Shown here piece after piece: positions 1 to 64,000 of a stretch of DNA of 64,000 bases (position 1 is the stretch's first letter; the number at the start of each line of letters is the position of its first letter). Location of the stretch: the NCBI GenBank assembly GCA_964576435.1, contig CAZNUP010000002.1, positions 247,182 to 311,181 of the forward strand. The letters run 5' to 3'. Made by a program: the position numbers and the translations under genes. The stretch is from an uncultured Gammaproteobacteria bacterium (GTDB lineage Bacteria > Patescibacteriota > Microgenomatia > JAMCZE01). The notes below the pieces were generated by a model. That model did no database searches. It saw nothing but the letters and a program-made list of their open reading frames with translations, and was not told the DNA's origin.

Positions 1-925
1 CTCTTTTCAGTTCGATGTAGACTCTGACACCTCTTCTATCTGATTCATCTCTCAAGTCGGCAATGCCTTCTAGTTTTTTATCTTTAACAAGATCGGCGAT
101 TCTTGCGATCATTTCCGCTTTATTTACCTGGTAAGGAATTTCAGAAACTATGATTGCTGACTTACCATTTCCCACCTCTTCAATTTCAGTTTTAGCTCTA
201 ACTATGATTTTTCCCTTACCTGTTCCATAAGCTGAGAGTATTTCTTTTTGATCATAAATTATTCCTCCAGTTGGGAAATCTGGACCCTTGATGTATTGAA
301 CAAGATCTTCAACGGTAGTGTTGTCGCTACCTTTATCAATTATGTGGACAATTGCATCGACGACTTCTGACAAATTGTGTGGTGGAATTTTTGTGGCCAT
401 ACCAACTGCGATACCATCAGCACCCATCAAGAGAAGGTTTGGAAGAAGAGCTGGCAGGAAAGATGGTTCCTCGTCCGTATTTGAATAGTTTGGAACAAAA
501 TCTACAGTTTCTTTTTCGATGTCAAAAAGAAGATAATCGGCAATTCCAGCAAGTCTTGCCTCTGTGTATCTCATGGCAGCTGCTGGGTCGCCGTCCATAG
601 ATCCAAAGTTTCCTTGGCCGTCAATTAATGGATATCTTAGGGAAAAATCTTGAGCCATGCGAACAAGGGCATCATAGACTGGTATATCGCCATGAGGATG
701 AAAAGTCTTTAATACTTCCCCAACGACTGCTGCTGACTTTTGATACTTTGAAGTGTGGTGCAAGCCAACTTTATGCATCGCATAAATGATTCTTCTGTGA
801 ACTGGTTTTAGTCCGTCTTTAACATCTGGGAGAGCTCTGGCTACGATTACGCTCATGGCGTAATCCAAATAAGCTGTTTCCATTTCCGAGGTAATCTCTG
901 TTGGTTGAATCTTGCCTACATCCAT
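1..925 (-). CDS. gyrA: DNA gyrase subunit A, N-terminal 308 aa; the 3' end of the gene lies beyond the window start
   Basis: Reverse-strand translation starts [50 protein letters not shown], the hallmark GyrA N-terminus with the active-site region; the frame stays open to position 1; not in the ORF track because it is truncated. Confidence 0.9.
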
Positions 926-974
926 ATAAAAAACCCTTTAGGGTCAGAAAATTATTATAGCGAATTTTGAGAAA

Positions 975-1289
975 TTATGCTTGGCCTTCTGGTTTGGAAG
1001 CCATGATTTTTGCCCAGTCTTTGTCTGATAGACCTGCTCCTAAAGCATGGAAATGTCTTCCTGTTTTGAGAGGAGCTACTCTACCCACTTCTTCGAAATT
1101 TGGGTCAATGACAATAACTTCTTGGCCTATACCTTCTGCGATTTCCCCTGCCTCTTCAAAGGCGAGACTTGCTCCACCTTCACCGAAACCTTGAACTGCA
1201 ATATCACCCTTGCCAGTTTCGCCGCTCACTTTCAACAGGTGATGAGTATGTGTTCCTTCGTGGTCTTTTTGTATCTTCATAGATAACAA
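975..1289 (-). CDS. hypothetical protein, 104 aa, His-rich N-terminus, no cysteines
   Basis: ORF track only; sits between hppA and gyrA in the same orientation; I cannot assign a family by eye. Confidence 0.35.
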   Translation of the reverse strand: MLSMKIQKDHEGTHTHHLLKVSGETGKGDIAVQGFGEGGASLAFEEAGEIAEGIGQEVIVIDPNFEEVGRVAPLKTGRHFHALGAGLSDKDWAKIMASKPEGQA

Positions 1290-1384
1290 TTTTACAGTAT
1301 GTTTTTATAAAAAACTATAGACATATCATTCCTTAGTTATATTATGCTATGAGATTAAAAATTACGAAGTAAGTCTATTAAATT

Positions 1385-3388
1385 TTAGACAATTAGTCCT
1401 ACTAGAAGAAGGGCGACAATGTTTGCAACTTTAATCATTGGGTTGATTGCTGGACCTGCTGTGTCTTTATATGGATCCCCTACTGTGTCGCCTGTGACTG
1501 CTGCTTGATGAGCTGGGGATTTTTTACCACCATATTTTCCAGATTCGATATATTTCTTGGCATTATCCCAAGCGGCACCGCCAGCTGTCATTGAAAGAGC
1601 TACGAAAATGCCTGTAACAATCAATCCCACCAAGAGTCCACCTAAAGCTACTGGACCTAGGAAATAGCCAACTAAGATTGGGACAACAATTGGAATTAAG
1701 GCTGGGAACATCATTTCTTTAATTGCGGCACTAGTTACAATTGCGACTGCCTTGCCGTATTCGGGTTTGGCTTTGCCGTCCATAATTCCTTTAATCTCTT
1801 TAAACTGGCGTCTAATTTCGGTGACGATTGTTTCGGCAGCTTTACCAACAGCTTCTAGAAGTTGGGCGGCAAAAAGATAGGACATTGCCCCACCAATGAA
1901 CAAGCCAACAATTACTAATGGATCTGTTAATGAGAATGTCAAAGGATTGGAGATTCTGAGTGAAACTTCTTCAACATAGGCTCCAAAAAGAACTAAGGCG
2001 GCTAGACCTGCACTACCAATGGCATAACCTTTGGTTACTGCTTTGGTTGTGTTGCCAACTGCATCGAGTGCGTCAGTTACGTCTCTAACTTTTTCTGGAA
2101 GACCTGCCATTTCAGCAATGCCGCCGGCGTTATCTGTAATTGGTCCAAAGGCGTCAATTGCGACAATGATTCCCGTCAAGGAAAGCATTGCTGCAGCTGC
2201 TACAGCTACACCATATAGGTTAGCTAGAGCGTAAGAAGCTAAGATGGCAATGCAAATCAAAACTACTGGAGCGGCTGTAGATTTCATAGAAACAGCTAGA
2301 CCAGCAATGATATTTGTTCCGTGACCTGAGACACTAGCTTTTGCAATGCTTTGGACGCTTGGGTAGTTCTTTGAGGTGTAGTATTCAGTTATGACAACCA
2401 TTCCTGCTGTAACAATGATTCCAATTAAAGCTGCCGCATAAAGATTTAATGGATTAAATACAGCATTATCCGCCATAAGGTACATAGTTAGTGGATAGAA
2501 AGCAAGAGCACTTAAGACGCCCGCAACAATTAGTCCCTTGTAAAGAGCTCTCATAATAGACTTGGATTTGTCCAAACGAACAAAAAATGCACCAATTATT
2601 GAGGCGATTATTGAAACACCACCAATTAAGAGTGGATAGTAAGAAGCTACTGGATAGTGTGGAAGAACTAATCCTCCTAATAATATAGTAGCGGCAATTG
2701 TTACGACGTAGGTCTCAAAAAGATCGGCGGCCATTCCAGCACAATCGCCCACATTGTCTCCGACGTTATCTGCAATAACACCTGGATTTCTTGGATCGTC
2801 TTCTGGGATTCCTGCTTCAATCTTTCCGACCATGTCGGTTCCGACGTCTGCGGCTTTAGTGAAGATTCCTCCACCAATTCTTGCAAAAATGGAAATTAAA
2901 GACGCACCAAAACCAAGAGCTGCTAGTTTTTCGTTGCCTGGTGGGAGGAGAAGAACTACGGCTGATGTTGCAAGGATTGCGAGACCTGCGACCATAAGTC
3001 CGGTTACTGATCCCCCATCAAAACCAACTTTGAGGGCTGGGCCCAAACCGTTTTTGGCAGCTTCTGCGGTTCGTGAATTACTTCTAACTGAAACACTCAT
3101 TCCGACAATTCCTGAAATTGCTGAAAATACTGCTCCAATTACAAATGCAATTGCTGGATAAAGCCCAAAAGCCAAATAGAGGATGGCTGTAACTGGAACG
3201 GCTACTGCCGCAACAACTGTGTACTGCTTTTTAAGATAAGCATTCGCTCCTTCAAGAATGGCCTGGGCGATTTCTTGCATTTTGGGAGTTCCTGGGGATA
3301 AAGCTAGAATGTTTTTAATCTGGAAAAGCGCGTAAAAAACAGCAATAAGTCCAGCTATAAAAGGAAGATATATTAAATATTGTTCCAT
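1385..3388 (-). CDS. hppA: membrane-bound H+/Na+-translocating pyrophosphatase (V-type PPase)
   Basis: 667 aa polytopic protein with the signature [44 protein letters not shown] and the C-terminal [21 protein letters not shown] motif. Confidence 0.9.
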
Positions 3389-3393
3389 ATATA

Positions 3394-5325
<1,932 letters not shown>

Positions 5326-5889
5326 TTACCAATTTAACAACATGTTTTCCATGGCAAGACGTGGGTTGCAACTAGCATTTAGTTCTTTCTTTGCTTTAAA
5401 AAGTAAGCGAATATTTTTTGGGTCTAGTTTGTCTTTAGACGAAACCAATAGGCTATCTATAAATTTTCTGGCTTCATCTCTTTTTAATGATTTCTCTTTT
5501 GCTAAGGTTAGTTTTTCTTGGATAGTAAGTGATTTAATTTTTTCGTAAATTGGATCATTTGGTACTTCAGCTTTTTTTCCATAAACAATAATGCAACGTG
5601 ATCTTATAGTCTCTAAGACTTGTCCATCATCTTTCACTTGAAGAACTATTTCAGAATCATTTGGGGGTTCTTCAAGAGTTTTGAGGAGAGCGTTTTGTGC
5701 TTCTTCAGTTAGTTTTTCAGCGTCTTTTACTACTACGGTTTTTTTATTACCCATTGAAACGAAGTGGATAATTTCTTTAACGACTTCAACACCAATTGAT
5801 GACTCATCTAAACTAACAATTAGAGTGTTTGGATCTTCTTTAAAATCTTTTTCCCCTATTAATAGAATTGACATATAAGGTTTAAGCAT
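5326..5889 (-). CDS. holB: DNA polymerase III delta-prime-like clamp-loader subunit, short form (no P-loop region)
   Basis: AAA+ sensor motifs NALLKTLEEPP and IRSRC in clamp-loader order; at 187 aa it is much shorter than canonical HolB. Confidence 0.55.
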   Translation of the reverse strand: MLKPYMSILLIGEKDFKEDPNTLIVSLDESSIGVEVVKEIIHFVSMGNKKTVVVKDAEKLTEEAQNALLKTLEEPPNDSEIVLQVKDDGQVLETIRSRCIIVYGKKAEVPNDPIYEKIKSLTIQEKLTLAKEKSLKRDEARKFIDSLLVSSKDKLDPKNIRLLFKAKKELNASCNPRLAMENMLLNW

Positions 5890-5906
5890 TGTACGATGAA
5901 ATAACG

Positions 5907-7655
5907 ATGGATGCTACTGCCCCAAATACCGACTTTGGTCAAGATATCGGAGATATTTTAGTTAGTCAAAAGAAAATTAGTCCTGATCAACTTGCACTTG
6001 CTCGTCAAGAAAGCGCAACTTCTGGCAGATCAATTGAACAGGTACTTCTAGATCGAGGATTTGTTAGTCAGGAGACTTTGACTGAAGTTAGGTCTGCTCA
6101 AATTGGAATTACATCTGTTGATATTTCTAAGAAAGCAATTTCTCCTGATGTTCTTATTCTTATTCCCCAACCTGTTGCCGAGAGGTATTTAGTTATGCCT
6201 TTTGAAGTTGATGGTCCTAGTAACTCCATGTCAGTTGCTATGGCTGATCCGCTTGATCTAACAGCCATTAATTTTTTAGAAAAGAAAAGTGGTAAGAGAG
6301 TTAAGCCATTTTTGGCAAATGCGGCTGATTTAAAACAAGCAATTGATGAAAAATATTCTCAAGGACTTGGCACTGAAGTCACAGCGGCTCTTAAAGATTC
6401 GCCTAATGACTTAGCAAGAGACAATAAAGCGACTACATCTTTAGATCTGTCAAAGTCCGGAGACATTATTCGTGATGCTCCTGTTACTAAAATTACTTCT
6501 TCACTTTTAGATTTTGCAGTTAAGTCCAGGGCATCTGATATCCATATTGAACCTGTCGGAGAAAATACACGGGTTAGGTACCGAATTGATGGAATTTTAT
6601 ATGAGAAATTAGTTTTGCCACTTAAGATCCATGATTCTGTTGTTTCAAGAATAAAAATCATGTCGAATTTGAAGATAGATGAAAAGAGAGTCCCACAAGA
6701 CGGTAGATTCAATTATAAGACAGAGGCTGGAGAGGTTGATGTTCGTGTTTCTACCCTACCAACTGTTTTTGGAGAAAAGGTAGTCATGAGACTACTTCGG
6801 AAATCTGGTGGTGTGCCAACTCTATCAGATCTTGGACTTAGAGGACTTGCTCTTAAGAATTTAGAAATCTCAATACTTCGTCCACATGGCATCATTATTA
6901 TTTGCGGTCCAACGGGAAGTGGAAAAACTACAACTTTGTATTCAGTTTTATCGAAGATTAATTCGACTAAAGTTAACATTGTCACACTTGAAGACCCAGT
7001 TGAATACCAAATTCCTGGAATTAATCAGGTTCAAGTTAACACTACGTCAGGACTTACTTTTGCAACAGGGCTTAGGGCATTTCTTAGACAAGATCCAAAC
7101 ATTATTCTTGTTGGAGAAATTCGAGATTCTGAAACAACTGAACTGGCTATTCAAGCGGCTCTTACTGGACATTTGGTGTTTTCAACACTTCACACAAGTA
7201 ATGCTTCAGGAGCGATTCCTAGATTTTTGGATCTTGGGGCAGAACCATTTTTACTTGCCTCCTCCCTATCAGCAATTGCTGGACAAAGAATTCTTCGAAA
7301 GATTTGCCAAAACTGCAAAGAATCTTTTGATCCACCAGAAATCATGGTCAAAGATATTATGAGTGTTCTTGGGCCTTTGCTTCCCCAGAAAGATGCTAGT
7401 GGAAAATTACATCTATATAGAGGGAAGGGTTGTAGTGAATGTGGTGATTCTGGATTTTTGGGGCGGGTGGGTATTTTTGAAGTACTTCCAGTTTCTGACA
7501 AGATTGCAAAGATGATTTTGTCTCATGCCGACTCAACTGATATTGAGAAACAGGCTGTTGAAGAGGGAATGATTACAATGAAACAAGATGGCTACTTGAA
7601 AGCACTCGAAGGGCTTACTACTATAGAAGAGGTACTGCGCGTTGCGCAGGATTAA
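5907..7655 (+). CDS. pilB: type IV pilus assembly ATPase PilB (GspE family)
   Basis: N-terminal GspE_N-like domain, Walker A GPTGSGKTTT, tetracysteine motif CQNCKESF...CSECGDSG; the ORF track starts at TTG 5889, the in-frame ATG at 5907 is preferred. Confidence 0.9.
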   Translation: MDATAPNTDFGQDIGDILVSQKKISPDQLALARQESATSGRSIEQVLLDRGFVSQETLTEVRSAQIGITSVDISKKAISPDVLILIPQPVAERYLVMPFEVDGPSNSMSVAMADPLDLTAINFLEKKSGKRVKPFLANAADLKQAIDEKYSQGLGTEVTAALKDSPNDLARDNKATTSLDLSKSGDIIRDAPVTKITSSLLDFAVKSRASDIHIEPVGENTRVRYRIDGILYEKLVLPLKIHDSVVSRIKIMSNLKIDEKRVPQDGRFNYKTEAGEVDVRVSTLPTVFGEKVVMRLLRKSGGVPTLSDLGLRGLALKNLEISILRPHGIIIICGPTGSGKTTTLYSVLSKINSTKVNIVTLEDPVEYQIPGINQVQVNTTSGLTFATGLRAFLRQDPNIILVGEIRDSETTELAIQAALTGHLVFSTLHTSNASGAIPRFLDLGAEPFLLASSLSAIAGQRILRKICQNCKESFDPPEIMVKDIMSVLGPLLPQKDASGKLHLYRGKGCSECGDSGFLGRVGIFEVLPVSDKIAKMILSHADSTDIEKQAVEEGMITMKQDGYLKALEGLTTIEEVLRVAQD

Positions 7656-7658
7656 CTT

Positions 7659-8711
7659 ATGACAATTCAAGATCTATTACAGATGACAATTGATCGAAAT
7701 GCTTCCGATTTGCATTTAGTAGTTGGTTATCCAGCCACTCTTAGAGTTGACGGAGAGCTAACACCAATCGATAACACTGTTCTTACTCCAGAACTTGTGC
7801 AAAATCTATGTCTTCCTTTACTATCCCCTGATCAAAAGAAAAATTTGGAAGCAAATCGAGAGTTGGATTTTTCTTACGGGTTTGGAGTTGGAAGATTTAG
7901 AATTAACTTCTACTATCAAAAAGGATCACTAGCTGGAGCGTTTCGACTGATTCCTCTTAAAATTAGAACTATAGATGAACTAGGACTTCCTGATATCTGC
8001 CATTCGTTTACTAACTTAAAACAAGGGTTTGTTTTAGTTACCGGACCTACCGGACATGGTAAATCAACAACAATTGCAGCAATTGTTGAAGAAATTAATC
8101 TAAAGGTTGGAGGCAATGTTCTCACAATTGAGGATCCAATTGAATATTTATATTCCAAGGGTAAAGCAATTGTATCTCAACGTGAGCTTGGTGGAGACAC
8201 CTATTCTTGGCCCAATGCGCTTCGTGCTGCACTTCGTGAGGATCCAAATGTAGTCTTAATTGGAGAAATGCGCGATTATGAAACAATCGCTGCGGCTTTA
8301 ACAATTGCTGAGACTGGGCACTTGGTTTTTGCAACGCTTCACACTAATTCTGCAGCGCAAACAATGGACCGCATCATTGATGTGTTTCCAGAAAACCAGC
8401 AGGCGCAGGTGGCACTTCAATTATCAAACACTTTAGAAGCGGTTGTGTCACAAAGACTTTTACCAGGAGCTGGTGGTGGTCGAGTTCCTGGAACAGAGAT
8501 TTTGGTAGCCACATCTGCCGTTCGGTCGATTGTTCGAGATCGCAAGTCACATCTTTTAGACAATGTGATCCAAACTTCAGCTGATCTTGGAATGATGACA
8601 ATGGATATGTCTATAGCCAATCTTGTTAAGAAAGGTAAAGTTCAGTTGGATGTTGCTTTGCAATATGCGGTTAATCCTGATTATGTTCGAGAGCTAGTTA
8701 GTAGACATTAG
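7659..8711 (+). CDS. pilT: type IV pilus retraction ATPase PilT/PilU family
   Basis: 350 aa, Walker A GPTGHGKSTT, PilT-like N-terminus MTIQDLLQMTIDRNASDLHL. Confidence 0.85.
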   Translation: MTIQDLLQMTIDRNASDLHLVVGYPATLRVDGELTPIDNTVLTPELVQNLCLPLLSPDQKKNLEANRELDFSYGFGVGRFRINFYYQKGSLAGAFRLIPLKIRTIDELGLPDICHSFTNLKQGFVLVTGPTGHGKSTTIAAIVEEINLKVGGNVLTIEDPIEYLYSKGKAIVSQRELGGDTYSWPNALRAALREDPNVVLIGEMRDYETIAAALTIAETGHLVFATLHTNSAAQTMDRIIDVFPENQQAQVALQLSNTLEAVVSQRLLPGAGGGRVPGTEILVATSAVRSIVRDRKSHLLDNVIQTSADLGMMTMDMSIANLVKKGKVQLDVALQYAVNPDYVRELVSRH

Positions 8712-8720
8712 TATTTTTTT

Positions 8721-9938
8721 GTGAAGCAATTTACCTATAAAGCCAAAGACGCAAACGGAAGCACACTTACTGGTATTGTGGAAAGTGCAGATCAATTGGC
8801 GGCTGCTAAGACTCTTCAAGAACATGGACTTTTAGTTATCTCAGTCAATGAAAAGAAATCCTTAAATTTTGGTGACCTTAAATCACTGATTCCTGGAGTC
8901 TCGAAAGTTTCTGATCAGGAGGTAGCAACTTTTACGAGACTTCTGTCTACAATGCTTAAAGCAGGATTACCTTTAATTGATGCTCTTTCCAATTTGGCAG
9001 TACAAACTACAAATCCATATTTTAAAGATGTGGTTCGTTCTGTTCTTCAAGATGTTCAAGGGGGAATTAGTTTATCTGCTTCAATGAAACGATACCCCAA
9101 AGTTTTTAATAATTTGTATGTTAGTTTGGTAGCTGCTGGTGAGGCGTCTGGAAAAGTTGGAGAGACAATGGAGAGACTTGCTGAGATGCTTGAATCTGAC
9201 CTCGATTTCAAAGGTAAAATTAAGGGAGCCCTTATTTATCCAGCAATTGTGGTAGTTGCTATGGCGGGAGTTGCTATCTTTATGATTACAACGATTATTC
9301 CAAAAATAGCTGATGTGTATGATGAATTTGGAGCAGAGTTGCCTTTACCTACTAAGATTCTAATTGGGATTTCCGACATTTTTGTTCACTATACAATCTT
9401 TGTGGTCATTTTTATTGTTATTGTCATTATTGCAGTCAAAATTTTTAGAAAAAATCCAGCTAGTGACCTTTTGATAAATAATTTTATGTATAGACTTCCA
9501 ATTATGGGAGAACTTAATTCTGAAGTGGTTATGACAATTTTAACAAGGACATTGGGAACACTTATTAATTCAGGTATTTCAATTTTAGACTCACTAAAAA
9601 TTGTGGCGAACGCTATGGCAAATGATAAATATAAGATGGGACTTGAGTATGCAGCTCAAACTGTTGAAAAAGGACTCCCTTTCTCGTCAGCGATAAGACG
9701 AAACCCAGATTTTGCTCCAATTGTGGCACAACTTTCAGCAATTGGTGAGGAAACCGGGACTCTTGGAGACAGCCTGAATAGATTATCTAAATACTATCAA
9801 GATTCTTCAGAAAGAAAAGTTAAGGCGCTGACAACGGCTTTGGAACCAATCATGATTTTAGTTATGGGGGCAATGGTTGGTGGTTTGGCGATTGCCGTAT
9901 TGCTTCCGATGTTTAATTTGGTTAATGTTATTAAATAG
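8721..9938 (+). CDS. pilC: type IV pilus inner-membrane platform protein PilC (GspF family)
   Basis: 405 aa with two GspF repeats and three TM segments; GTG start; immediately downstream of pilB and pilT. Confidence 0.85.
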   Translation: MKQFTYKAKDANGSTLTGIVESADQLAAAKTLQEHGLLVISVNEKKSLNFGDLKSLIPGVSKVSDQEVATFTRLLSTMLKAGLPLIDALSNLAVQTTNPYFKDVVRSVLQDVQGGISLSASMKRYPKVFNNLYVSLVAAGEASGKVGETMERLAEMLESDLDFKGKIKGALIYPAIVVVAMAGVAIFMITTIIPKIADVYDEFGAELPLPTKILIGISDIFVHYTIFVVIFIVIVIIAVKIFRKNPASDLLINNFMYRLPIMGELNSEVVMTILTRTLGTLINSGISILDSLKIVANAMANDKYKMGLEYAAQTVEKGLPFSSAIRRNPDFAPIVAQLSAIGEETGTLGDSLNRLSKYYQDSSERKVKALTTALEPIMILVMGAMVGGLAIAVLLPMFNLVNVIK

Positions 9939-9968
9939 GTGGAAAAACCTAATCAAATTTAAGTACGA

Positions 9969-10415
9969 ATGAAAAAGTATCTGCCCAGATCTTCAAATTC
10001 TTCAAGTGCGTTTACGCTTATTGAACTTATGGTTGTTATGGCTGTTATTGCGGTTCTTTCCACAATGGCACTTTATGGTTTAGGTAAAGCCCAGGCTGCA
10101 GCACGAGATGCGCAGCGTCAACAGATTATGACGGGGGTTCAGACGGGACTTGAAAGATATTACTCCGATAATCAAGCTTACCCTGCGGGAAATTTCTGCA
10201 CAATGATTAGTACACTTGTTACAGGAAGCTATCTAACTAGCCCCACTGACCCTACTAAGGTTCCGGTGTGTGGTACAGGAACGGTAGGTACAGCCATCTA
10301 TCAATATGGAAGTCCAGTTTCTGGGCAATGTGCAGGTACTGCCTTGCCTAATGGTTATCAACTTACATTAACGAAAGAGTCTGGTGGAAGAAATTATTTT
10401 TGCTCACCAAATTAA
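9969..10415 (+). CDS. type IV major pilin paralog 1 (class III signal, FTLIELM)
   Basis: N-terminus MKKYLPRSSNSSSAFTLIELMVVMAVIAVL with Glu+5; C-terminal disulfide-loop region ...KESGGRNYFCSPN; Ala rather than Gly at position -1. Confidence 0.8.
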   Translation: MKKYLPRSSNSSSAFTLIELMVVMAVIAVLSTMALYGLGKAQAAARDAQRQQIMTGVQTGLERYYSDNQAYPAGNFCTMISTLVTGSYLTSPTDPTKVPVCGTGTVGTAIYQYGSPVSGQCAGTALPNGYQLTLTKESGGRNYFCSPN

Positions 10416-10907
10416 ATGAAAAACGGATTTACACTCATTGAACTAATGGTGGTTATGACAGTGATTGCGATCCTGTCGACAATGATTCTTTTTGGTCTTG
10501 GTAAATCACAAGAAGCTGCAAGAGATGTGCAAAGACAACAAACAATGAAAGGAATTCAAGCCGCTCTTGCTAGATATTATGGCGACAATGGTTCATATCC
10601 AGTTGCTGGAGGGACACATGGATGGTTTACTGGAGATTTGATTGCACTTCTGGTAACACAAGGTTATTTAACATCTCCACCTACGGATCCTAATTCTTCA
10701 TGTACAGTTGCTTCTGATACTTCTGGTGCTACAAATTGGCAACCTTGTTCAGGAAAGGCAACGCCTTACTATAAATATATTTATCCAAATTGGAGCCCCA
10801 CAGGCAGTTCAACTTTTATTTGTCCCGGTATAAATGATAGGCAAAGCTACCAGTTGGTTTTGGCAAAAGAATCTGGTGGTTATTCGACTTTTTGCTCGCC
10901 GCAATAA
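10416..10907 (+). CDS. type IV major pilin paralog 2
   Basis: MKNGFTLIELMVVMTVIAIL prepilin signal (G-1, F+1, E+5); C-terminal ...LAKESGGYSTFCSPQ shared with its neighbours. Confidence 0.85.
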   Translation: MKNGFTLIELMVVMTVIAILSTMILFGLGKSQEAARDVQRQQTMKGIQAALARYYGDNGSYPVAGGTHGWFTGDLIALLVTQGYLTSPPTDPNSSCTVASDTSGATNWQPCSGKATPYYKYIYPNWSPTGSSTFICPGINDRQSYQLVLAKESGGYSTFCSPQ

Positions 10908-10948
10908 GAAATAATTAAATAAAAATTGAAATTTGAAGGAGGTGAAAA

Positions 10949-11485
10949 ATGAAAACTAGAAATTTAACAAAAAAAGGTTTTACGCTCATTGAACTCATGA
11001 TTGTGATCACGGTGATTGCAATTCTTGCTGCTATTGTCCTATTTGGACTTGGAGCCGCACAGAGAAATGCTCGAGATGTTCAAAGAGCCCAAATAATGAG
11101 AGGTGTTCAAACTGCTTTACAGGCACAAGCATCAACCAATGGATCCGGTGCTTATTTGTCAAACGCAGCAGCGGCACCAGGTTTAAATTGTACCAATGGA
11201 ACTGGGTGTTGGGGACCTATGACTACCGCCTTAACGAGTTTTATAGGAACGGGTGGTTTGGTCGATCCCGGATGTGGTAGTGGAACCCAAGATATGGTTG
11301 GAGTGGTTGGAGGTGAGCCACCAACATCTACTGGTTGTGCTGCAGGTAGCGTTCAGTATATGTATTTTTATGGTGCTAATCCTGCAATAAGTGGAGTTTC
11401 TACCTGTCCAAATGTGACTGGTAAATATGTTTTGGTTCTTAAGAAAGAAGGGGGAGGTTATCAGACTTTCTGTGCTCCTCAATAA
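10949..11485 (+). CDS. type IV major pilin paralog 3
   Basis: MKTRNLTKKGFTLIELMIVITVIAIL prepilin signal; C-terminal ...LKKEGGGYQTFCAPQ; strong SD GGAGGTG upstream. Confidence 0.85.
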   Translation: MKTRNLTKKGFTLIELMIVITVIAILAAIVLFGLGAAQRNARDVQRAQIMRGVQTALQAQASTNGSGAYLSNAAAAPGLNCTNGTGCWGPMTTALTSFIGTGGLVDPGCGSGTQDMVGVVGGEPPTSTGCAAGSVQYMYFYGANPAISGVSTCPNVTGKYVLVLKKEGGGYQTFCAPQ

Positions 11486-11551
11486 AGAGGATTTGGTTTT
11501 TAGGAATTTTAAACCACGCCCAATTGGGCGTGGTTTTGTTATGATGAGGGG

Positions 11552-12295
11552 ATGGTTGCTTTTTGGATTTTACTTTTTGCTTTTGGACTTGTCATTGGAA
11601 GCTTTTTAAATGTCCTTATATGGCGTCTTTCTGATGAAAAGGCACCAAGATTTTGGGAAGGAAGAAGCATCTGTCCCAAATGCAAACATAAACTTTCTTG
11701 GTTTGACAACATTCCCCTACTTTCCTTCATTTTACTTGGTGGTAAATGTCGCTACTGTAAAAAGAAAATTTCTATTCAATATCCAATAGTGGAACTAATA
11801 ACGGCAATTACAACGGTTTTGATAGTTAATTTTGTAAGTTATCTAGATCCATTAAGTGTTGCGAGCCTCTTAATTATTGGGTACTCATTTATTGTTATCT
11901 TTTTTGCAGATTTAAACTATCAGATCATTCCAGATGAAATGCTAATTCTCATAATCATATTTGGAGCGGCATTGAATTTTGGAGGAATTAATGTTTGGGT
12001 GGGGCTTTTAACAGCTCTTGGATTTTTCCTAGTGGTTCTTGCTACAAAGTTTCGCGGGATGGGACTTGGAGATGTAAAACTAGCCTTTGTGATGGGATTC
12101 TTACTTGGCTATCCTAGTATTTTAATTGCAGTCTGGTGGTCATTTATTATTGGTGGAATTTTTGCGGTGAGACTTCTTATATTGCACCGGAAAAATTTTC
12201 GTGACACAATGGCATTAGGACCATTTTTGGTTCTTGGAACATTAATTGCTGCCCTATGGTCAAAAGAAATTTTGGGTATTCTCTCGTTGAACTGA
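11552..12295 (+). CDS. pilD: prepilin peptidase PilD (A24 family)
   Basis: N-terminal zinc-binding CPKCKHKLSWFDNIPLLSF...GGKCRYCKKKI, polytopic, GLGDVKL active-site region. Confidence 0.85.
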   Translation: MVAFWILLFAFGLVIGSFLNVLIWRLSDEKAPRFWEGRSICPKCKHKLSWFDNIPLLSFILLGGKCRYCKKKISIQYPIVELITAITTVLIVNFVSYLDPLSVASLLIIGYSFIVIFFADLNYQIIPDEMLILIIIFGAALNFGGINVWVGLLTALGFFLVVLATKFRGMGLGDVKLAFVMGFLLGYPSILIAVWWSFIIGGIFAVRLLILHRKNFRDTMALGPFLVLGTLIAALWSKEILGILSLN

Positions 12296-12849
12296 TGATC
12301 GTGCTCGCCGTAATGGGCGCGCTTACTGGAATCGTATTTTTTGGACTCCACTCTTTCAACAATGGCCAATCTGTTGCCAATGCGCAAAAGGCATTTATAA
12401 CGGAGGTTCGCTCGGGTATTACTAAAGTTGATAATGGTGCTAATGGTTTGTCTGTCAGATCCGTAATTTTACTTGCCAATGGTGCTGATGGTTATTATGT
12501 TGATGGGACCAAAGTTTCTCTTCCAAAGGGTGTCACTATTTCTAAGAGTTCAAACCCTAGTAGTGTGATGCTTTTTTGTCTTGCAAATAAAAACTTAAGT
12601 GACTTTGATCTACCTACACAACCTAATGGTTGTTCAGGAACTTATAAAGATAGTAGTGGAAATAATATTACGGTTTCTTGCCCTAATGGAGCTACTGGAG
12701 CTGCACCTACACAATATTTTGTATGCTCTCCCCCTAATACTAAGTCTTCGCTTTCCTCTGTTACAGTTACATTTACAAATGGCTCAACGACTAAAAGTGT
12801 TGTAGTTCAAGGTAGTGGTATGAGAGTGAATCAAGTATATGCGCTATAA
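12256..12849 (+). CDS. minor pilin / pseudopilin-like protein
   Basis: MVKRNFGYSLVELMIVLAV class III signal (G-1, Y+1, E+5); overlaps the pilD 3' end by 40 nt in another frame. Confidence 0.6.
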   Translation: MVKRNFGYSLVELMIVLAVMGALTGIVFFGLHSFNNGQSVANAQKAFITEVRSGITKVDNGANGLSVRSVILLANGADGYYVDGTKVSLPKGVTISKSSNPSSVMLFCLANKNLSDFDLPTQPNGCSGTYKDSSGNNITVSCPNGATGAAPTQYFVCSPPNTKSSLSSVTVTFTNGSTTKSVVVQGSGMRVNQVYAL

Positions 12850-13291
12850 AAAGGGTTTTTCTATAGTAGAAACAATAGTTGCCTTGATGATTTTAGGAGC
12901 TATTGGGGCGGCTGTTTTGGGGCTTAACGTTCAGATTCAATCAGTGGCAAATAGTTCTAAATTCAAAACAATTTCTGAATCCCAGGCCCAAAGTATGATT
13001 GAAAGAGCTAGAAACGTAAAAGTTTCTGAAGGTGGAGTAAGTTCACTTACTGATGGTTGTTATACCAGTGAGGATTTGATTACTCCTTCTTTTACTGCAG
13101 CACAATGTACTTGTTCGTCTGCGGGTATTGTTCATGGGGGAAGTCTTCCAAATCTTGGACCAAATTTTAAGGGATATCTTGTTGTTAGTCCTAGTAGTGG
13201 TGGTGGAAAGAGAATTCAATCAGTTGTTGGATATGTAGAAAAAAATAAAACAGTTTGTACTGAAGTTGATACTTACATGTATGATTACTAA
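12839..13291 (+). CDS. minor pilin-like protein
   Basis: MRYKKGFSIVETIVALMILGAIGA prepilin-type signal with E+5; 150 aa. Confidence 0.55.
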   Translation: MRYKKGFSIVETIVALMILGAIGAAVLGLNVQIQSVANSSKFKTISESQAQSMIERARNVKVSEGGVSSLTDGCYTSEDLITPSFTAAQCTCSSAGIVHGGSLPNLGPNFKGYLVVSPSSGGGKRIQSVVGYVEKNKTVCTEVDTYMYDY

Positions 13292-13817
13292 GTTTAAAAA
13301 TAGAGCGGGGTTTACACTTATTGAGCTTGTTGTAGTGATTGCAATTTTTGGAATACTTGCAATTGTTGCGACTAACTATTTGCTTTCTACTGTTTCTACT
13401 AGTAATAGAATTAGCGTTGAAAATGAAGTTAGACAAAATGCTGTCCTAGTTCTATCCGAAATGTCAGATGAAATACGAAAAGCTACTAGTGTATGTAATA
13501 TTACCGCTAATGGATTTAAGACATCAAGCTCCCCTACCTGTGCAGCAGGTAATGATATTTCCACATTTACAATCACAAATGGTGTTGTTTCAAAAAATGG
13601 TAACCCTATCAGCTCTGATAAAGTCGCTTTTGTTGATTGTAACCAGTCTGGATGTAGTCAGGATAGAACAACTTGTGCACCCGGCATTGCTGTTACATTA
13701 AATGGTAAGGCCTATGAAATCGATATTACAGCTACACAACAAAATGCAACTACACGGGTTGATTCGTGCGCTCAAGTAAAACTTCATGATGTGGTTGTTC
13801 CTAGGAACGCGAATTGA
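13281..13817 (+). CDS. minor pilin-like protein
   Basis: MITKFKNRAGFTLIELVVVIAIFGILA prepilin signal; the ORF track starts at TTG 13266, the ATG at 13281 is preferred; overlaps the preceding gene by 11 nt. Confidence 0.6.
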   Translation: MITKFKNRAGFTLIELVVVIAIFGILAIVATNYLLSTVSTSNRISVENEVRQNAVLVLSEMSDEIRKATSVCNITANGFKTSSSPTCAAGNDISTFTITNGVVSKNGNPISSDKVAFVDCNQSGCSQDRTTCAPGIAVTLNGKAYEIDITATQQNATTRVDSCAQVKLHDVVVPRNAN

Positions 13818-13855
13818 TAATTGATAAATTTTTCTAATGTTGTTAGGCTAAAACT

Positions 13856-14695
13856 GTGAATATTGTTAGACAAAAAGGTCAAGTCACTTTGATTGCAGTT
13901 ATTTTGGGTGTTTTGGGTTTAACACTGGGACTTGCTGTTGCCTCCAGATCGCTTTCGGACTTTAAACAAGCAAGCACTGTTGATTTTGGAACTAAGGCGC
14001 TTGCTGCTGCTGAAGCGGGAGCAGAGTATGGCTTAAATGCTTTAGCAACTAGAACAACACCTGTTATCAGTTGTGAAACCTCACCAAATTTAGCAGCGGC
14101 GGGACAACCATTGGTTGGACTCAGTAACACTTTAATTAATGTCAATAATTTGGTAGTTCAGACCTGCCCGGATGCCTTGCAATTTGCAATGGGTGAAGTT
14201 GACAAAGATGATGTTTTTCAGGTTGACTTTAGTGGAAGTACAACGCCAACTACTCAAGTTAGAATTTATTGGACCGATGCTAGTGGAATTTTAGTTTCAG
14301 GTCTTTCTGACACTTTTGCAATTGGAAGATCGGCATTTCGTAATCCTTCACAACTTAGTGGAAGTAATTTTACTACTGCTACCTCCATATCTAGTTCAAA
14401 TACTGCTTGTGACCAGGAAGCAAAGAAAAACGCCGCATATAACTATACTGGAACTGTTACAGTAGTTCCCACTGGTGCAGCTAGACTTTTGAGGATTACA
14501 CCAATTGGCTCTAGCGCAAAGATATATGTTTGTGGTGAGACCACTGTTATTCCACCACAATATTATGAAGTGACTTCTACAGCCACAACGAAAAATGGAA
14601 CTACTAAAAGAGTAAGAGTACGTAGGGATATTTCTGGAAAGCTACCAGCGATTTTTGACAACGTGTTATATTCCGGAGGCTCGATCACAAAATAG
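13856..14695 (+). CDS. PilX-like pilus-associated protein (PilX_N-type N-terminus)
   Basis: N-terminus RQKGQVTLIAVILGVLGLTLGLAVASRSLSD resembles the PilX_N signature; GTG start; 279 aa. Confidence 0.5.
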   Translation: MNIVRQKGQVTLIAVILGVLGLTLGLAVASRSLSDFKQASTVDFGTKALAAAEAGAEYGLNALATRTTPVISCETSPNLAAAGQPLVGLSNTLINVNNLVVQTCPDALQFAMGEVDKDDVFQVDFSGSTTPTTQVRIYWTDASGILVSGLSDTFAIGRSAFRNPSQLSGSNFTTATSISSSNTACDQEAKKNAAYNYTGTVTVVPTGAARLLRITPIGSSAKIYVCGETTVIPPQYYEVTSTATTKNGTTKRVRVRRDISGKLPAIFDNVLYSGGSITK

Positions 14696-14710
14696 TTTTT
14701 TAAACTGCCC

Positions 14711-15739
14711 ATGAAGTTTCAAGACCACATTGGACTCGATATTGGCGAGCGAAATATTAAATTAATTCAATTAGCTCGCAATGGTGATAGCTTTAGTCTT
14801 TCTTCTATTGGAATTACTGACTCTACTCCCCTATCTGACGCTCCTGGATCAGACGCTTTAATTTCGCAGAGTATAAAAAAATTGGCTTCAGATACTGGCA
14901 CTCATGGTAAGGCAGTTGTTTTAGCTTTACCTGAATCGCAAGTTTATACACGAGTTATTGAGATGCCGTATTTGGAAGAACCGGAACTGTCGTCGACAAT
15001 TAAGTGGCAGGCCGAGCAATACATCCCTGTTTCTTTAGCCGATGTAGTTTTGAAGCACCAGGTTTTAAGTTTGCCAGAAACAGGAGTTCCTAATGCCACC
15101 ATGACGGTTCTTCTTGTTGCAGCACCGACGAGTTTAATTACAAGATATACATCAATTATTTCGAAAGCTGGACTCGAAGCAGTTGCAGTTGAGACAGAAA
15201 TTTTTGCAGCTGCGAGGTCCCTAGTTGCTAATGATGATTTTGGTGGGTCAACTCTCCTTGTCAATTTCGGATCTGATACAACAACTTTAGCAGCTTTAAA
15301 GAAAGGTAGCCTGACTCTTACCCAGTCTATTCCTACAGGTGGGTCAACAATGGTTAGAGCACTTTCTTCTAGTTTGAGTTTAGACATGAAGCAGGCTGAA
15401 GAATATAAAAAGACATATGGACTTGACTCACAAAAGCTAGATGGAAAAGTTTATACAACTATTAAGCCCATAGTGGACCAGATTATTTCCGAAATTAAAA
15501 AAGTGGTGGCATTTAGCGAAACTCGGGGAAATGATAATGCTATCAAGCGTGTGATTTTATGTGGTGGCAATGCATTAACTCCGGGACTTTTGTCTTACTT
15601 TACTGCTAATTTGGGCCTCGAGGTTCAACTTGGTAACCCCTTTAATCGCGTCCAGCTTACTGATAAGCAAAGAGCTGTGGTTTTTGATGCGGGTCCAATT
15701 TTTGCAGCGAGTGTGGGGCTTGCGATGAAACTAACATGA
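14711..15739 (+). CDS. pilM: type IV pilus assembly protein PilM (actin-like ATPase fold)
   Basis: MKFQDHIGLDIGERNIKLIQLARNGDSF N-terminus typical of PilM; 342 aa. Confidence 0.85.
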   Translation: MKFQDHIGLDIGERNIKLIQLARNGDSFSLSSIGITDSTPLSDAPGSDALISQSIKKLASDTGTHGKAVVLALPESQVYTRVIEMPYLEEPELSSTIKWQAEQYIPVSLADVVLKHQVLSLPETGVPNATMTVLLVAAPTSLITRYTSIISKAGLEAVAVETEIFAAARSLVANDDFGGSTLLVNFGSDTTTLAALKKGSLTLTQSIPTGGSTMVRALSSSLSLDMKQAEEYKKTYGLDSQKLDGKVYTTIKPIVDQIISEIKKVVAFSETRGNDNAIKRVILCGGNALTPGLLSYFTANLGLEVQLGNPFNRVQLTDKQRAVVFDAGPIFAASVGLAMKLT

Positions 15740-16290
15740 TTGACGTTAATCTTTTACCACAGAACGATTTGGTCAAAAAACAGGACACTAAAATTAAGTT
15801 TTATAGTGTTCTTGTTATTGTGGTCACTGTTTTAGTTGTTAGTGCCACTATTGGTGGACTTTTGATTTACAAAGGAATGCAAGAGAAGCAACTCGCTGAA
15901 CTTATGCTTAGAGAAAAAACTGCTAAGGCTAGCTTAGAGCAGGATACGCAGAAAGCAACCACTTTAATCTCGCTTAAAAAGAAAGCAAAAGGAATAGAGA
16001 CAATTGAAAAGAATCGTTATGACTTTCAGGATGCGTTTGGGTATGTTACTTCTCTTGTGCCGCCTGGAATTGATATTAATTCAGTAATAATTAAAGATGA
16101 TGGTGAAGTTACATTGACACTAAATAGTGAGAGCGTTCAGGAGGTTGTAGATTATATTGGTAGTATAAGCTCTGATTCAAATCTAAAGAAGACAAGAGTG
16201 TCAAGACTTGGAGTTGGTGAAGACGGAAAGGTTGGGTTTATTTTAGGTGGCGATTATGGAGAATCCAAAAAATCCACTCAGCTCAATTAA
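15736..16290 (+). CDS. pilN: type IV pilus assembly protein PilN
   Basis: MIDVNLLPQ start, a single N-terminal TM segment, 4-nt overlap with pilM. Confidence 0.75.
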   Translation: MIDVNLLPQNDLVKKQDTKIKFYSVLVIVVTVLVVSATIGGLLIYKGMQEKQLAELMLREKTAKASLEQDTQKATTLISLKKKAKGIETIEKNRYDFQDAFGYVTSLVPPGIDINSVIIKDDGEVTLTLNSESVQEVVDYIGSISSDSNLKKTRVSRLGVGEDGKVGFILGGDYGESKKSTQLN

Positions 16291-16996
16291 AATTGATAAG
16301 CAAAGTTTTGATTGGTCAAAATATCTCTTATCTGGCATTGCTGTGCTAATTGTTTTTGCCAGTAGTATTGTTTTGTATTCCTTTATTCCTTCAACTTGGG
16401 CAGAAATTAGTCAGAATTCCACTTTAATTCAAGAGGAGACAACTAAGGTATCAAACATGGAAAAGGCTGTAGCAGTTCTTAATAATGTTAATAGTTCGCA
16501 GATTGGCCAGAATTTGATCCAAGCACAACTTGCACTGCCAGATGAAAAAAGAGTTACGGGATTAGTTTCAGCGTTAACTACTTTAGCATCCTCATCGGGG
16601 GCGACAGTTTCACAAATTGACATCTCATTTGGAAAGGTGTCTACCTCATCGGGTAAGACAAAACCTGTTACAGCTACTAATTCTTTTAGCCAATTTGAAG
16701 ATACCAAACTTCCAAACGATGTGGTTGGTGTGCCAATTATTTTGGAAGTTACTGGGACATCTGACCAGGTTCTTGCGCTTATTGGAAAGGTTCAAGAGGC
16801 ATTGCCACTTCTTGATATAAGAGACATGGAATATATAGTTAGTGACGACAAGCAAAGTAGTAAACTGTCAGTTCTTGTTTATGCTCAACCTGGGGAAGTG
16901 TTTAATTTATCAAAAGTAGATAAGATTTCGCCTATTACGTATTCGGAGCAGAATTACTTGAACATCTTAAACACTAAGACTGATATTCTTCAGTGA
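16256..16996 (+). CDS. pilO: PilO-like pilus assembly protein
   Basis: N-terminal TM anchor followed by a coiled-coil region, positioned after pilM and pilN; the ORF track starts at GTG 16247, the ATG at 16256 is preferred. Confidence 0.5.
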   Translation: MENPKNPLSSIKIDKQSFDWSKYLLSGIAVLIVFASSIVLYSFIPSTWAEISQNSTLIQEETTKVSNMEKAVAVLNNVNSSQIGQNLIQAQLALPDEKRVTGLVSALTTLASSSGATVSQIDISFGKVSTSSGKTKPVTATNSFSQFEDTKLPNDVVGVPIILEVTGTSDQVLALIGKVQEALPLLDIRDMEYIVSDDKQSSKLSVLVYAQPGEVFNLSKVDKISPITYSEQNYLNILNTKTDILQ

Positions 16997-17243
16997 GGAC
17001 TACGTTTGTGTGAACTGATTGCTTAATTGAAAGGGTCTTTACTAAATTTCTAATTGCTCTTATTGTCTTTCCACCTTTACCAATTACTTTACCCATATCA
17101 TCTTTAGAAACAGTTGTTTTTAGAACAGTTCCACCATATTGGTCGACTTCATCCTCAATCAAAATAGCACTTGGTTCGTCGACAATATTTTCAAGAAGAA
17201 AAGTTAAAAGTTTTTTTGGTGAATTAGGCATGATTTTTAGCAA
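16974..17243 (-). CDS. KH-domain RNA-binding protein (YlqC / UPF0109 family)
   Basis: VIGKGGKTIRAIRNLV KH motif (GxxG); sits downstream of rpsP as in the conserved rpsP-ylqC order. Confidence 0.8.
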   Translation of the reverse strand: MLKIMPNSPKKLLTFLLENIVDEPSAILIEDEVDQYGGTVLKTTVSKDDMGKVIGKGGKTIRAIRNLVKTLSIKQSVHTNVVLTEEYQS

Positions 17244-17463
17244 GTAGACTGCCTACGGTTGCGGTTGGGGTTGCGCCAACACTCAACCAATAGTTGATAC
17301 GGTCTTTATTTAGAGTCATTTTATTTGCTTTGTCAGCTGGATTGTAAGTACCAAGAATTTCAATGGCTCTCCCATTTCTTTTCTTGTGTTCATCAATTGC
17401 GACGAGACGATAAACTGGGGCTCCTTTTTTTCCAAAGCGTGCTAGTCGTAGTTTTACTGCCAT
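17224..17463 (-). CDS. rpsP: 30S ribosomal protein S16
   Basis: MAVKLRLARFGKKGAPVYRLVAIDEHKKRNGRAIEILGTYNP. Confidence 0.9.
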   Translation of the reverse strand: MAVKLRLARFGKKGAPVYRLVAIDEHKKRNGRAIEILGTYNPADKANKMTLNKDRINYWLSVGATPTATVGSLLAKNHA

Positions 17464-17478
17464 AACTTAATCTTGATT

Positions 17479-18186
17479 TTACACTTTCAGGGCCTCTAGT
17501 GCAAGCTTGGCGGCGTTTTGTTCTGCGTCTTGCTTACTTCTACCCTCATCTTTTGCAAGAAGTTTTCCTTCCAAAAAGACCCCAACTGTAAATGTTTTGT
17601 CGTGATCTGGACCAGATTCCCCTAGAACTTGATAGGTTGGGGAAACTTTTGCTTTGTCTTGCGTTGTCTCCTGAAGAGTGCTTTTATAGTCCTGGATTTC
17701 AGAGTTCTCACTAACGTCAGTTATTAGTGGGAATAGATTTTTTTTGAGGAATTCTTTTGCTATCTCTATTCCTTGGTCCAGGTAAATGGCGCCTAAAACA
17801 GCCTCGAAGGTATCTGCAAGGAGTGATGGATTGTTTCGTCCGCCACTTTTTTCCTCACCCTTACTTATTAAAAGAAAATCCCCAAGGTTTAGTGTTTTTG
17901 CTAGCTCGCTTAAAGTTTTTGTTTTAACAAGAAGAGATCTGAGAGAAGTTAACTTGCCTTCAGGATAGGATTTGAATTTGTTATAGAGTTCTGTTGAAAC
18001 AAGAATAGAAAGCACACTATCCCCTAGAAACTCTAGACGTTCGTTAGAGACTTTAGCGGTATGTTCTTCGTTTAAATATGATCTATGAGTAAGAGCGGTT
18101 TTTAGGAGTTTTGGATCCTTGAAAGTGATATTTAACTTTTTTTGAAGATCGTCTACGTTTTCCATATTAATCAGTTTGTTCCTCAA
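17479..18186 (-). CDS. rnc: ribonuclease III
   Basis: ERLEFLGDSVL catalytic signature and a C-terminal dsRBD; 235 aa. Confidence 0.9.
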   Translation of the reverse strand: MRNKLINMENVDDLQKKLNITFKDPKLLKTALTHRSYLNEEHTAKVSNERLEFLGDSVLSILVSTELYNKFKSYPEGKLTSLRSLLVKTKTLSELAKTLNLGDFLLISKGEEKSGGRNNPSLLADTFEAVLGAIYLDQGIEIAKEFLKKNLFPLITDVSENSEIQDYKSTLQETTQDKAKVSPTYQVLGESGPDHDKTFTVGVFLEGKLLAKDEGRSKQDAEQNAAKLALEALKV

Positions 18187-18733
18187 TTTGGGTTATTAAA
18201 TCTAAGACGGTTTCTGGTGGATTTTCCTTGTCAAAAACAATGTTATATTCCTTTTCCAAACTAGCAAAGAGATCAGAAACTTCTAGGTCGGAAGCATTTA
18301 GGTCAGTTTTCAAATTGGCTTCGTCGGTTATATTTTTATCGTCCGTACCAAATTTAACTGCTAGTACGCGTTTAATTCTTGTTGGGGTTAAAAGTGCTTT
18401 GCCAAGAGCTCCGTTTATGAAACTTGGGCTTGTTTCTGTGCCAAATTCTTTGGCTAACTCCACACTTTCATCGATAATTACTTTGGCTGGGGCTTGCGGA
18501 TCAATGACAAGTTCGTAGATTCCAAGTCTTAGAATAGCTAGGTCAATTTGATTTATCCTTGTTATCTCCCATTCAGGGGCGCAGGATTTAATTAATTCGT
18601 CTATTTGTTCGATGTGTGCTACCACGTCTTTGGTTTTTTGGGAAATACGTTGACCTTTGTGAGCTTGCCAGGCAAAAAGTTCTTGAATTGTCTTTTGGCG
18701 TTCTTGATGCCTTGGGTCAGAAGCGGTTTTCAT
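18167..18733 (-). CDS. nusB: transcription antitermination factor NusB with a C-terminal acyl-carrier-protein-like extension
   Basis: NusB core up to ...SPSFINGALGKALLT; a further ~70 aa (IKRVLAVKFGTDDKNITDEANLKTDLNASDLEVSDLFASLEKEYNIVFDKENPPETVLDLITQIEEQ) align by eye to ACP (IEERVKKIIGEQLGV...[21 protein letters not shown]...). Confidence 0.7.
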   Translation of the reverse strand: MKTASDPRHQERQKTIQELFAWQAHKGQRISQKTKDVVAHIEQIDELIKSCAPEWEITRINQIDLAILRLGIYELVIDPQAPAKVIIDESVELAKEFGTETSPSFINGALGKALLTPTRIKRVLAVKFGTDDKNITDEANLKTDLNASDLEVSDLFASLEKEYNIVFDKENPPETVLDLITQIEEQTD

Positions 18734-18933
18734 TAAGCAGTTTTTGCCTTAGGTGTTTTAATTTTCTTGACTTGGCGACCTTTGTAAAAACCACAATGTT
18801 TGCAGGCAGTATGAGTTGGGGTGGGCTTTCCACAATTTGCACATTTTGAAAGCGCGAGGAATTTGGCCTGATGATCTTTTCTTCTTCGGCCTTGTCGTCT
18901 TGTTGATAGTCGGCGTTTTGGTAGTGGTGTCAT
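18733..18933 (-). CDS. rpmF: 50S ribosomal protein L32
   Basis: MTPLPKRRLSTRRQGRRRKDHQ N-terminus and a CxxC...CxxC zinc ribbon; its stop and the nusB start overlap as TAATG. Confidence 0.85.
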   Translation of the reverse strand: MTPLPKRRLSTRRQGRRRKDHQAKFLALSKCANCGKPTPTHTACKHCGFYKGRQVKKIKTPKAKTA

Positions 18934-18934
18934 G

Positions 18935-20896
18935 CTAGTTTTGAACTATTGATATTTTACTTTCTCTGATAAGTTTTAACAAGAGCGGAAAGTCTTGGGG
19001 GTTTTTTAGGACCTTTTCAGCAAAAGTTGATGATCTTTCGACTAGTTCTAGATCTGAGAAGTCTGCTATTTTTAGATCCCATTTGCCATGTTGGGCAGTC
19101 CCAAATCTCTGGCCAGGGCCTCTGAATTTAAGATCGGTTTCTGCTAACTGGAGTCCATCGTTTAGTCTTTCAAGATACTTTAGTCTACTTATTCCTTGGT
19201 CGTTTTCAGTAAACAAAAGGCAATATGACTGCTTGTCTCCCCTTCCAACTCTTCCCCTTAGTTGGTGAAGTTGGGCAAGGCCAAAACGGTCGGCTGCTTC
19301 AATTAACATAATAGTAGCGTTTGGAATGTCTATTCCGACCTCAACCACTGGAGTTGCTACCAAAATATCAAGTTTTTTGTCTTTAAATTGACCTAGGATT
19401 TTGTCTTTTTCGCTTGGTTTCATTTGGCCATGTAAAAGTCCTAACTTTAAATCTGGAAACACATTGTCTTTTAGGTTGGCATATTCTTTTTTGGCGGCTT
19501 TGACTTCAGAAAGGGTTTCCGACTCTGACTCTTCAATTAGGGGGCAAACTATAAAGCTCTGAGTTTTTTGATTTTTTATCCAGGTATAGGCCCCTGCCCT
19601 TTTTTCCTTAGGGACTACCCAAGTTTTAACTGGAAGACGGTTTTTAGGTAGCTCATCTAAGACTGAAATATCTAAATCGCCATACAAAGTTAAAGCAACA
19701 GTCCTTGGGATCGGAGTTGCTGTCATTGTCAAAACGTGAGGATTTTTGCCTTTTGCAGTTAATTTAGCTCTTTGCCCTACTCCAAAGCGATGTTGTTCAT
19801 CTATGACAATTAAACCCAGGTTTTTGAAATTTAAGTTATCTGACAAAAGGGCGTGAGTGCCAACGACAATGTCATAACCAGAGTAATCTTTGGTTGACCC
19901 TGTGGCTATCCCAACTGGGATGTCTAAAAGTTTAGAAAGTGTTTTGTGGTGTTGATTTGCAAGGATTTCTGTTGGTGCCATCAGAACTGACTGGAAGCCA
20001 TTTTCATGGGCTTGAAGCATGGCAAGAGCAGCAACTACAGTTTTTCCAGAACCGACGTCCCCTTGAAGAAGCCTGTTCATCGGAGTCTCTTTCTCTAGAT
20101 CATTTGAGATTTCTGAAATGACTTTTTCTTGGGCGACAGTCAAAGCAAAAGGTAAGGTTTTTTTAAATTTGGTTTGATCGATAGGTTTAAATTTGTTACC
20201 AATGAGGTTTTTTTGCCAAAGTTCTTTACGCTCTTTAGATTCAAGCTGAGAGAACACTAATTCATCAAATGCTAGCCTCTCTCTGGCTTTTGCTGCCAAT
20301 TCCTTACTTTCTGGGAAATGAATTTGATTAAGTGCATCTTTTAATCTCATTTCTTGATTTGGAAGATAGTCTTCTACTTCTAAGTTTTTTAAAACATGGT
20401 GAATTCGGCCTCTAAGCCACTTTGAAGAAATGCCTTCAGTTTCTGGATAAATTGGAACCAGTCTTCCGGTGTGAATAGCTTCTCCGTAAAGAACTTCATA
20501 TTGTGGGGCTTCTAATTGGAGTTTGTTGCCAGTACGTTTTACTTTTCCAGAAAGAGAAATGTTGTCGCCTTTATGGATTGCGCTAGTTAAAAATCTTTGG
20601 TTGAACCAAATTGCCTCGGAAATTCCTGTTTCATCTTCAACTTTAGCTGTTTCAATTGCGAAGCCACTTTTTGTGATAAAGTTTTTTATATCAATAACTT
20701 TCCCCTTTATTGTGACAATTTCTCCTTCTTGTAATGAATTTGCCTTTGCTAAAAGAGAAAAGTCTTCATAGCGACTTGGAATATGCCACAAGAGATCTTT
20801 AATAGTTTTAATTCCAAGCCTGTCTAGTCTTGTTTCGAATTGGGGCCCAATTTGGGGGATTTGAGAGATTCTATTTGTAAGTGAAAGCATAGCCAA
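18935..20896 (-). CDS. recG: ATP-dependent DNA helicase RecG
   Basis: 653 aa with an N-terminal wedge domain, helicase motif I GDVGSGKT, DEQHRFGV (motif II) and QLHQLRGRVGRG (motif VI). Confidence 0.9.
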   Translation of the reverse strand: MAMLSLTNRISQIPQIGPQFETRLDRLGIKTIKDLLWHIPSRYEDFSLLAKANSLQEGEIVTIKGKVIDIKNFITKSGFAIETAKVEDETGISEAIWFNQRFLTSAIHKGDNISLSGKVKRTGNKLQLEAPQYEVLYGEAIHTGRLVPIYPETEGISSKWLRGRIHHVLKNLEVEDYLPNQEMRLKDALNQIHFPESKELAAKARERLAFDELVFSQLESKERKELWQKNLIGNKFKPIDQTKFKKTLPFALTVAQEKVISEISNDLEKETPMNRLLQGDVGSGKTVVAALAMLQAHENGFQSVLMAPTEILANQHHKTLSKLLDIPVGIATGSTKDYSGYDIVVGTHALLSDNLNFKNLGLIVIDEQHRFGVGQRAKLTAKGKNPHVLTMTATPIPRTVALTLYGDLDISVLDELPKNRLPVKTWVVPKEKRAGAYTWIKNQKTQSFIVCPLIEESESETLSEVKAAKKEYANLKDNVFPDLKLGLLHGQMKPSEKDKILGQFKDKKLDILVATPVVEVGIDIPNATIMLIEAADRFGLAQLHQLRGRVGRGDKQSYCLLFTENDQGISRLKYLERLNDGLQLAETDLKFRGPGQRFGTAQHGKWDLKIADFSDLELVERSSTFAEKVLKNPQDFPLLLKLIRESKISIVQN

Positions 20897-20920
20897 ATTA
20901 TACTTGTTATACTGAAATGT

Positions 20921-22537
20921 ATGAAGGTTTTGATTGTTGGTGCTGGAATTGCTGGGTTATCACTGTCAGCACATCTAAAAATATCCGGATACGAAGTTGT
21001 TATTGTTGAACGAGCTGAAAAAATTCAAACTCACGGGTTTGTTCTAGGTCTTTGGGGGGCCGGGCTCAAGACTCTTGAAGAATTCCAAATTAATGAAAAT
21101 ATAAAGAGCGTTGGGCATTTTCCTACCCGTTTTGATCTAAGGGATAAAGACGGAAAAGTTTTAAGAAGGTTCGATTTCTCACGACTCATAGATAAATACG
21201 GGCAGGCAGTAACACTTTTGAGAAATGATTTTCAAAAGATTCTTCTTGACATCAACAAAGGGCAAAAAATTATATTAAATACCTCAATTAAGAGCCTTCA
21301 TCAAAGTAAAGATGACGTGACAGTTGTTTTTACAAACGGACATGAAGAGAAGTTTGATTTGGTGGTTGGCGCTGACGGAATTCACTCAAAGACAAGAGAA
21401 TTAATTTTCGGTGAAGGTTTTGTTAAATATTCAGGTTTGACCAGTTGGATTTATATGCTTCCGGATAGTGATCATTTTAAAACTAATGTGACGGAGATTT
21501 GGTCCGGAGATAAGTTTTTCGGCGCCTACCCTTTTAAAGAGAAAAGATTGTGTGTAATTTTTGCATTAAAAGCATCTAAAGGAATGTATTCAGATACACA
21601 AGATAAGATCTCTTTATTAAGAAAAGAATTTGGAGATTTTGGTTGGATTGTGAAAGATGTTCTAAATTCAATGACAAATCGAGAAGGCATTTTTCATACC
21701 GACTGGAATGAAGTCGAGATTAAAAATTGGCAAGACAAGAGGGTTGTTTTGATTGGGGATGCTGCTCATTCCATGTTACCCACAGCGGGCTCTGGTGCTT
21801 CAATGGCACTTGAAGACTCATTTTGGCTAGCAAATGAGATTAGGGCTAACCCAGACAATCTTATTTTAGCAGTGGAAAATTTTTGTTTACGAAGAAATAA
21901 GGCGGTTCGAGAATTAAAGGGTCATACTGATTTAATGGGGAGAATTATAGGGTTGTCTGGTCCTCTGGCAGTAGTTAGAAATTTTTTTATAGGGCTTATT
22001 CCAGAAGGATTAATACATAAGGACCTTGCATATTTGATGACTATTCAAGACAAGAAGTATATGTCTGATTATTACGCCATAAAGACGGTTTGGGAATTTG
22101 ACAAACAGAAATCCGATGTTTGTTCGACTCTATTTGAAATTAAAAATTGGCCCCAGTGGTGGAAGTTTGTTAAGTCTTCTAAGTTTGGTGACATTGTTGA
22201 TGGTAAAACAAGGGTGCACGTTGTCTTTGGATTTTGGCAATACCAGTTGGATTTCGATATATACGAAGACCAGATTTCTTCTGATGAAATCGGCGGGTCT
22301 GTTGTTGGTGATCTGTTTGGGAATGCAAATGTTAAGGTCATAAAAGAAGGCAATAGAACGAAAGTAATTTTCAAATGGCAAGTCTTAGTTGAAAGACCCT
22401 GGATAAGAAAGGCCTCAAAATTCATGCATCCGTTGTTTTCATTTGCACATAGTTATGCAATGGAGTCAGGTGCTAAAGGACTTGCTAAGGAGCTTGGGTG
22501 CAGACTCGTATCTTCTAAGTCTGTTAAAATCGACTAG
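20921..22537 (+). CDS. FAD-dependent aromatic-ring monooxygenase fused to a C-terminal SRPBCC (Bet v1/COQ10-like) domain
   Basis: VLIVGAGIAGLSLS Rossmann motif and GDAAHSMLPTAGSGASMALEDS flavin-hydroxylase motif in the first ~380 aa; the last ~150 aa resemble the polyketide-cyclase/SRPBCC fold. Confidence 0.7.
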   Translation: MKVLIVGAGIAGLSLSAHLKISGYEVVIVERAEKIQTHGFVLGLWGAGLKTLEEFQINENIKSVGHFPTRFDLRDKDGKVLRRFDFSRLIDKYGQAVTLLRNDFQKILLDINKGQKIILNTSIKSLHQSKDDVTVVFTNGHEEKFDLVVGADGIHSKTRELIFGEGFVKYSGLTSWIYMLPDSDHFKTNVTEIWSGDKFFGAYPFKEKRLCVIFALKASKGMYSDTQDKISLLRKEFGDFGWIVKDVLNSMTNREGIFHTDWNEVEIKNWQDKRVVLIGDAAHSMLPTAGSGASMALEDSFWLANEIRANPDNLILAVENFCLRRNKAVRELKGHTDLMGRIIGLSGPLAVVRNFFIGLIPEGLIHKDLAYLMTIQDKKYMSDYYAIKTVWEFDKQKSDVCSTLFEIKNWPQWWKFVKSSKFGDIVDGKTRVHVVFGFWQYQLDFDIYEDQISSDEIGGSVVGDLFGNANVKVIKEGNRTKVIFKWQVLVERPWIRKASKFMHPLFSFAHSYAMESGAKGLAKELGCRLVSSKSVKID

Positions 22538-23202
22538 TGAACAAAGAACAAACGAAAAGTTTGGCACTTTTATCTCTCCCCTTTTTGCTTGCCTTAATCA
22601 TTACTGCGGTTTTGCAATATACGATTTTAGCAAAGCCAGAACTTGTACAATCGTGGCTGGAGTCGTTTGGATCGTGGATAATTTTAGCTTATGTTCTTAT
22701 CCAAACTATCACAATTGTTGTTCCTCCGCTTGGAGCACTGTTTGCTCAACTTGCTGTTCTTTCAATTTTTGGACCACTAAAAGGAGTCGTTTTAATTTAT
22801 CTTGTTAGCACTCCAGCTTATTGTATTAATTTTTTCCTGGCTAGAAGATATGGCCGCCCTTTAGTGGAAAAGGTCATTGGAAAACAGGGTATGGCAAAGA
22901 TGGACAATGTGTTTGCTGATGCTGGTGTCGGAACACTCGTTATTTTAAAAGTTCTTCAAGGAGGATATTTTGATTTTGTCTCTTACGCAGCTGGTCTTTC
23001 TAAAATAACTTGGACGGAGTTTTTGCTTGTTAATATCTTTGGTGGTATCCCTTACGCGATTTTAACTTATATTGTTTTCTTAAAGTCTAATAACTTAATT
23101 AAATCAGTAATAATTCTTCAAGGGCTTGCAATAGTTTTGATTGCAATGTCTTTCCTTATTAACCACTATAAGAATAAAAACAAAAAAAGCCCCCAGAGTT
23201 AA
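22537..23202 (+). CDS. DedA/TVP38-TMEM64 superfamily membrane protein
   Basis: 221 aa polytopic membrane protein; weak resemblance to the DedA family; family assignment is tentative. Confidence 0.4.
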   Translation: MNKEQTKSLALLSLPFLLALIITAVLQYTILAKPELVQSWLESFGSWIILAYVLIQTITIVVPPLGALFAQLAVLSIFGPLKGVVLIYLVSTPAYCINFFLARRYGRPLVEKVIGKQGMAKMDNVFADAGVGTLVILKVLQGGYFDFVSYAAGLSKITWTEFLLVNIFGGIPYAILTYIVFLKSNNLIKSVIILQGLAIVLIAMSFLINHYKNKNKKSPQS

Positions 23203-23218
23203 TCCCGGGGGATTTTTT
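23189..23218 (+). terminator. putative intrinsic terminator (GC dyad CCCCC...GGGGG followed by T6)
   Basis: aagcccccagagttaatcccgggggatttttt spans the stop codon of the preceding gene. Confidence 0.45.
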
Positions 23219-23236
23219 GCACTTTCAAAGGAAAGA

Positions 23237-23410
23237 TTACATGGCTTTGTCGTAGTCAGCTTTGCTGACGAACTTTGTTAACCATCTTCCATCAGGGGTT
23301 TGTGCACGAACTGCATATCTAACGCCTGATTTTGATTTATATTCTTTTCTATCAGAAACTGGTAAATCAGTCTTTTGTCTTGTCTTAACGTCGTAAAAAG
23401 TTGTTGTCAT
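23237..23410 (-). CDS. small hypothetical protein, 57 aa (MTTTFYDVKTRQKTDLPVSDRKEYKSKSGVRYAVRAQTPDGRWLTKFVSKADYDKAM)
   Basis: Translated by hand; below the ORF-track size cut-off; SD GAGGTGA 7 nt upstream of the ATG. Confidence 0.45.
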   Translation of the reverse strand: MTTTFYDVKTRQKTDLPVSDRKEYKSKSGVRYAVRAQTPDGRWLTKFVSKADYDKAM

Positions 23411-23617
23411 CTAATTGTTCACCTCATTTCCCATATTTTGAGCTCGAAATCAGTATTCCAAATTCGAACTTGGGTGTCAATAGTCAGGCACAATTAGAGC
23501 GTGAGGAAGGGAAGAATCATGGAGGCAATTATTGCTAAGGTTGCTACAATTATGACTCCTTTGGTTAATTTATCGTGCTTATGAAAGAATTCCATGACGT
23601 TATAATAGACTGATTTT

Positions 23618-24664
23618 ATGAATAGAGTCAAATGGATTAGTTTAGGCGTTTTAATTGTAGCTTGTTTGGTTGCTCTATTTACGAGTTTAAATAGAGATAA
23701 TGAGCCACAAGTTCTGCCTAAAAAAGTGCTACCAACTACAACAAGTATGCCAAGACGGGTGTATGTGGGTGCTTGGGCTGGTGGATTTTGGGATAGTAGT
23801 ACAAAAACCTTAGATGTTTCAGCGCTTTCTACTTTTGAAAAGAATGTGAATAAGAAAATGGCTATTGCCAATATGTTTTCTGAATGGGGGTATTTAGCCA
23901 ACCCAGAACTTTTGGAAGACCTCAATCAGATTTCAGACCAAGGGTGGGTGCCAATGATTAGTTCTAACCCCCACTTTTTTGATGGGTGCAGTGAAAGGAA
24001 AGACAATTTGTATAAAGAGATAGCAAGTGGTCGGTGTGATGAATTTTTAGCAAGTGCGGCTGCGAATTTAAAAGCATATAAAAAACCAGTGCTTCTTAGG
24101 TTTGCTTGGGAGATGAATTTACCTTCAATGTATTGGGGGGTCGAGAAAGTTAAGAGTACCCCAAAAGACTTCATAGCTTCCTGGAGACACTTTTATGATG
24201 TCTTAGACAAAGAAGGTGCTGACAATGTAGTTTGGGTGTTATCGTTTAACACAAGTAGCGGAGAAACTATCCCCTACAAAGATCTCTATCCTGGAGACAA
24301 ATATGTCGATTGGGTAGCGATTGATGGATACAACTGGGGTGTTGGGAAACCCTGGGGTGGATGGACTGATTTTAATGGAGTGTTTAGAAACTCATACAAT
24401 GAGCTTGTGGCAGTTTCAGATAAGCCTGTGATGCTATCTGAAGTAAATAGTGCCACTAATGGCGGAAATAAAGCTTTGTGGCTTCGAGATATGTTGAATG
24501 TTCAAGTTCCTGAAAAATTTCCTAAAGTAGAAGCTATTATATTTTTCAATGAAAATAAGTCAGAAGGAGAAAGTGTTGATTGGAGACTTGAGAAGTCTGA
24601 GGAATTTTTAATGGAAGTACGCAAGGGCTTGGCTAACAATATGTACCGAAGTACCTTCCCTTAA
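23618..24664 (+). CDS. secreted or membrane-anchored glycoside hydrolase, GH26-like (beta-mannanase family)
   Basis: N-terminal TM/signal segment; LLRFAWEMN matches the GH26 acid/base motif (LRFAHEMN); LSEVN is a candidate nucleophile region. Confidence 0.6.
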   Translation: MNRVKWISLGVLIVACLVALFTSLNRDNEPQVLPKKVLPTTTSMPRRVYVGAWAGGFWDSSTKTLDVSALSTFEKNVNKKMAIANMFSEWGYLANPELLEDLNQISDQGWVPMISSNPHFFDGCSERKDNLYKEIASGRCDEFLASAAANLKAYKKPVLLRFAWEMNLPSMYWGVEKVKSTPKDFIASWRHFYDVLDKEGADNVVWVLSFNTSSGETIPYKDLYPGDKYVDWVAIDGYNWGVGKPWGGWTDFNGVFRNSYNELVAVSDKPVMLSEVNSATNGGNKALWLRDMLNVQVPEKFPKVEAIIFFNENKSEGESVDWRLEKSEEFLMEVRKGLANNMYRSTFP

Positions 24665-26305
24665 TATTTCAGTAGTCATTGTCACAAGGCTTACTCCAAT
24701 TAAGACAAAAAATAAAGCAAGAACAGCATGTGTTTTTGCGTAGACCAAAGCCTTGTTAAATACGTTGTTAGCAGTTTCTAATCTATATGGATGGGTGTAA
24801 TCAGAGACCGAGGAAATGTATCTTACATGCCAGAAGACTGAATAAAATCCCCAAGCGAGAAGAATATAGGCGTTATAGTTTCTAAAAATATCTGGCCTTA
24901 AAAGAAGCACGATTGTGAAGAAAACTATATAAATGCCGGAAATAAGCATGCCAATATTGGTGGCATTTACGAAATCGGGACTTAGGTTACTTGATTTAAC
25001 TCCAGTTGGTTGCCAGGAAGGGACACCTTTAACGATCATTCTTATGTAGGTATAGAAGTAGGTGTAAGAATTTGACAGGGCTGCGAGTTTGGTTCCCGTT
25101 TTACTTTTGTTCGTCTTAGTAAGAGGAATAATTACTCTACTTAAAATAATGTACGGCAGAAAATATAGTGTGTTCCATATAGAAAGGCTTTCTGGGTGAA
25201 GGAAAAGAAGAAGGAGTAATTGGAATGAAAAGAGCACCATTAAAGCCTCTGATAAGTAATAGGTGGGGTTAACAAGGTAAATAAGCCTGGCCATAAGATT
25301 TAGGTGCGCAGTTGGCCAATATTTCGCAAAAACTAAATTTCCACTACACCACCTTAAATGTTGTTTAAAGTAGCCTTGAAAGGTTTCTGGACTTGTGCCA
25401 ATACTTGTGATGAGGGGTAAATATTTAACATAGTAGCCGTGCTGGGTAATTAGAAGTCCCGTTGCTAAATCTTCACTGGCATGTACTTTTGGTGTCCCAT
25501 CTAATTTATTGATTGTTGTTCTTCTGTAGATTGCACTTGTGCCAACACACATGGCTGCTTTAAATTCATCACGGCAAGGCATAATCACCTTGTAGAAATC
25601 TTCAACAATGTTTCCTCCACCAAATTCAATTTCTGATCTGTCGTGCACTGCTTTAGTATTTTCGAAATATTGGGGAGTTTGTAAAATGCCAATTTCTTTG
25701 TCCGAGGCAATATAAGGAACAAGATCTTTTAGAGAATCTTTAGTTGGAATAAAGTCCGCATCAAGAATTAAAATGAATTCACCATTTGAATGATTGTAGC
25801 CAAATTCTAAGTTGCCGGATTTTTTATACTCCCCTTTATTTGGTCTTGAAAGGTAAACAAAACCATATTTATTAGCTAGGTCTTTATGCGCTTCACTCCC
25901 CTTATCATCAAGCATATAAACTTTGTAATTTGTGTAATTTAAATTGGCGACTGCTTTTAGAACTTCCTCGTGAACTGCCAAATCTTCTCCGGCCCAAGGA
26001 AGAAAAACATCAATACTTGGTTCAGAGTTTTCTTGCCAAAACTTGTTTACAAACGCTTCGTGTTTTTTTGGATCAAATTTTTGATAAAAAAGTTGAATGA
26101 AGAAACGCATCAACTTATTAATAGTGAAGATCGCAATGATGGGTCCGAACACAATTAAATAGATTGGACTTAATTGTAAGTATCGCCAAAAGCCATAACC
26201 CATTAAAAGAGTTGTCAAAATTCCCGCTATGCCAATAAAGCGAATTATATTTGGATTTGTTCTGGTGTATTCGTATTTATCTAGACGAGCTTCACTACCC
26301 CACAT
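24608..26305 (-). CDS. processive family-2 glycosyltransferase, cellulose-synthase-like (CESA/BcsA-like core, no PilZ domain)
   Basis: DAD (DxD), SED (TED-like), QTPQYF and QHLRWCSGN (QxxRW) motifs flanked by N- and C-terminal TM helices. Confidence 0.8.
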   Translation of the reverse strand: MWGSEARLDKYEYTRTNPNIIRFIGIAGILTTLLMGYGFWRYLQLSPIYLIVFGPIIAIFTINKLMRFFIQLFYQKFDPKKHEAFVNKFWQENSEPSIDVFLPWAGEDLAVHEEVLKAVANLNYTNYKVYMLDDKGSEAHKDLANKYGFVYLSRPNKGEYKKSGNLEFGYNHSNGEFILILDADFIPTKDSLKDLVPYIASDKEIGILQTPQYFENTKAVHDRSEIEFGGGNIVEDFYKVIMPCRDEFKAAMCVGTSAIYRRTTINKLDGTPKVHASEDLATGLLITQHGYYVKYLPLITSIGTSPETFQGYFKQHLRWCSGNLVFAKYWPTAHLNLMARLIYLVNPTYYLSEALMVLFSFQLLLLLFLHPESLSIWNTLYFLPYIILSRVIIPLTKTNKSKTGTKLAALSNSYTYFYTYIRMIVKGVPSWQPTGVKSSNLSPDFVNATNIGMLISGIYIVFFTIVLLLRPDIFRNYNAYILLAWGFYSVFWHVRYISSVSDYTHPYRLETANNVFNKALVYAKTHAVLALFFVLIGVSLVTMTTEILREGTSVHIVSQALAYFH

Positions 26306-26376
26306 ATTTTTTCTTTCAGAATTATTACTTTACTTCGACAATTAAACAAAATTGTTTTAGTAAAAATATCTAAATT

Positions 26377-28107
26377 ATGTATGACTTTTGTATGTCCAAA
26401 TTGGAAGCATTTAGTTTAATAGCTTTCGGATTTTTGATTTTTGAGATTGTTTTTATAAGAATTGGACTTTTCGCGGGAGTTCCTGTAACTAGTCTCACTT
26501 TAATTTTGTCCTTTGTCATATATAGTGCTGCCTTAGCTTTTATTATTTCTTCAACGAGTCAAAAGTTTGCACCACTTGTTGCTTTTATTGGACTCAATCT
26601 ATTTTTAGCTGGGGTAGCGTTTCTTCTTGGATTTACGTTTGATACCAGTTGGGACGGTCAGGGTTATCATCAAACTGCTGTCATTGCCCTGTCTCAGGGG
26701 TGGAATCCTGTATGGCATAGTGCAATTGATTTTTCTCAAAAATTACCCAGTCAAATTTTTGCAGAAGGTTACCCTTCTGCACTTTGGGAAGTTGAAGCAA
26801 GTGTGTATAGTTTTTTTGACAAGGTGAACTCTGCCAAGATTGTAAACATTTACATTGCGATTGTTGCTTTTACAGTTACTTACAGTCTTCTTAGAAAGCT
26901 TAGTTTTGGAAAAATACTTGCTGGGTTTAGTAGTCTTCTGGTAGTTTTTCAACCGGTATACATTATTCAACTTCTTACATTCATGCAGGATGGATTTGGA
27001 TATGAGGTCCTAGTTATCACGGCGGCGTCTCTTATCATAGTAGCTTTTGCTCATAGAGCTTTATTTGCTATTCCAATGTTTATCTTTGGAGAACTAATTT
27101 TAATTTCTACTAAGTATAGTAATTTGCCAATAGCACTAGCTCTTGGAGCAATTTTCTTTTTAATAGTTGGGAATAGATTTTTGAATCATGAATATATTTT
27201 TAATAAGCAGACTAAATTATTTATTGTGGGAATTGTTTTCCTTGGAGTAATATTTACATATCTTCCTTATGCAAGAAATGCGATCTCTTATAAAGCAATG
27301 TTTTATCCAACAAATATTCCGGAACTTATGGGAAGTGTTACTTATAATAATGTCCCAAATAATTTAAGGAAGGAAAACAAATTCAGCTTACTTTTTTATG
27401 GAATTTTTTCCCGGGCACAAAGCAAGGAAAGTGGTGACCCTAGAAGTAAAACCAATATAGCCCAACTTAAGTTTCCTTTTACATTTAGTCTTTTAGAAAT
27501 TGAAGATGAAGCAGGGCTTTTTAATAATCGTGTGGGTGCTGGTGGTCCGTTATTTTCTGGAATAGTTGTTTTGACTCTTCTGTTTCTTTTGGTGATGGCA
27601 TTTAAAACAAAAGATTATAAGCAAAGATATGCCTTATATAGTGCGACATTTTGTCTAGGTTTTGTTTGTATACTAGCTTTATTTGCCCCAACCCCTAACC
27701 TTTTACGGTATGTTAACCAGTTGCAGCTTTTACCATTTATTGTAATTGTGGCCACTTATGCGGTATTTAAGTCAAAGAGTGTTAAGGCATTTACAGTTTT
27801 AGTGTTAGCTTTGATTTTCCTAAATACGACCTTATATGCAAGTGGGGTTTTTGTTAAAACATATGATGAATCTCAAAAGATGTCTGAGCAGTTTAATCAA
27901 ATGAGAAGTTCTGGGAAAACTTATGAAGTAGGAGCACAACAATTTTATTCAAACTATATTTTACTTACTGAACAACAAGTTCCTTTTGTAGTTAGTGATT
28001 ACTTGGAGTGTAATAAAAACATGAAGGCTTTGGTTGCATCATCTAATACAACCCACTATTGTCCAGAATCAAACGAACTTCAAAAACTTTCGTTTACCGA
28101 TCTTTAA
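26377..28107 (+). CDS. large polytopic membrane protein, possibly a GT-C-type glycosyltransferase or polysaccharide polymerase/export component
   Basis: 576 aa with more than 10 predicted TM helices and a C-terminal soluble region; divergent from the GT2 gene. Confidence 0.4.
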   Translation: MYDFCMSKLEAFSLIAFGFLIFEIVFIRIGLFAGVPVTSLTLILSFVIYSAALAFIISSTSQKFAPLVAFIGLNLFLAGVAFLLGFTFDTSWDGQGYHQTAVIALSQGWNPVWHSAIDFSQKLPSQIFAEGYPSALWEVEASVYSFFDKVNSAKIVNIYIAIVAFTVTYSLLRKLSFGKILAGFSSLLVVFQPVYIIQLLTFMQDGFGYEVLVITAASLIIVAFAHRALFAIPMFIFGELILISTKYSNLPIALALGAIFFLIVGNRFLNHEYIFNKQTKLFIVGIVFLGVIFTYLPYARNAISYKAMFYPTNIPELMGSVTYNNVPNNLRKENKFSLLFYGIFSRAQSKESGDPRSKTNIAQLKFPFTFSLLEIEDEAGLFNNRVGAGGPLFSGIVVLTLLFLLVMAFKTKDYKQRYALYSATFCLGFVCILALFAPTPNLLRYVNQLQLLPFIVIVATYAVFKSKSVKAFTVLVLALIFLNTTLYASGVFVKTYDESQKMSEQFNQMRSSGKTYEVGAQQFYSNYILLTEQQVPFVVSDYLECNKNMKALVASSNTTHYCPESNELQKLSFTDL

Positions 28108-29241
28108 AATATCTCCTGGTTTAATTGTTACCTCTTCCCTATTTAATGTTTTACCACTAAGTTCAACTGCATTTTGATCTATTAACCTTTTAGCTTCTGT
28201 TTTACTAAGGTTCCCATACTTTGCTACCAAAGATTCTGGATCTAGTGATTCTTTTGGAGTTTCGGTTTCTGGCATTTCGACTGAATCTAAATTTCCTTTT
28301 TGAAAGGTTTGTTCGAAATGTTGTTCAGCAGATTCAGCTAATTCTTCAGAATGAAGCTCTTTTATAATTTGGTGGGCCAAAGTTTTTTTAGCAACCATTG
28401 GATTTTTTCCAGATTCCAATTCTTTTTTAATTTCAGCAATTTCAGCAAGAGGGAGATTTGTTGCTAAAGTAAAATATTGAATTATTAAGTCATCTTTAAC
28501 TGACATAACTTTTCCAAACATGTCGTTTGGCTCGTCATCAAGCCAAATCGCATTCCCCCAACTTTTGCTCATTTTCCTTCCATCTGTGCCTTCTAAATAG
28601 CCAGTAACTAAAACTGCCGATTCTTTGTTTCTTAGGTCTTTTTGCAAAATTCTACCAGCTTGCATATTAAATGTTTGATCAGCTCCACCTAGTTGAATAT
28701 CGGTGTCAAGAATATAGCTATCATAGCCTTGCATTACTGGATACAGGAGTTCGTGTAACCCTACTTTTTTGCCTTCATCCAGTCGCTTTCTAATTAGTTC
28801 TCTACTTGTAAAATCTCCTGCGGAAAAGTGCTGAGTTAGTTTGACAATATCTTCAAAAGTTAGCTTTGATAACCATTCACTGTTATGCTTTAGAGTTATT
28901 TTTGAAAAGTCGACTAATTTTTCAGCTTGTGATTTATAGTTTTTGAAGTTTTCCTTAATTTGTTCTGTTGTTAAAACAGGCCGCTCACTTTCTTTGTCTG
29001 AGGTGTCACCGATTAGGGCGGTAAAATCGCCAATTAGAAATGTAACATTATGACCAAGATTGACAAATGATTGCAACCTCCTTAGAGCAACTGCGTTACC
29101 AATGTGAATGTGGGTGGCGGTTGGGTCTATTCCATAGTAAACATTGAGGATATTTCCAGAGCGCAATGCTTTTTCCAACTGCTCTTTTCCTGGAATTATG
29201 TTTTCGACCCCCCTTGTTAGTACATCGTCAATTTGGCCCAT
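28069..29241 (-). CDS. tyrS: tyrosyl-tRNA synthetase
   Basis: GIDPTATHIHIGN (class I HIGH), KMSKS, C-terminal S4-like domain; 390 aa. Confidence 0.8.
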   Translation of the reverse strand: MGQIDDVLTRGVENIIPGKEQLEKALRSGNILNVYYGIDPTATHIHIGNAVALRRLQSFVNLGHNVTFLIGDFTALIGDTSDKESERPVLTTEQIKENFKNYKSQAEKLVDFSKITLKHNSEWLSKLTFEDIVKLTQHFSAGDFTSRELIRKRLDEGKKVGLHELLYPVMQGYDSYILDTDIQLGGADQTFNMQAGRILQKDLRNKESAVLVTGYLEGTDGRKMSKSWGNAIWLDDEPNDMFGKVMSVKDDLIIQYFTLATNLPLAEIAEIKKELESGKNPMVAKKTLAHQIIKELHSEELAESAEQHFEQTFQKGNLDSVEMPETETPKESLDPESLVAKYGNLSKTEAKRLIDQNAVELSGKTLNREEVTIKPGDILKIGKRKFLKFV

Positions 29242-29245
29242 CGAT

Positions 29246-29926
29246 TTATTTTACTATCATAGCTAGAATAATTGCTATTAGTAACGCAGGAAGAAAATTT
29301 ATAGTTTTTATTTTCTTTATTTCCATTAGTGATAGACCAATTGTGATAATTAGTGCTCCACCTACTGCTGTCAACTCGCTAATCATTAAAGGGGTGAAGA
29401 AACTTTGAAAAGTACTCGCAAGGATGGCTAAACCTCCTTGATAGATGATTAGCGGAATAATAGAAAAAATTACCCCGATTCCAAAAGTGGCCCCAAGAGC
29501 AATTGCAGTAAAACCATCGAGGATAGATTTTGTAAGAAGTATGGACCTGTCCCCTGTTAATCCTTCGGTTATTGGACCGATTATTGCCATGGAACCTATA
29601 CAAAACAAAATAAAAGACGATGTTAAGCCTTGAGAAAACCTATTGTCTTTAGATCCGGACAGAGTTTTCAGTTTGTTTGTTGTTTTATCTACTATTTCGT
29701 CGAGATGTATAGCTTCCCCAATGGCCCCTCCTATTAGTAGGCTAAATGTGAGGATAAGGAGGTTTTGAGTTTTAAGTGCCATTTGAGTTCCGATTACGAG
29801 AGTGGCGAGCCCCAGGGCCTGGAAAATAACAAGCTTAATTTTTTCAGGCAGTCTATTGTTAAGAACAATGCCAATAGTGCCCCCTAAAATTATGGCGAAA
29901 GCGTTGATAATAGTTCCCAGTAACAT
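29246..29926 (-). CDS. DUF554 (YqgA-like) membrane protein
   Basis: MLLGTIINAFAIILGGTIGIVLNNRLPEKIK...IGGAIGE pattern typical of DUF554. Confidence 0.5.
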   Translation of the reverse strand: MLLGTIINAFAIILGGTIGIVLNNRLPEKIKLVIFQALGLATLVIGTQMALKTQNLLILTFSLLIGGAIGEAIHLDEIVDKTTNKLKTLSGSKDNRFSQGLTSSFILFCIGSMAIIGPITEGLTGDRSILLTKSILDGFTAIALGATFGIGVIFSIIPLIIYQGGLAILASTFQSFFTPLMISELTAVGGALIITIGLSLMEIKKIKTINFLPALLIAIILAMIVK

Positions 29927-29930
29927 ATTT

Positions 29931-29958
29931 TAAAATTAAAAAAACCGCCCTTGTGGCG
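29931..29958 (-). terminator. intrinsic-terminator-like hairpin (CCGCC-N5-GGCGG then U7AAU4 on the minus strand), 5 nt upstream of the DUF554 start codon
   Basis: aaaattaaaaaaaccgcccttgtggcgg read on the minus strand. Confidence 0.5.
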
Positions 29959-30067
29959 GTTAGTTAGTCGATTATGTAATTTAATTACATAAATAGACTA
30001 GCCGCCTTAAGCGTGTTTTTATAATAGGACCAATTTGCAATTTTTAACATTAACCCTAGTTTAGCAA

Positions 30068-30364
30068 CTAATTTCTAATAGTCAACTTTGAGGCATGGTG
30101 ATTAATAATTAGTCCCCAAGTTAGAAGCGTTTCTGCCATTTTATATTCGTTCTGGGGTTGGGTTTCAAGCTCCTTTTGAATTTTAGGAAACGAATCAACG
30201 AATTTCTTGGGGAGTTTTTCAATTGGAAACCCTTGCATCAATTCTATTGTTTGATTTAAAAATGTCAGTATTTTACCCTTTCTTTCAGTAAATCCATCTG
30301 CTACCCAGTTACCCATCCTGGATAGATTCATACCAATTGCCTGCATTTTTTCTGTATCTGTCAT
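30068..30364 (-). CDS. hypothetical protein, 98 aa
   Basis: ORF track; 4-nt overlap with the upstream gene (ATGA). Confidence 0.4.
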   Translation of the reverse strand: MTDTEKMQAIGMNLSRMGNWVADGFTERKGKILTFLNQTIELMQGFPIEKLPKKFVDSFPKIQKELETQPQNEYKMAETLLTWGLIINHHASKLTIRN

Positions 30365-30690
30365 AAAAGAATATTCTTAATTATTTCACTAAATTTTTTA
30401 CGTATTTTTGGAGAAAGGATATCTCTACTTGGGTTATCTTGATTTGGGCGCATGTTAATCATCGAATTATAGTCAATTTCCTTTGATTCCCAGTCTATAC
30501 CTCCGCCCCAAATATTTTCTTGTTTAGAGCCTTGTTTTAGAAGCAGTTGTTCGCCTTCATAATGCCATTCTCCCCCAGCAGTCAGAATCTCCAGTTCGAT
30601 ATCTACATCAATTTTTATATACCCATTTAGGTCTTCGCTGGCATTTTTAATTTGATCTGGAGTTGCCTTTTTATTTATAAGAATGAGCAT
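30361..30690 (-). CDS. hypothetical protein, 109 aa
   Basis: ORF track; translationally coupled to the downstream ORF. Confidence 0.4.
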   Translation of the reverse strand: MLILINKKATPDQIKNASEDLNGYIKIDVDIELEILTAGGEWHYEGEQLLLKQGSKQENIWGGGIDWESKEIDYNSMINMRPNQDNPSRDILSPKIRKKFSEIIKNILL

Positions 30691-30761
30691 GGCAGTATTT
30701 TAACCTGTCTATATACTTCTTTACAGTGATAAATTCTCAGACAATCAGTTTACAAATGTAG

Positions 30762-31799
30762 TTAGTTATTGAAGTATTTTTGACAAGAGGAAAAGTCTTC
30801 GTTTGGTACTTGGGGAAGAAAATGAACCTCACTGGGGCTATCTTTTGATACGTGTACTGAATAATCAAAAAAAGCATTTGATTTATAACCTGGAAGTGAA
30901 ACTGGTCCAATATCAAGACTCGTGTCATATGTGCCCGGAATGGTCCCCTGCCAAGAATAATTTCCACTCTCGTCTGACTGAATCGTTGCGATTTGTGCGT
31001 AACCTTGCTTGTTGAAAATGTTTATAGTTACCCCTGGGACAGTGCCCTCAAAATCTTCTTTAATACCGTTACAATTCTCATCTTTATATACTAATCCTGA
31101 GACTTTGTAGTTGACATCGTTTTGAGTTTTTTGTGGTGGGGCCGTTGTTACTGCCTTTTGTTCTATTGGGGAGGGGGTATTTGTGACTGTAACCGATGGG
31201 GCTGGTAGTTTTACAGTGTTTTGTGGTTTAGTCTGTGACGGTTGGGGTAGATTGCAATTTAATAAACAAGTAATAACCTTGTCACTAATTACGGACCTTA
31301 CGATTGGGCCATATATTCTTGAATCTGAACCGTGTTCGCGATTGTCGATTAATATTATATAGGAGTTTTCTGGAATTTTATAAGGTGATGTCAATGGAAA
31401 TCCATTTTTTGGATCCGTATAAGACCAGGTTTTTGAATTAGGCATAATGTAAGGTTCTTCGATTTGAGAGTTATTGATATATACACCACCATCTTTTAAC
31501 TGAATTGTTTCTCCAGGGAGTCCGATTACCCTTCCAATAAAATCAATGTCCTGATTTGTTGGAGTCCTAAAAAGCACTATCTCCCCCATTTTTGGGTTAC
31601 CTGTCTTATAAGTAAGTTTATCAACTAAGATTACGGATGCATTAGAGTATGTGGGAAGCATGGAATTGCCTACAATTTGACTAGTACCTAATACGAAAAA
31701 ATAAACTCCTATCAAGGTTAAGATGAGAAGAAGAGGAATAGTTATAAGGAGAAATAATGTAGAAAATCCCTTATTATTGGGCATATCTAATAGTTGCAT
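30762..31799 (-). CDS. lepB: signal peptidase I with a C-terminal SdrD-B-like (Cna-B/carboxypeptidase-regulatory-like) domain
   Basis: VGNSMLPTYSNASVILVDK (catalytic Ser box), IILIDNREHGSDSRIYGPI (boxes D/E); C-terminal NYKVSGLVYKDENCNGIKEDFEGTVPGVTINIFNKQGYAQIATIQSDESGNYSWQGTIPGTY resembles the SdrD B domain. Confidence 0.75.
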   Translation of the reverse strand: MQLLDMPNNKGFSTLFLLITIPLLLILTLIGVYFFVLGTSQIVGNSMLPTYSNASVILVDKLTYKTGNPKMGEIVLFRTPTNQDIDFIGRVIGLPGETIQLKDGGVYINNSQIEEPYIMPNSKTWSYTDPKNGFPLTSPYKIPENSYIILIDNREHGSDSRIYGPIVRSVISDKVITCLLNCNLPQPSQTKPQNTVKLPAPSVTVTNTPSPIEQKAVTTAPPQKTQNDVNYKVSGLVYKDENCNGIKEDFEGTVPGVTINIFNKQGYAQIATIQSDESGNYSWQGTIPGTYDTSLDIGPVSLPGYKSNAFFDYSVHVSKDSPSEVHFLPQVPNEDFSSCQKYFNN

Positions 31800-31889
31800 T
31801 TTTAGGTTTTTTTGGCAAGATATTCAGGTTATTCTAAGGTTATGTTAGGTATGATTAGGACTTCTTAAATATGTTAAACTGGATCAGTT

Positions 31890-34463
31890 ATGTTTGATTA
31901 CTTCAGAAAGGTGTGGAGAAGCCCAGCTAGACGGATGAAGCTTTTCTACCTGGCCTCAGCTGCGCTCTTTGTTGGAATTATTCTGCTTTTTATTGCTAGT
32001 ACAGCGGTTGTGGCCGTATTTTCAGTTGGACTTCCCTCTCCAAACAAGGTGATTAGGCGTGAGGGCTATTCTACGGTCATTTATGACCGAAATGGAAAGG
32101 TTCTTTACGATCTTTATAATAATGAGAATAGAGTTCCTCTAAAACTGTCTGAGATGCCTAAATACCTTAAGGAAGGCACTATTGCGGTTGAAGATAAGGA
32201 TTTCTATAAACACCAAGGTTTTGACCCTCTTGGAGGACTTAGAATTGCTAAAAATTTAGTGACAATGGGAACGCTTACTGGGGCATCGACCCTAACCCAG
32301 CAACTTGTTAAAAACACACTTTTGTCGTCTGAAAGAACGCTTCCTAGAAAAATTAAGGAAATAATTCTTTCAAACCAACTTGAGAGCAAATTTACAAAAG
32401 ATGAAGTTTTGCAAATGTACTTAAACGAAGTACCTTATGGAGGTGCTGCTTATGGAGTGGAGTCTGCTTCTAAGATGTACTTTAATAAAAGTGCTAAGGA
32501 TTTAAATTTAGTTGAATCGGCAATTTTATCTGGTCTTCCACAGGCTCCTTCTGTTTACTCCCCTCTTTTTGGTGAACAGGGAGCTTATATTCCAAGAACA
32601 GAACACGTACTTCGCAGAATGCAGCAAGATGGATACATTACTCCTCAACAAGAAGCCGATGCAGTTAAACAACTTCCTAAGGTTAAATTTGCCTCCTCTG
32701 CAACTGATATTAACGCACCGCATTTTGTGTTTTACGTGAGAGATCAACTGGTTAAAAAGTTTGGAGAAGGTGCTGTTGAAGGAGGAGGTTTGAAAGTGAC
32801 GACAACATTGGATTTAGATACTCAGGAAAAAGCAGAAAAAATTGTAAACGAAGAAGTTAAAAAACTAAAAGCTGCTAAGGCTACTAATGGGGCCGCAGTT
32901 GTTTTAAATGCCAAGACTGGAGAAATTTTATCCATGGTTGGTTCATACGATTATTTTGATAAAGACTTTGGAAGTTATAACGTAGCAACTGCGCTTCGTC
33001 AGCCTGGATCATCTGGAAAGCCGTTTGTGTTTGCTGCTGCTATTGCTAAAGGATACCCAGCTTCTACCATGCTTATGGATGTCAAAACTGCCTATCCGTC
33101 TGGAGAAAAAGACAAGCCTGATTATGTGCCGGAAAACTATGATCTCAAATATCATGGACCTATGCAGCTTAGGTTTGCACTTGGAAATTCCATCAACACA
33201 ATTGCAGTTAAACTTACCGCAATTGTTGGGTTATCAAATATCATGCAGCTTGGGTATGATGCTGGGATTTCTACATGGGAACCAACAGCTGAAAATTTGA
33301 AGAATGTTGGGTTGTCACTTGCTCTTGGAGGAAGAGAAGTTAAGCTTTTGGAAATGACCAGTGCATACGGGATGTTTGCTAATGGCGGAGTTAGGCAAGA
33401 TCCAATTTCAATTCTTAAAGTAACTGATACTAATGGAAAAGTTTTGTATGAACACCACGATAGTGCTGGGAAGAAAGTCTTATCTCCAGAAGTATCATTT
33501 ATTATTTCCCATATTCTTTCTGACAATAATGCAAGGAAAGATGTGTTTGGTGAATCTAACCTTCTTGTAGTTTCTGGAAAAACTGTTGCAGCTAAGACTG
33601 GTACAACTGATAAAAAACGAGACAACTGGACTTTTGGTTATGATCCATCGGGACACGTAGTTGGGGTATGGGTTGGAAACAATGACAATACTGTAATGTC
33701 ACCTATCATTGCTTCTGGTGTAACGGGAGCAACGCCAATTTGGAATAAGATCATGAGAGTGGTACTTGCTGATATTCCAAGGAGTGAATTTAAAAAACCT
33801 GATGGAGTAGAAGCATTTGAAGTGGATTCTATTGGTGGAGGGTTACCAGTTTCTGGTGGGACAAATAGGAGTGAATACTTTGTTAAAGGAACGGTTCCTA
33901 CTGCTCCCGCACCAATATATAAGAAAGTTAAGATTTCTAAAGCTAATGGAAAACTTGCTAATGATTTTGAAATTAAATCGGGAAATTATGAAGAGAAAGA
34001 TTACATTGTTATTTCTGAGAAAGATCCAGTGTCAACTGATGGTAAGAATCGTTGGCAGGATGCAATTAATGAGTGGTTGAAGCAGTTTAAGAAGGATGAC
34101 TCGAAATGGAACCCGCCAACGGACAAGTCAGATTCAAACTCTGATGGTGTGGGAGTCAATGTCTCTGATCCACATGACGCACAGAGATTTGATTCAAATG
34201 AAGTGCCAATTAAAGCTAAGGCATTTGGGAGCCGAGATATAGTAAAGTTTACGGTTGAAGTTGATGGGTCTGAAAAAATTAGTAAGGTCTCGGACAATAT
34301 TGATGATAAGTTAAATCTTTCTGATGGGCCACACACTGTGAAATTTAAAGCGACTGATTCTGGGGGAAATTCTGGAGAGGCAACAATTAAGATCGGGGTT
34401 AAAGCAAATTGGGATAGTAATCCTGGTCCCTCACCAGTCCCCTCTCCCTCACCAACACCTTAA
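31890..34463 (+). CDS. class A penicillin-binding protein (PBP1A: GT51 transglycosylase plus transpeptidase) with a C-terminal Big-like/Pro-Ser-rich tail
   Basis: EDKDFYKHQGFDPLG (GT51), SSGKP (SxxK), KTGTT (KTG) motifs and an N-terminal TM anchor. Confidence 0.85.
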   Translation: MFDYFRKVWRSPARRMKLFYLASAALFVGIILLFIASTAVVAVFSVGLPSPNKVIRREGYSTVIYDRNGKVLYDLYNNENRVPLKLSEMPKYLKEGTIAVEDKDFYKHQGFDPLGGLRIAKNLVTMGTLTGASTLTQQLVKNTLLSSERTLPRKIKEIILSNQLESKFTKDEVLQMYLNEVPYGGAAYGVESASKMYFNKSAKDLNLVESAILSGLPQAPSVYSPLFGEQGAYIPRTEHVLRRMQQDGYITPQQEADAVKQLPKVKFASSATDINAPHFVFYVRDQLVKKFGEGAVEGGGLKVTTTLDLDTQEKAEKIVNEEVKKLKAAKATNGAAVVLNAKTGEILSMVGSYDYFDKDFGSYNVATALRQPGSSGKPFVFAAAIAKGYPASTMLMDVKTAYPSGEKDKPDYVPENYDLKYHGPMQLRFALGNSINTIAVKLTAIVGLSNIMQLGYDAGISTWEPTAENLKNVGLSLALGGREVKLLEMTSAYGMFANGGVRQDPISILKVTDTNGKVLYEHHDSAGKKVLSPEVSFIISHILSDNNARKDVFGESNLLVVSGKTVAAKTGTTDKKRDNWTFGYDPSGHVVGVWVGNNDNTVMSPIIASGVTGATPIWNKIMRVVLADIPRSEFKKPDGVEAFEVDSIGGGLPVSGGTNRSEYFVKGTVPTAPAPIYKKVKISKANGKLANDFEIKSGNYEEKDYIVISEKDPVSTDGKNRWQDAINEWLKQFKKDDSKWNPPTDKSDSNSDGVGVNVSDPHDAQRFDSNEVPIKAKAFGSRDIVKFTVEVDGSEKISKVSDNIDDKLNLSDGPHTVKFKATDSGGNSGEATIKIGVKANWDSNPGPSPVPSPSPTP

Positions 34464-34473
34464 GTTTCTTTCT

Positions 34474-36471
34474 TTACTCTCTTGTTGTGAGTTTGTGTTT
34501 AGTAACTAATTTTAAAATCTTTTCCCTTAATGGTTTAACTTCAGCTGAGGAAATAGATTTTGCTTCGTCTTGATAGGAAATTCTAAATGTTCTTGATTTA
34601 TTAAAGATACTCACAAGTTTTATGTTTTTTATAAGTGGTGAAATCGTGGAACTTTCCTTCAAGAATTCAGCAAGATCACTATCTTTAGTTACTTCGACTG
34701 TTATATCTTCGTAGATTGCTGGAAAGGGGGGGTATAAGAAATAAGATGAATAGGGATTTTTTTCAGGTAATACAATTTTGTCGATTGTTAACTCACAAAC
34801 AAAAATATCGCCGAGTTTTAATGAGTTGGAAATTTCTGGATTAACTAGGCCAACAAAACCAATTGGCTTCCGAAGGCTGTCTTGGATTTCAGCCACAATC
34901 GGCCCCAATCCAGCTACATGGGTAGTTTTAGATAGAGAATAATCAACGCCGAGGTTCTTCATCAAACTTTCAAGAACTCCAACAAGTTTACTGTAGGTTA
35001 TCTGATCAGCTTGTTTGCCAAGTGGTTTTATAAAAGCAACTCTATCTTGCTCAATCTTGCGTTCTTTTGGATCTTCAAAAAAAACTTTACCAACCTCAAA
35101 GTAGGATAAATTATCTTGTTTAAAGTTTGCAGCTTTAATTATTGTCCTAAAAAGCCCAGGCAAAAGACTTGGTCTTAATGTGGCAATCTTTGGATCTGGC
35201 GGATTTAAAAGATTTATTGCTTTTGGATAAGTTCCGCCTTTAGAAAATGCTTTCAAATCCGTTTCTGGAATAATTGAAAGATTCACGGTTTCCTTAAAAC
35301 CAAAATTAACTAAAATATCTTTAATTTCTTCTTCTAGTCTTACCAATGGAAATTTAATTTGGTTTGGTAGATATGTAGTAAGAGCCTTTTCTGGAATTTT
35401 CTCGTAGCCTATTATTCTCGCTACTTCTTCAACTAAATCTGCAGTTTGAATGAGGTCTGTCCTGAATGTGGGGGCTAATACATTTAGATGGTCTTTATCT
35501 TTAGAAATTTCGACTTTACCACCTAGGTGTTCCATAATGCTGGCGATTTCCTTTTGGGAAACATCCAAGCTTGTTATCTGTTTAACTTCTTTTTCTGAGA
35601 TACTTATTTCAATGGGTGTTTGCTTGTTAGGATAAAAATCAAATACCTCGCTAGTTGTTTCGGCCTGGGCAAGATCCTTAAGGAGTGTTAAAGCTCTTTC
35701 TAGGGCTATTTCTACCTGGTTTGGGTCTAAAATTTTTTCGTGCCTGGTTCCTGCGTCTGTATGAATTCCCAATCTTCTGGCTGTCTTTCTTACATTGCCG
35801 TATTTGTAAACAGCTGCTTCTAATAGAATCTCTTTGGTGTCCGCTATTGTTCCAGAGTCTCTACTACCAATAATTGTTAGACCCTGTGGCTTTTTGAGAT
35901 CTGAAAGGACGAGGTCATCAGGCTCCAAGTTTACGATATTCCCCTGAATGGTATTCATTTGCTCGTGGTTTCTGGCTCGCCTTAAAATTAATTTTTTGCC
36001 AGTTAAGCGCTCTAAATCGAAGGAATGCATAGGTTCACCTGTTTCGAGCATTACATAGTTTGTGATATCGACTACATTGTTTATGGAGGGAACTCCAAAA
36101 CAAGCTAGACGTTTTTTAAGCCATTCGGGAGATGGTTTGACCTTAACCTTTAAAGTAAGTGCCATAAAGCGTTCAACTAAGTCGGGATCTTTGATTGAAA
36201 CTAAATCACTTTTAGGGTCAGTTTTGGGGAGTTTGGTTAGTTTTAATAGGTCTAACTTTGAGTCGAAAGCAAGTGAGATCTCCCTTGCCATACCATAAAC
36301 CCCAAGGAGGTCTGGCCTGTTGCCCCTGAGTTCAAGATCTATAAGTTCTTCTGTTCCTACCTTTGATTTTTTATCCAACATGTGACCAATCATAGTTAGT
36401 CTGTCAGTCAATATATCAACTGATTTTGGTAACTTTGTATATTCTTCCAGCCAAGATAGTGGGTAAATCAT
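34474..36471 (-). CDS. pheT: phenylalanyl-tRNA synthetase beta subunit, short form lacking the N-terminal tRNA-binding domain
   Basis: B3/B4 and B5 domain order, C-terminal anticodon-binding-like region; directly downstream of pheS. Confidence 0.85.
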   Translation of the reverse strand: MIYPLSWLEEYTKLPKSVDILTDRLTMIGHMLDKKSKVGTEELIDLELRGNRPDLLGVYGMAREISLAFDSKLDLLKLTKLPKTDPKSDLVSIKDPDLVERFMALTLKVKVKPSPEWLKKRLACFGVPSINNVVDITNYVMLETGEPMHSFDLERLTGKKLILRRARNHEQMNTIQGNIVNLEPDDLVLSDLKKPQGLTIIGSRDSGTIADTKEILLEAAVYKYGNVRKTARRLGIHTDAGTRHEKILDPNQVEIALERALTLLKDLAQAETTSEVFDFYPNKQTPIEISISEKEVKQITSLDVSQKEIASIMEHLGGKVEISKDKDHLNVLAPTFRTDLIQTADLVEEVARIIGYEKIPEKALTTYLPNQIKFPLVRLEEEIKDILVNFGFKETVNLSIIPETDLKAFSKGGTYPKAINLLNPPDPKIATLRPSLLPGLFRTIIKAANFKQDNLSYFEVGKVFFEDPKERKIEQDRVAFIKPLGKQADQITYSKLVGVLESLMKNLGVDYSLSKTTHVAGLGPIVAEIQDSLRKPIGFVGLVNPEISNSLKLGDIFVCELTIDKIVLPEKNPYSSYFLYPPFPAIYEDITVEVTKDSDLAEFLKESSTISPLIKNIKLVSIFNKSRTFRISYQDEAKSISSAEVKPLREKILKLVTKHKLTTRE

Positions 36472-36472
36472 A

Positions 36473-37492
36473 TTAGTTTTCCTTATATCCTATTTCTCCG
36501 CCATAGAGAGCGCGAATATCCCTAATTTGGAATCTATCCATAACAATTCTATCGGAGCCCATACCCCAAGCAAAACCAGTGTAAATTTTTGGATCTAACC
36601 CAACCTGTCTTAACATATTTGGGTGAACCATCCCAGCTCCTAGCATTTCTATCCAGCCCCGGTACTTACAAACAGTACAGCCTTTTTGTCCGCAGAATTG
36701 GCAATCTACGTCAATACCTACTCCCGGTTCGACTTCGGGATAGTACTTACATCTAAATCTGATTTTTCGTTTTTCTCCGAAAAACTTTTTTATAAAAGTG
36801 GTTAGAGTTCCCTTAAGTTCTGCCATTGTTATTCCTTCTCCAATTGCTAGTCCTTGGTACTGAGTAAACATAATATTGTTTGAAGCATTTACGTTTTCAA
36901 ACCTGTATGCTTTTCCAGGAATTACATATCTATATGGTGGTTTCTGGCTAGCTAAGATATGTGCCTCAATTGAGGATGTGTGTGTTCTTAGAAGAATATT
37001 TGGTTCTTCAATATAGAGAGTGTCTTGAAGATCTCTTGCAGGGTGATCTAGGGGAAGGTTTAGACGGTTGTAATTAAACTCATCTGTTTCAAGTTCTGGT
37101 CCTTCAGCTATTTCAAAACCCATTGTTTTAAAAATGGAGTTCATTTCTCTAAAGACTATTGTTGTGGGGTGTAGACTACCATGCTTTGGTGGGGTTCCTA
37201 CTAAACTTGGATCAATTATTTCTTTGGCGTCTTCTTTAATTTTTTCTGACTGTGCCATGGACAACTGTCTATCCAGTGCTCCTTCAATTGTTTCTTTAAC
37301 TTCGTTAGCGAACCTCCCTACAATTATTTTCTCTTCATTTGGAAGGCTGGGGATTTTCTTCATTACTAAAGTTAGCTGTCCTTTAGATTTTCCAAGATAC
37401 TCTACTCGAATTTCTTCGAGCTCAGCTGAATCTTTGGCATGTAAAATTGCCGCGATTGCCTCGTTTTTAATATCGATAAGTTTATCTTGCAT
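36473..37492 (-). CDS. pheS: phenylalanyl-tRNA synthetase alpha subunit
   Basis: Class II core FRCKYYPEVEPGVGIDVDC...GWIEMLGAGMVHPNML. Confidence 0.9.
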   Translation of the reverse strand: MQDKLIDIKNEAIAAILHAKDSAELEEIRVEYLGKSKGQLTLVMKKIPSLPNEEKIIVGRFANEVKETIEGALDRQLSMAQSEKIKEDAKEIIDPSLVGTPPKHGSLHPTTIVFREMNSIFKTMGFEIAEGPELETDEFNYNRLNLPLDHPARDLQDTLYIEEPNILLRTHTSSIEAHILASQKPPYRYVIPGKAYRFENVNASNNIMFTQYQGLAIGEGITMAELKGTLTTFIKKFFGEKRKIRFRCKYYPEVEPGVGIDVDCQFCGQKGCTVCKYRGWIEMLGAGMVHPNMLRQVGLDPKIYTGFAWGMGSDRIVMDRFQIRDIRALYGGEIGYKEN

Positions 37493-37540
37493 ACCCTATT
37501 TTGATTCTATCGGTCTTATGTTGCGGCCGCAACAGGTGTT

Positions 37541-37756
37541 TTATCTTGTGCTTAAGTTTTGAACTGCAAGATCGTATTCATTTAGTGCTCTTATCGCTGC
37601 TTCAAGCTTAGGTCCTCTCAGTTTGTTTAAAGCTTCCTCTCTTTTTTTTGGATCTTTTACCTTTTCAGAAATAGGTCGATTGCCTGAATATCCACTCGCA
37701 GCCAATTCAATTGTACGGGTTGCATTTTCTGCTACTTTTCTTAAAGTTTTTGCCAT
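37541..37756 (-). CDS. small basic hypothetical protein, 71 aa
   Basis: ORF track; SD GGAAGGGTGGTGA upstream; family not recognised. Confidence 0.4.
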   Translation of the reverse strand: MAKTLRKVAENATRTIELAASGYSGNRPISEKVKDPKKREEALNKLRGPKLEAAIRALNEYDLAVQNLSTR

Positions 37757-37780
37757 ATTTATTCACCACCCTTCCTAAAC

Positions 37781-37809
37781 AATTAAAAAACCTCGCTATT
37801 TGCGAGGTT
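37781..37809 (-). terminator. intrinsic-terminator-like hairpin (AACCUCGC-N5-GCGAGGUU then U6) on the minus strand, immediately upstream of the SD of the 71-aa gene
   Basis: aattaaaaaacctcgctatttgcgaggtt. Confidence 0.5.
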
Positions 37810-37965
37810 GTTGATTTCTTTTCTTTAAAATATCAACTTACCTCGCTTGTGCGGGGCTAAAGAAAAAGAAATATGTACTATTATTTTGACTCATCATTAA
37901 TTTAATTATATTTTATTTTTATTAATTTTCCAAGTGGGTTTGGATAAATTTTTTAAAATATATTT

Positions 37966-38250
37966 TTAGTTTCCGAAGATTATTAATTCTTTTCCATCCT
38001 GTGTATGTAACTTTATTATGTCTCGTGAAGAGATTCTCTGGTTGTCCCAATTTGGCATTCTTAATGTTGCGCCTTTTCCTCTGTCATTTGCTATAAGAGT
38101 AATACTTTTAAGGTCTTCATAAGGAATTCCTATTGGGGGAATGACAATTAGATCTCCGTTGCCTCCCAGCATCTTTGAGTCAAACTTCTCTGTGAAACCT
38201 CCAACCATACGATTATACTCTTGGCCTTCAATTGAATATCTGTATCCCAT
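37966..38250 (-). CDS. hypothetical protein, 94 aa
   Basis: ORF track only. Confidence 0.35.
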   Translation of the reverse strand: MGYRYSIEGQEYNRMVGGFTEKFDSKMLGGNGDLIVIPPIGIPYEDLKSITLIANDRGKGATLRMPNWDNQRISSRDIIKLHTQDGKELIIFGN

Positions 38251-38268
38251 TCATATATTATAGGTCTT

Positions 38269-38613
38269 TTATTTGATTTTGTCCAGAAGGGAATGAAATG
38301 TGGATACGTGTTGAGTTGCTAAATCAGAAAGTATTTTTCGATCCAATTCTATATTAGATGTTTTTAATTTATTCATAAAAACACTGTAGGACATGCCTTG
38401 TGCTTTGACTGCTTCGTTAATGTGCAAAATCCAATCTCTTCTCATTACACCCTTTTTGTCTTTTCTGCCTGCATAGGCGTATTGACCGGCGTGAAGTGTA
38501 GCCTCTTTGGCTTTTCTTACCAAACGGCTTCTAGTCATCATGTAGCCTTTGGCTTGTTTTAGAAGCTTTTTGTGCTTGGCGTGGGTTGTTTTACCTCTTT
38601 TTACTCTGGCCAT
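38269..38613 (-). CDS. rplT: 50S ribosomal protein L20
   Basis: MARVKRGKTTHAKHKKLLKQAKGY. Confidence 0.9.
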   Translation of the reverse strand: MARVKRGKTTHAKHKKLLKQAKGYMMTRSRLVRKAKEATLHAGQYAYAGRKDKKGVMRRDWILHINEAVKAQGMSYSVFMNKLKTSNIELDRKILSDLATQHVSTFHSLLDKIK

Positions 38614-38769
38614 AAAATTTTTCTATGTATTTAGTATGTACTTCCTTAACTGGATTATATACTTTTCTCACTATGGGTTGCAAGTTCCTGTAGAAGTGAG
38701 ATTTTCGGTCACTTACTGATCTCCGAAAGTTTATTAGATATCTGTGCATTTGCTAGATTCCTAAGAACT

Positions 38770-38964
38770 TTAGATCCCTAATAGTTTCTTGAGCTTCTTT
38801 TCCAATTTTCCAGTAACTTGCACTGGATGAGCGTTTCTTCTCTTGTTGGAACTCGATTTGTGAGATTGTAAGTGTCTTTGACCGATCTTTCTTCTCATGA
38901 CCTTTCCACTGCCGGTTACTTTGAACCTGTCTTGGACTGTTTTACTGATTTTCATTTTTGGCAT
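38770..38964 (-). CDS. rpmI: 50S ribosomal protein L35
   Basis: MPKMKISKTVQDRFKVTGSGKVMRRK. Confidence 0.85.
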   Translation of the reverse strand: MPKMKISKTVQDRFKVTGSGKVMRRKIGQRHLQSHKSSSNKRRNAHPVQVTGKLEKKLKKLLGI

Positions 38965-38976
38965 ATATTTTCTCCT

Positions 38977-39489
38977 TTATTTTACTGGTGAGTAAACTGC
39001 TATTAACTGTTTGCCTTCAAACTTTGCTGGTCTATCGAGTTTTCCTGTTCCAGTTAGTTTTTCTGTAAATTCGTTAATAATTTTGTGTCCAAACTCTGGG
39101 TGAGCCATCTGGCGACCTGCGAATTTGATACTGATTTTTACATTATATCCTTTTTGCAAGAACTCCTTTGTTCTATTGATTCTAGCTTCAACATCTGCTG
39201 CTCCTGCAAATGGTCCACCGACTCTTATTTCTTTAGTTCCTGATCCTCTTTGGCCTTTTTTAGCCTCAGATTCTTTTTTCTGTTCTTGATAAAGAAACTT
39301 TTTATAGTCAATAACTTTAGCTACTGGAGGTTTTGCATTTTCTCCAATTAGGACTAAATCTGCACCCTGAGCGAGTGCGTATTCCAAAGCTTCTTCTCTT
39401 TTTAAGATGCCAATTTGTTTGCCATCGTCAGTTATGAGACGAACCTCGGGAACAGTTATTGTGCTATTTACTTTGTAACTTTTTATCAA
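38977..39489 (-). CDS. infC: translation initiation factor IF-3 (non-ATG start: TTG at 39489 or ATT at 39490)
   Basis: IKSYKVNSTITVPEVRLITDDGKQIGI and the IF3 C-domain; conserved infC-rpmI-rplT order; overlaps the thrS 3' end by 26 nt. Confidence 0.85.
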   Translation of the reverse strand: MIKSYKVNSTITVPEVRLITDDGKQIGILKREEALEYALAQGADLVLIGENAKPPVAKVIDYKKFLYQEQKKESEAKKGQRGSGTKEIRVGGPFAGAADVEARINRTKEFLQKGYNVKISIKFAGRQMAHPEFGHKIINEFTEKLTGTGKLDRPAKFEGKQLIAVYSPVK

Positions 39490-41218
39490 TTACCTCTATT
39501 TTAAGGGTATCTATGAAGTTTTTCAAGTCTACAGATCCTAAATCACCTTGATCGCGGCTCCTTACAGCAACCTGATTGGCTTCAAGCTCTTTATCTCCAA
39601 TTACAAGCATATATGGAATTTTTTGAAGTTGGGCGTTTCTGATCTTGGATCCCAGTGTTTCGGCTTTGTCGTCAAGTTCAGTACGAAATCCGGCTTTTTT
39701 GAGCTCAGATTCGACTGCTTTAGCATAATCCATGTGCCTATCGGCAATTGGCAACAGTTCAACTTGCACCGGACTCAACCAAGTTGGCAAGTTGCCTGCA
39801 AAATGTTCCAAAATGATCATCATAAATCTTTCACTTGACCCTAAAATCGCCCGGTGAATCATGACTGGTTGCTTGTTAGCACCCTCATTGTCCACATATT
39901 GCAATTTGAAACGCTCTGGCATGACATAGTCGATTTGGACAGTTGATAATTGCCATTCTCGTCCTAGTGCATCGGTTGCCATTAAATCCATTTTTGGAGC
40001 ATAGAAAGCAGCTTCACCAGGTCCGTCGTAATAATCTATTTTGTTCCGTTTCATTATGTCCACGGCCCATTTTTCTACCTTATCCCATGTTTCGGGATTG
40101 CCTAAGTATTTAGATTTATTTTCTGGGTCCCTAGTTGAAAGGCGGTAGCGATATTTGAATCCAAACGTTTCCATTACCTTTTTGGTCATTTGCAAAGCTT
40201 TGTCAATTTCTTCATCAACTTGTGACTCCATGCAGAAAATGTGACAGTCATCTTGGGAAAAAGAACGAACGCGGGCAAGACCACTTAATTCTCCTGGTTT
40301 TTCATCTCTGTAAAGCATGGCAAAATCTGTCATGCGGATAGGTAGATCTCTGTAGCTTCGCTGTTTACTTGCAAAAATTTGAGTGTGTTGGGGGCAATTC
40401 ATGGGTTTGAGGAAAAATTCTTCCTCTGAATAGTGAGAGTGGACATTGAACATATCGTCCTTATATTTATCGTAGTGACCAGAGATCTTAAATAGCTCAC
40501 CCTTAGCTACCTGCGGAGTCCAAACCTGCATATAATTTTCTTGTGATTGAAGTTCCTCGACGTAGTTATTTAAGAGCCGTCTCACGAGTGCTCCTCGTTG
40601 GGTATACAGTGGAAACCCGCTGCCAACGAGATCTGAAAAAGTAAATAAATCTAACTCCTTGCCCAGTCGTCTATGGTCTCTCTTTTCTGCTTCCGTCACT
40701 TGGTTTAAATAGTTGTCTAATTCAACTTTCGTTGGGAAAACTGTGCCGTAAATCCTTGTTAACATTTTGTTTTTTTCATCTCCACGCCAGTAGGCACCGG
40801 CGAGTTTTAAAAGTTTGAAGTGCTTTAAGTCGTTGTTTGGGTGAGGGACATGACCTCCTCGGCAAAGATCTGAATAGTTTCCAGATTTATAGAGAGTCAA
40901 AATTTGTCCATCTTTTGAAAATTCTTCTATCAACTCTAACTTGTAAGGATTGTCTTTGTAAATTTCTTTAGCCTCACCAACTGAAACTTCTTGGCGTTCA
41001 AAGCTTTTCCAACCTTTAACAATTTCTTTCATTTTTTCTTCTATCTTTGGAAAATCTTCTTCGGAGATCTTTAAATTATCAAAGTCGAAATAGAAGCCAT
41101 TTTCTATTGAGGGACCGATTGTTCTTAAAGAATCTGGATACAACTCCTCGATAGCAGCAGCTAAAAGGTGCGCTGCTGAGTGTCTTAGATTATTTAGATG
41201 TTCATCTGAGTTTTTCAT
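39464..41218 (-). CDS. thrS: threonyl-tRNA synthetase, short form without the N-terminal TGS domain
   Basis: Class II catalytic core and C-terminal anticodon-binding domain; the HSAAHLLAAAI editing-domain motif near the N-terminus. Confidence 0.9.
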   Translation of the reverse strand: MKNSDEHLNNLRHSAAHLLAAAIEELYPDSLRTIGPSIENGFYFDFDNLKISEEDFPKIEEKMKEIVKGWKSFERQEVSVGEAKEIYKDNPYKLELIEEFSKDGQILTLYKSGNYSDLCRGGHVPHPNNDLKHFKLLKLAGAYWRGDEKNKMLTRIYGTVFPTKVELDNYLNQVTEAEKRDHRRLGKELDLFTFSDLVGSGFPLYTQRGALVRRLLNNYVEELQSQENYMQVWTPQVAKGELFKISGHYDKYKDDMFNVHSHYSEEEFFLKPMNCPQHTQIFASKQRSYRDLPIRMTDFAMLYRDEKPGELSGLARVRSFSQDDCHIFCMESQVDEEIDKALQMTKKVMETFGFKYRYRLSTRDPENKSKYLGNPETWDKVEKWAVDIMKRNKIDYYDGPGEAAFYAPKMDLMATDALGREWQLSTVQIDYVMPERFKLQYVDNEGANKQPVMIHRAILGSSERFMMIILEHFAGNLPTWLSPVQVELLPIADRHMDYAKAVESELKKAGFRTELDDKAETLGSKIRNAQLQKIPYMLVIGDKELEANQVAVRSRDQGDLGSVDLKNFIDTLKIEVIDKKLQSK

Positions 41219-41478
41219 CTTGGTACGTTTTGACTATTTGTTGCTATATATTCACTTATTGCTAATAAAGTATCGCCAATAATTGGCACCCAACTCATTT
41301 GTTCTAGAATAATTACGATTATTCCAATAACAATTGTGGCACCGAGCATTATTCCTACACCCCAAGAAATTCCACCGAGAAAGTTATTTATCATGATTGA
41401 TTTCCTACTTTTCTCGACTAGCTCATGTTTTTGGTATCTTTCCATAATTTTAGTATACCTAAAAAACAAAAGAGTCAC
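41215..41478 (-). CDS. small membrane protein, 87 aa
   Basis: ORF track; two TM helices; 4-nt overlap with the thrS start. Confidence 0.4.
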   Translation of the reverse strand: MTLLFFRYTKIMERYQKHELVEKSRKSIMINNFLGGISWGVGIMLGATIVIGIIVIILEQMSWVPIIGDTLLAISEYIATNSQNVPR

Positions 41479-41652
41479 CTATTTGTTTCGACCCAGGGTT
41501 CCATCGAAACTTTGGTGACTTAATTATTCGGTTCTGCCGAATCAGTTCAGCTATAGAATTGGTGAATTTCTACTTATCACTGAAATTATTGTTAGTTTAG
41601 TATAACAGATATTGCCACCAAATCAATTCATTATTTATTTGTTTACTTAAAT

Positions 41653-42018
41653 TTATAGTCGGAAGTAAGGGTAATAGTGCTCATTTAAATAGCATTTCAA
41701 AACTTCATGAGCATGGCCACTAAGTAAAGACCCTTTTGGATACCATTTTTTAAAATTTGGGTGGCCTTCCATTTGTTTTTCTTCAGTTTTTGTTAGTGGT
41801 GATAGTTTAATTGCTTGCTTCTCAGTTATTGTTTCAGCTGCTCTTGTATCACAAACATCAAATAATACTAACTTTCCTCGCGCTACTAGTGCCGTGATTA
41901 TTATCAAAGACAACAATATGAAGAAAATTATAAACGTTAGGCTTCTGTTCATTTGGTGGGCTAATTGTACCAGAAGTGGAACAATTGGCGGAGCACTTGG
42001 ACAGGATCTGTTAGACAA
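41653..42018 (-). CDS. membrane-anchored hypothetical protein, 121 aa
   Basis: ORF track; N-terminal TM segment. Confidence 0.35.
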   Translation of the reverse strand: MSNRSCPSAPPIVPLLVQLAHQMNRSLTFIIFFILLSLIIITALVARGKLVLFDVCDTRAAETITEKQAIKLSPLTKTEEKQMEGHPNFKKWYPKGSLLSGHAHEVLKCYLNEHYYPYFRL

Positions 42019-42036
42019 TGAAATTTTACAATTGAG

Positions 42037-42681
42037 CTAATAAATAAGTTCTTTTTCTCCTTTGAAATACCTGTCAATTAAGAGTGCCATTTTATAATGA
42101 TAATTATCCCAGTTATAAGGAAATATGTCTTGATTCACTTTTATTTCAATTCGTTTCCCGTCGTGCCTTTTTCCTTCCACGGTGAACTCAAAAGCTGGAT
42201 CTTTGTGAACTCTAAGCAGTAATTGAAGCGGACATACGCATAAGGCAAAGACTTCGTCTTCTTGAGGTTGGAATTGGTCGAAGGGTCGGTTATCTTGAAT
42301 TAAGAATAAATCGCTAACTGAATTTCTCATGGTTCCATCAGTTCCTATTCCGACATTAAGTCTACGCCCAATAGAGGTTAAATTGGAAAATTTATAAGAA
42401 ATTTTTAACTCCTCCAACCCTTCATGATTTATCGCTTGATCAATTGTTTCTCCGTTTTCGTAATGGCCTGCAAGAGCAACATCAAGTTTGCCAGGAGCCC
42501 AACCAATTGTCGGACTTCTTTGTTGGTAAATTATACAGGGCTCTGGATTACTAGTTACAATCCAAAGATTGAAAGTTCCATACCAAAGGCCCTTTTGCCA
42601 GGCTTCAGTTCTTGGAACCAACCTACCTGTTTTAGAAAATTCTGGAGGCTGAAGCACCTCTACTATTAAAGACTTGTCCAT
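42037..42681 (-). CDS. Nudix-like hydrolase with a degenerate Nudix box
   Basis: GHYENGETIDQAINHEGLEELKI fits Gx5Ex7(R/H)EUxEE, with His replacing the Arg. Confidence 0.45.
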   Translation of the reverse strand: MDKSLIVEVLQPPEFSKTGRLVPRTEAWQKGLWYGTFNLWIVTSNPEPCIIYQQRSPTIGWAPGKLDVALAGHYENGETIDQAINHEGLEELKISYKFSNLTSIGRRLNVGIGTDGTMRNSVSDLFLIQDNRPFDQFQPQEDEVFALCVCPLQLLLRVHKDPAFEFTVEGKRHDGKRIEIKVNQDIFPYNWDNYHYKMALLIDRYFKGEKELIY

Positions 42682-42745
42682 GTAAGCATATTACTTTTAA
42701 TTGAGGATTATTTCTACATTTCCGAAGGAGTTTTTTCAGAATTTG

Positions 42746-42817
42746 TGGACCCGGAAGGAGTCGAACCTTCCACCTCTTCAATGTCAATGAAGCGTTCTAC
42801 CGATGAACTACGAGTCC
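42746..42817 (-). tRNA. tRNA-Val (anticodon GAC)
   Basis: Hand-folded: acceptor GGACTCG/CGGGTCC, D-arm GTTC/GAAC, anticodon stem CTTCA/TGAAG with loop TTGACAT, T-arm GAAGG-TTCGACT-CCTTC; CCA is not encoded. Confidence 0.8.
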
Positions 42818-43012
42818 TTGAGGGTATTATAGAAGAACACATCAGATTGAGCAAGATGACTTCACTTTTTTTCAATGATGCCAAGCATTATCATTAAATA
42901 AGCAATTGGGGCGAAAATAAAATCCTCAATGTCTGTTAATTTAAGCGATAAACGGGATGGTTTTTCAATTGACTTAGTCTGAGGAAAGATCTTGTCTACT
43001 TTTTCTAAAAGA

Positions 43013-43621
43013 TTACCCATTTGAACTTGCAACAGCACGTTCGTCTGAAGCGGCAAAGTTCATGCCGTGCTTTTTAAACATTGCCCAATAGCCTTTTTGC
43101 TTTTTCTTTTGTTGTGATTTATTGAGCCACATTCTGGACTCCCCGACTTTTTGGCGAAGTTCTTTTAGCATAGTAATCATCATGTCGAAGAAATTTAAAT
43201 GATAAATACCCGATTTTGCCGGTTTTGATTCCACAGTGATTTTTTTGACATCACCTGTAAGTTCTGCTGTTTGTCTTTGAAGTTTAACAACTTCGACTTG
43301 TAGTTCTTGCATGAGTCTTGCAACTTGGGCTTCAATGGCCTTTTGGCGTTCTTTGTTTATATTCAGCTCGTTGCTTTTAACTTGTTGGAAGAAACGACTT
43401 CCACCTTCTGGGGCTTTTGGTTGCTCAAGCGGTTTTGGGGCGGTGTTTAATTTAAATTCGCCGGAAAGGGGCTTTTTGAAGCCGAATTGAACCTGGGCCT
43501 CTTCGAAGATGCCTTTTGGAACATTTAGCACTTCCCCACTAAATTCTTTTAAGACTTCAGCAGGGTTGTTTGCTGAATAGTTTTTCTTTTTTGGGTCCAC
43601 TTTAGGCTGTGTCATGTTCAA
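43013..43621 (-). CDS. hypothetical Lys-rich coiled-coil protein, 202 aa
   Basis: ORF track only. Confidence 0.4.
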   Translation of the reverse strand: MNMTQPKVDPKKKNYSANNPAEVLKEFSGEVLNVPKGIFEEAQVQFGFKKPLSGEFKLNTAPKPLEQPKAPEGGSRFFQQVKSNELNINKERQKAIEAQVARLMQELQVEVVKLQRQTAELTGDVKKITVESKPAKSGIYHLNFFDMMITMLKELRQKVGESRMWLNKSQQKKKQKGYWAMFKKHGMNFAASDERAVASSNG

Positions 43622-43673
43622 ATCTAGCTTCCTTTGGGCAGGAAGTCAAGAGTAGAAATATTATACTACAGGA

Positions 43674-44534
43674 CTAAAGGGAAAGCAACCTGGTGATGGT
43701 GTTTTCTCGGCGTAAAATTGAAGCAAGTACATAAGATTGGTCCTTCAGTGCTTGCTGTTTCTTGATGTCTGTTTCTTTGGCAATGACAGAATTTACCTCT
43801 TCGTCAGATACAACTATTTTCAGGTCATCTGCAATTGCATCGAAAATGAATTCGAGCTTGAGAGCAGTTTCTGCTTGCGTGTGATATTTCTGGTGTAAAG
43901 ATTCTTGGGTTTGGCCAGAACTTTGAAGATATTGTTCAAAAGTTAGTCCAGCACTTCTTACATCTTCAAGTAAGGCAGTTGTGAGCCTACTTACTTCTGA
44001 TTCGACTAAAATCTCTGGAAGTTCAACTTTACAAACTTCAAGAAGCTTTTCAATAATTGCATTGATTTTCTTTGTTTTTTCTTCTTCGTCTTTGTCTTTT
44101 TTGTCTTCTGTGACTTCGTCACCGGGTTTCCAGATTTTTCCTGTAGCGTTTATGGCTTTAACAGCGTCTTGATAGTTTCCAAGTTCAACAGTTGGTTTTT
44201 CTGCAGCCCGTGCTATAAATTGCCAATCTTTATTTTCTTCCGCATTAGCAATTTGTACTTTTGGAGAAACAATTGGTTTCAAATTATGCTCAGCAAGAGC
44301 GTTTTGGTAGGATTGTGGAAGAACTCTGTTAACTACCTCGCCATAAATTTTACTTTTGTCGACTTTTCCTTCAATTAAATTTTTTGGGGCTTTACCTTTT
44401 CTAAATCCTTCAATCTCAATTTCACTAGCTAATTCGTCAAAAACTTTATCGTAAATAGTTTTGACGTCTGCCCAGGGGACAGTTAATGTTAGTTCAAATG
44501 CGGAGCCGCTAAGTCTTGTTAATGCTGATGCCAT
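43674..44534 (-). CDS. tig: trigger-factor-like chaperone lacking the PPIase domain
   Basis: N-domain motif EGFRKGKAPKNLIE (compare E. coli DGFRKGKVPMNIV) joined to a TF C-domain-like region; 286 aa. Confidence 0.65.
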   Translation of the reverse strand: MASALTRLSGSAFELTLTVPWADVKTIYDKVFDELASEIEIEGFRKGKAPKNLIEGKVDKSKIYGEVVNRVLPQSYQNALAEHNLKPIVSPKVQIANAEENKDWQFIARAAEKPTVELGNYQDAVKAINATGKIWKPGDEVTEDKKDKDEEEKTKKINAIIEKLLEVCKVELPEILVESEVSRLTTALLEDVRSAGLTFEQYLQSSGQTQESLHQKYHTQAETALKLEFIFDAIADDLKIVVSDEEVNSVIAKETDIKKQQALKDQSYVLASILRRENTITRLLSL

Positions 44535-44543
44535 AAGCTAATT

Positions 44544-44966
44544 CTACTTTATCTGAATGTTCAAATCAATGTTTGGCGGGGAAATTTCTGGTTCGAAGAA
44601 ATTTACCGTGCCAATTTCTTGATTGAGTGTCTTTAAATCCTCGCGCAACTTAAGAAAGGCTGCATCGCTTGCGTATTTAGAGTTTGTGTTTGGAACAATA
44701 GTAATTGTCGTAGTTGGGATGATTGTTGGAACAGGTGTTATTAGAGTTTGCATTGGAGCAGGGCGTTTTAAAATAGAAATTCCTGCCAAGATGCCAATGA
44801 AGGCTATTAAAATTATAATTACAGTCCCAGCTATAACTCCAACCAATGGAAGAGGTAATTTCTTTTTTTCAGGTTTTACTGGTTGGGTTTCTTGGACTGG
44901 TGGATTTTGGGTCTCTTGTACCTCAGTGGGTTTCTGTTCTGGAACTGGTTGTTGTTCTGGATTCAT
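44544..44966 (-). CDS. membrane-anchored Pro/Gln-rich hypothetical protein
   Basis: ORF track; central TM helix. Confidence 0.4.
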   Translation of the reverse strand: MNPEQQPVPEQKPTEVQETQNPPVQETQPVKPEKKKLPLPLVGVIAGTVIIILIAFIGILAGISILKRPAPMQTLITPVPTIIPTTTITIVPNTNSKYASDAAFLKLREDLKTLNQEIGTVNFFEPEISPPNIDLNIQIK

Positions 44967-44970
44967 ATGT

Positions 44971-45759
44971 TTAGCCTGTATAGGATCTAACTATTTCCAA
45001 TAAATAAGAGGCAGCTTCTTTTAAATATTGATTGGCTTCAATTAAAGATTTTTGACCAGCTAATAAATCAATTTTCTGATTTCTTTTTAAATCTTTTCCC
45101 GAAAGAATGGTTTGGGCCTTTTCGGCCTTTTGATTTTGAAAGTCTAACTTTGTTTGAATAGTAATTATTCCCCTTTCCGCTGCTGTCGTATTTTCTCCTT
45201 GGTTTCTAATTTCACCAAGTTTTGTAGTTACACCGGCAATATCAGTATTCAACTTGTTTCTTAAGGCGCCTTCTTTGGCAATAAGAATGGCCCCCACAGT
45301 TTGTTTTGTTTCTTCGTCCATTTGTTCATACTGTTTTTTGAATTCGTCTGAAAGGCTATTTAAATCATCCAAATCGCCAGCAGCATCTATAGTTGCTTGA
45401 TTTGAGGATAACCATTGCTTTTCACTTTGTCTGATTCCTGTAAATGTTTTTTTAGTGTCGTCAGAGACTCCAGTCGTTGCGTTTAATTTTTCCTGAAGCA
45501 AATCATAATAGGTGGACATTACTTGGTTTCTGGCTTTTAGGACAGCTTTAAATTTCACTATCGCGTCATTTTGAGCAGTCAGTGTACCGTAGGTTTGATA
45601 GGCTGATTTTGCAACTTGGTACTCATTGTAAGCATTTTTGTAATTTTGAAGATTAAAGACATAATCCTGATAAGCTGTGGCAAAGTCTGCTGAGACTGAC
45701 TTTGGAATAATAGCAACAAGGAAAACAAAAGCTATAAAGATTGAAGCAATTTTTCGCAT
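44971..45759 (-). CDS. secreted coiled-coil hypothetical protein
   Basis: Signal peptide MRKIASIFIAFVFLVAIIPKSVSA. Confidence 0.4.
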   Translation of the reverse strand: MRKIASIFIAFVFLVAIIPKSVSADFATAYQDYVFNLQNYKNAYNEYQVAKSAYQTYGTLTAQNDAIVKFKAVLKARNQVMSTYYDLLQEKLNATTGVSDDTKKTFTGIRQSEKQWLSSNQATIDAAGDLDDLNSLSDEFKKQYEQMDEETKQTVGAILIAKEGALRNKLNTDIAGVTTKLGEIRNQGENTTAAERGIITIQTKLDFQNQKAEKAQTILSGKDLKRNQKIDLLAGQKSLIEANQYLKEAASYLLEIVRSYTG

Positions 45760-45805
45760 TGTGGATATCAGTTTAGTACAGATATATAATAGAGTGCAAG
45801 TTTAA

Positions 45806-45888
45806 GCAGATGTGGCGGAATTGGTATACGCGCACGCCTTAGGAGCGTGTTCCCAAAAGGAATGGAGGTTCAAGTCCTCTCATCTGCA
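45806..45888 (+). tRNA. tRNA-Leu (anticodon TAG), class II with a long variable arm
   Basis: Hand-folded: acceptor GCAGATG/CATCTGC, anticodon stem CACGC/GCGTG with loop CTTAGGA, variable arm TTCC-CAAAA-GGAA, T-loop TTCAAGT; CCA is not encoded. Confidence 0.8.
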
Positions 45889-47411
45889 CTAGATAGGACA
45901 GCATTGTCCTTAAATGTACGAATAGATTGATATAACGGGCTAATCTTCTGGTTCAATGTGCCGTTATAGTTCCAAGCCACTCCGAGAGGGAAGATTGAAC
46001 CAAGGAGCACTTTAAGCTCAAATATATTAGACCTTTTGTAAGTTTCGCCTAAGTCAGCCAACAAGGTTTTCATAAAGGTAGTTACTGCATCAATATTGTA
46101 TTTATCAATAGTAGCATCGTCTTTGGCGATTTGGGCTTGAAGCATTTTGTCTTCGATGAACGTACTTTGCTCCTTGAACACGTCGTCTGAATAAACTCCA
46201 TTCAGATTTTTTTCTACCATTGTTCGGCGTAGCTCTTTGAGTCTGGCAATTTCATTGTCGGCTTCATTCTTCATTTTTTGTAATCTTGAAAGACGCTCGT
46301 GGTAAGTTTTATACAAAAAATTAATGAAAAGATTTAAGCATTCTGGTTTTGGAGTAATTTCTTTTAACAATTGGATAAGTGTATTTTCTAACTCCTCTAC
46401 CTTAATAGAAGTAGAAGTGCAGGGTTTTCCACATCTGTAATAGCCGTACTTAGCATATCTGCCCTTACTCCACCCGCCTGTCAGTCCCATGCCACATTTG
46501 GCACATTTAATGACTCTTCTTAAGGGGAAATCTGGATTAGTGCTATTTCTTTTGGCTAGAGCAATTTTATTGACGTTTCGCCCGTCGAGAATAGCTTGAA
46601 CTTTATAAAATTGTGGTTCGCCTATCATGGCTACATGCTGCCCTTTTACCTCTTCTTTATAGGTCGGTGACGCTAATACACCCATATAAAATTTGTTTCT
46701 GAATATTTCGTCAGTTCTCTGAGGTCTTAACGGCCTCTCTATTTTGCCATGCTTCTCTAGGAGTCCCCAATCATTCATTATTTTAGTCATTTCCCGAAGA
46801 CTTTTTGTCCCAGTAGTCATAAGATCCCAAGCTTTTTTAACTCTGTCCCAACTATTAGTATCCTTTACGGCAAAACCTGCCTCTACTTTATATCCTAATG
46901 GTGCTTGACCCGTTACTAACATCCCTGAAAGGTAACGAGCCTTTAATCCATTTCTAGATCTTTCGCTTCTAATGTCGTTATCTAGCTGAGCAAAGCCAGC
47001 TAATACTGTCTCTACTAACTTTTCTGTGGGACTATTCCCTGTTGGTTCAGTAGCGGAAACAATAGTGACACCATTTTCTGCCAGCTTTTTTCTAATTGCT
47101 AAATAATCAGCCGTTTGTCTGGAAACACGATCAAGCCTGTAAATGAACATCGCCTGAACCCGTCCCTTATTTTTTCGGCAATATTCAAGAAGATTAATAA
47201 GAACTGGTCTGCCTAAAATACTTTTTGCAGACCGGCCTTCTTCTCTAAAAACTTCAGTCACAATGTAACCTCTTTTTTCTGCCTCCTTGCGACAGATTTC
47301 TTCCTGAGTATCGAGTGAAAAGTTGTCTACTTGTTCTTCTGTAGAAACGCGCAGGTAAAGAATCGCCTTTTTGCCGGTATCATATATTACTTCCGATCCG
47401 AATGAGTTCAT
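45870..47411 (-). CDS. large serine recombinase (phage/ICE integrase type)
   Basis: N-terminal resolvase domain AILYLRVSTEEQVDNFSLDTQ...YRLDRVSRQ, recombinase domain and a zinc-ribbon region (CAKCGMGLTGG...C); the 3' end overlaps the tRNA-Leu 3' end by 19 nt. Confidence 0.85.
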   Translation of the reverse strand: MNSFGSEVIYDTGKKAILYLRVSTEEQVDNFSLDTQEEICRKEAEKRGYIVTEVFREEGRSAKSILGRPVLINLLEYCRKNKGRVQAMFIYRLDRVSRQTADYLAIRKKLAENGVTIVSATEPTGNSPTEKLVETVLAGFAQLDNDIRSERSRNGLKARYLSGMLVTGQAPLGYKVEAGFAVKDTNSWDRVKKAWDLMTTGTKSLREMTKIMNDWGLLEKHGKIERPLRPQRTDEIFRNKFYMGVLASPTYKEEVKGQHVAMIGEPQFYKVQAILDGRNVNKIALAKRNSTNPDFPLRRVIKCAKCGMGLTGGWSKGRYAKYGYYRCGKPCTSTSIKVEELENTLIQLLKEITPKPECLNLFINFLYKTYHERLSRLQKMKNEADNEIARLKELRRTMVEKNLNGVYSDDVFKEQSTFIEDKMLQAQIAKDDATIDKYNIDAVTTFMKTLLADLGETYKRSNIFELKVLLGSIFPLGVAWNYNGTLNQKISPLYQSIRTFKDNAVLSSADERT

Positions 47412-47719
47412 ACTCCCCCTTTCTCATGTAGCATTTCTTTTAGGGTTAACCCATCGAATATTGTTCTTTCAAAAGTATCCAACCAGTTTTCGACTAGGAA
47501 TTGAATTTCTGTAACCACATCTCTTAGTTCGTCCGATTCGTAAGAGTCAGCAACACTTCCCAATATTTGCTTTGCCTTTTGAATATTTTTGTCTTCAAAT
47601 TGCTGCTGATCAAATATTGCGTCCAAAGAGAAGACTTCTGAAGTGGTCGTTTGTACGGCTCTGGTTAAGGGCCTTATGACTTGATCCTGTGGAAGTTGAG
47701 TTTGTAATATGTGTTCCAT
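47408..47719 (-). CDS. hypothetical protein, 103 aa, co-oriented with and 4-nt overlapping the recombinase gene
   Basis: ORF track; sits where an excisionase or recombination directionality factor would be expected. Confidence 0.4.
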   Translation of the reverse strand: MEHILQTQLPQDQVIRPLTRAVQTTTSEVFSLDAIFDQQQFEDKNIQKAKQILGSVADSYESDELRDVVTEIQFLVENWLDTFERTIFDGLTLKEMLHEKGGV

Positions 47720-47723
47720 ATTC

Positions 47724-47816
47724 GTGCGTGATACTATCTATATAACGATAGTATATATCGATATAACGATAGTGTCAATAACGTCGTGTGTACTTTGAAT
47801 AATTGATGTCCTATAA
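47724..47816. promoter_or_regulatory. divergent control region with operator-like repeats and a candidate -10 box
   Basis: Direct repeats ataacgatagt at 47743-47753 and 47763-47773; inverted arms actatc/gatagt; TATAAT at 47811-47816. Confidence 0.4.
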
Positions 47817-47897
47817 TTCCCGTGAATGTTCAATTAAGAATTTGGAGCTTATTAATAAGAAAAATAAAGATAAATCTTCTGTCCACAAGATTAATCC

Positions 47898-50522
47898 ATG
47901 GATATTATCAGTCAGTCAATAAGCTTTTTATTATTCCATTATTGGTTTATTGCTCTCACAGTTGTTTTTGTAGGCCTTTTGTCTGGTTTGCGGTGGCTTC
48001 TTGAAATAAGGAGATCATTAACTGATAAATCAGTCCTGCTTGAATTGACACCACCAGCCTTTAGTCAAAAAACTGCCTATACCACCGCTCAGCTTTTTAC
48101 GGTGGTGCATACACTCGGCAGCAAAAGGAAATTTATAGATAGAGTTTTAGGAAGGAAGATTATATTTTCCTTTGAGATCGTGTCTACAGTTGATCAAGGG
48201 ATAAGATTTCTAATAAGAACATCTCCTAGGGAGGTAAATAATGTCAAAAGAAATTTGTTTTCCTACGTTCCACAAGCAAATGTAAGAGAAGCTGAAGAGT
48301 ACTTACCTAAAATTTCAGACCTTTCTCACACGAAAGTGACTGAATATAAGTTAAGTAAACATTTTGCCTTTCCACTCCAAAAACAAAATGTCTTAGATGA
48401 ACACGATCCAGTGGCTTATATCACTGGCATGATGACGAAATTGGCACCTAGTGAACTTATTGCTTTCCAATTGGTGCTAACTCCTACAAAAGTTGATGAG
48501 GTGAATAAATTATCAGCAATGATTCTCCATAACGAGGACGTTTTGGCCTATTTAAACAAGTTTCAGTTCCCTGTTTGGCCCAAACCAGTGACTTTCACTT
48601 TAGATCTTCTGTTTAAAGGAATTGGTTCACTGGGAAGAGAAACCCAATGGATAGCTACAGAGTTGGTTCACTCGCCAAGTTCTTCTCCTGCCTATACTTA
48701 CCAAATGCAACCTCAACAACAAATGCAGCAGGCACATGTTAAACCGGCAAGAGTTTTAAGCAGTTTTGAGCAGCAGACAGTTGAGACGATTCAAGAAAAG
48801 ATTAAACAATCACTTTTTGAAAGTTCGATTCGTGTTCTGACGATTATGAAAGATAAAACTGCCAGTCAGGAAAGAAGTGACGGTTTTACCTCCTCTTTGG
48901 CAGTTTTTGGAGTGCCACAATATCAAACAATTCAGGCAAAGAATAGTTTTCCGAGAATTTTAACTGACAAATTGAGACTATTGGCTTTTGAAAAACGACT
49001 ATTGTCACCCGTCTTAAACACAAGTAATTCTCTTTTATCTGTCTCAGAGGCGGCTGACTTATTCCACTTCCCATTTGCCAAAGTTACTCAAACTGAAAAC
49101 ATAGTTAAGGTCATGTCAAAAGAGTTGCCAGCACCGCTCACTTTGAAACAAGGAAAAGAGTTAAGTGTTGTGTTTGGAAAGAACACTTATGCGGGAACAG
49201 AAACACCGATAGGACTAACGGCTGATGAACGAAAAACCCACATGTACATTATTGGACGAACTGGCAGTGGCAAGACAACTTTGATGTTTAGCATGGCCAA
49301 GCATGATATTGAAGCTGGCGAAGGCATGGCGTTTGTTGATCCTCATGGTGATGTGTCCGAAGACCTGCTCGCTTCAGTTCTAGAAGAGAGAAAAGACGAC
49401 CTTATATATTTCAACCCAGTTGACCTTAAATACCCGATAGGAATTAATTTACTTGAGCTAACTCCTGGTTTAGACGAAGACGAAGCTGAACTTGAAAAAG
49501 AATTGGTAGCTGAAGGAGTAATATCGCTCTTTAGAAAAGTCTTCTCTAAAGAAGAAAATGCCAACGCACATCGGATTGAATATATTTTGAGAAATACCAT
49601 TCATACCGCATTTACCACAGAAGAACCAACAATATTTACTGTTTATGACCTTTTAAATAACCCGCCATTCCAGCAAAAAGTGGTAGCCAAGCTTCAAGAT
49701 GAAAATCTAAAGAACTTTTGGAAATTTGAATTTGGCCGAGCTGGTGACTATCAAGTGGTTAAGATGACAAGTGGAGTCACAGCAAAGATCGGTCGGTTTC
49801 TTTTCTCCCCAACTGCTAAAAGAATACTTGAGCAAAAGAAATCCACCATTAATTTCGATGATGTGCTGGATGGAAAAATATTGATTTGTAATCTTCCACA
49901 AGGAAAATTAGGTGAGGATACCGCGAAACTTCTAGGAACAACTATCTTAACTAAACTGCAGCAAGCGGCACTAAAACGAGCCGATCGGCCACAAAGTGAA
50001 AGGAAACAGTTTCACCTCTACGTTGATGAATTTCAGAACTTTGCCACATTATCTTTCTCAAAGATGTTGTCCGAAGGTCGTAAATATGGCCTAGAGGTTT
50101 GTATTGCGGAACAGTCAACTTCCCAACAACAAGATAGAAGCATTGTTAATGTAATTTTGTCTAACGTAACTACGGTGATTTGCTTCAAGTCTGGGAATCC
50201 AATTGATGAACAGCTGATGCTTTCTCAATTTGCGCCTTATGTGGAAGAGGGCGAAATCCAGAATCTGTCCCGTTACCATTTCTATATAAAGATATCAGCA
50301 ATTGAGTCCGAAGCTCCTTTCTCCGGTGAAACTCTTTTTATTCCAGTCATTAAAGACAAAGAAAAGATGGAAGCACTAATTGAAGCGTCTAGAAAAAATT
50401 GGGCAATTAAATACGAGCATAAATTGAAAGTAGCGAGCAAAGAGAAGATTTCAAGAGGCCCAGAAACGAGTCCTAAAAAAGCTAAAAATACTGCATTACC
50501 CGAAGATGATAATGATGAATAA
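47898..50522 (+). CDS. type IV secretion coupling protein (VirD4/TraG/TraD family) with a long N-terminal membrane-anchored extension
   Basis: N-terminal TM helices; Walker A IIGRTGSGKTT followed by FVDPHGD; Walker B HLYVDEFQNF; RKYGLEVCIAEQSTSQQQD. Confidence 0.75.
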   Translation: MDIISQSISFLLFHYWFIALTVVFVGLLSGLRWLLEIRRSLTDKSVLLELTPPAFSQKTAYTTAQLFTVVHTLGSKRKFIDRVLGRKIIFSFEIVSTVDQGIRFLIRTSPREVNNVKRNLFSYVPQANVREAEEYLPKISDLSHTKVTEYKLSKHFAFPLQKQNVLDEHDPVAYITGMMTKLAPSELIAFQLVLTPTKVDEVNKLSAMILHNEDVLAYLNKFQFPVWPKPVTFTLDLLFKGIGSLGRETQWIATELVHSPSSSPAYTYQMQPQQQMQQAHVKPARVLSSFEQQTVETIQEKIKQSLFESSIRVLTIMKDKTASQERSDGFTSSLAVFGVPQYQTIQAKNSFPRILTDKLRLLAFEKRLLSPVLNTSNSLLSVSEAADLFHFPFAKVTQTENIVKVMSKELPAPLTLKQGKELSVVFGKNTYAGTETPIGLTADERKTHMYIIGRTGSGKTTLMFSMAKHDIEAGEGMAFVDPHGDVSEDLLASVLEERKDDLIYFNPVDLKYPIGINLLELTPGLDEDEAELEKELVAEGVISLFRKVFSKEENANAHRIEYILRNTIHTAFTTEEPTIFTVYDLLNNPPFQQKVVAKLQDENLKNFWKFEFGRAGDYQVVKMTSGVTAKIGRFLFSPTAKRILEQKKSTINFDDVLDGKILICNLPQGKLGEDTAKLLGTTILTKLQQAALKRADRPQSERKQFHLYVDEFQNFATLSFSKMLSEGRKYGLEVCIAEQSTSQQQDRSIVNVILSNVTTVICFKSGNPIDEQLMLSQFAPYVEEGEIQNLSRYHFYIKISAIESEAPFSGETLFIPVIKDKEKMEALIEASRKNWAIKYEHKLKVASKEKISRGPETSPKKAKNTALPEDDNDE

Positions 50523-50552
50523 ACTGTGTTAGCGCGTTAACACAGTTTTTGA
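50522..50552 (+). terminator. 10-bp perfect stem hairpin (aactgtgtta-gcgcgt-taacacagtt) followed by T-rich sequence; terminator and/or oriT-like inverted repeat
   Basis: Read directly from the sequence; lies between the coupling-protein gene and the putative relaxase gene. Confidence 0.45.
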
Positions 50553-50647
50553 GTAATTTTGAACCTAATTTGTTTTTGTTTACATCTTTTTTATATCTTA
50601 TATAAATATAAGAGGCTTTATTTATAACCATAAAAGTTGACCTATCC

Positions 50648-51412
50648 ATGACTACTCCATCTATAACTAAAGGCCAAATAAAAATAATACATTCACTATA
50701 TAAATTCCGCTTCCTAACTATTAACCATCTTCAAAAACTACTCAACCACAAAGCTCAATATCGAATTAATACCTGGCTACAAGATTTGCAAGACAAAAAA
50801 TATATTTCCGTAATTAAAGACAAAGATCGAACACAACCATTTATATATTGTTTAGACACTAAGTCCGGTCACGTTCTCAAAGACAATGAAAAGTTTGAAA
50901 AAACTTTTCTAAGTAGGTTGTATAAAGAAAAGAGTAAAGAAAGGCCGTTTATTAATCACCACCTTTTTATTGCAACTGTTTATCTCTTTTTCCTGTCAAA
51001 GAAGGAAAAACAATCGGTGCTTAAATTTTTTACTAAACAGAACTTGAAGGGTTATCAATATTTCCCTGATCCTCTTCCCGATGCATATATTTCAGTCAAA
51101 AACGAAAAACAAACCAAGAGATATTTTTTAGATTTGTTTGATCCCAATATTCCACCTTTTGTTCTGAGAAATAGAATCAAATATTATTTGAAGTATTTCC
51201 AAGACGGTCAGTGGCAAGAAAACACGGAAAACAGCCCGTTTCCGTTAATTCTGTTTGTTTGTCCCAATGACCGATTAAAAAAACACATTTTCATGTATAG
51301 CAAATCGTTGCTTCAAAAGTCATTTAATAATGAAGTCAAACTTTTTCTCACCACAAAAGAAATTTTGGAAGCAAATAATCCGGATCTAACGGTTTGGGAG
51401 CAAGCAAAGTAG
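50648..51412 (+). CDS. replication-relaxation (Replic_Relax) family protein, putative relaxase
   Basis: N-terminal wHTH-like ITKGQIKIIHSLYKFRFLTINHLQKLL and an INHHLFIATVYLF His motif; sits beside the coupling protein. Confidence 0.5.
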   Translation: MTTPSITKGQIKIIHSLYKFRFLTINHLQKLLNHKAQYRINTWLQDLQDKKYISVIKDKDRTQPFIYCLDTKSGHVLKDNEKFEKTFLSRLYKEKSKERPFINHHLFIATVYLFFLSKKEKQSVLKFFTKQNLKGYQYFPDPLPDAYISVKNEKQTKRYFLDLFDPNIPPFVLRNRIKYYLKYFQDGQWQENTENSPFPLILFVCPNDRLKKHIFMYSKSLLQKSFNNEVKLFLTTKEILEANNPDLTVWEQAK

Positions 51413-51448
51413 TGTTCGCCGCCGGGCAGTGGCGGCAAAATTCCTAAT

Positions 51449-51748
51449 TCACTCGTGCAATTTCTTCACTTGTGATAGCGGTTTTGGTTCAAAAGAGGAA
51501 TCGCGCTCAACTCCTAATCCTAATGGCCCTTTGGCGCTACTAAGTTCTGAAAGCGAGAAATATCCAAACTCGCGCTCATGTCCCACTACAAAGCCGTAAA
51601 ACATATCTTTCCCATCAAATTCAATTGCATACCAAGTCCACCTTGAGGTAGGCGTAAAGAATTTGCACACTACTTGTGGATCTTCTATCCATTCGGTTGA
51701 TCCTATGGGAGGCAAGTTATCAGCCACAAATTTTGGTAATAGATTCAT
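51449..51748 (-). CDS. DUF2958 family protein (common on conjugative elements)
   Basis: KFFTPTSRWTWYAIEFDGKDMFYGFVVGHEREFGYFSLSELSSAKGPLGLGVERDSSFEPKPL matches my recollection of the DUF2958 consensus; the ATG after SD GGGGGTG is preferred over the track's GTG at 51757. Confidence 0.55.
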   Translation of the reverse strand: MNLLPKFVADNLPPIGSTEWIEDPQVVCKFFTPTSRWTWYAIEFDGKDMFYGFVVGHEREFGYFSLSELSSAKGPLGLGVERDSSFEPKPLSQVKKLHE

Positions 51749-51781
51749 TAAGTTCACCCCCTTTCTGTAAAAAATTGAATT

Positions 51782-51805
51782 TCGAAAGCATGCGCATGCT
51801 TTCGA
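51782..51805. promoter_or_regulatory. 24-bp perfect palindrome tcgaaagcatgcgcatgctttcga in a divergent intergenic region
   Basis: Read directly; flanked by direct repeats cccttgtc(a/t)(a/g)aaga at 51884 and 51904 and a TATAAT at 51958. Confidence 0.5.
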
Positions 51806-51937
51806 TAGAAGAAAGCAGAAAAGCAGGGTGAATTTTGCAAGGGCGAAGCTACGCGCAGTTTATTGAAGTGAAACGAAAACCCTTGTCAAAAGAGGGGCGC
51901 AGCCCTTGTCTGAAGACGGAAGGCAAGTAGTTGCTTC

Positions 51938-54409
51938 TTGAAACCTAAATCCCAGAGTATAATGCCAATTATGAGGTACGAGCAGCTAATCACCCTGGAG
52001 GAAAAAAATAAATGGCTCGAGCTTGAAGTGACGCTTGGGACTAATGACGCGCTTATTGGTAAGGATTTATCGAGATTGCGTAATTTCCTAAAAACCTTTA
52101 ATGACTTAGAAAAACGAAATTTGGAAGCGACCACTACTTTGAGTTTTAATCTAGAATCTCCTTTGTCATTGGAAGACAATCCAAAATTACTGAAATTATT
52201 GTTAATAAAAAAATTTATTGAACAGCACGGCCTCTCTGTTATTAGGGAAGCAAAATCAAACCAAGGCCTATCTGAAAAAACTGTTTTCTTGGAAGTTTCT
52301 GATGGACTATTTAATCGGAACGAGTATCCAGAGAAAATATATGTCTATGCAGCATATAGGCAGCGAGGAAGCCCTAATACATGGCTAAAGGTGATTAGTA
52401 ATTTGACGGCAGATGAAGTTGAACAGAAGTTGGAAAGTAAAACACGGGCTCTACAATCATATATTAATCATCATCTTCGGATTTCGAGAAAATTCAGATT
52501 TAAGGAAACTATTGGTAGTCTAGCCATTTTCGTTTTTTCTAAAGCTATTCCAGCGAAAGTTATGAAAGGAGAGACAAAAAACCTAGAAGTACAGAGAGCT
52601 ACATATACCATGGTTGTTTTTGACAAATCAGAAAATAAGTTAGGTGTTGTTACTGGTAGCAGGAAAGAAGTTCAGCTAATTCAAAGGTATATTCGTTATA
52701 GGCTTCTCCCCGACTCTATTGGCACCCCACGCTCTGAATTAGAAAAAGACCGCAAGGACATTCTTAAAAAGATTTTGGCTTCGAATGGAGATAGGTTCAT
52801 TTCCTTAAACAGCGTTTCATTCAAAACAACATTATTGCCGGGGCACCCTTCTGTTCGGTTAAAGGTCAACGGTAGTTCCTCAGTCGATGACGCCTTAAAT
52901 GCGCTACCTGATATGTGGAACAATCTTGGAATTGAGGCGCTGAGGAACGTAGATTACCAATTTCAAGGGAAAATTGTAAATGTTTATATATATGGAGATG
53001 AATGGAAAAGAATTTTCATCAATACTACAGCCAAAAGGAACTCACGTGAACTAGAAAATTATATCCTGGATGACCTCAACCAACGTCTTGGTACAAACGT
53101 AAAAGAGACAAGTTTTATTGTAGAACCTTTAACAGATGAGTACATTCTAGAAAAAATATTCATTGTTAAACGGGTTGCATCATTTCCACCAGTGCCGAAA
53201 CAAGTAGAGGGAATGATTATCAGACTTATTGGTCAAAAAATAATTAAAGAACCTACTAAAATTTCTAGAAGAAGATGTTCCATTTGTTATGGATTTTCTT
53301 GGAACGATTGGAATTGCCCCAATTGTGATAGAGAATCGATGATTGTCGTTGGCGAGGCTATAAATATTGAGTTAGTCGAGACAGTAGTCATTCGTAAACT
53401 TGCCAAATTACTTCCAAATGACTTGCCAAACTTTCAAGTTAAATTGATTCCTTATAAGCAAAGAAGAAATTATAAAAAAACAGTAATAAAAATTTATAAT
53501 CCAACCAAGAATTTATCCGTTTTTATCTTGTTAATTTCTGATAAGAAAGACTTGCCTTTCGTTGAAGATTTATTGCATGAAGGATTTGGTGTAATAGGGA
53601 TAATAGATCCAGAATTAGGGCAGAAGGCAGATTATTTGGAACGAAGTGGCTGCAATTTAGTTCCATTGCATTTAGTAGTAAATAGACTTGTCAATGGTTC
53701 TGATAGACCGACATTCTTAACACATGTCGAGGATCAAGAGCGAAAAGTTCTAGAAAGAATTTTTGCAAACTTGAGAATGTCCCTGAATAAACTCAACAAT
53801 AAACCGAACAATTATGATGAAGATATGTTTGAAATTGACATTACTAATTTGTTTCAAGCTATTGTTCCTGATGTCATTAGATTAGGTACCGAGCATAAAG
53901 GAAGATCAGTTCCGGATGGTTATTGTTGCTATGGCTATAAAGAATTAGCCCGAAAGAAACGGCTATTTGGGTGGGATGCAAAATACAGCATTCATTCAAA
54001 TTATAGATTGGGTTCTACTGACCTAGTTAAACAAAAAAGGTACCTGGCATGGTTGAGTGCAAAAAATAGTGAGCCGGCCAAGATTGGCAGCTTGGGGATA
54101 TATGCTTTTATTTCTAATTTTGATTCCGCCACGGGTTTTAATACCACCCTTACAAATTTAACAAAATGGGATAAATTTCCGAGACAGTGTCGATTGATTC
54201 TTGTGCAGGACAAATTACTTGTCGAAATTTGTGAATGGATATTAGCACATTGGCAACAAGTGATAGATAACAACTCATTGATTTCTGAGGTAACCTTTAA
54301 GTGGTTTAGAAGAAATACTGCTAAATCTTTTAATACATTGCACGTCAATGATTGGCACAAACTAGAAAAAAAGTTAAATCAAATTCCTCTTTTAGCCCGT
54401 CATAATTGA
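51938..54409 (+). CDS. large uncharacterised protein (823 aa) with a central zinc ribbon and a C-terminal PD-(D/E)xK-like nuclease motif
   Basis: CSICYGFSWNDWNCPNCD (CxxC-N10-CxxC); C-terminal ...RSVPDGYCCYGYKELARKKRLFGWDAKYS (PD ... DxK spacing, Mrr-like); no Walker A seen; the track starts at TTG 51938, an ATG lies at 51962. Confidence 0.5.
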   Translation: MKPKSQSIMPIMRYEQLITLEEKNKWLELEVTLGTNDALIGKDLSRLRNFLKTFNDLEKRNLEATTTLSFNLESPLSLEDNPKLLKLLLIKKFIEQHGLSVIREAKSNQGLSEKTVFLEVSDGLFNRNEYPEKIYVYAAYRQRGSPNTWLKVISNLTADEVEQKLESKTRALQSYINHHLRISRKFRFKETIGSLAIFVFSKAIPAKVMKGETKNLEVQRATYTMVVFDKSENKLGVVTGSRKEVQLIQRYIRYRLLPDSIGTPRSELEKDRKDILKKILASNGDRFISLNSVSFKTTLLPGHPSVRLKVNGSSSVDDALNALPDMWNNLGIEALRNVDYQFQGKIVNVYIYGDEWKRIFINTTAKRNSRELENYILDDLNQRLGTNVKETSFIVEPLTDEYILEKIFIVKRVASFPPVPKQVEGMIIRLIGQKIIKEPTKISRRRCSICYGFSWNDWNCPNCDRESMIVVGEAINIELVETVVIRKLAKLLPNDLPNFQVKLIPYKQRRNYKKTVIKIYNPTKNLSVFILLISDKKDLPFVEDLLHEGFGVIGIIDPELGQKADYLERSGCNLVPLHLVVNRLVNGSDRPTFLTHVEDQERKVLERIFANLRMSLNKLNNKPNNYDEDMFEIDITNLFQAIVPDVIRLGTEHKGRSVPDGYCCYGYKELARKKRLFGWDAKYSIHSNYRLGSTDLVKQKRYLAWLSAKNSEPAKIGSLGIYAFISNFDSATGFNTTLTNLTKWDKFPRQCRLILVQDKLLVEICEWILAHWQQVIDNNSLISEVTFKWFRRNTAKSFNTLHVNDWHKLEKKLNQIPLLARHN

Positions 54410-54509
54410 CTTTACTCCACCCACTGATATAATCTGATATAGATTTTAATAGTAAGTTTCTTTTTCTTCTGCCCTTCAGAAAAGAACTTCCAAGGAAGGG
54501 GGTGGAAGT

Positions 54510-54848
54510 ATGAAGAAATTAATTTTTCTACAATCGCTTGTTTTAACTGCACTCGTAGTTGCCTCTCCTGCATTTGCTGCCTCCGCTGATGTTTCCAAAA
54601 TCCAAACATTTATCCAAAGTATTATCCAAGTCTTGGTAACGATTGCCGCTCTTGTGGCGTCTGGATTTTTTGTTTTGGGAGGATTTGGCTATATCACAAG
54701 TTCCGGTAATCCTGAGTCACTGGATAAATCCAAGAAAACTATTCTCTACTCAGCAATCGGGTTAGTAGTAGTACTCGGGGCATTTGTGCTATCCAATATG
54801 GTTACTCAACTAGCTACTGGCGCCTTTGGAGCTGCAGCTGGCAATTAA
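54510..54848 (+). CDS. VirB2/TrbC-like conjugative pilin
   Basis: Signal peptide MKKLIFLQSLVLTALVVASPAFAAS followed by two hydrophobic helices; 112 aa; strong SD AAGGAAGGGGGTGGA. Confidence 0.6.
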   Translation: MKKLIFLQSLVLTALVVASPAFAASADVSKIQTFIQSIIQVLVTIAALVASGFFVLGGFGYITSSGNPESLDKSKKTILYSAIGLVVVLGAFVLSNMVTQLATGAFGAAAGN

Positions 54849-54849
54849 C

Positions 54850-56151
54850 ATGCCTATGAAAAGAGTATTAACCATTTTAGGATTAGTCCTAGGGTTCTTC
54901 GTATTTCCCATGCCTGCCTTTGCTGCAGGATCAGATTTGGCAAGTTATACCACTGACACTTTAAACATCATTACCATTATCGCCAGCGCCGCAGCAACAC
55001 TATTTCTCATCAAAGGTGGTTATCTCTACTTCACCTCCGCTGGTCAACCCCAAGCACTCGAAGAAGCAAAGAAAACAATCAGAAACAGCTTGATGGGACT
55101 GGTAGTAGTTCTTGCCGCAGGATTAATTGTCTCCGTCTTTAAAGGTGCTCTTCCTGCTTCCACAGGAGACACGAGCACTGCAGCCGTAGCAATTGCACCC
55201 ATTACTACAATTAAACCAACCGATGGTCTGTCCCAGGTTCTTATCGATGCAGTCTCAGCCTTCATTCAAAATATTGTTGAAAGCTCAACCAAACCAATCG
55301 TAGACGGGATTATTGGCTTTTTGACTACAACACCGAACTTATTGGGAAATTCTGTCATCACAAAGTTTTGGCTTGTCAGCTTGGGAATTGTGGACACACT
55401 TTTTGTTTTGGTGGTGGCACTTCTTGGACTGCATTTCATGAGCGCTAGTGCACTTGGCTTTGAAGAAGTAGAACTAAAACAACTCCTTCCAAGGATTGGC
55501 ACCGCTTTTCTGGGGGCCAATATTTCTTTGTTCCTGGCTGATTATGTAATCACTACTTGTAACGTGTTGGTGAAAACAATCTTAGATTCCACTGGAGGAC
55601 TAACTCACGCTTGGATTATGGATGCCATTAATCCAGTAACTTTTGCTACGGGTGGTACACCTCTAATTACTCTCATCTTTCTAGTTTTGTTCTTAATTCT
55701 CTCTGTTGTCCTGTTGCTTATGTACATTGCTAGATTAATTACCCTTTCTTTAGGAGCAGTGTTGTCACCCTTCATTTTTCTTCTCTGGACCCTGCCGAAG
55801 TTTTCTGACTTTGCTGAAATTGCCATTAAGTCATATGTTGTAACTGTATTTATGGTTTTTGTGCACGTAGTCATTATTCAACTAGCAGCAGCATTCTTAA
55901 CAATTCCTGGAAATTCAAATAATTCCCTTTTGGCAATTGCTATTGCCATTGGACTTTTTCTCACACTTTTGAAAGTTCCCGGGACCATGATGCAAATGGT
56001 CTTCTATACCTCACGAAATGGCACATTTAAAAAGATGGGTAGTCAAATTGTTAATGTGATGACCAGCGACAAATCTGGTGCAGCCAGTTCGGCTAGTTCT
56101 GCAGCCAGAGAAGCTGTTGTCAAACTGCCCAGAAAGGCGGTAGCGATATGA
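54850..56151 (+). CDS. VirB6/TrbL-like T4SS polytopic membrane protein with an N-terminal pilin-like domain paralogous to the upstream VirB2-like gene
   Basis: N-terminal ~105 aa (PAFAAGS...IKGGYLYFTSAGQPQALEEAKKTI...GLVVVLAAGLIVS) parallels PAFAASA...LGGFGYITSSGNPESLDKSKKTI...GLVVVLGAFVLS of the preceding ORF; at least 6 TM helices follow. Confidence 0.6.
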   Translation: MPMKRVLTILGLVLGFFVFPMPAFAAGSDLASYTTDTLNIITIIASAAATLFLIKGGYLYFTSAGQPQALEEAKKTIRNSLMGLVVVLAAGLIVSVFKGALPASTGDTSTAAVAIAPITTIKPTDGLSQVLIDAVSAFIQNIVESSTKPIVDGIIGFLTTTPNLLGNSVITKFWLVSLGIVDTLFVLVVALLGLHFMSASALGFEEVELKQLLPRIGTAFLGANISLFLADYVITTCNVLVKTILDSTGGLTHAWIMDAINPVTFATGGTPLITLIFLVLFLILSVVLLLMYIARLITLSLGAVLSPFIFLLWTLPKFSDFAEIAIKSYVVTVFMVFVHVVIIQLAAAFLTIPGNSNNSLLAIAIAIGLFLTLLKVPGTMMQMVFYTSRNGTFKKMGSQIVNVMTSDKSGAASSASSAAREAVVKLPRKAVAI

Positions 56152-56654
56152 GAAGCACAGTCATTCCAGCACAAATTACCACTGTTGAAGATAAAATCGC
56201 AGGCAATTTAAACTTGACCCAAATTGTGCTCTTTCTAGGTGCAATATTTGCAACTACATTTCTCTACGTTATCTTACCGCCAACCCACCACTTAACCCCT
56301 CTAAAGACCATCGTAGGGCTCATAACCATCACCGGATTTATGGCCCTGGCAGTTCGAATCAAAGGAAAGATCGTTCTTGACTGGCTACTTGTTCTTTCTA
56401 GGTACAACTTGCGACCAAAATATTACGTGTTTAATAAAAACGACGCCTATTTACGAACCCTATATTTACCAGAGCTACCCGCCAAAGCAAAGCTGTTTGC
56501 TAAAAAGGTGAGCCCACAAAAAGCTACGCAACCTGAGACAACCAATATCGTCATTAAGGACCTAGTAAAGTTGGATGCTTTAGTACAAGACAAAAACCTG
56601 AGTTTTAGTTTTAAAACTAACAGAAAAGGAGGACTCGATGTGGCTTTTGAATAA
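56148..56654 (+). CDS. PrgI/VirB3-like small T4SS membrane protein
   Basis: 168 aa with two TM helices, directly upstream of the VirB4 genes; 4-nt overlap with the upstream gene. Confidence 0.4.
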   Translation: MRSTVIPAQITTVEDKIAGNLNLTQIVLFLGAIFATTFLYVILPPTHHLTPLKTIVGLITITGFMALAVRIKGKIVLDWLLVLSRYNLRPKYYVFNKNDAYLRTLYLPELPAKAKLFAKKVSPQKATQPETTNIVIKDLVKLDALVQDKNLSFSFKTNRKGGLDVAFE

Positions 56655-57240
56655 ATCAAATCAAAAAATGAGTTCCAGAAAACAAATCAACATTAAAGAA
56701 GTGAAAGACGGAATGTTAATTTTGCCTAACAACCAATACCGAGTGGCAATTGAAACTTCCTCAATTAACTTTGAGCTTAAAAGCGAACAGGAGCAGGACG
56801 TTTTGATTGATAGTTTTCAAAATTTCCTCAACTCCCTTCCATGTCAGCTGCAAATCCTTATTCGCGTGAGAGAAATTGACATCGATTCTTACTTGGAGGA
56901 AATATCAAAAGGAAAACAGCTGCAAGAAGAGCTGCGTAACTATTGCGATTTCATTAAAACTGTTGTCTCGGGAAACAAAATCCTTTCCAGACGTTTTTAT
57001 GTCATTATTCCCTATCACAGCGCAAGTGGGAGTAAGGATTTTGAATTTATCAAAGAACAGATTCGTTTAAATTGTGACCTGGTCACTAAAGGCTTGGAAA
57101 AATTGGGAATGAAAGCAAAACAGTTGGACAGTCTTGAAATTCTCGATCTGTTCTACAGTTTCTATAATCCAGGCCAGACTAAGACGCAAGAACTTAAAGG
57201 GCAAACAATTCAGACACTTTTACAAAATAACTATGCCTAA
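56638..57240 (+). CDS. VirB4 N-terminal-domain-like protein (separate 200-aa ORF)
   Basis: Length and position equivalent to the N-domain of ~800-aa VirB4 proteins; the stop overlaps the next start (ATGCCTAA). Confidence 0.4.
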   Translation: MWLLNKSNQKMSSRKQINIKEVKDGMLILPNNQYRVAIETSSINFELKSEQEQDVLIDSFQNFLNSLPCQLQILIRVREIDIDSYLEEISKGKQLQEELRNYCDFIKTVVSGNKILSRRFYVIIPYHSASGSKDFEFIKEQIRLNCDLVTKGLEKLGMKAKQLDSLEILDLFYSFYNPGQTKTQELKGQTIQTLLQNNYA

Positions 57241-59047
57241 CTTAAATCTAAATTTAATCAATCGACTAAAGCAATTTGAGTCCAAGTCGCTAGGGCTTAA
57301 AGGCAAGAACAGCCAAAAAGAGGCAACGAAGAAAGCCATGAGCTTTAATTTTGGTGAACAAGACCAAGTAGATCTTCTATCCTACTCGGGTCTGATGGAA
57401 GAAGCCTCGTATCTTCAAGTGGGTGACAAATTTGTACGCACATTATTTATTTCCGGCTACCCCTATGTTGCTTCCACTGGTTGGCTCAACATGCTCATCA
57501 ATTTTAATCACAACGTGGATATTTCATATCACATTGAACAAGTTGACCCTCAACTTGCCTTGCCAAAATTAAACAGAAAAATAACTGAGCTCGAGTCCAC
57601 AAAGAGATCAATGCTTAAGGACGGAAAAGTAATAGGCTCGGAGATTACAGATCCCTTAGACTCAGCTATTGAACTTAAAAACAAAATTCAACGCGGTCAA
57701 GAGAAGTTGTTTCAAGTCTCGATATATATAAACATTAGTGCTGATAATCTCAGTGATTTAAATAAACTCACCACAACTTTGGAAACAGTAATGTCGACTA
57801 GGTTGTTTTATATTAAAACTGCCCAATTCCAACAATTGGAAGGGCTGCAATCGACTCTTCCCAGAGGAGAGAACCTTCTTAATCAAAGACGAAATTTAGA
57901 CAGTTCCTCGGCCGCATTAACATTTCCTTTCGTGTCTTCTGAACTAGTTCAAGAGTCAGGTATCTTGTATGGGATAAACAAATCAAACAATTCGCTCGTT
58001 ATCATCGACAGATTCAGTTTAAACAATGCCAACAGTATAATTTTCGCTCAGTCTGGATCCGGAAAAAGCTACACAGCAAAGGTTGAAATACTCCGGCAAC
58101 TTATGCAGGGAACTAGAGTCATTGTGATTGATCCAGAGAGGGAATATCAACAGTTGGCTAAATCAGTCAACGGTAGTTACATCCAACTGTCTGCCAATTC
58201 AAAAGAAAAAATTAATCCCTTCGACTTTTCACTTACAAACTACCATCGGGAAAATATCCTGGCAGAAAATATCCAAAACCTAACTGAAATAATTTCTCTT
58301 ATGGTTGGTTCCCTTTCCGATGAAGAACGAGCAATAGTAGATAAAGCCTTAATTCAAACATACAAAAAGTTTGGTTTTTCAATCAACAGTAAAAGCACCG
58401 AGCTTAAAGGAAGAAAGTTCCCACTCCTCAAAGATTTCTATAAAGAATTGAAAAACCTACACCAAACTGATTTATGTAATCGGCTAGATAAATTCGTCAA
58501 CGGCTCCCTTGCGTCAGTATTCGATTCAGAAACAAATATTCAGCTTGATAACCGCTTAGTAGTTTTTGACATCAAGGACCTTGGAGAATCACTGAGACAA
58601 ATAATGATGCTTGTTGTAGCTAACTTTGTGAATTCCGAAGTTAAATCGAATCCACAAAAGAGAATTTTGGTGATTGATGAGGGTTGGCTACTTCTGCAAT
58701 ACGAGGAAAGTGCCAGATTCATTTCTGGACTAGTCAGGCGAGCCAGAAAATATTACTTGGGAGTAACAATCATCTCTCAGCAAGCTAATGACTTCTTAAA
58801 TCAAGAATATGGTCGCGCCATTGCTTCGCAAAGCTCACTTAGAATTTTAATGAAACAAGACACCACAACAATTCAAAAGGTAGCTCAAGAATTTCATCTG
58901 AGTGAATACGAACAACATTTTCTGTTAACTTGTGACCGAGGCGAAGCACTGATTATTGCTGACCAAAATCATGTTGCTCTCAAAGTTGTCGCCTCAGAAA
59001 AAGAGCACCCGCTTCTGACAACCGATCCTAAGGAGATATATCTCTAA
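57233..59047 (+). CDS. VirB4/TrbE-family T4SS ATPase (C-terminal ATPase part)
   Basis: Walker A AQSGSGKSYTAK; Walker B RILVIDEGWLLL; the track starts at 57134, but the ATG at 57233 (MPNLNL) right after the upstream stop is preferred. Confidence 0.75.
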   Translation: MPNLNLNLINRLKQFESKSLGLKGKNSQKEATKKAMSFNFGEQDQVDLLSYSGLMEEASYLQVGDKFVRTLFISGYPYVASTGWLNMLINFNHNVDISYHIEQVDPQLALPKLNRKITELESTKRSMLKDGKVIGSEITDPLDSAIELKNKIQRGQEKLFQVSIYINISADNLSDLNKLTTTLETVMSTRLFYIKTAQFQQLEGLQSTLPRGENLLNQRRNLDSSSAALTFPFVSSELVQESGILYGINKSNNSLVIIDRFSLNNANSIIFAQSGSGKSYTAKVEILRQLMQGTRVIVIDPEREYQQLAKSVNGSYIQLSANSKEKINPFDFSLTNYHRENILAENIQNLTEIISLMVGSLSDEERAIVDKALIQTYKKFGFSINSKSTELKGRKFPLLKDFYKELKNLHQTDLCNRLDKFVNGSLASVFDSETNIQLDNRLVVFDIKDLGESLRQIMMLVVANFVNSEVKSNPQKRILVIDEGWLLLQYEESARFISGLVRRARKYYLGVTIISQQANDFLNQEYGRAIASQSSLRILMKQDTTTIQKVAQEFHLSEYEQHFLLTCDRGEALIIADQNHVALKVVASEKEHPLLTTDPKEIYL

Positions 59048-59668
59048 ATGAGTCTCATAACTCCAAGTACAATTCTCACCGTCTGGTCATTTAGAAAAGA
59101 ATTAATCTACGTAGCCATAGCATTTCTAATTGTTCTCTCACTCCCAATTGTGGCCGTTATTATTCTCACAAATACCGGATTAAATATTGTCTCCGACAAA
59201 TTAGCCACTGTTAATGTCCAAACTCAGGCTATTCAAATTAGAAACCCAGCGGATGGAGAAATAATCAAAGAAATTCATGCCCAAATTGTCTGGCCAGTCA
59301 AAGGAGTGATTACCCTAAACTTTGGCGAACCTGATTTGCCGTTTCAACCCCTCCATACAGGAATTGATATTGCGAACCCTGAAGGGAAAATTGGTGATCC
59401 AATAACTCCTTTTATGAATGGAAAGGTCATCTACGCTGGGGAAACTGCTATTGGCTATGGCAAACACATCATTATTGATCACGGAGATAACATCAGCTCA
59501 GTTTATGGACACTTAGATAAGGTTAATGTGTTTACAAGTCAACAGGTAACCACCAATGATGTAATTGGTCTAGAAGGACAAACAGGTTGGGCTACAGGAC
59601 CACATTTACATTTTGAAATAAGAGTTTTTGGAATCCCGGTGAATCCGAGAACATTTTTATTTAATTAA
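59048..59668 (+). CDS. M23 family peptidoglycan endopeptidase (conjugation-associated cell-wall hydrolase)
   Basis: HTGIDIA...GYGKHIIIDHGDNISSVYGHL...GPHLHFE (the HxxxD and HxH zinc ligands of M23) plus an N-terminal TM anchor. Confidence 0.85.
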   Translation: MSLITPSTILTVWSFRKELIYVAIAFLIVLSLPIVAVIILTNTGLNIVSDKLATVNVQTQAIQIRNPADGEIIKEIHAQIVWPVKGVITLNFGEPDLPFQPLHTGIDIANPEGKIGDPITPFMNGKVIYAGETAIGYGKHIIIDHGDNISSVYGHLDKVNVFTSQQVTTNDVIGLEGQTGWATGPHLHFEIRVFGIPVNPRTFLFN

Positions 59669-59670
59669 TC

Positions 59671-60081
59671 TTGCAATTCCTATTAGGCTTTTCTACAATC
59701 TGTAGTATGGAAACTAAGCAACTGAGTGAACTTGAGCAGGAAGTGATGAACATCGTTTGGGAACTGAAAAACTGTTCGGTACGAGATGTGCTTGAAGAAT
59801 TAACTAAGTCTAAAAAACTAGCATATACCACCGTAGCAACCATCCTTCAGAGACTTAATGATAAAGGAGTCGTCGTTCGTAAAGGATCTGGGCAAACTTT
59901 TTCCTACTCTCCTAAAATTTCTAGAGAGGTTTACAGCAAAAATGTGGCGCAAACTTTTATCCAGAAGTTTTTCAGGTCCTTTGGTGACACAGCTGTAGCA
60001 TCATTCGCAGAAACCCTAGATAAACTCCCTACGGAGAAAAAGAAACATTTATTAAAATTATTATCTGATCATGGCAATTAA
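59671..60081 (+). CDS. BlaI/MecI/CopY family transcriptional repressor
   Basis: LSELEQEVMNIVWELKNCSVRDVLEEL...YTTVATILQRLNDKGVVVRK winged-helix signature; no C-terminal Cys cluster. Confidence 0.8.
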   Translation: MQFLLGFSTICSMETKQLSELEQEVMNIVWELKNCSVRDVLEELTKSKKLAYTTVATILQRLNDKGVVVRKGSGQTFSYSPKISREVYSKNVAQTFIQKFFRSFGDTAVASFAETLDKLPTEKKKHLLKLLSDHGN

Positions 60082-61021
60082 AAATTTACTTTTTCCTTTC
60101 AGTTTGATTGGTGCTTTCGGTTTGACTACGCTTTTAATTTTTCAGAAATTTCTCCAGCTTTCCATTGGACATACCGTCTATTATTGCCAAAATGTAATTA
60201 AATCCTTATCGCTTCAGTTTCCCCAACCTCTCGGTATTGTTCTTATTTCACTTCTTTTATTAACGATTGTTTTTCCATTACTTAAGTTTTTGTTTAATCT
60301 TCACAAACTTTCCCGACTTAAAAATAATCTAACTCCTAGCCTGGAAATGAGCAAAAAATTATTTCGCCTTGTGACAGCTCTAGATTTACAAGGAAAAGTA
60401 ATTCAGGTTAAAAGTAGAAAGTTGTTTGCCTATTGTGTGGGGATGAAAAGTCCAAAAATATATGTTTCGTCAGCGCTTATATCATCAGTAGACTCTAGGG
60501 AATTAGAAGCAATATTACTTCACGAGAAAAGTCATTTAGATAATCATGACCCATTTGTTTTAGTATTGATGTCCATTGTCCACTCTTTATTTCCCTATTT
60601 GCCAATACTCAGTGATTTTGTTCGAAACTTTCGTATCGAAAGAGAAATTCAGGCCGATCAAGCAGCCGTTTATCAGCAAGGTGAGATGAAACCACTTCTT
60701 TCAGCAATGAGGAAACTTCTTTTAATTGAAGACTCTGACAGGTTTGCATTTTCCTTAGGAATGGGAGAGCTGGACACTCTTGAAGTTCGAATTAATATGC
60801 TACTTAACAAAAAATTGATCCACAAGAAGTTCCATGCTCTGAATATTATTGCAACTACTGTAACGATTCTGGTTGTTGGGTTTATGGCAATTGCTCCTGT
60901 TCATGCAATAGAAAATCATGAGAACGGAAAAGATGTTATGACAGTCTGGTGTGACGGAAATCAAACCATTAATTCAAGTCAGCCATCAGAAAATTCCTCC
61001 CATCCATATAGCACTAAATAA
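60071..61021 (+). CDS. M56 (BlaR1-like) membrane metalloprotease/signal transducer without a penicillin-binding sensor domain
   Basis: HEKSHLDNHD (HExxH) in a polytopic membrane protein; overlaps the BlaI-family gene by 11 nt. Confidence 0.75.
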   Translation: MAIKNLLFPFSLIGAFGLTTLLIFQKFLQLSIGHTVYYCQNVIKSLSLQFPQPLGIVLISLLLLTIVFPLLKFLFNLHKLSRLKNNLTPSLEMSKKLFRLVTALDLQGKVIQVKSRKLFAYCVGMKSPKIYVSSALISSVDSRELEAILLHEKSHLDNHDPFVLVLMSIVHSLFPYLPILSDFVRNFRIEREIQADQAAVYQQGEMKPLLSAMRKLLLIEDSDRFAFSLGMGELDTLEVRINMLLNKKLIHKKFHALNIIATTVTILVVGFMAIAPVHAIENHENGKDVMTVWCDGNQTINSSQPSENSSHPYSTK

Positions 61022-61072
61022 CTGTTAAATTCCTCTTGACAAGTTAGAACCTTACTACTACACTGCGTAGTA

Positions 61073-61804
61073 ATGAAGTTTGATAACCCTATTATTTCAA
61101 TCCTGGTGGCAGTAGTAATTTTTGTTCTTGGCGCCGGGATTGGTGGAATGTATACTAAGATTCAATACCTTGAAGGGAAGGGAGCAGCAGGATCCGCAGC
61201 CCTTGCTGTTGCCCCTTTGGGAGGTCAGCCTGCTCCAAATGCTGCTCCTCCCGCCCCAACAAAAGTTGATATCAAGGTGACAAGCGATGATCCATATTTG
61301 GGAAATGCCAATGCAAAACTAACTGTAGTTGAGTTTGGTGACTTTCAGTGTCCGTTCTGTGGAAAATTCCACTCTGAAGTTTTAACACAGCTTAAGAAGG
61401 ACTATATCGATACTGGCAAGGTTAAGTTCGTTTTTAAAAATCTTGCCTTTTTAGGTAAAGAGTCAACTGACACTGCAAATGCGGCAATGTGTGCTAAGGA
61501 ACAAAATAAATATTGGGAATACCACGACAAGATTTACACTAGCCAAAACGGGGAAAACCAAGGTACTTTTTCCATTCCTAATCTAAAGAAATTTGCGGTG
61601 GACCTTGGATTAGATCCAACCCAATTTGATAGTTGCTTAGATAGTCAAAAATATAATGCCCAAGTGACTGCTGATAATACTGAGGCCAATAAGAATGGTT
61701 TCACCAGCACTCCAAGCACTGCAGTAGGAGACACTCCGGTAATTGGTGCCCAACCTTACAATGCTTTTAAGACAATCATTGACCAAAAATTATCGGCGCT
61801 CTAG
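61073..61804 (+). CDS. DsbA-like thiol:disulfide oxidoreductase, membrane-anchored
   Basis: FGDFQCPFCGKFH thioredoxin-fold CxxC motif and an N-terminal TM helix. Confidence 0.75.
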   Translation: MKFDNPIISILVAVVIFVLGAGIGGMYTKIQYLEGKGAAGSAALAVAPLGGQPAPNAAPPAPTKVDIKVTSDDPYLGNANAKLTVVEFGDFQCPFCGKFHSEVLTQLKKDYIDTGKVKFVFKNLAFLGKESTDTANAAMCAKEQNKYWEYHDKIYTSQNGENQGTFSIPNLKKFAVDLGLDPTQFDSCLDSQKYNAQVTADNTEANKNGFTSTPSTAVGDTPVIGAQPYNAFKTIIDQKLSAL

Positions 61805-61814
61805 TCATTTTTCT

Positions 61815-62312
61815 ATGAAAAAGGTTTTAGTTCCAGCGCTGATAATTACGATCCTCTACTTCTTGGCAACGACATATTTTATGAATTCACGTCTAGCCCT
61901 CGACACATTAACTGGAAACTACCCAGTAAGTTATAAACTCGATCTCACACTGGCACTAATTCTAGGAATGTGGTCGGCCATGGGGGCATTTGGACTAATG
62001 ATCCTTTTAATAACAGCAGGACTTACAGGACTTAACCTATCAATACTGGGTCAACGTATTGGGGAACTTTCAAAAACAGGGAACATGCATTTTGTTGTGG
62101 GTGGCAGCTCTGTTCTTGGACTCGCAACTAGCGGTTGTGCTGCCTGTGGACTGCCGATTCTGGCATTATTTGGAATTTCGGGAAGCTTGTTATATTTACC
62201 CTTTCGAGGATTGGAACTGTCGTTCCTGTCGATCGTGTTACTTACTATTTCCCTAGTTGCTCTTGTTAAAACAAGGACAGCAACTGAGTGCAGAATTAAT
62301 TCAAATGTCTGA
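61815..62312 (+). CDS. small polytopic membrane protein with an intramembrane CAAC (CxxC) motif; candidate redox partner (VKOR/DsbB-like role) of the DsbA-like protein
   Basis: MKKVLVPALIITILYFLATT...LATSGCAACGLPILALFG; the track starts upstream at 61743 in the same frame, the ATG at 61815 is preferred. Confidence 0.4.
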   Translation: MKKVLVPALIITILYFLATTYFMNSRLALDTLTGNYPVSYKLDLTLALILGMWSAMGAFGLMILLITAGLTGLNLSILGQRIGELSKTGNMHFVVGGSSVLGLATSGCAACGLPILALFGISGSLLYLPFRGLELSFLSIVLLTISLVALVKTRTATECRINSNV

Positions 62313-62682
62313 CAAAACTAAAAATTTTCTTTTGTCTGGTCTATTAATCGGCGCAATTGTTTTAATAACATCCGTGTTTTTTAAAGTGATTGCTCCCTCC
62401 GGACAAGTCATGGCCAAAAGTAAAACGTTTAATCTTGTGCTTCAAAATGAACAATATATTCCCAACAAAATTCAAGTTAATTTAAATGATAATGTGACTC
62501 TTAAAATTGACAATAAAGATAATATTCTTCACGGGTTACACATTACCCAATTTAATATTTCAGAAGATATTCCCCCTCTTTCCCAAAAGACAGTTCAATT
62601 TGTTGCAACTACTAATGGGCCAATGACAGCGGGGTGCGCTAATGATCAACATAAAGAAAAGTTAGATATTGAAGTTATATGA
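62305..62682 (+). CDS. membrane-anchored cupredoxin-like protein
   Basis: HGLH...C...H spacing after an N-terminal TM anchor; the start ATG overlaps the upstream stop (ATGTCTGA). Confidence 0.4.
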   Translation: MSDKTKNFLLSGLLIGAIVLITSVFFKVIAPSGQVMAKSKTFNLVLQNEQYIPNKIQVNLNDNVTLKIDNKDNILHGLHITQFNISEDIPPLSQKTVQFVATTNGPMTAGCANDQHKEKLDIEVI

Positions 62683-63128
62683 CGTTAACAACGGAAACGA
62701 AAATAATCGGAGCACTAATTCTAATGACAGTCGTCATTGTTATTGGTGGAGTGTTTCTTTTTTCTAAACAAAGTAACAAAACCGTCCTAAAGGATCAGGT
62801 TGTGGCAGAGAACGGTCTACACTGGCATCCAAAATTAAGCATTTTTATAAAAGGAAAAAAACAGGAAATTCCTGATAATATCGGATTGGGTGCAGTTCAT
62901 GGAAAAATTCACACTCACACTGAAGACGCAAAAGATGGTGTGATTCACATGGAAATGTCTGGGCTAGTTCTAAAAGAAGATACCAAACTTGTAAAGTTTT
63001 TCCTAGCTTGGGGAAAGGATTTTAATTTTGGGGGCCAGCCTAAAATGACTGTTAATGGCAAAGAAAATATGGATCTTAATAAATACTTAATGAAAAATGG
63101 TGATAATATAGAAATTCGATATGAATAA
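62679..63128 (+). CDS. membrane-anchored His-rich putative metal-binding protein
   Basis: HWHP, HGKIHTHTED and VIHMEM motifs; 4-nt overlap with the upstream gene. Confidence 0.4.
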   Translation: MTLTTETKIIGALILMTVVIVIGGVFLFSKQSNKTVLKDQVVAENGLHWHPKLSIFIKGKKQEIPDNIGLGAVHGKIHTHTEDAKDGVIHMEMSGLVLKEDTKLVKFFLAWGKDFNFGGQPKMTVNGKENMDLNKYLMKNGDNIEIRYE

Positions 63129-64000
63129 TTGGAAAAGATTTTTAACTAGCAGAAATGTTATTTTAGCAGCCTTAGCAATTATTGGAGTCCTTCTGCTGTT
63201 TCAGTTTAAGACGCAACAAACAGGACTTACAAATTCCCCAGCGCAGCTTTCAACAACAGGTGAAAATCAGTCAGCCCTCGAAGCGATGGAGGCAATTCCA
63301 GAAAGCGGAGTCCCACAAGCAACCGAGAAACAAGGACTACAAGAACTGAAATTCAGTCTTGAAAACGGAGTCAAAGTTTTTAAACTTACTGCAGAGCCAA
63401 TTCGTTGGCCTATTCTTAAAGACACTACCGTCACTGCTTGGGCATATAACGGAATGGTCCCGGGGCCATTAATTCGGGTTAGTGATGGTGACAAAGTCAA
63501 GTTACTTGTAAAGAATAATCTTCCAGAAGCAACAACGATTCATTGGCATGGCATTCTTGTTCCAAACAACATGGATGGGATTCCAGACGAAACGCAAGAA
63601 CCTATTAAGCCAGGCGAAACGTTTACTTATGAATTTACTGCCAAACCGGCGGGGACATTCTGGTATCATTCCCACTTTAATAGCGATAAGCAAATCTCAG
63701 TTGGTCTCTCAGGAGCATTTATTATTGAGCCTCCTGGTGGTTTAGCATCAAAACCAGATATCGATAAAGTTCTAATGCTTAATGAATGGCGAGTGATTGG
63801 TGGCCAAACATATGCAGCGATGCCAGCAACGGGAATGGACGGAAACTTCTTTACAATCAATGGAAAAGCATTTCCGCAGACCGAAACAATAGAGGCAAAG
63901 GTGGGGCAAAAGGTGCGCCTTCGTTTTATTGGCAGTGGGCAAATGATTCATCCGATGCATCTACATGGGTTCCCATTTAAAGTTGTGGCAACTGATGGAA
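63121..64000 (+). CDS. multicopper oxidase (CueO/CopA-like), 3' end beyond the window
   Basis: Hand translation MNNWKRFLTSRN...TIHWHGILVPN...FWYHSHF...HPMHLHGFPF (type 2/3 copper His motifs); absent from the ORF track because no stop lies in the window. Confidence 0.8.
   Translation, partial: MNNWKRFLTSRNVILAALAIIGVLLLFQFKTQQTGLTNSPAQLSTTGENQSALEAMEAIPESGVPQATEKQGLQELKFSLENGVKVFKLTAEPIRWPILKDTTVTAWAYNGMVPGPLIRVSDGDKVKLLVKNNLPEATTIHWHGILVPNNMDGIPDETQEPIKPGETFTYEFTAKPAGTFWYHSHFNSDKQISVGLSGAFIIEPPGGLASKPDIDKVLMLNEWRVIGGQTYAAMPATGMDGNFFTINGKAFPQTETIEAKVGQKVRLRFIGSGQMIHPMHLHGFPFKVVATDG

What the first reader, a model, noticed from the sequence alone, without database searches (positions are those of the whole stretch)
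59671..64000. Cargo module: BlaI/CopY-family repressor plus sensor-less M56 (BlaR1-like) protease, with a DsbA-like protein, a CxxC membrane protein, a cupredoxin-like protein, a His-rich protein and a multicopper oxidase
The BlaI/MecI/CopY family includes the copper-responsive repressor CopY, and the partner here is an M56 HExxH protease (HEKSHLDNHD) lacking the beta-lactam sensor domain. Downstream genes are periplasm/exoplasm-facing redox and copper proteins, ending in a multicopper oxidase (HWHG, HSH, HPMHLHG). Together they look like a mobile copper/oxidative-stress or oxidative-folding island whose inducing signal is unknown. Several genes are translationally coupled by ATGxxTGA or ATGAATAA overlaps.
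Basis: partly seen in the sequence, partly recalled or inferred. Interest (0 to 1): 0.55.

Follow-up and report, generated by a model that had tools for sequence, protein, structure and literature searches.

The report
Protease-controlled copper and disulfide defence island
A mobile element of an uncultured ultra-small (CPR) bacterium carries copper-detoxifying and disulfide-bond genes, apparently switched on when a membrane protease destroys their repressor; the only studied relative is a cyanobacterial copper switch that does not control copper defence.

Summary
All seven genes are present with the stated motifs and start/stop overlaps. The cluster continues about 7.8 kb past the window: rest of a two-domain multicopper oxidase, YtkA, DUF305, a copper chaperone, a Cu P-type ATPase.

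New here:
- Operator. A 17-bp palindrome, TACTACA-N3-TGTAGTA, occurs twice in 64 kb. Each copy overlaps the -10 box of a promoter ending at a start codon (repressor gene; DsbA-like gene).
- Conservation. The operator recurs at both positions in most of 27 related CPR loci. In some it also precedes csoR or oxidase genes.
- Synteny. Repressor, protease and DsbA are collinear in 23 of 23 informative loci.
- Repressor. No CopY cysteine motif. It keeps the Phe of the BlaI/MecI cleavage site.
- Protease. No beta-lactam sensor in any of 73 relatives. Their short outer tails are Cys-enriched (5.6% vs 1.0%).
- Affinity. It scores higher against a cyanobacterial PetP-like protein than against BlaR1.

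Best reading: a PetR/PetP-type proteolytic switch wired to copper and thiol defence, on a conjugative element. The signal is inferred, not shown: copper or copper-induced thiol damage. It is a new variant of a known kind, of moderate interest.

The parts
59671..59699 (+). Promoter P1: TTGCAA, 17 nt, TACAAT. The -10 box ends 7 nt before ATG 59707, which implies a leaderless mRNA.
   Evidence: Consensus scan (L001 8494-8522 = window +51177); sequence. The same arrangement occurs in L006, L009 and most of L010-L036. Function is inferred.
59691..59707 (.). Operator O1, TTCTACAATCTGTAGTA. It overlaps the -10 box, and its last base is the A of the repressor's ATG.
   Evidence: CTAC-N5-GTAG occurs only twice in the window, against 0.26 expected. 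A site lies 10-19 nt before the repressor start in 24 of 27 close loci.
59707..60081 (+). BlaI/PetR-type winged-helix repressor, 124 aa
   Evidence: PF03965 2e-29. MecI 4.7e-12 and BlaI 5.7e-12 in the PDB. Invariant S-F-A aligned to the N-F cleavage site. Only 0-2 Cys and no CopY motif.
60071..61021 (+). Sensor-domain-less M56 membrane zinc protease, 316 aa (HEKSH). Its outer loop carries HTVYYCQ and its 40-aa outer tail is AIENHENGKDVMTVWC...
   Evidence: PF05569 47.7 bits against a cut-off of 31. AF2 model pLDDT 74.9. Best fold match is S. aureus BlaR1 8exq, E 1.2e-6. Alignment A1.
61036..61064 (+). Promoter P2: TTGACA, 17 nt, TACACT. It ends 8 nt before ATG 61073.
   Evidence: L001 9859-9887; 10 of 12 matches; sequence.
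61056..61072 (.). Operator O2, TACTACACTGCGTAGTA, a perfect palindrome arm pair
   Evidence: A site lies upstream of the DsbA-like gene in 19 close loci.
61073..61804 (+). Membrane-anchored DsbA/BdbD-like thiol-disulfide oxidoreductase (CPFC)
   Evidence: Thioredoxin_4 7e-38. Best solved relative is B. subtilis BdbD at 8.5e-24; ScsC-type copper-resistance proteins score about 1e-10.
61815..62312 (+). Four-helix membrane protein with an invariant GCAxCGLP in helix 3 and an invariant C-terminal Cys. Uncharacterised family.
   Evidence: Alignment A3. 1490 clusters at 50% identity. No Pfam match. Only a 16-residue motif matches MerC.
62305..62682 (+). Membrane-anchored cupredoxin-like protein (His, Cys and His candidates: HGLH ... 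GCANDQH). The start may instead be TTG 62263.
   Evidence: Cupredoxin_1 1.1e-10; nitrosocyanin model 1.1e-5, below its cut-off.
62679..63128 (+). Membrane-anchored protein with an invariant His cluster (H48-W-H50, H78-T-H80, H90-x-E92). Uncharacterised family. Translationally coupled to the oxidase.
   Evidence: 376 relatives, all unnamed and from CPR. Alignment A2. AF2 pLDDT 87. No PDB fold match below E 0.05. It directly precedes an oxidase gene in the window, L007, L010, L022 and L029.
63121..64000 (+). 5' part of a 354-aa two-domain multicopper oxidase. It ends at the equivalent of position 64185.
   Evidence: Cu-oxidase_3 8e-41. Full length from L001. 3G5W 1.9e-58. HSH in domain 1 and HCH in domain 2.
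59048..59668 (+). M23 peptidase. Last gene of the type IV secretion module; it marks the left edge of the cargo.
   Evidence: PF01551 5e-28; same position in L003, L004 and L006.

Best explanation
This is a PetR/PetP-type proteolytic de-repression switch that governs an extracytoplasmic copper-detoxification and disulfide-repair module. It is carried as cargo of an integrative conjugative element in a CPR (Microgenomates-like) bacterium.

Proposed steps:
1. The BlaI-family repressor binds two 17-bp palindromes (TACTACA-N3-TGTAGTA) that overlap the -10 boxes of P1 and P2, and so blocks RNA polymerase. P1 drives the repressor and protease genes. P2 drives the operon from the DsbA-like gene through the oxidase to the second M23 gene.
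2. The M56 membrane protease has no penicillin-binding sensor. On the outer face it exposes a conserved loop (HTVYYCQ) and a short His/Met/Cys tail.
3. Binding of copper to these thiol and imidazole ligands, or copper-driven damage to them, activates the cytoplasmic zinc-protease domain.
4. The protease cuts the repressor at the conserved Ser-Phe site in its dimerisation region.
5. De-repression yields a BdbD-like oxidoreductase, a CxxC membrane protein, a cupredoxin, a His-cluster protein that probably serves the oxidase, and a Cu(I)-oxidising two-domain oxidase. Further downstream it yields YtkA, DUF305, a Cys-rich peptide, HMA-DsbD_2-cupredoxin, CopZ and CopA.

Shown: gene identities, the operator and its placement, conserved synteny, absence of a sensor domain and of the CopY motif.
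Inferred: repression, cleavage, and the nature of the signal.
For: Operator:
- It occurs twice in 64 kb against 0.26 expected, both times on a -10 box abutting a start codon.
- The same palindrome lies before the repressor gene in 24 of 27 close loci and before the DsbA-like gene in 19 (also L006, L007, L009).
- It also lies directly before csoR in L007, L015, L022 and L026, and before an oxidase gene in L016. This ties the regulon to copper.

Synteny:
- The repressor gene is directly upstream of the protease gene in 64 of 73 loci.
- The DsbA-like gene is next in 23 of 23 close loci that have downstream DNA.
- DsbD_2-cupredoxin occurs in 20 of 27 close loci, csoR in 12 of 27, and a CopA match of at least 300 aa in 14 of 27.
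- On the element itself no other regulator is seen in the cargo.

Repressor: invariant S-F-A aligned to the BlaI/MecI N-F site, and no CopY Cys motif.

Protease:
- The fold matches BlaR1's membrane-plus-protease part.
- All 73 relatives are 239-374 aa.
- Tails hold 5.6% Cys against 1.0% elsewhere, and 67 of 71 carry a Cys.
- The window protein scores 55.8 bits (BLASTP) against a PetP-like protein in a true petJ-petR-petP locus, and 19.6 bits (phmmer) against BlaR1. The two programs are not strictly comparable.

Precedent: PetP degrades PetR only with copper, lacks the sensor domain, overlaps petR, and PetR binds GACA-N3-TGTC (paper 10.1101/2020.07.31.226407).
Against: - There are no expression, binding or cleavage data for any member.
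- The window's own protease has a 9-residue deletion. It removes two of the three tail cysteines that are at least 90% conserved in the family.
- The outer loop and tail are modelled with pLDDT below 50, so no metal site can be seen.
- The Met residues proposed as ligands in PetP have no conserved counterpart here.
- The most constant output is a DsbA-like gene, not a copper exporter. A paralogous system in WWE3 (L040) controls thioredoxin-like, AhpC/TSA/Redoxin-family and CcdA-like genes without obvious copper genes. The primary signal could therefore be thiol redox state.
- In several genomes CopA already has its own CsoR.
Confidence: 0.6

Rival explanations
1. Same switch, but the protease senses the extracytoplasmic thiol-disulfide state and not a metal. 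Its loop and tail cysteines would be substrates of the co-regulated DsbA-like enzyme. When they are reduced or mis-oxidised the protease fires, giving homeostatic control of oxidative folding. Copper genes ride along because copper is one source of such stress.
For: The DsbA-like gene is the invariant first target, in 23 of 23 loci. Tails are Cys-enriched across the whole family. Operator-preceded genes elsewhere include thioredoxin-like proteins, CcdA and Cys-rich secreted or membrane proteins. The WWE3 paralogue L040 has thioredoxin-like, AhpC/TSA/Redoxin-family and CcdA genes.
Against: The operator also sits before csoR and oxidase genes. The only studied relative responds to copper. The tail also keeps His and Met, which are typical copper ligands. 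The window protein has lost two tail Cys yet is kept in four samples.
Confidence: 0.2
2. The protease is an HtpX-like quality-control enzyme that responds to general envelope or membrane-protein stress, and cleaves the repressor as a generic stress output.
For: Pfam M48 3.3e-11 and weak HtpX model matches. Ste24 and HtpX appear among the fold matches.
Against: The pairing with a BlaI-type gene is tight and overlapping in 64 of 73 loci. The outputs are specific and narrow. The loop and tail motifs are conserved.
Confidence: 0.1
3. CopY-type regulation: the repressor itself binds Cu(I) and leaves the DNA, and the protease is accessory.
For: The top NCBIfam match is CopY_TcrY, 6.2e-16. The half-sites TACA/TGTA are those of the cop box (abstract of PMC7253601).
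Against: The match covers only the N-terminal 85 residues and scores 58.8 against a cut-off of 121.95. There is no CxCx4CxC motif: 0-2 Cys, none invariant.
Confidence: 0.04
4. A beta-lactam or cell-wall antibiotic sensing system of the BlaR1/MecR1 kind.
For: Family membership of both proteins.
Against: There is no penicillin-binding sensor domain in the window protein or in any of 73 relatives. The blaR1 model scores 30.9 against a cut-off of 400. No beta-lactamase or PBP gene is in the cluster.
Confidence: 0.02

Closest known systems
PetR/PetP of Synechocystis sp. PCC 6803 (copper-dependent cytochrome c6 / plastocyanin switch)
   Same: A BlaI-family factor without CopY cysteines. An overlapping downstream gene for an M48/M56 membrane protease that lacks the beta-lactam sensor. 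The conserved Phe of the cleavage site. An inverted-repeat operator with a 3-nt centre (GACA-N3-TGTC against TACA-N3-TGTA). The window protease scores higher against a PetP-like protein than against BlaR1.
   Different: - Targets are copper-resistance and disulfide genes, not petE/petJ. A 2023 review notes that PetRP has no copper-homeostasis output.
- The system here is autoregulated by an operator on its own promoter, whereas petRP mRNA did not change with copper.
- The model has three helices, and the outer tail is Cys/His/Met-rich, instead of the proposed Met pair.
- It occurs in CPR bacteria and on a conjugative element.
BlaI/BlaR1 and MecI/MecR1 of Staphylococcus aureus
   Same: Repressor fold and cleavage region. 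Protease membrane and zinc domain (Foldseek E 1.2e-6). TACA/TGTA half-sites. Logic of proteolytic de-repression.
   Different: No acylatable sensor domain, no beta-lactamase or PBP2a target, and a 3-nt rather than 2-nt operator centre.
CopY/CopR cop-box repressors of Firmicutes
   Same: Same repressor family, same half-sites, copper-related targets.
   Different: CopY senses Cu(I) directly through CxCx4CxC and has no protease partner. That motif is absent here.
BdbD/BdbC of Bacillus, and the ScsABCD suppressor-of-copper-sensitivity system
   Same: A DsbA-like oxidoreductase encoded next to a Cys-bearing membrane protein, and a link between disulfide enzymes and copper tolerance (PMC8900818).
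   Different: The membrane partner is neither DsbB/BdbC, VKOR nor ScsB by any profile used. The DsbA-like protein is nearer to BdbD (8.5e-24) than to ScsC (about 1e-10).
Two-domain multicopper oxidases (Nitrosomonas 3G5W, metagenomic mgLAC 2ZWN, SLAC) and CueO
   Same: The copper-ligand motifs and the two-domain length. The presumed Cu(I) oxidase role in copper islands.
   Different: The type 1 Cys lies in domain 2 (HCH) and domain 1 has HSH, unlike 3G5W. The protein is membrane-anchored by an N-terminal helix.

Membership tests
BlaI/MecI/CopY repressor family (Pfam PF03965) | Winged-helix N-terminal domain plus helical dimerisation domain that matches the family model above its cut-off | tested here: met
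   102.7 bits against a cut-off of 22.6, model positions 1-114 of 115. MecI and BlaI structures at 5e-12.
BlaI/MecI/CopY repressor family (Pfam PF03965) | Dyad operator with TACA/TGTA half-sites at the regulated promoters | tested here: met
   TACA-N3-TGTA on both -10 boxes, conserved in related loci. The centre is 3 nt, against 2 nt in the cop box.
CopY/TcrY copper repressors (TIGR02698) | C-terminal CxCx4CxC metal-binding motif, and a score above the equivalog cut-off | tested here: not met
   58.8 bits against a cut-off of 121.95, N-terminal part only. 0-2 Cys, none in the C-terminal region.
BlaR1/MecR1 beta-lactam sensor-transducers | M56 zinc-protease domain with HExxH between membrane helices | tested here: met
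   PF05569 47.7 bits against 31. H151, E152 and H155 invariant. Fold match to 8exq and 8exr.
BlaR1/MecR1 beta-lactam sensor-transducers | C-terminal extracellular penicillin-binding (class D beta-lactamase-like) sensor domain | tested here: not met
   316 aa with a tail of about 40 aa. blaR1_generic scores 30.9 against 400. All 73 relatives are 239-374 aa.
PetR/PetP-type copper-responsive proteolytic switch | BlaI-type factor without CopY cysteines, plus an overlapping gene for a sensor-less M48/M56 membrane protease | tested here: met
   Description of PetRP. A PetP-like protein was retrieved by the family's catalytic motif.
PetR/PetP-type copper-responsive proteolytic switch | Copper-dependent, protease-dependent degradation of the repressor | not testable with these tools
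   Needs immunoblots or a reporter in a reconstituted system.
PetR/PetP-type copper-responsive proteolytic switch | Regulon of petE/petJ, and a conserved Met pair in the outer loop | tested here: not met
   The targets are DsbA-like, oxidase and csoR genes. The loop carries Y37, C39 and Q40, with no conserved Met.
DsbA/BdbD thiol-disulfide oxidoreductases | Thioredoxin fold with a CxxC active site and a helical insertion, exported or membrane-anchored | tested here: met
   Thioredoxin_4 130.9 bits, DSBA 65.3 bits, CPFC, an N-terminal helix. BdbD 8.5e-24.
DsbB/VKOR/CcdA, or the MerC membrane partner families | Sequence or profile match of the CxxC membrane protein to one of these families | tested here: not met
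   No Pfam or NCBIfam match even at E 10. hhalign against verified MerC aligns 16 residues, probability 8.7%.
Two-domain multicopper oxidases | Two cupredoxin domains of about 300-350 aa with the four His-rich copper motifs | tested here: met
   354 aa. HWHG, WYHSH, HPMHLHG and HCHIPHH...M present. 3G5W 1.9e-58 over residues 87-351.
Integrative conjugative element | Recombinase, relaxase, coupling protein and mating-pore genes in one block, with defined ends | tested here: inconclusive
   The genes found are a serine recombinase next to tRNA-Leu, a coupling protein, Replic_Relax, pilin-like, PrgI-like and VirB4-like ATPase genes. The same block plus cargo occurs in a second genome. The right end and the att repeats were not found.

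The most novel reading that the evidence does not exclude
Sensor-less BlaR1-like proteases form a widespread class of minimal extracytoplasmic thiol/copper sensors. They read the signal through a few Cys, His and Met residues in one loop and a short tail. In CPR bacteria they control a definable regulon of oxidative-folding and copper-defence genes. That regulon includes two large uncharacterised families (the CxxC membrane protein and the His-cluster protein), which act as a copper-handling pair for the oxidase. This would be the first reconstructed signal-to-regulon circuit in CPR bacteria. It would also give a function to the unexplained BlaR homologues of heterotrophs.
Probability: 0.4. 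Interest if true: 0.7.

Novelty: new variant of a known kind. Interest (0 to 1): 0.55.

Why it matters
PetR/PetP showed that a BlaR-like protease can respond to copper, but its output is a photosynthetic electron-carrier swap. A 2023 review states that it gives no copper-homeostasis response and that BlaR homologues in heterotrophs are unexplained.

Here the same kind of switch is wired to copper-detoxifying and disulfide-forming genes. It has a clear, conserved operator that allows a regulon to be read off genomes of uncultured CPR bacteria, a group for which such regulatory circuits are hard to establish experimentally. It also shows this module moving on a conjugative element.

It points to a testable minimal sensor (a loop and a tail of about 40 residues). 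It also flags two sizeable protein families of unknown function as probable copper or thiol handlers.

Tried and rejected
- MerC homology of the CxxC membrane protein. I recalled the MerC motif GCAACFP and verified the MerC sequence on plasmids at 100%. The profile comparison aligns only 16 residues, probability 8.7%, so homology is rejected and only a motif resemblance remains.
- Pfam and NCBIfam for the CxxC protein, the His-cluster protein and distant CxxC relatives, up to E 10: nothing.
- The idea that the 165-aa protein plus the cupredoxin is a split DsbD_2-cupredoxin: BLASTP shows no similarity for the membrane part.
- A third operator before the HMA-DsbD_2 gene (L001 15045-15061, 2 mismatches). 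It is absent at the same place in L006, so it is treated as weak.
- Operator-like sites at window 13484 and 27105 (2 mismatches) lie inside ORFs and fit chance expectation.
- Search for att repeats of the tRNA-Leu region in the 7.8 kb beyond the window: none.
- Cluster look-up for organism names: none on record.
- Literature searches for a prior description in CPR bacteria or of copper-linked sensor-less BlaR systems other than PetRP: none found.

Full report
**1. The observation**

The region 59671-64000 holds seven co-directional genes. Profile searches give the following.
- A Penicillinase_R repressor (2e-29).
- A 316-aa Peptidase_M56/M48 protein with HEKSH and no further domain.
- A Thioredoxin_4/DSBA protein with CPFC.
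- A 165-aa membrane protein with GCAACG and no family match.
- A Cupredoxin_1 protein (1.1e-10).
- A 149-aa protein with no family match and six His.
- The first 293 residues of a multicopper oxidase with HWHG, WYHSH and HPMHLHG.

The reported start/stop overlaps are all present. The repressor ORF formally opens at TTG 59671. Homologue alignment and the promoter place the start at ATG 59707.

**2. What lies beyond the window**

A public 29-kb contig (L001) is 100% identical to window 51178-64000 and runs on. From it:
- The oxidase is only 354 aa. Its best solved relative is the two-domain oxidase 3G5W (1.9e-58).
- It carries HSH in domain 1 and HCH in domain 2, so the type 1 Cys is in domain 2.
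- Next come YtkA, DUF305, an uncalled 57-aa ORF with 13 Cys, and a second M23 peptidase.
- A terminator-like hairpin follows directly after that M23 gene.
- The last unit holds HMA-DsbD_2-cupredoxin (608 aa), a 70-aa HMA protein, a 924-aa Cu P-type ATPase and DUF5676.

The copper reading is therefore much stronger than the window alone shows.

**3. Surroundings**

Upstream lie the following:
- tRNA-Leu (45806-45889);
- a large serine recombinase (45870-47411, minus strand);
- a coupling protein;
- a Replic_Relax protein;
- pilin-like, PrgI-like and VirB4-like ATPase genes;
- an M23 peptidase.

The same secretion block followed by the same cargo occurs in another genome, where the protease is 63% identical (L006/L010). 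More distant relatives of the regulator pair and its first targets sit in ordinary chromosomal settings (L007, L009). One genome has both an element-borne copy and a chromosomal copy (L010 and L035). 'Cargo of a conjugative element' is thus well supported. The right end and the attachment repeats were not found.

**4. Operator and promoters**

- CTAC-N5-GTAG occurs exactly twice in the 64-kb window, against 0.26 expected.
- O1 is TTCTACAATCTGTAGTA at 59691-59707. O2 is TACTACACTGCGTAGTA at 61056-61072.
- Each site overlaps the -10 hexamer of a good sigma-70-like promoter: TTGCAA-17-TACAAT and TTGACA-17-TACACT.
- Each site ends at the start codon, which implies leaderless transcripts and repression by promoter occlusion.
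- The palindrome is conserved at the same two places in L006, L007 and L009.
- Among 27 close loci from a genome scan, it lies before the repressor gene in 24 and before the DsbA-like gene in 19.
- It also lies directly before csoR in L007, L015, L022 and L026, and before an oxidase gene in L016.
- In other lineages it lies before Cys-rich secreted or membrane proteins, thioredoxin-like proteins and CcdA.
- Overall there are 89 strict sites in 992 kb.
- The half-sites are those of BlaI and CopY (TACA/TGTA; abstract of PMC7253601). The 3-nt centre is that of the extended PetR site GACA-N3-TGTC.

**5. Conserved neighbourhood**

| Feature | Count |
|---|---|
| Repressor gene directly upstream of the protease gene | 64 of 73 loci |
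| DsbA-like gene next after the protease (close loci with >1.2 kb downstream) | 23 of 23 |
| DsbD_2-cupredoxin in the locus | 20 of 27 |
| csoR in the locus | 12 of 27 |
| CopA match of at least 300 aa | 14 of 27 |
| Oxidase in the locus | 4 of 27 |

The His-cluster gene directly precedes an oxidase gene in the window, L007, L010, L022 and L029. Elsewhere it neighbours the CxxC membrane gene.

**6. The repressor**

It aligns to MecI and BlaI over its whole length (about 5e-12). The family keeps an invariant S-F-A where BlaI and MecI have the N-F cleavage site. It has 0-2 Cys and nothing like the CopY CxCx4CxC motif. The CopY model scores below its cut-off and matches only the N-terminal part. 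Metal sensing by the repressor is therefore unlikely.

**7. The protease**

- All 30 database relatives come from CPR/Patescibacteria lineages and are 210-338 aa, the shortest on a 1-kb contig.
- All 73 relatives from genomes are 239-374 aa. None has a sensor domain.
- Invariant residues are H151, E152 and H155, together with Y37, C39 and Q40 in an N-terminal segment. The tail is conserved as PVHAIExH..DVMMVC-x5-C-xxWC.
- The AF2 model (pLDDT 74.9) has helix 2-31, a low-confidence hairpin at 33-49, helix 52-86, the protease domain at 95-244, helix 256-274 and then the tail.
- In this model the hairpin and the tail are on the same outer side of the membrane.
- The best fold match is the membrane-plus-protease part of S. 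aureus BlaR1 (E 1.2e-6).
- Across 71 relatives the tail holds 5.6% Cys against 1.0% elsewhere, and 67 have at least one Cys.
- The scan also reached a genuine cyanobacterial petJ-petR-petP locus (L080). The window protein scores 55.8 bits against that PetP-like protein (BLASTP) and 19.6 bits against BlaR1 (phmmer). The two programs differ, so this comparison is only indicative.
- The window protein has a 9-residue deletion that removes two of the three tail cysteines. It is nevertheless found unchanged in four sequencing runs.

**8. The other cargo proteins**

- The DsbA-like protein is closest to B. subtilis BdbD (8.5e-24). ScsC-type copper-resistance proteins follow at about 1e-10.
- The CxxC membrane protein belongs to an unnamed family of at least 1490 clusters. 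Invariant features are GCAxCGLP in helix 3 and one Cys after helix 4.
- That protein has no Pfam match. Its resemblance to MerC is limited to a 16-residue motif.
- The His-cluster protein has 376 unnamed relatives, with H48, W49, H50, H78, T79, H80, H90 and E92 invariant. It gives a confident model and has no PDB fold match.
- From its coupling to oxidase genes I infer a copper-delivery or accessory role.

**9. Mechanism and rivals**

The anatomy fits proteolytic de-repression as shown for PetR/PetP, where degradation of PetR needs PetP and copper. I take copper, or copper-inflicted thiol damage, as the most likely trigger for three reasons:
- The operator reaches csoR and oxidase genes.
- The tail offers His, Met and Cys ligands.
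- The element carries no other regulator for its Cu-ATPase.

The main rival is a pure thiol-redox sensor. It is supported by the invariance of the DsbA-like target and by a WWE3 paralogue that controls thioredoxin-like, AhpC/TSA/Redoxin-family and CcdA-like genes. Direct CopY-type sensing and beta-lactam sensing are disfavoured by failed defining features.

**10. Novelty**

No paper in the library describes this system in CPR bacteria. A 2023 review says that PetRP has no copper-homeostasis output and that BlaR homologues in heterotrophs are unexplained. I rate this a new variant of a known kind. The switch is known. Four things appear new: the wiring to copper and disulfide defence, the operator and regulon, the Cys-rich mini-sensor, and carriage on a conjugative element. 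None of the functional steps has been shown experimentally.

Noticed in passing
L001:13923-14096 (would be about 65100-65273 in window numbering, beyond the window end): An uncalled 57-aa ORF with 13 Cys (MKCAKCSMDCKGWKCAICGEE...CSGCDEAEALCSCK). It is metallothionein-like, lies between the DUF305 gene and the second M23 peptidase gene, and has no Pfam match.
   Followed up: partly
window 45806-47411: A large serine recombinase gene (minus strand) whose 3' end overlaps the 3' end of tRNA-Leu(TAG). This is the likely left junction of the conjugative element. No matching repeat was found in the 7.8 kb available beyond the window.
   Followed up: partly
L010 and L035 (both on contig CAZXMM010000001.1); L030 and L040 (both on CP006914.1, WWE3 RAAC2): Single genomes carry two paralogous repressor-protease systems with different outputs. 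One has DsbA, DsbD_2-cupredoxin and CopA. The other has thioredoxin-like, CxxC-membrane, DUF3105, AhpC/TSA/Redoxin-family and CcdA genes.
   Followed up: partly
L037, L040, L043, L044, L045, L048, L059 (e.g. L040:12866-13321): An operator copy (TACTACACATTGTAGTAT) precedes a conserved membrane protein of about 150 aa with the motif MISCCAHYLTN. It has no Pfam match and is another unnamed Cys-bearing membrane family in this regulon.
   Followed up: partly
L080:6678-8492: A cyanobacterial MAG locus with cytochrome c6 (minus strand), a PetR-like gene and a PetP-like gene. The PetP-like protein ends in ...IPLHC, so a Cys just after the last helix is shared with most CPR relatives.
   Followed up: partly
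L009:11135-11833 and L013:2098-2826: A secreted protein of about 232-242 aa with CC, CCCKC and other Cys clusters and no Pfam match. It is preceded by an operator in L013.
   Followed up: no
L001:20340-20465 and L006:20404-20529: A conserved 41-aa Met/Gly-rich membrane peptide (MMGYYGGMMSGWG...) directly after the DUF5676 gene that follows CopA.
   Followed up: no
record titles of L010, L012, L015, L016 and many others: Many loci with plainly CPR-like gene content are titled 'uncultured Gammaproteobacteria bacterium'. These are probably default labels of the assemblies and should not be used for taxonomy.
   Followed up: no
window 63121-64000 and L001:11944-13008: The oxidase's best sequence relative (3G5W) has its type 1 Cys in domain 1 (WYHCH). 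The window protein has WYHSH there and HCH in domain 2, so the blue-copper site has apparently switched domains between close relatives.
   Followed up: partly
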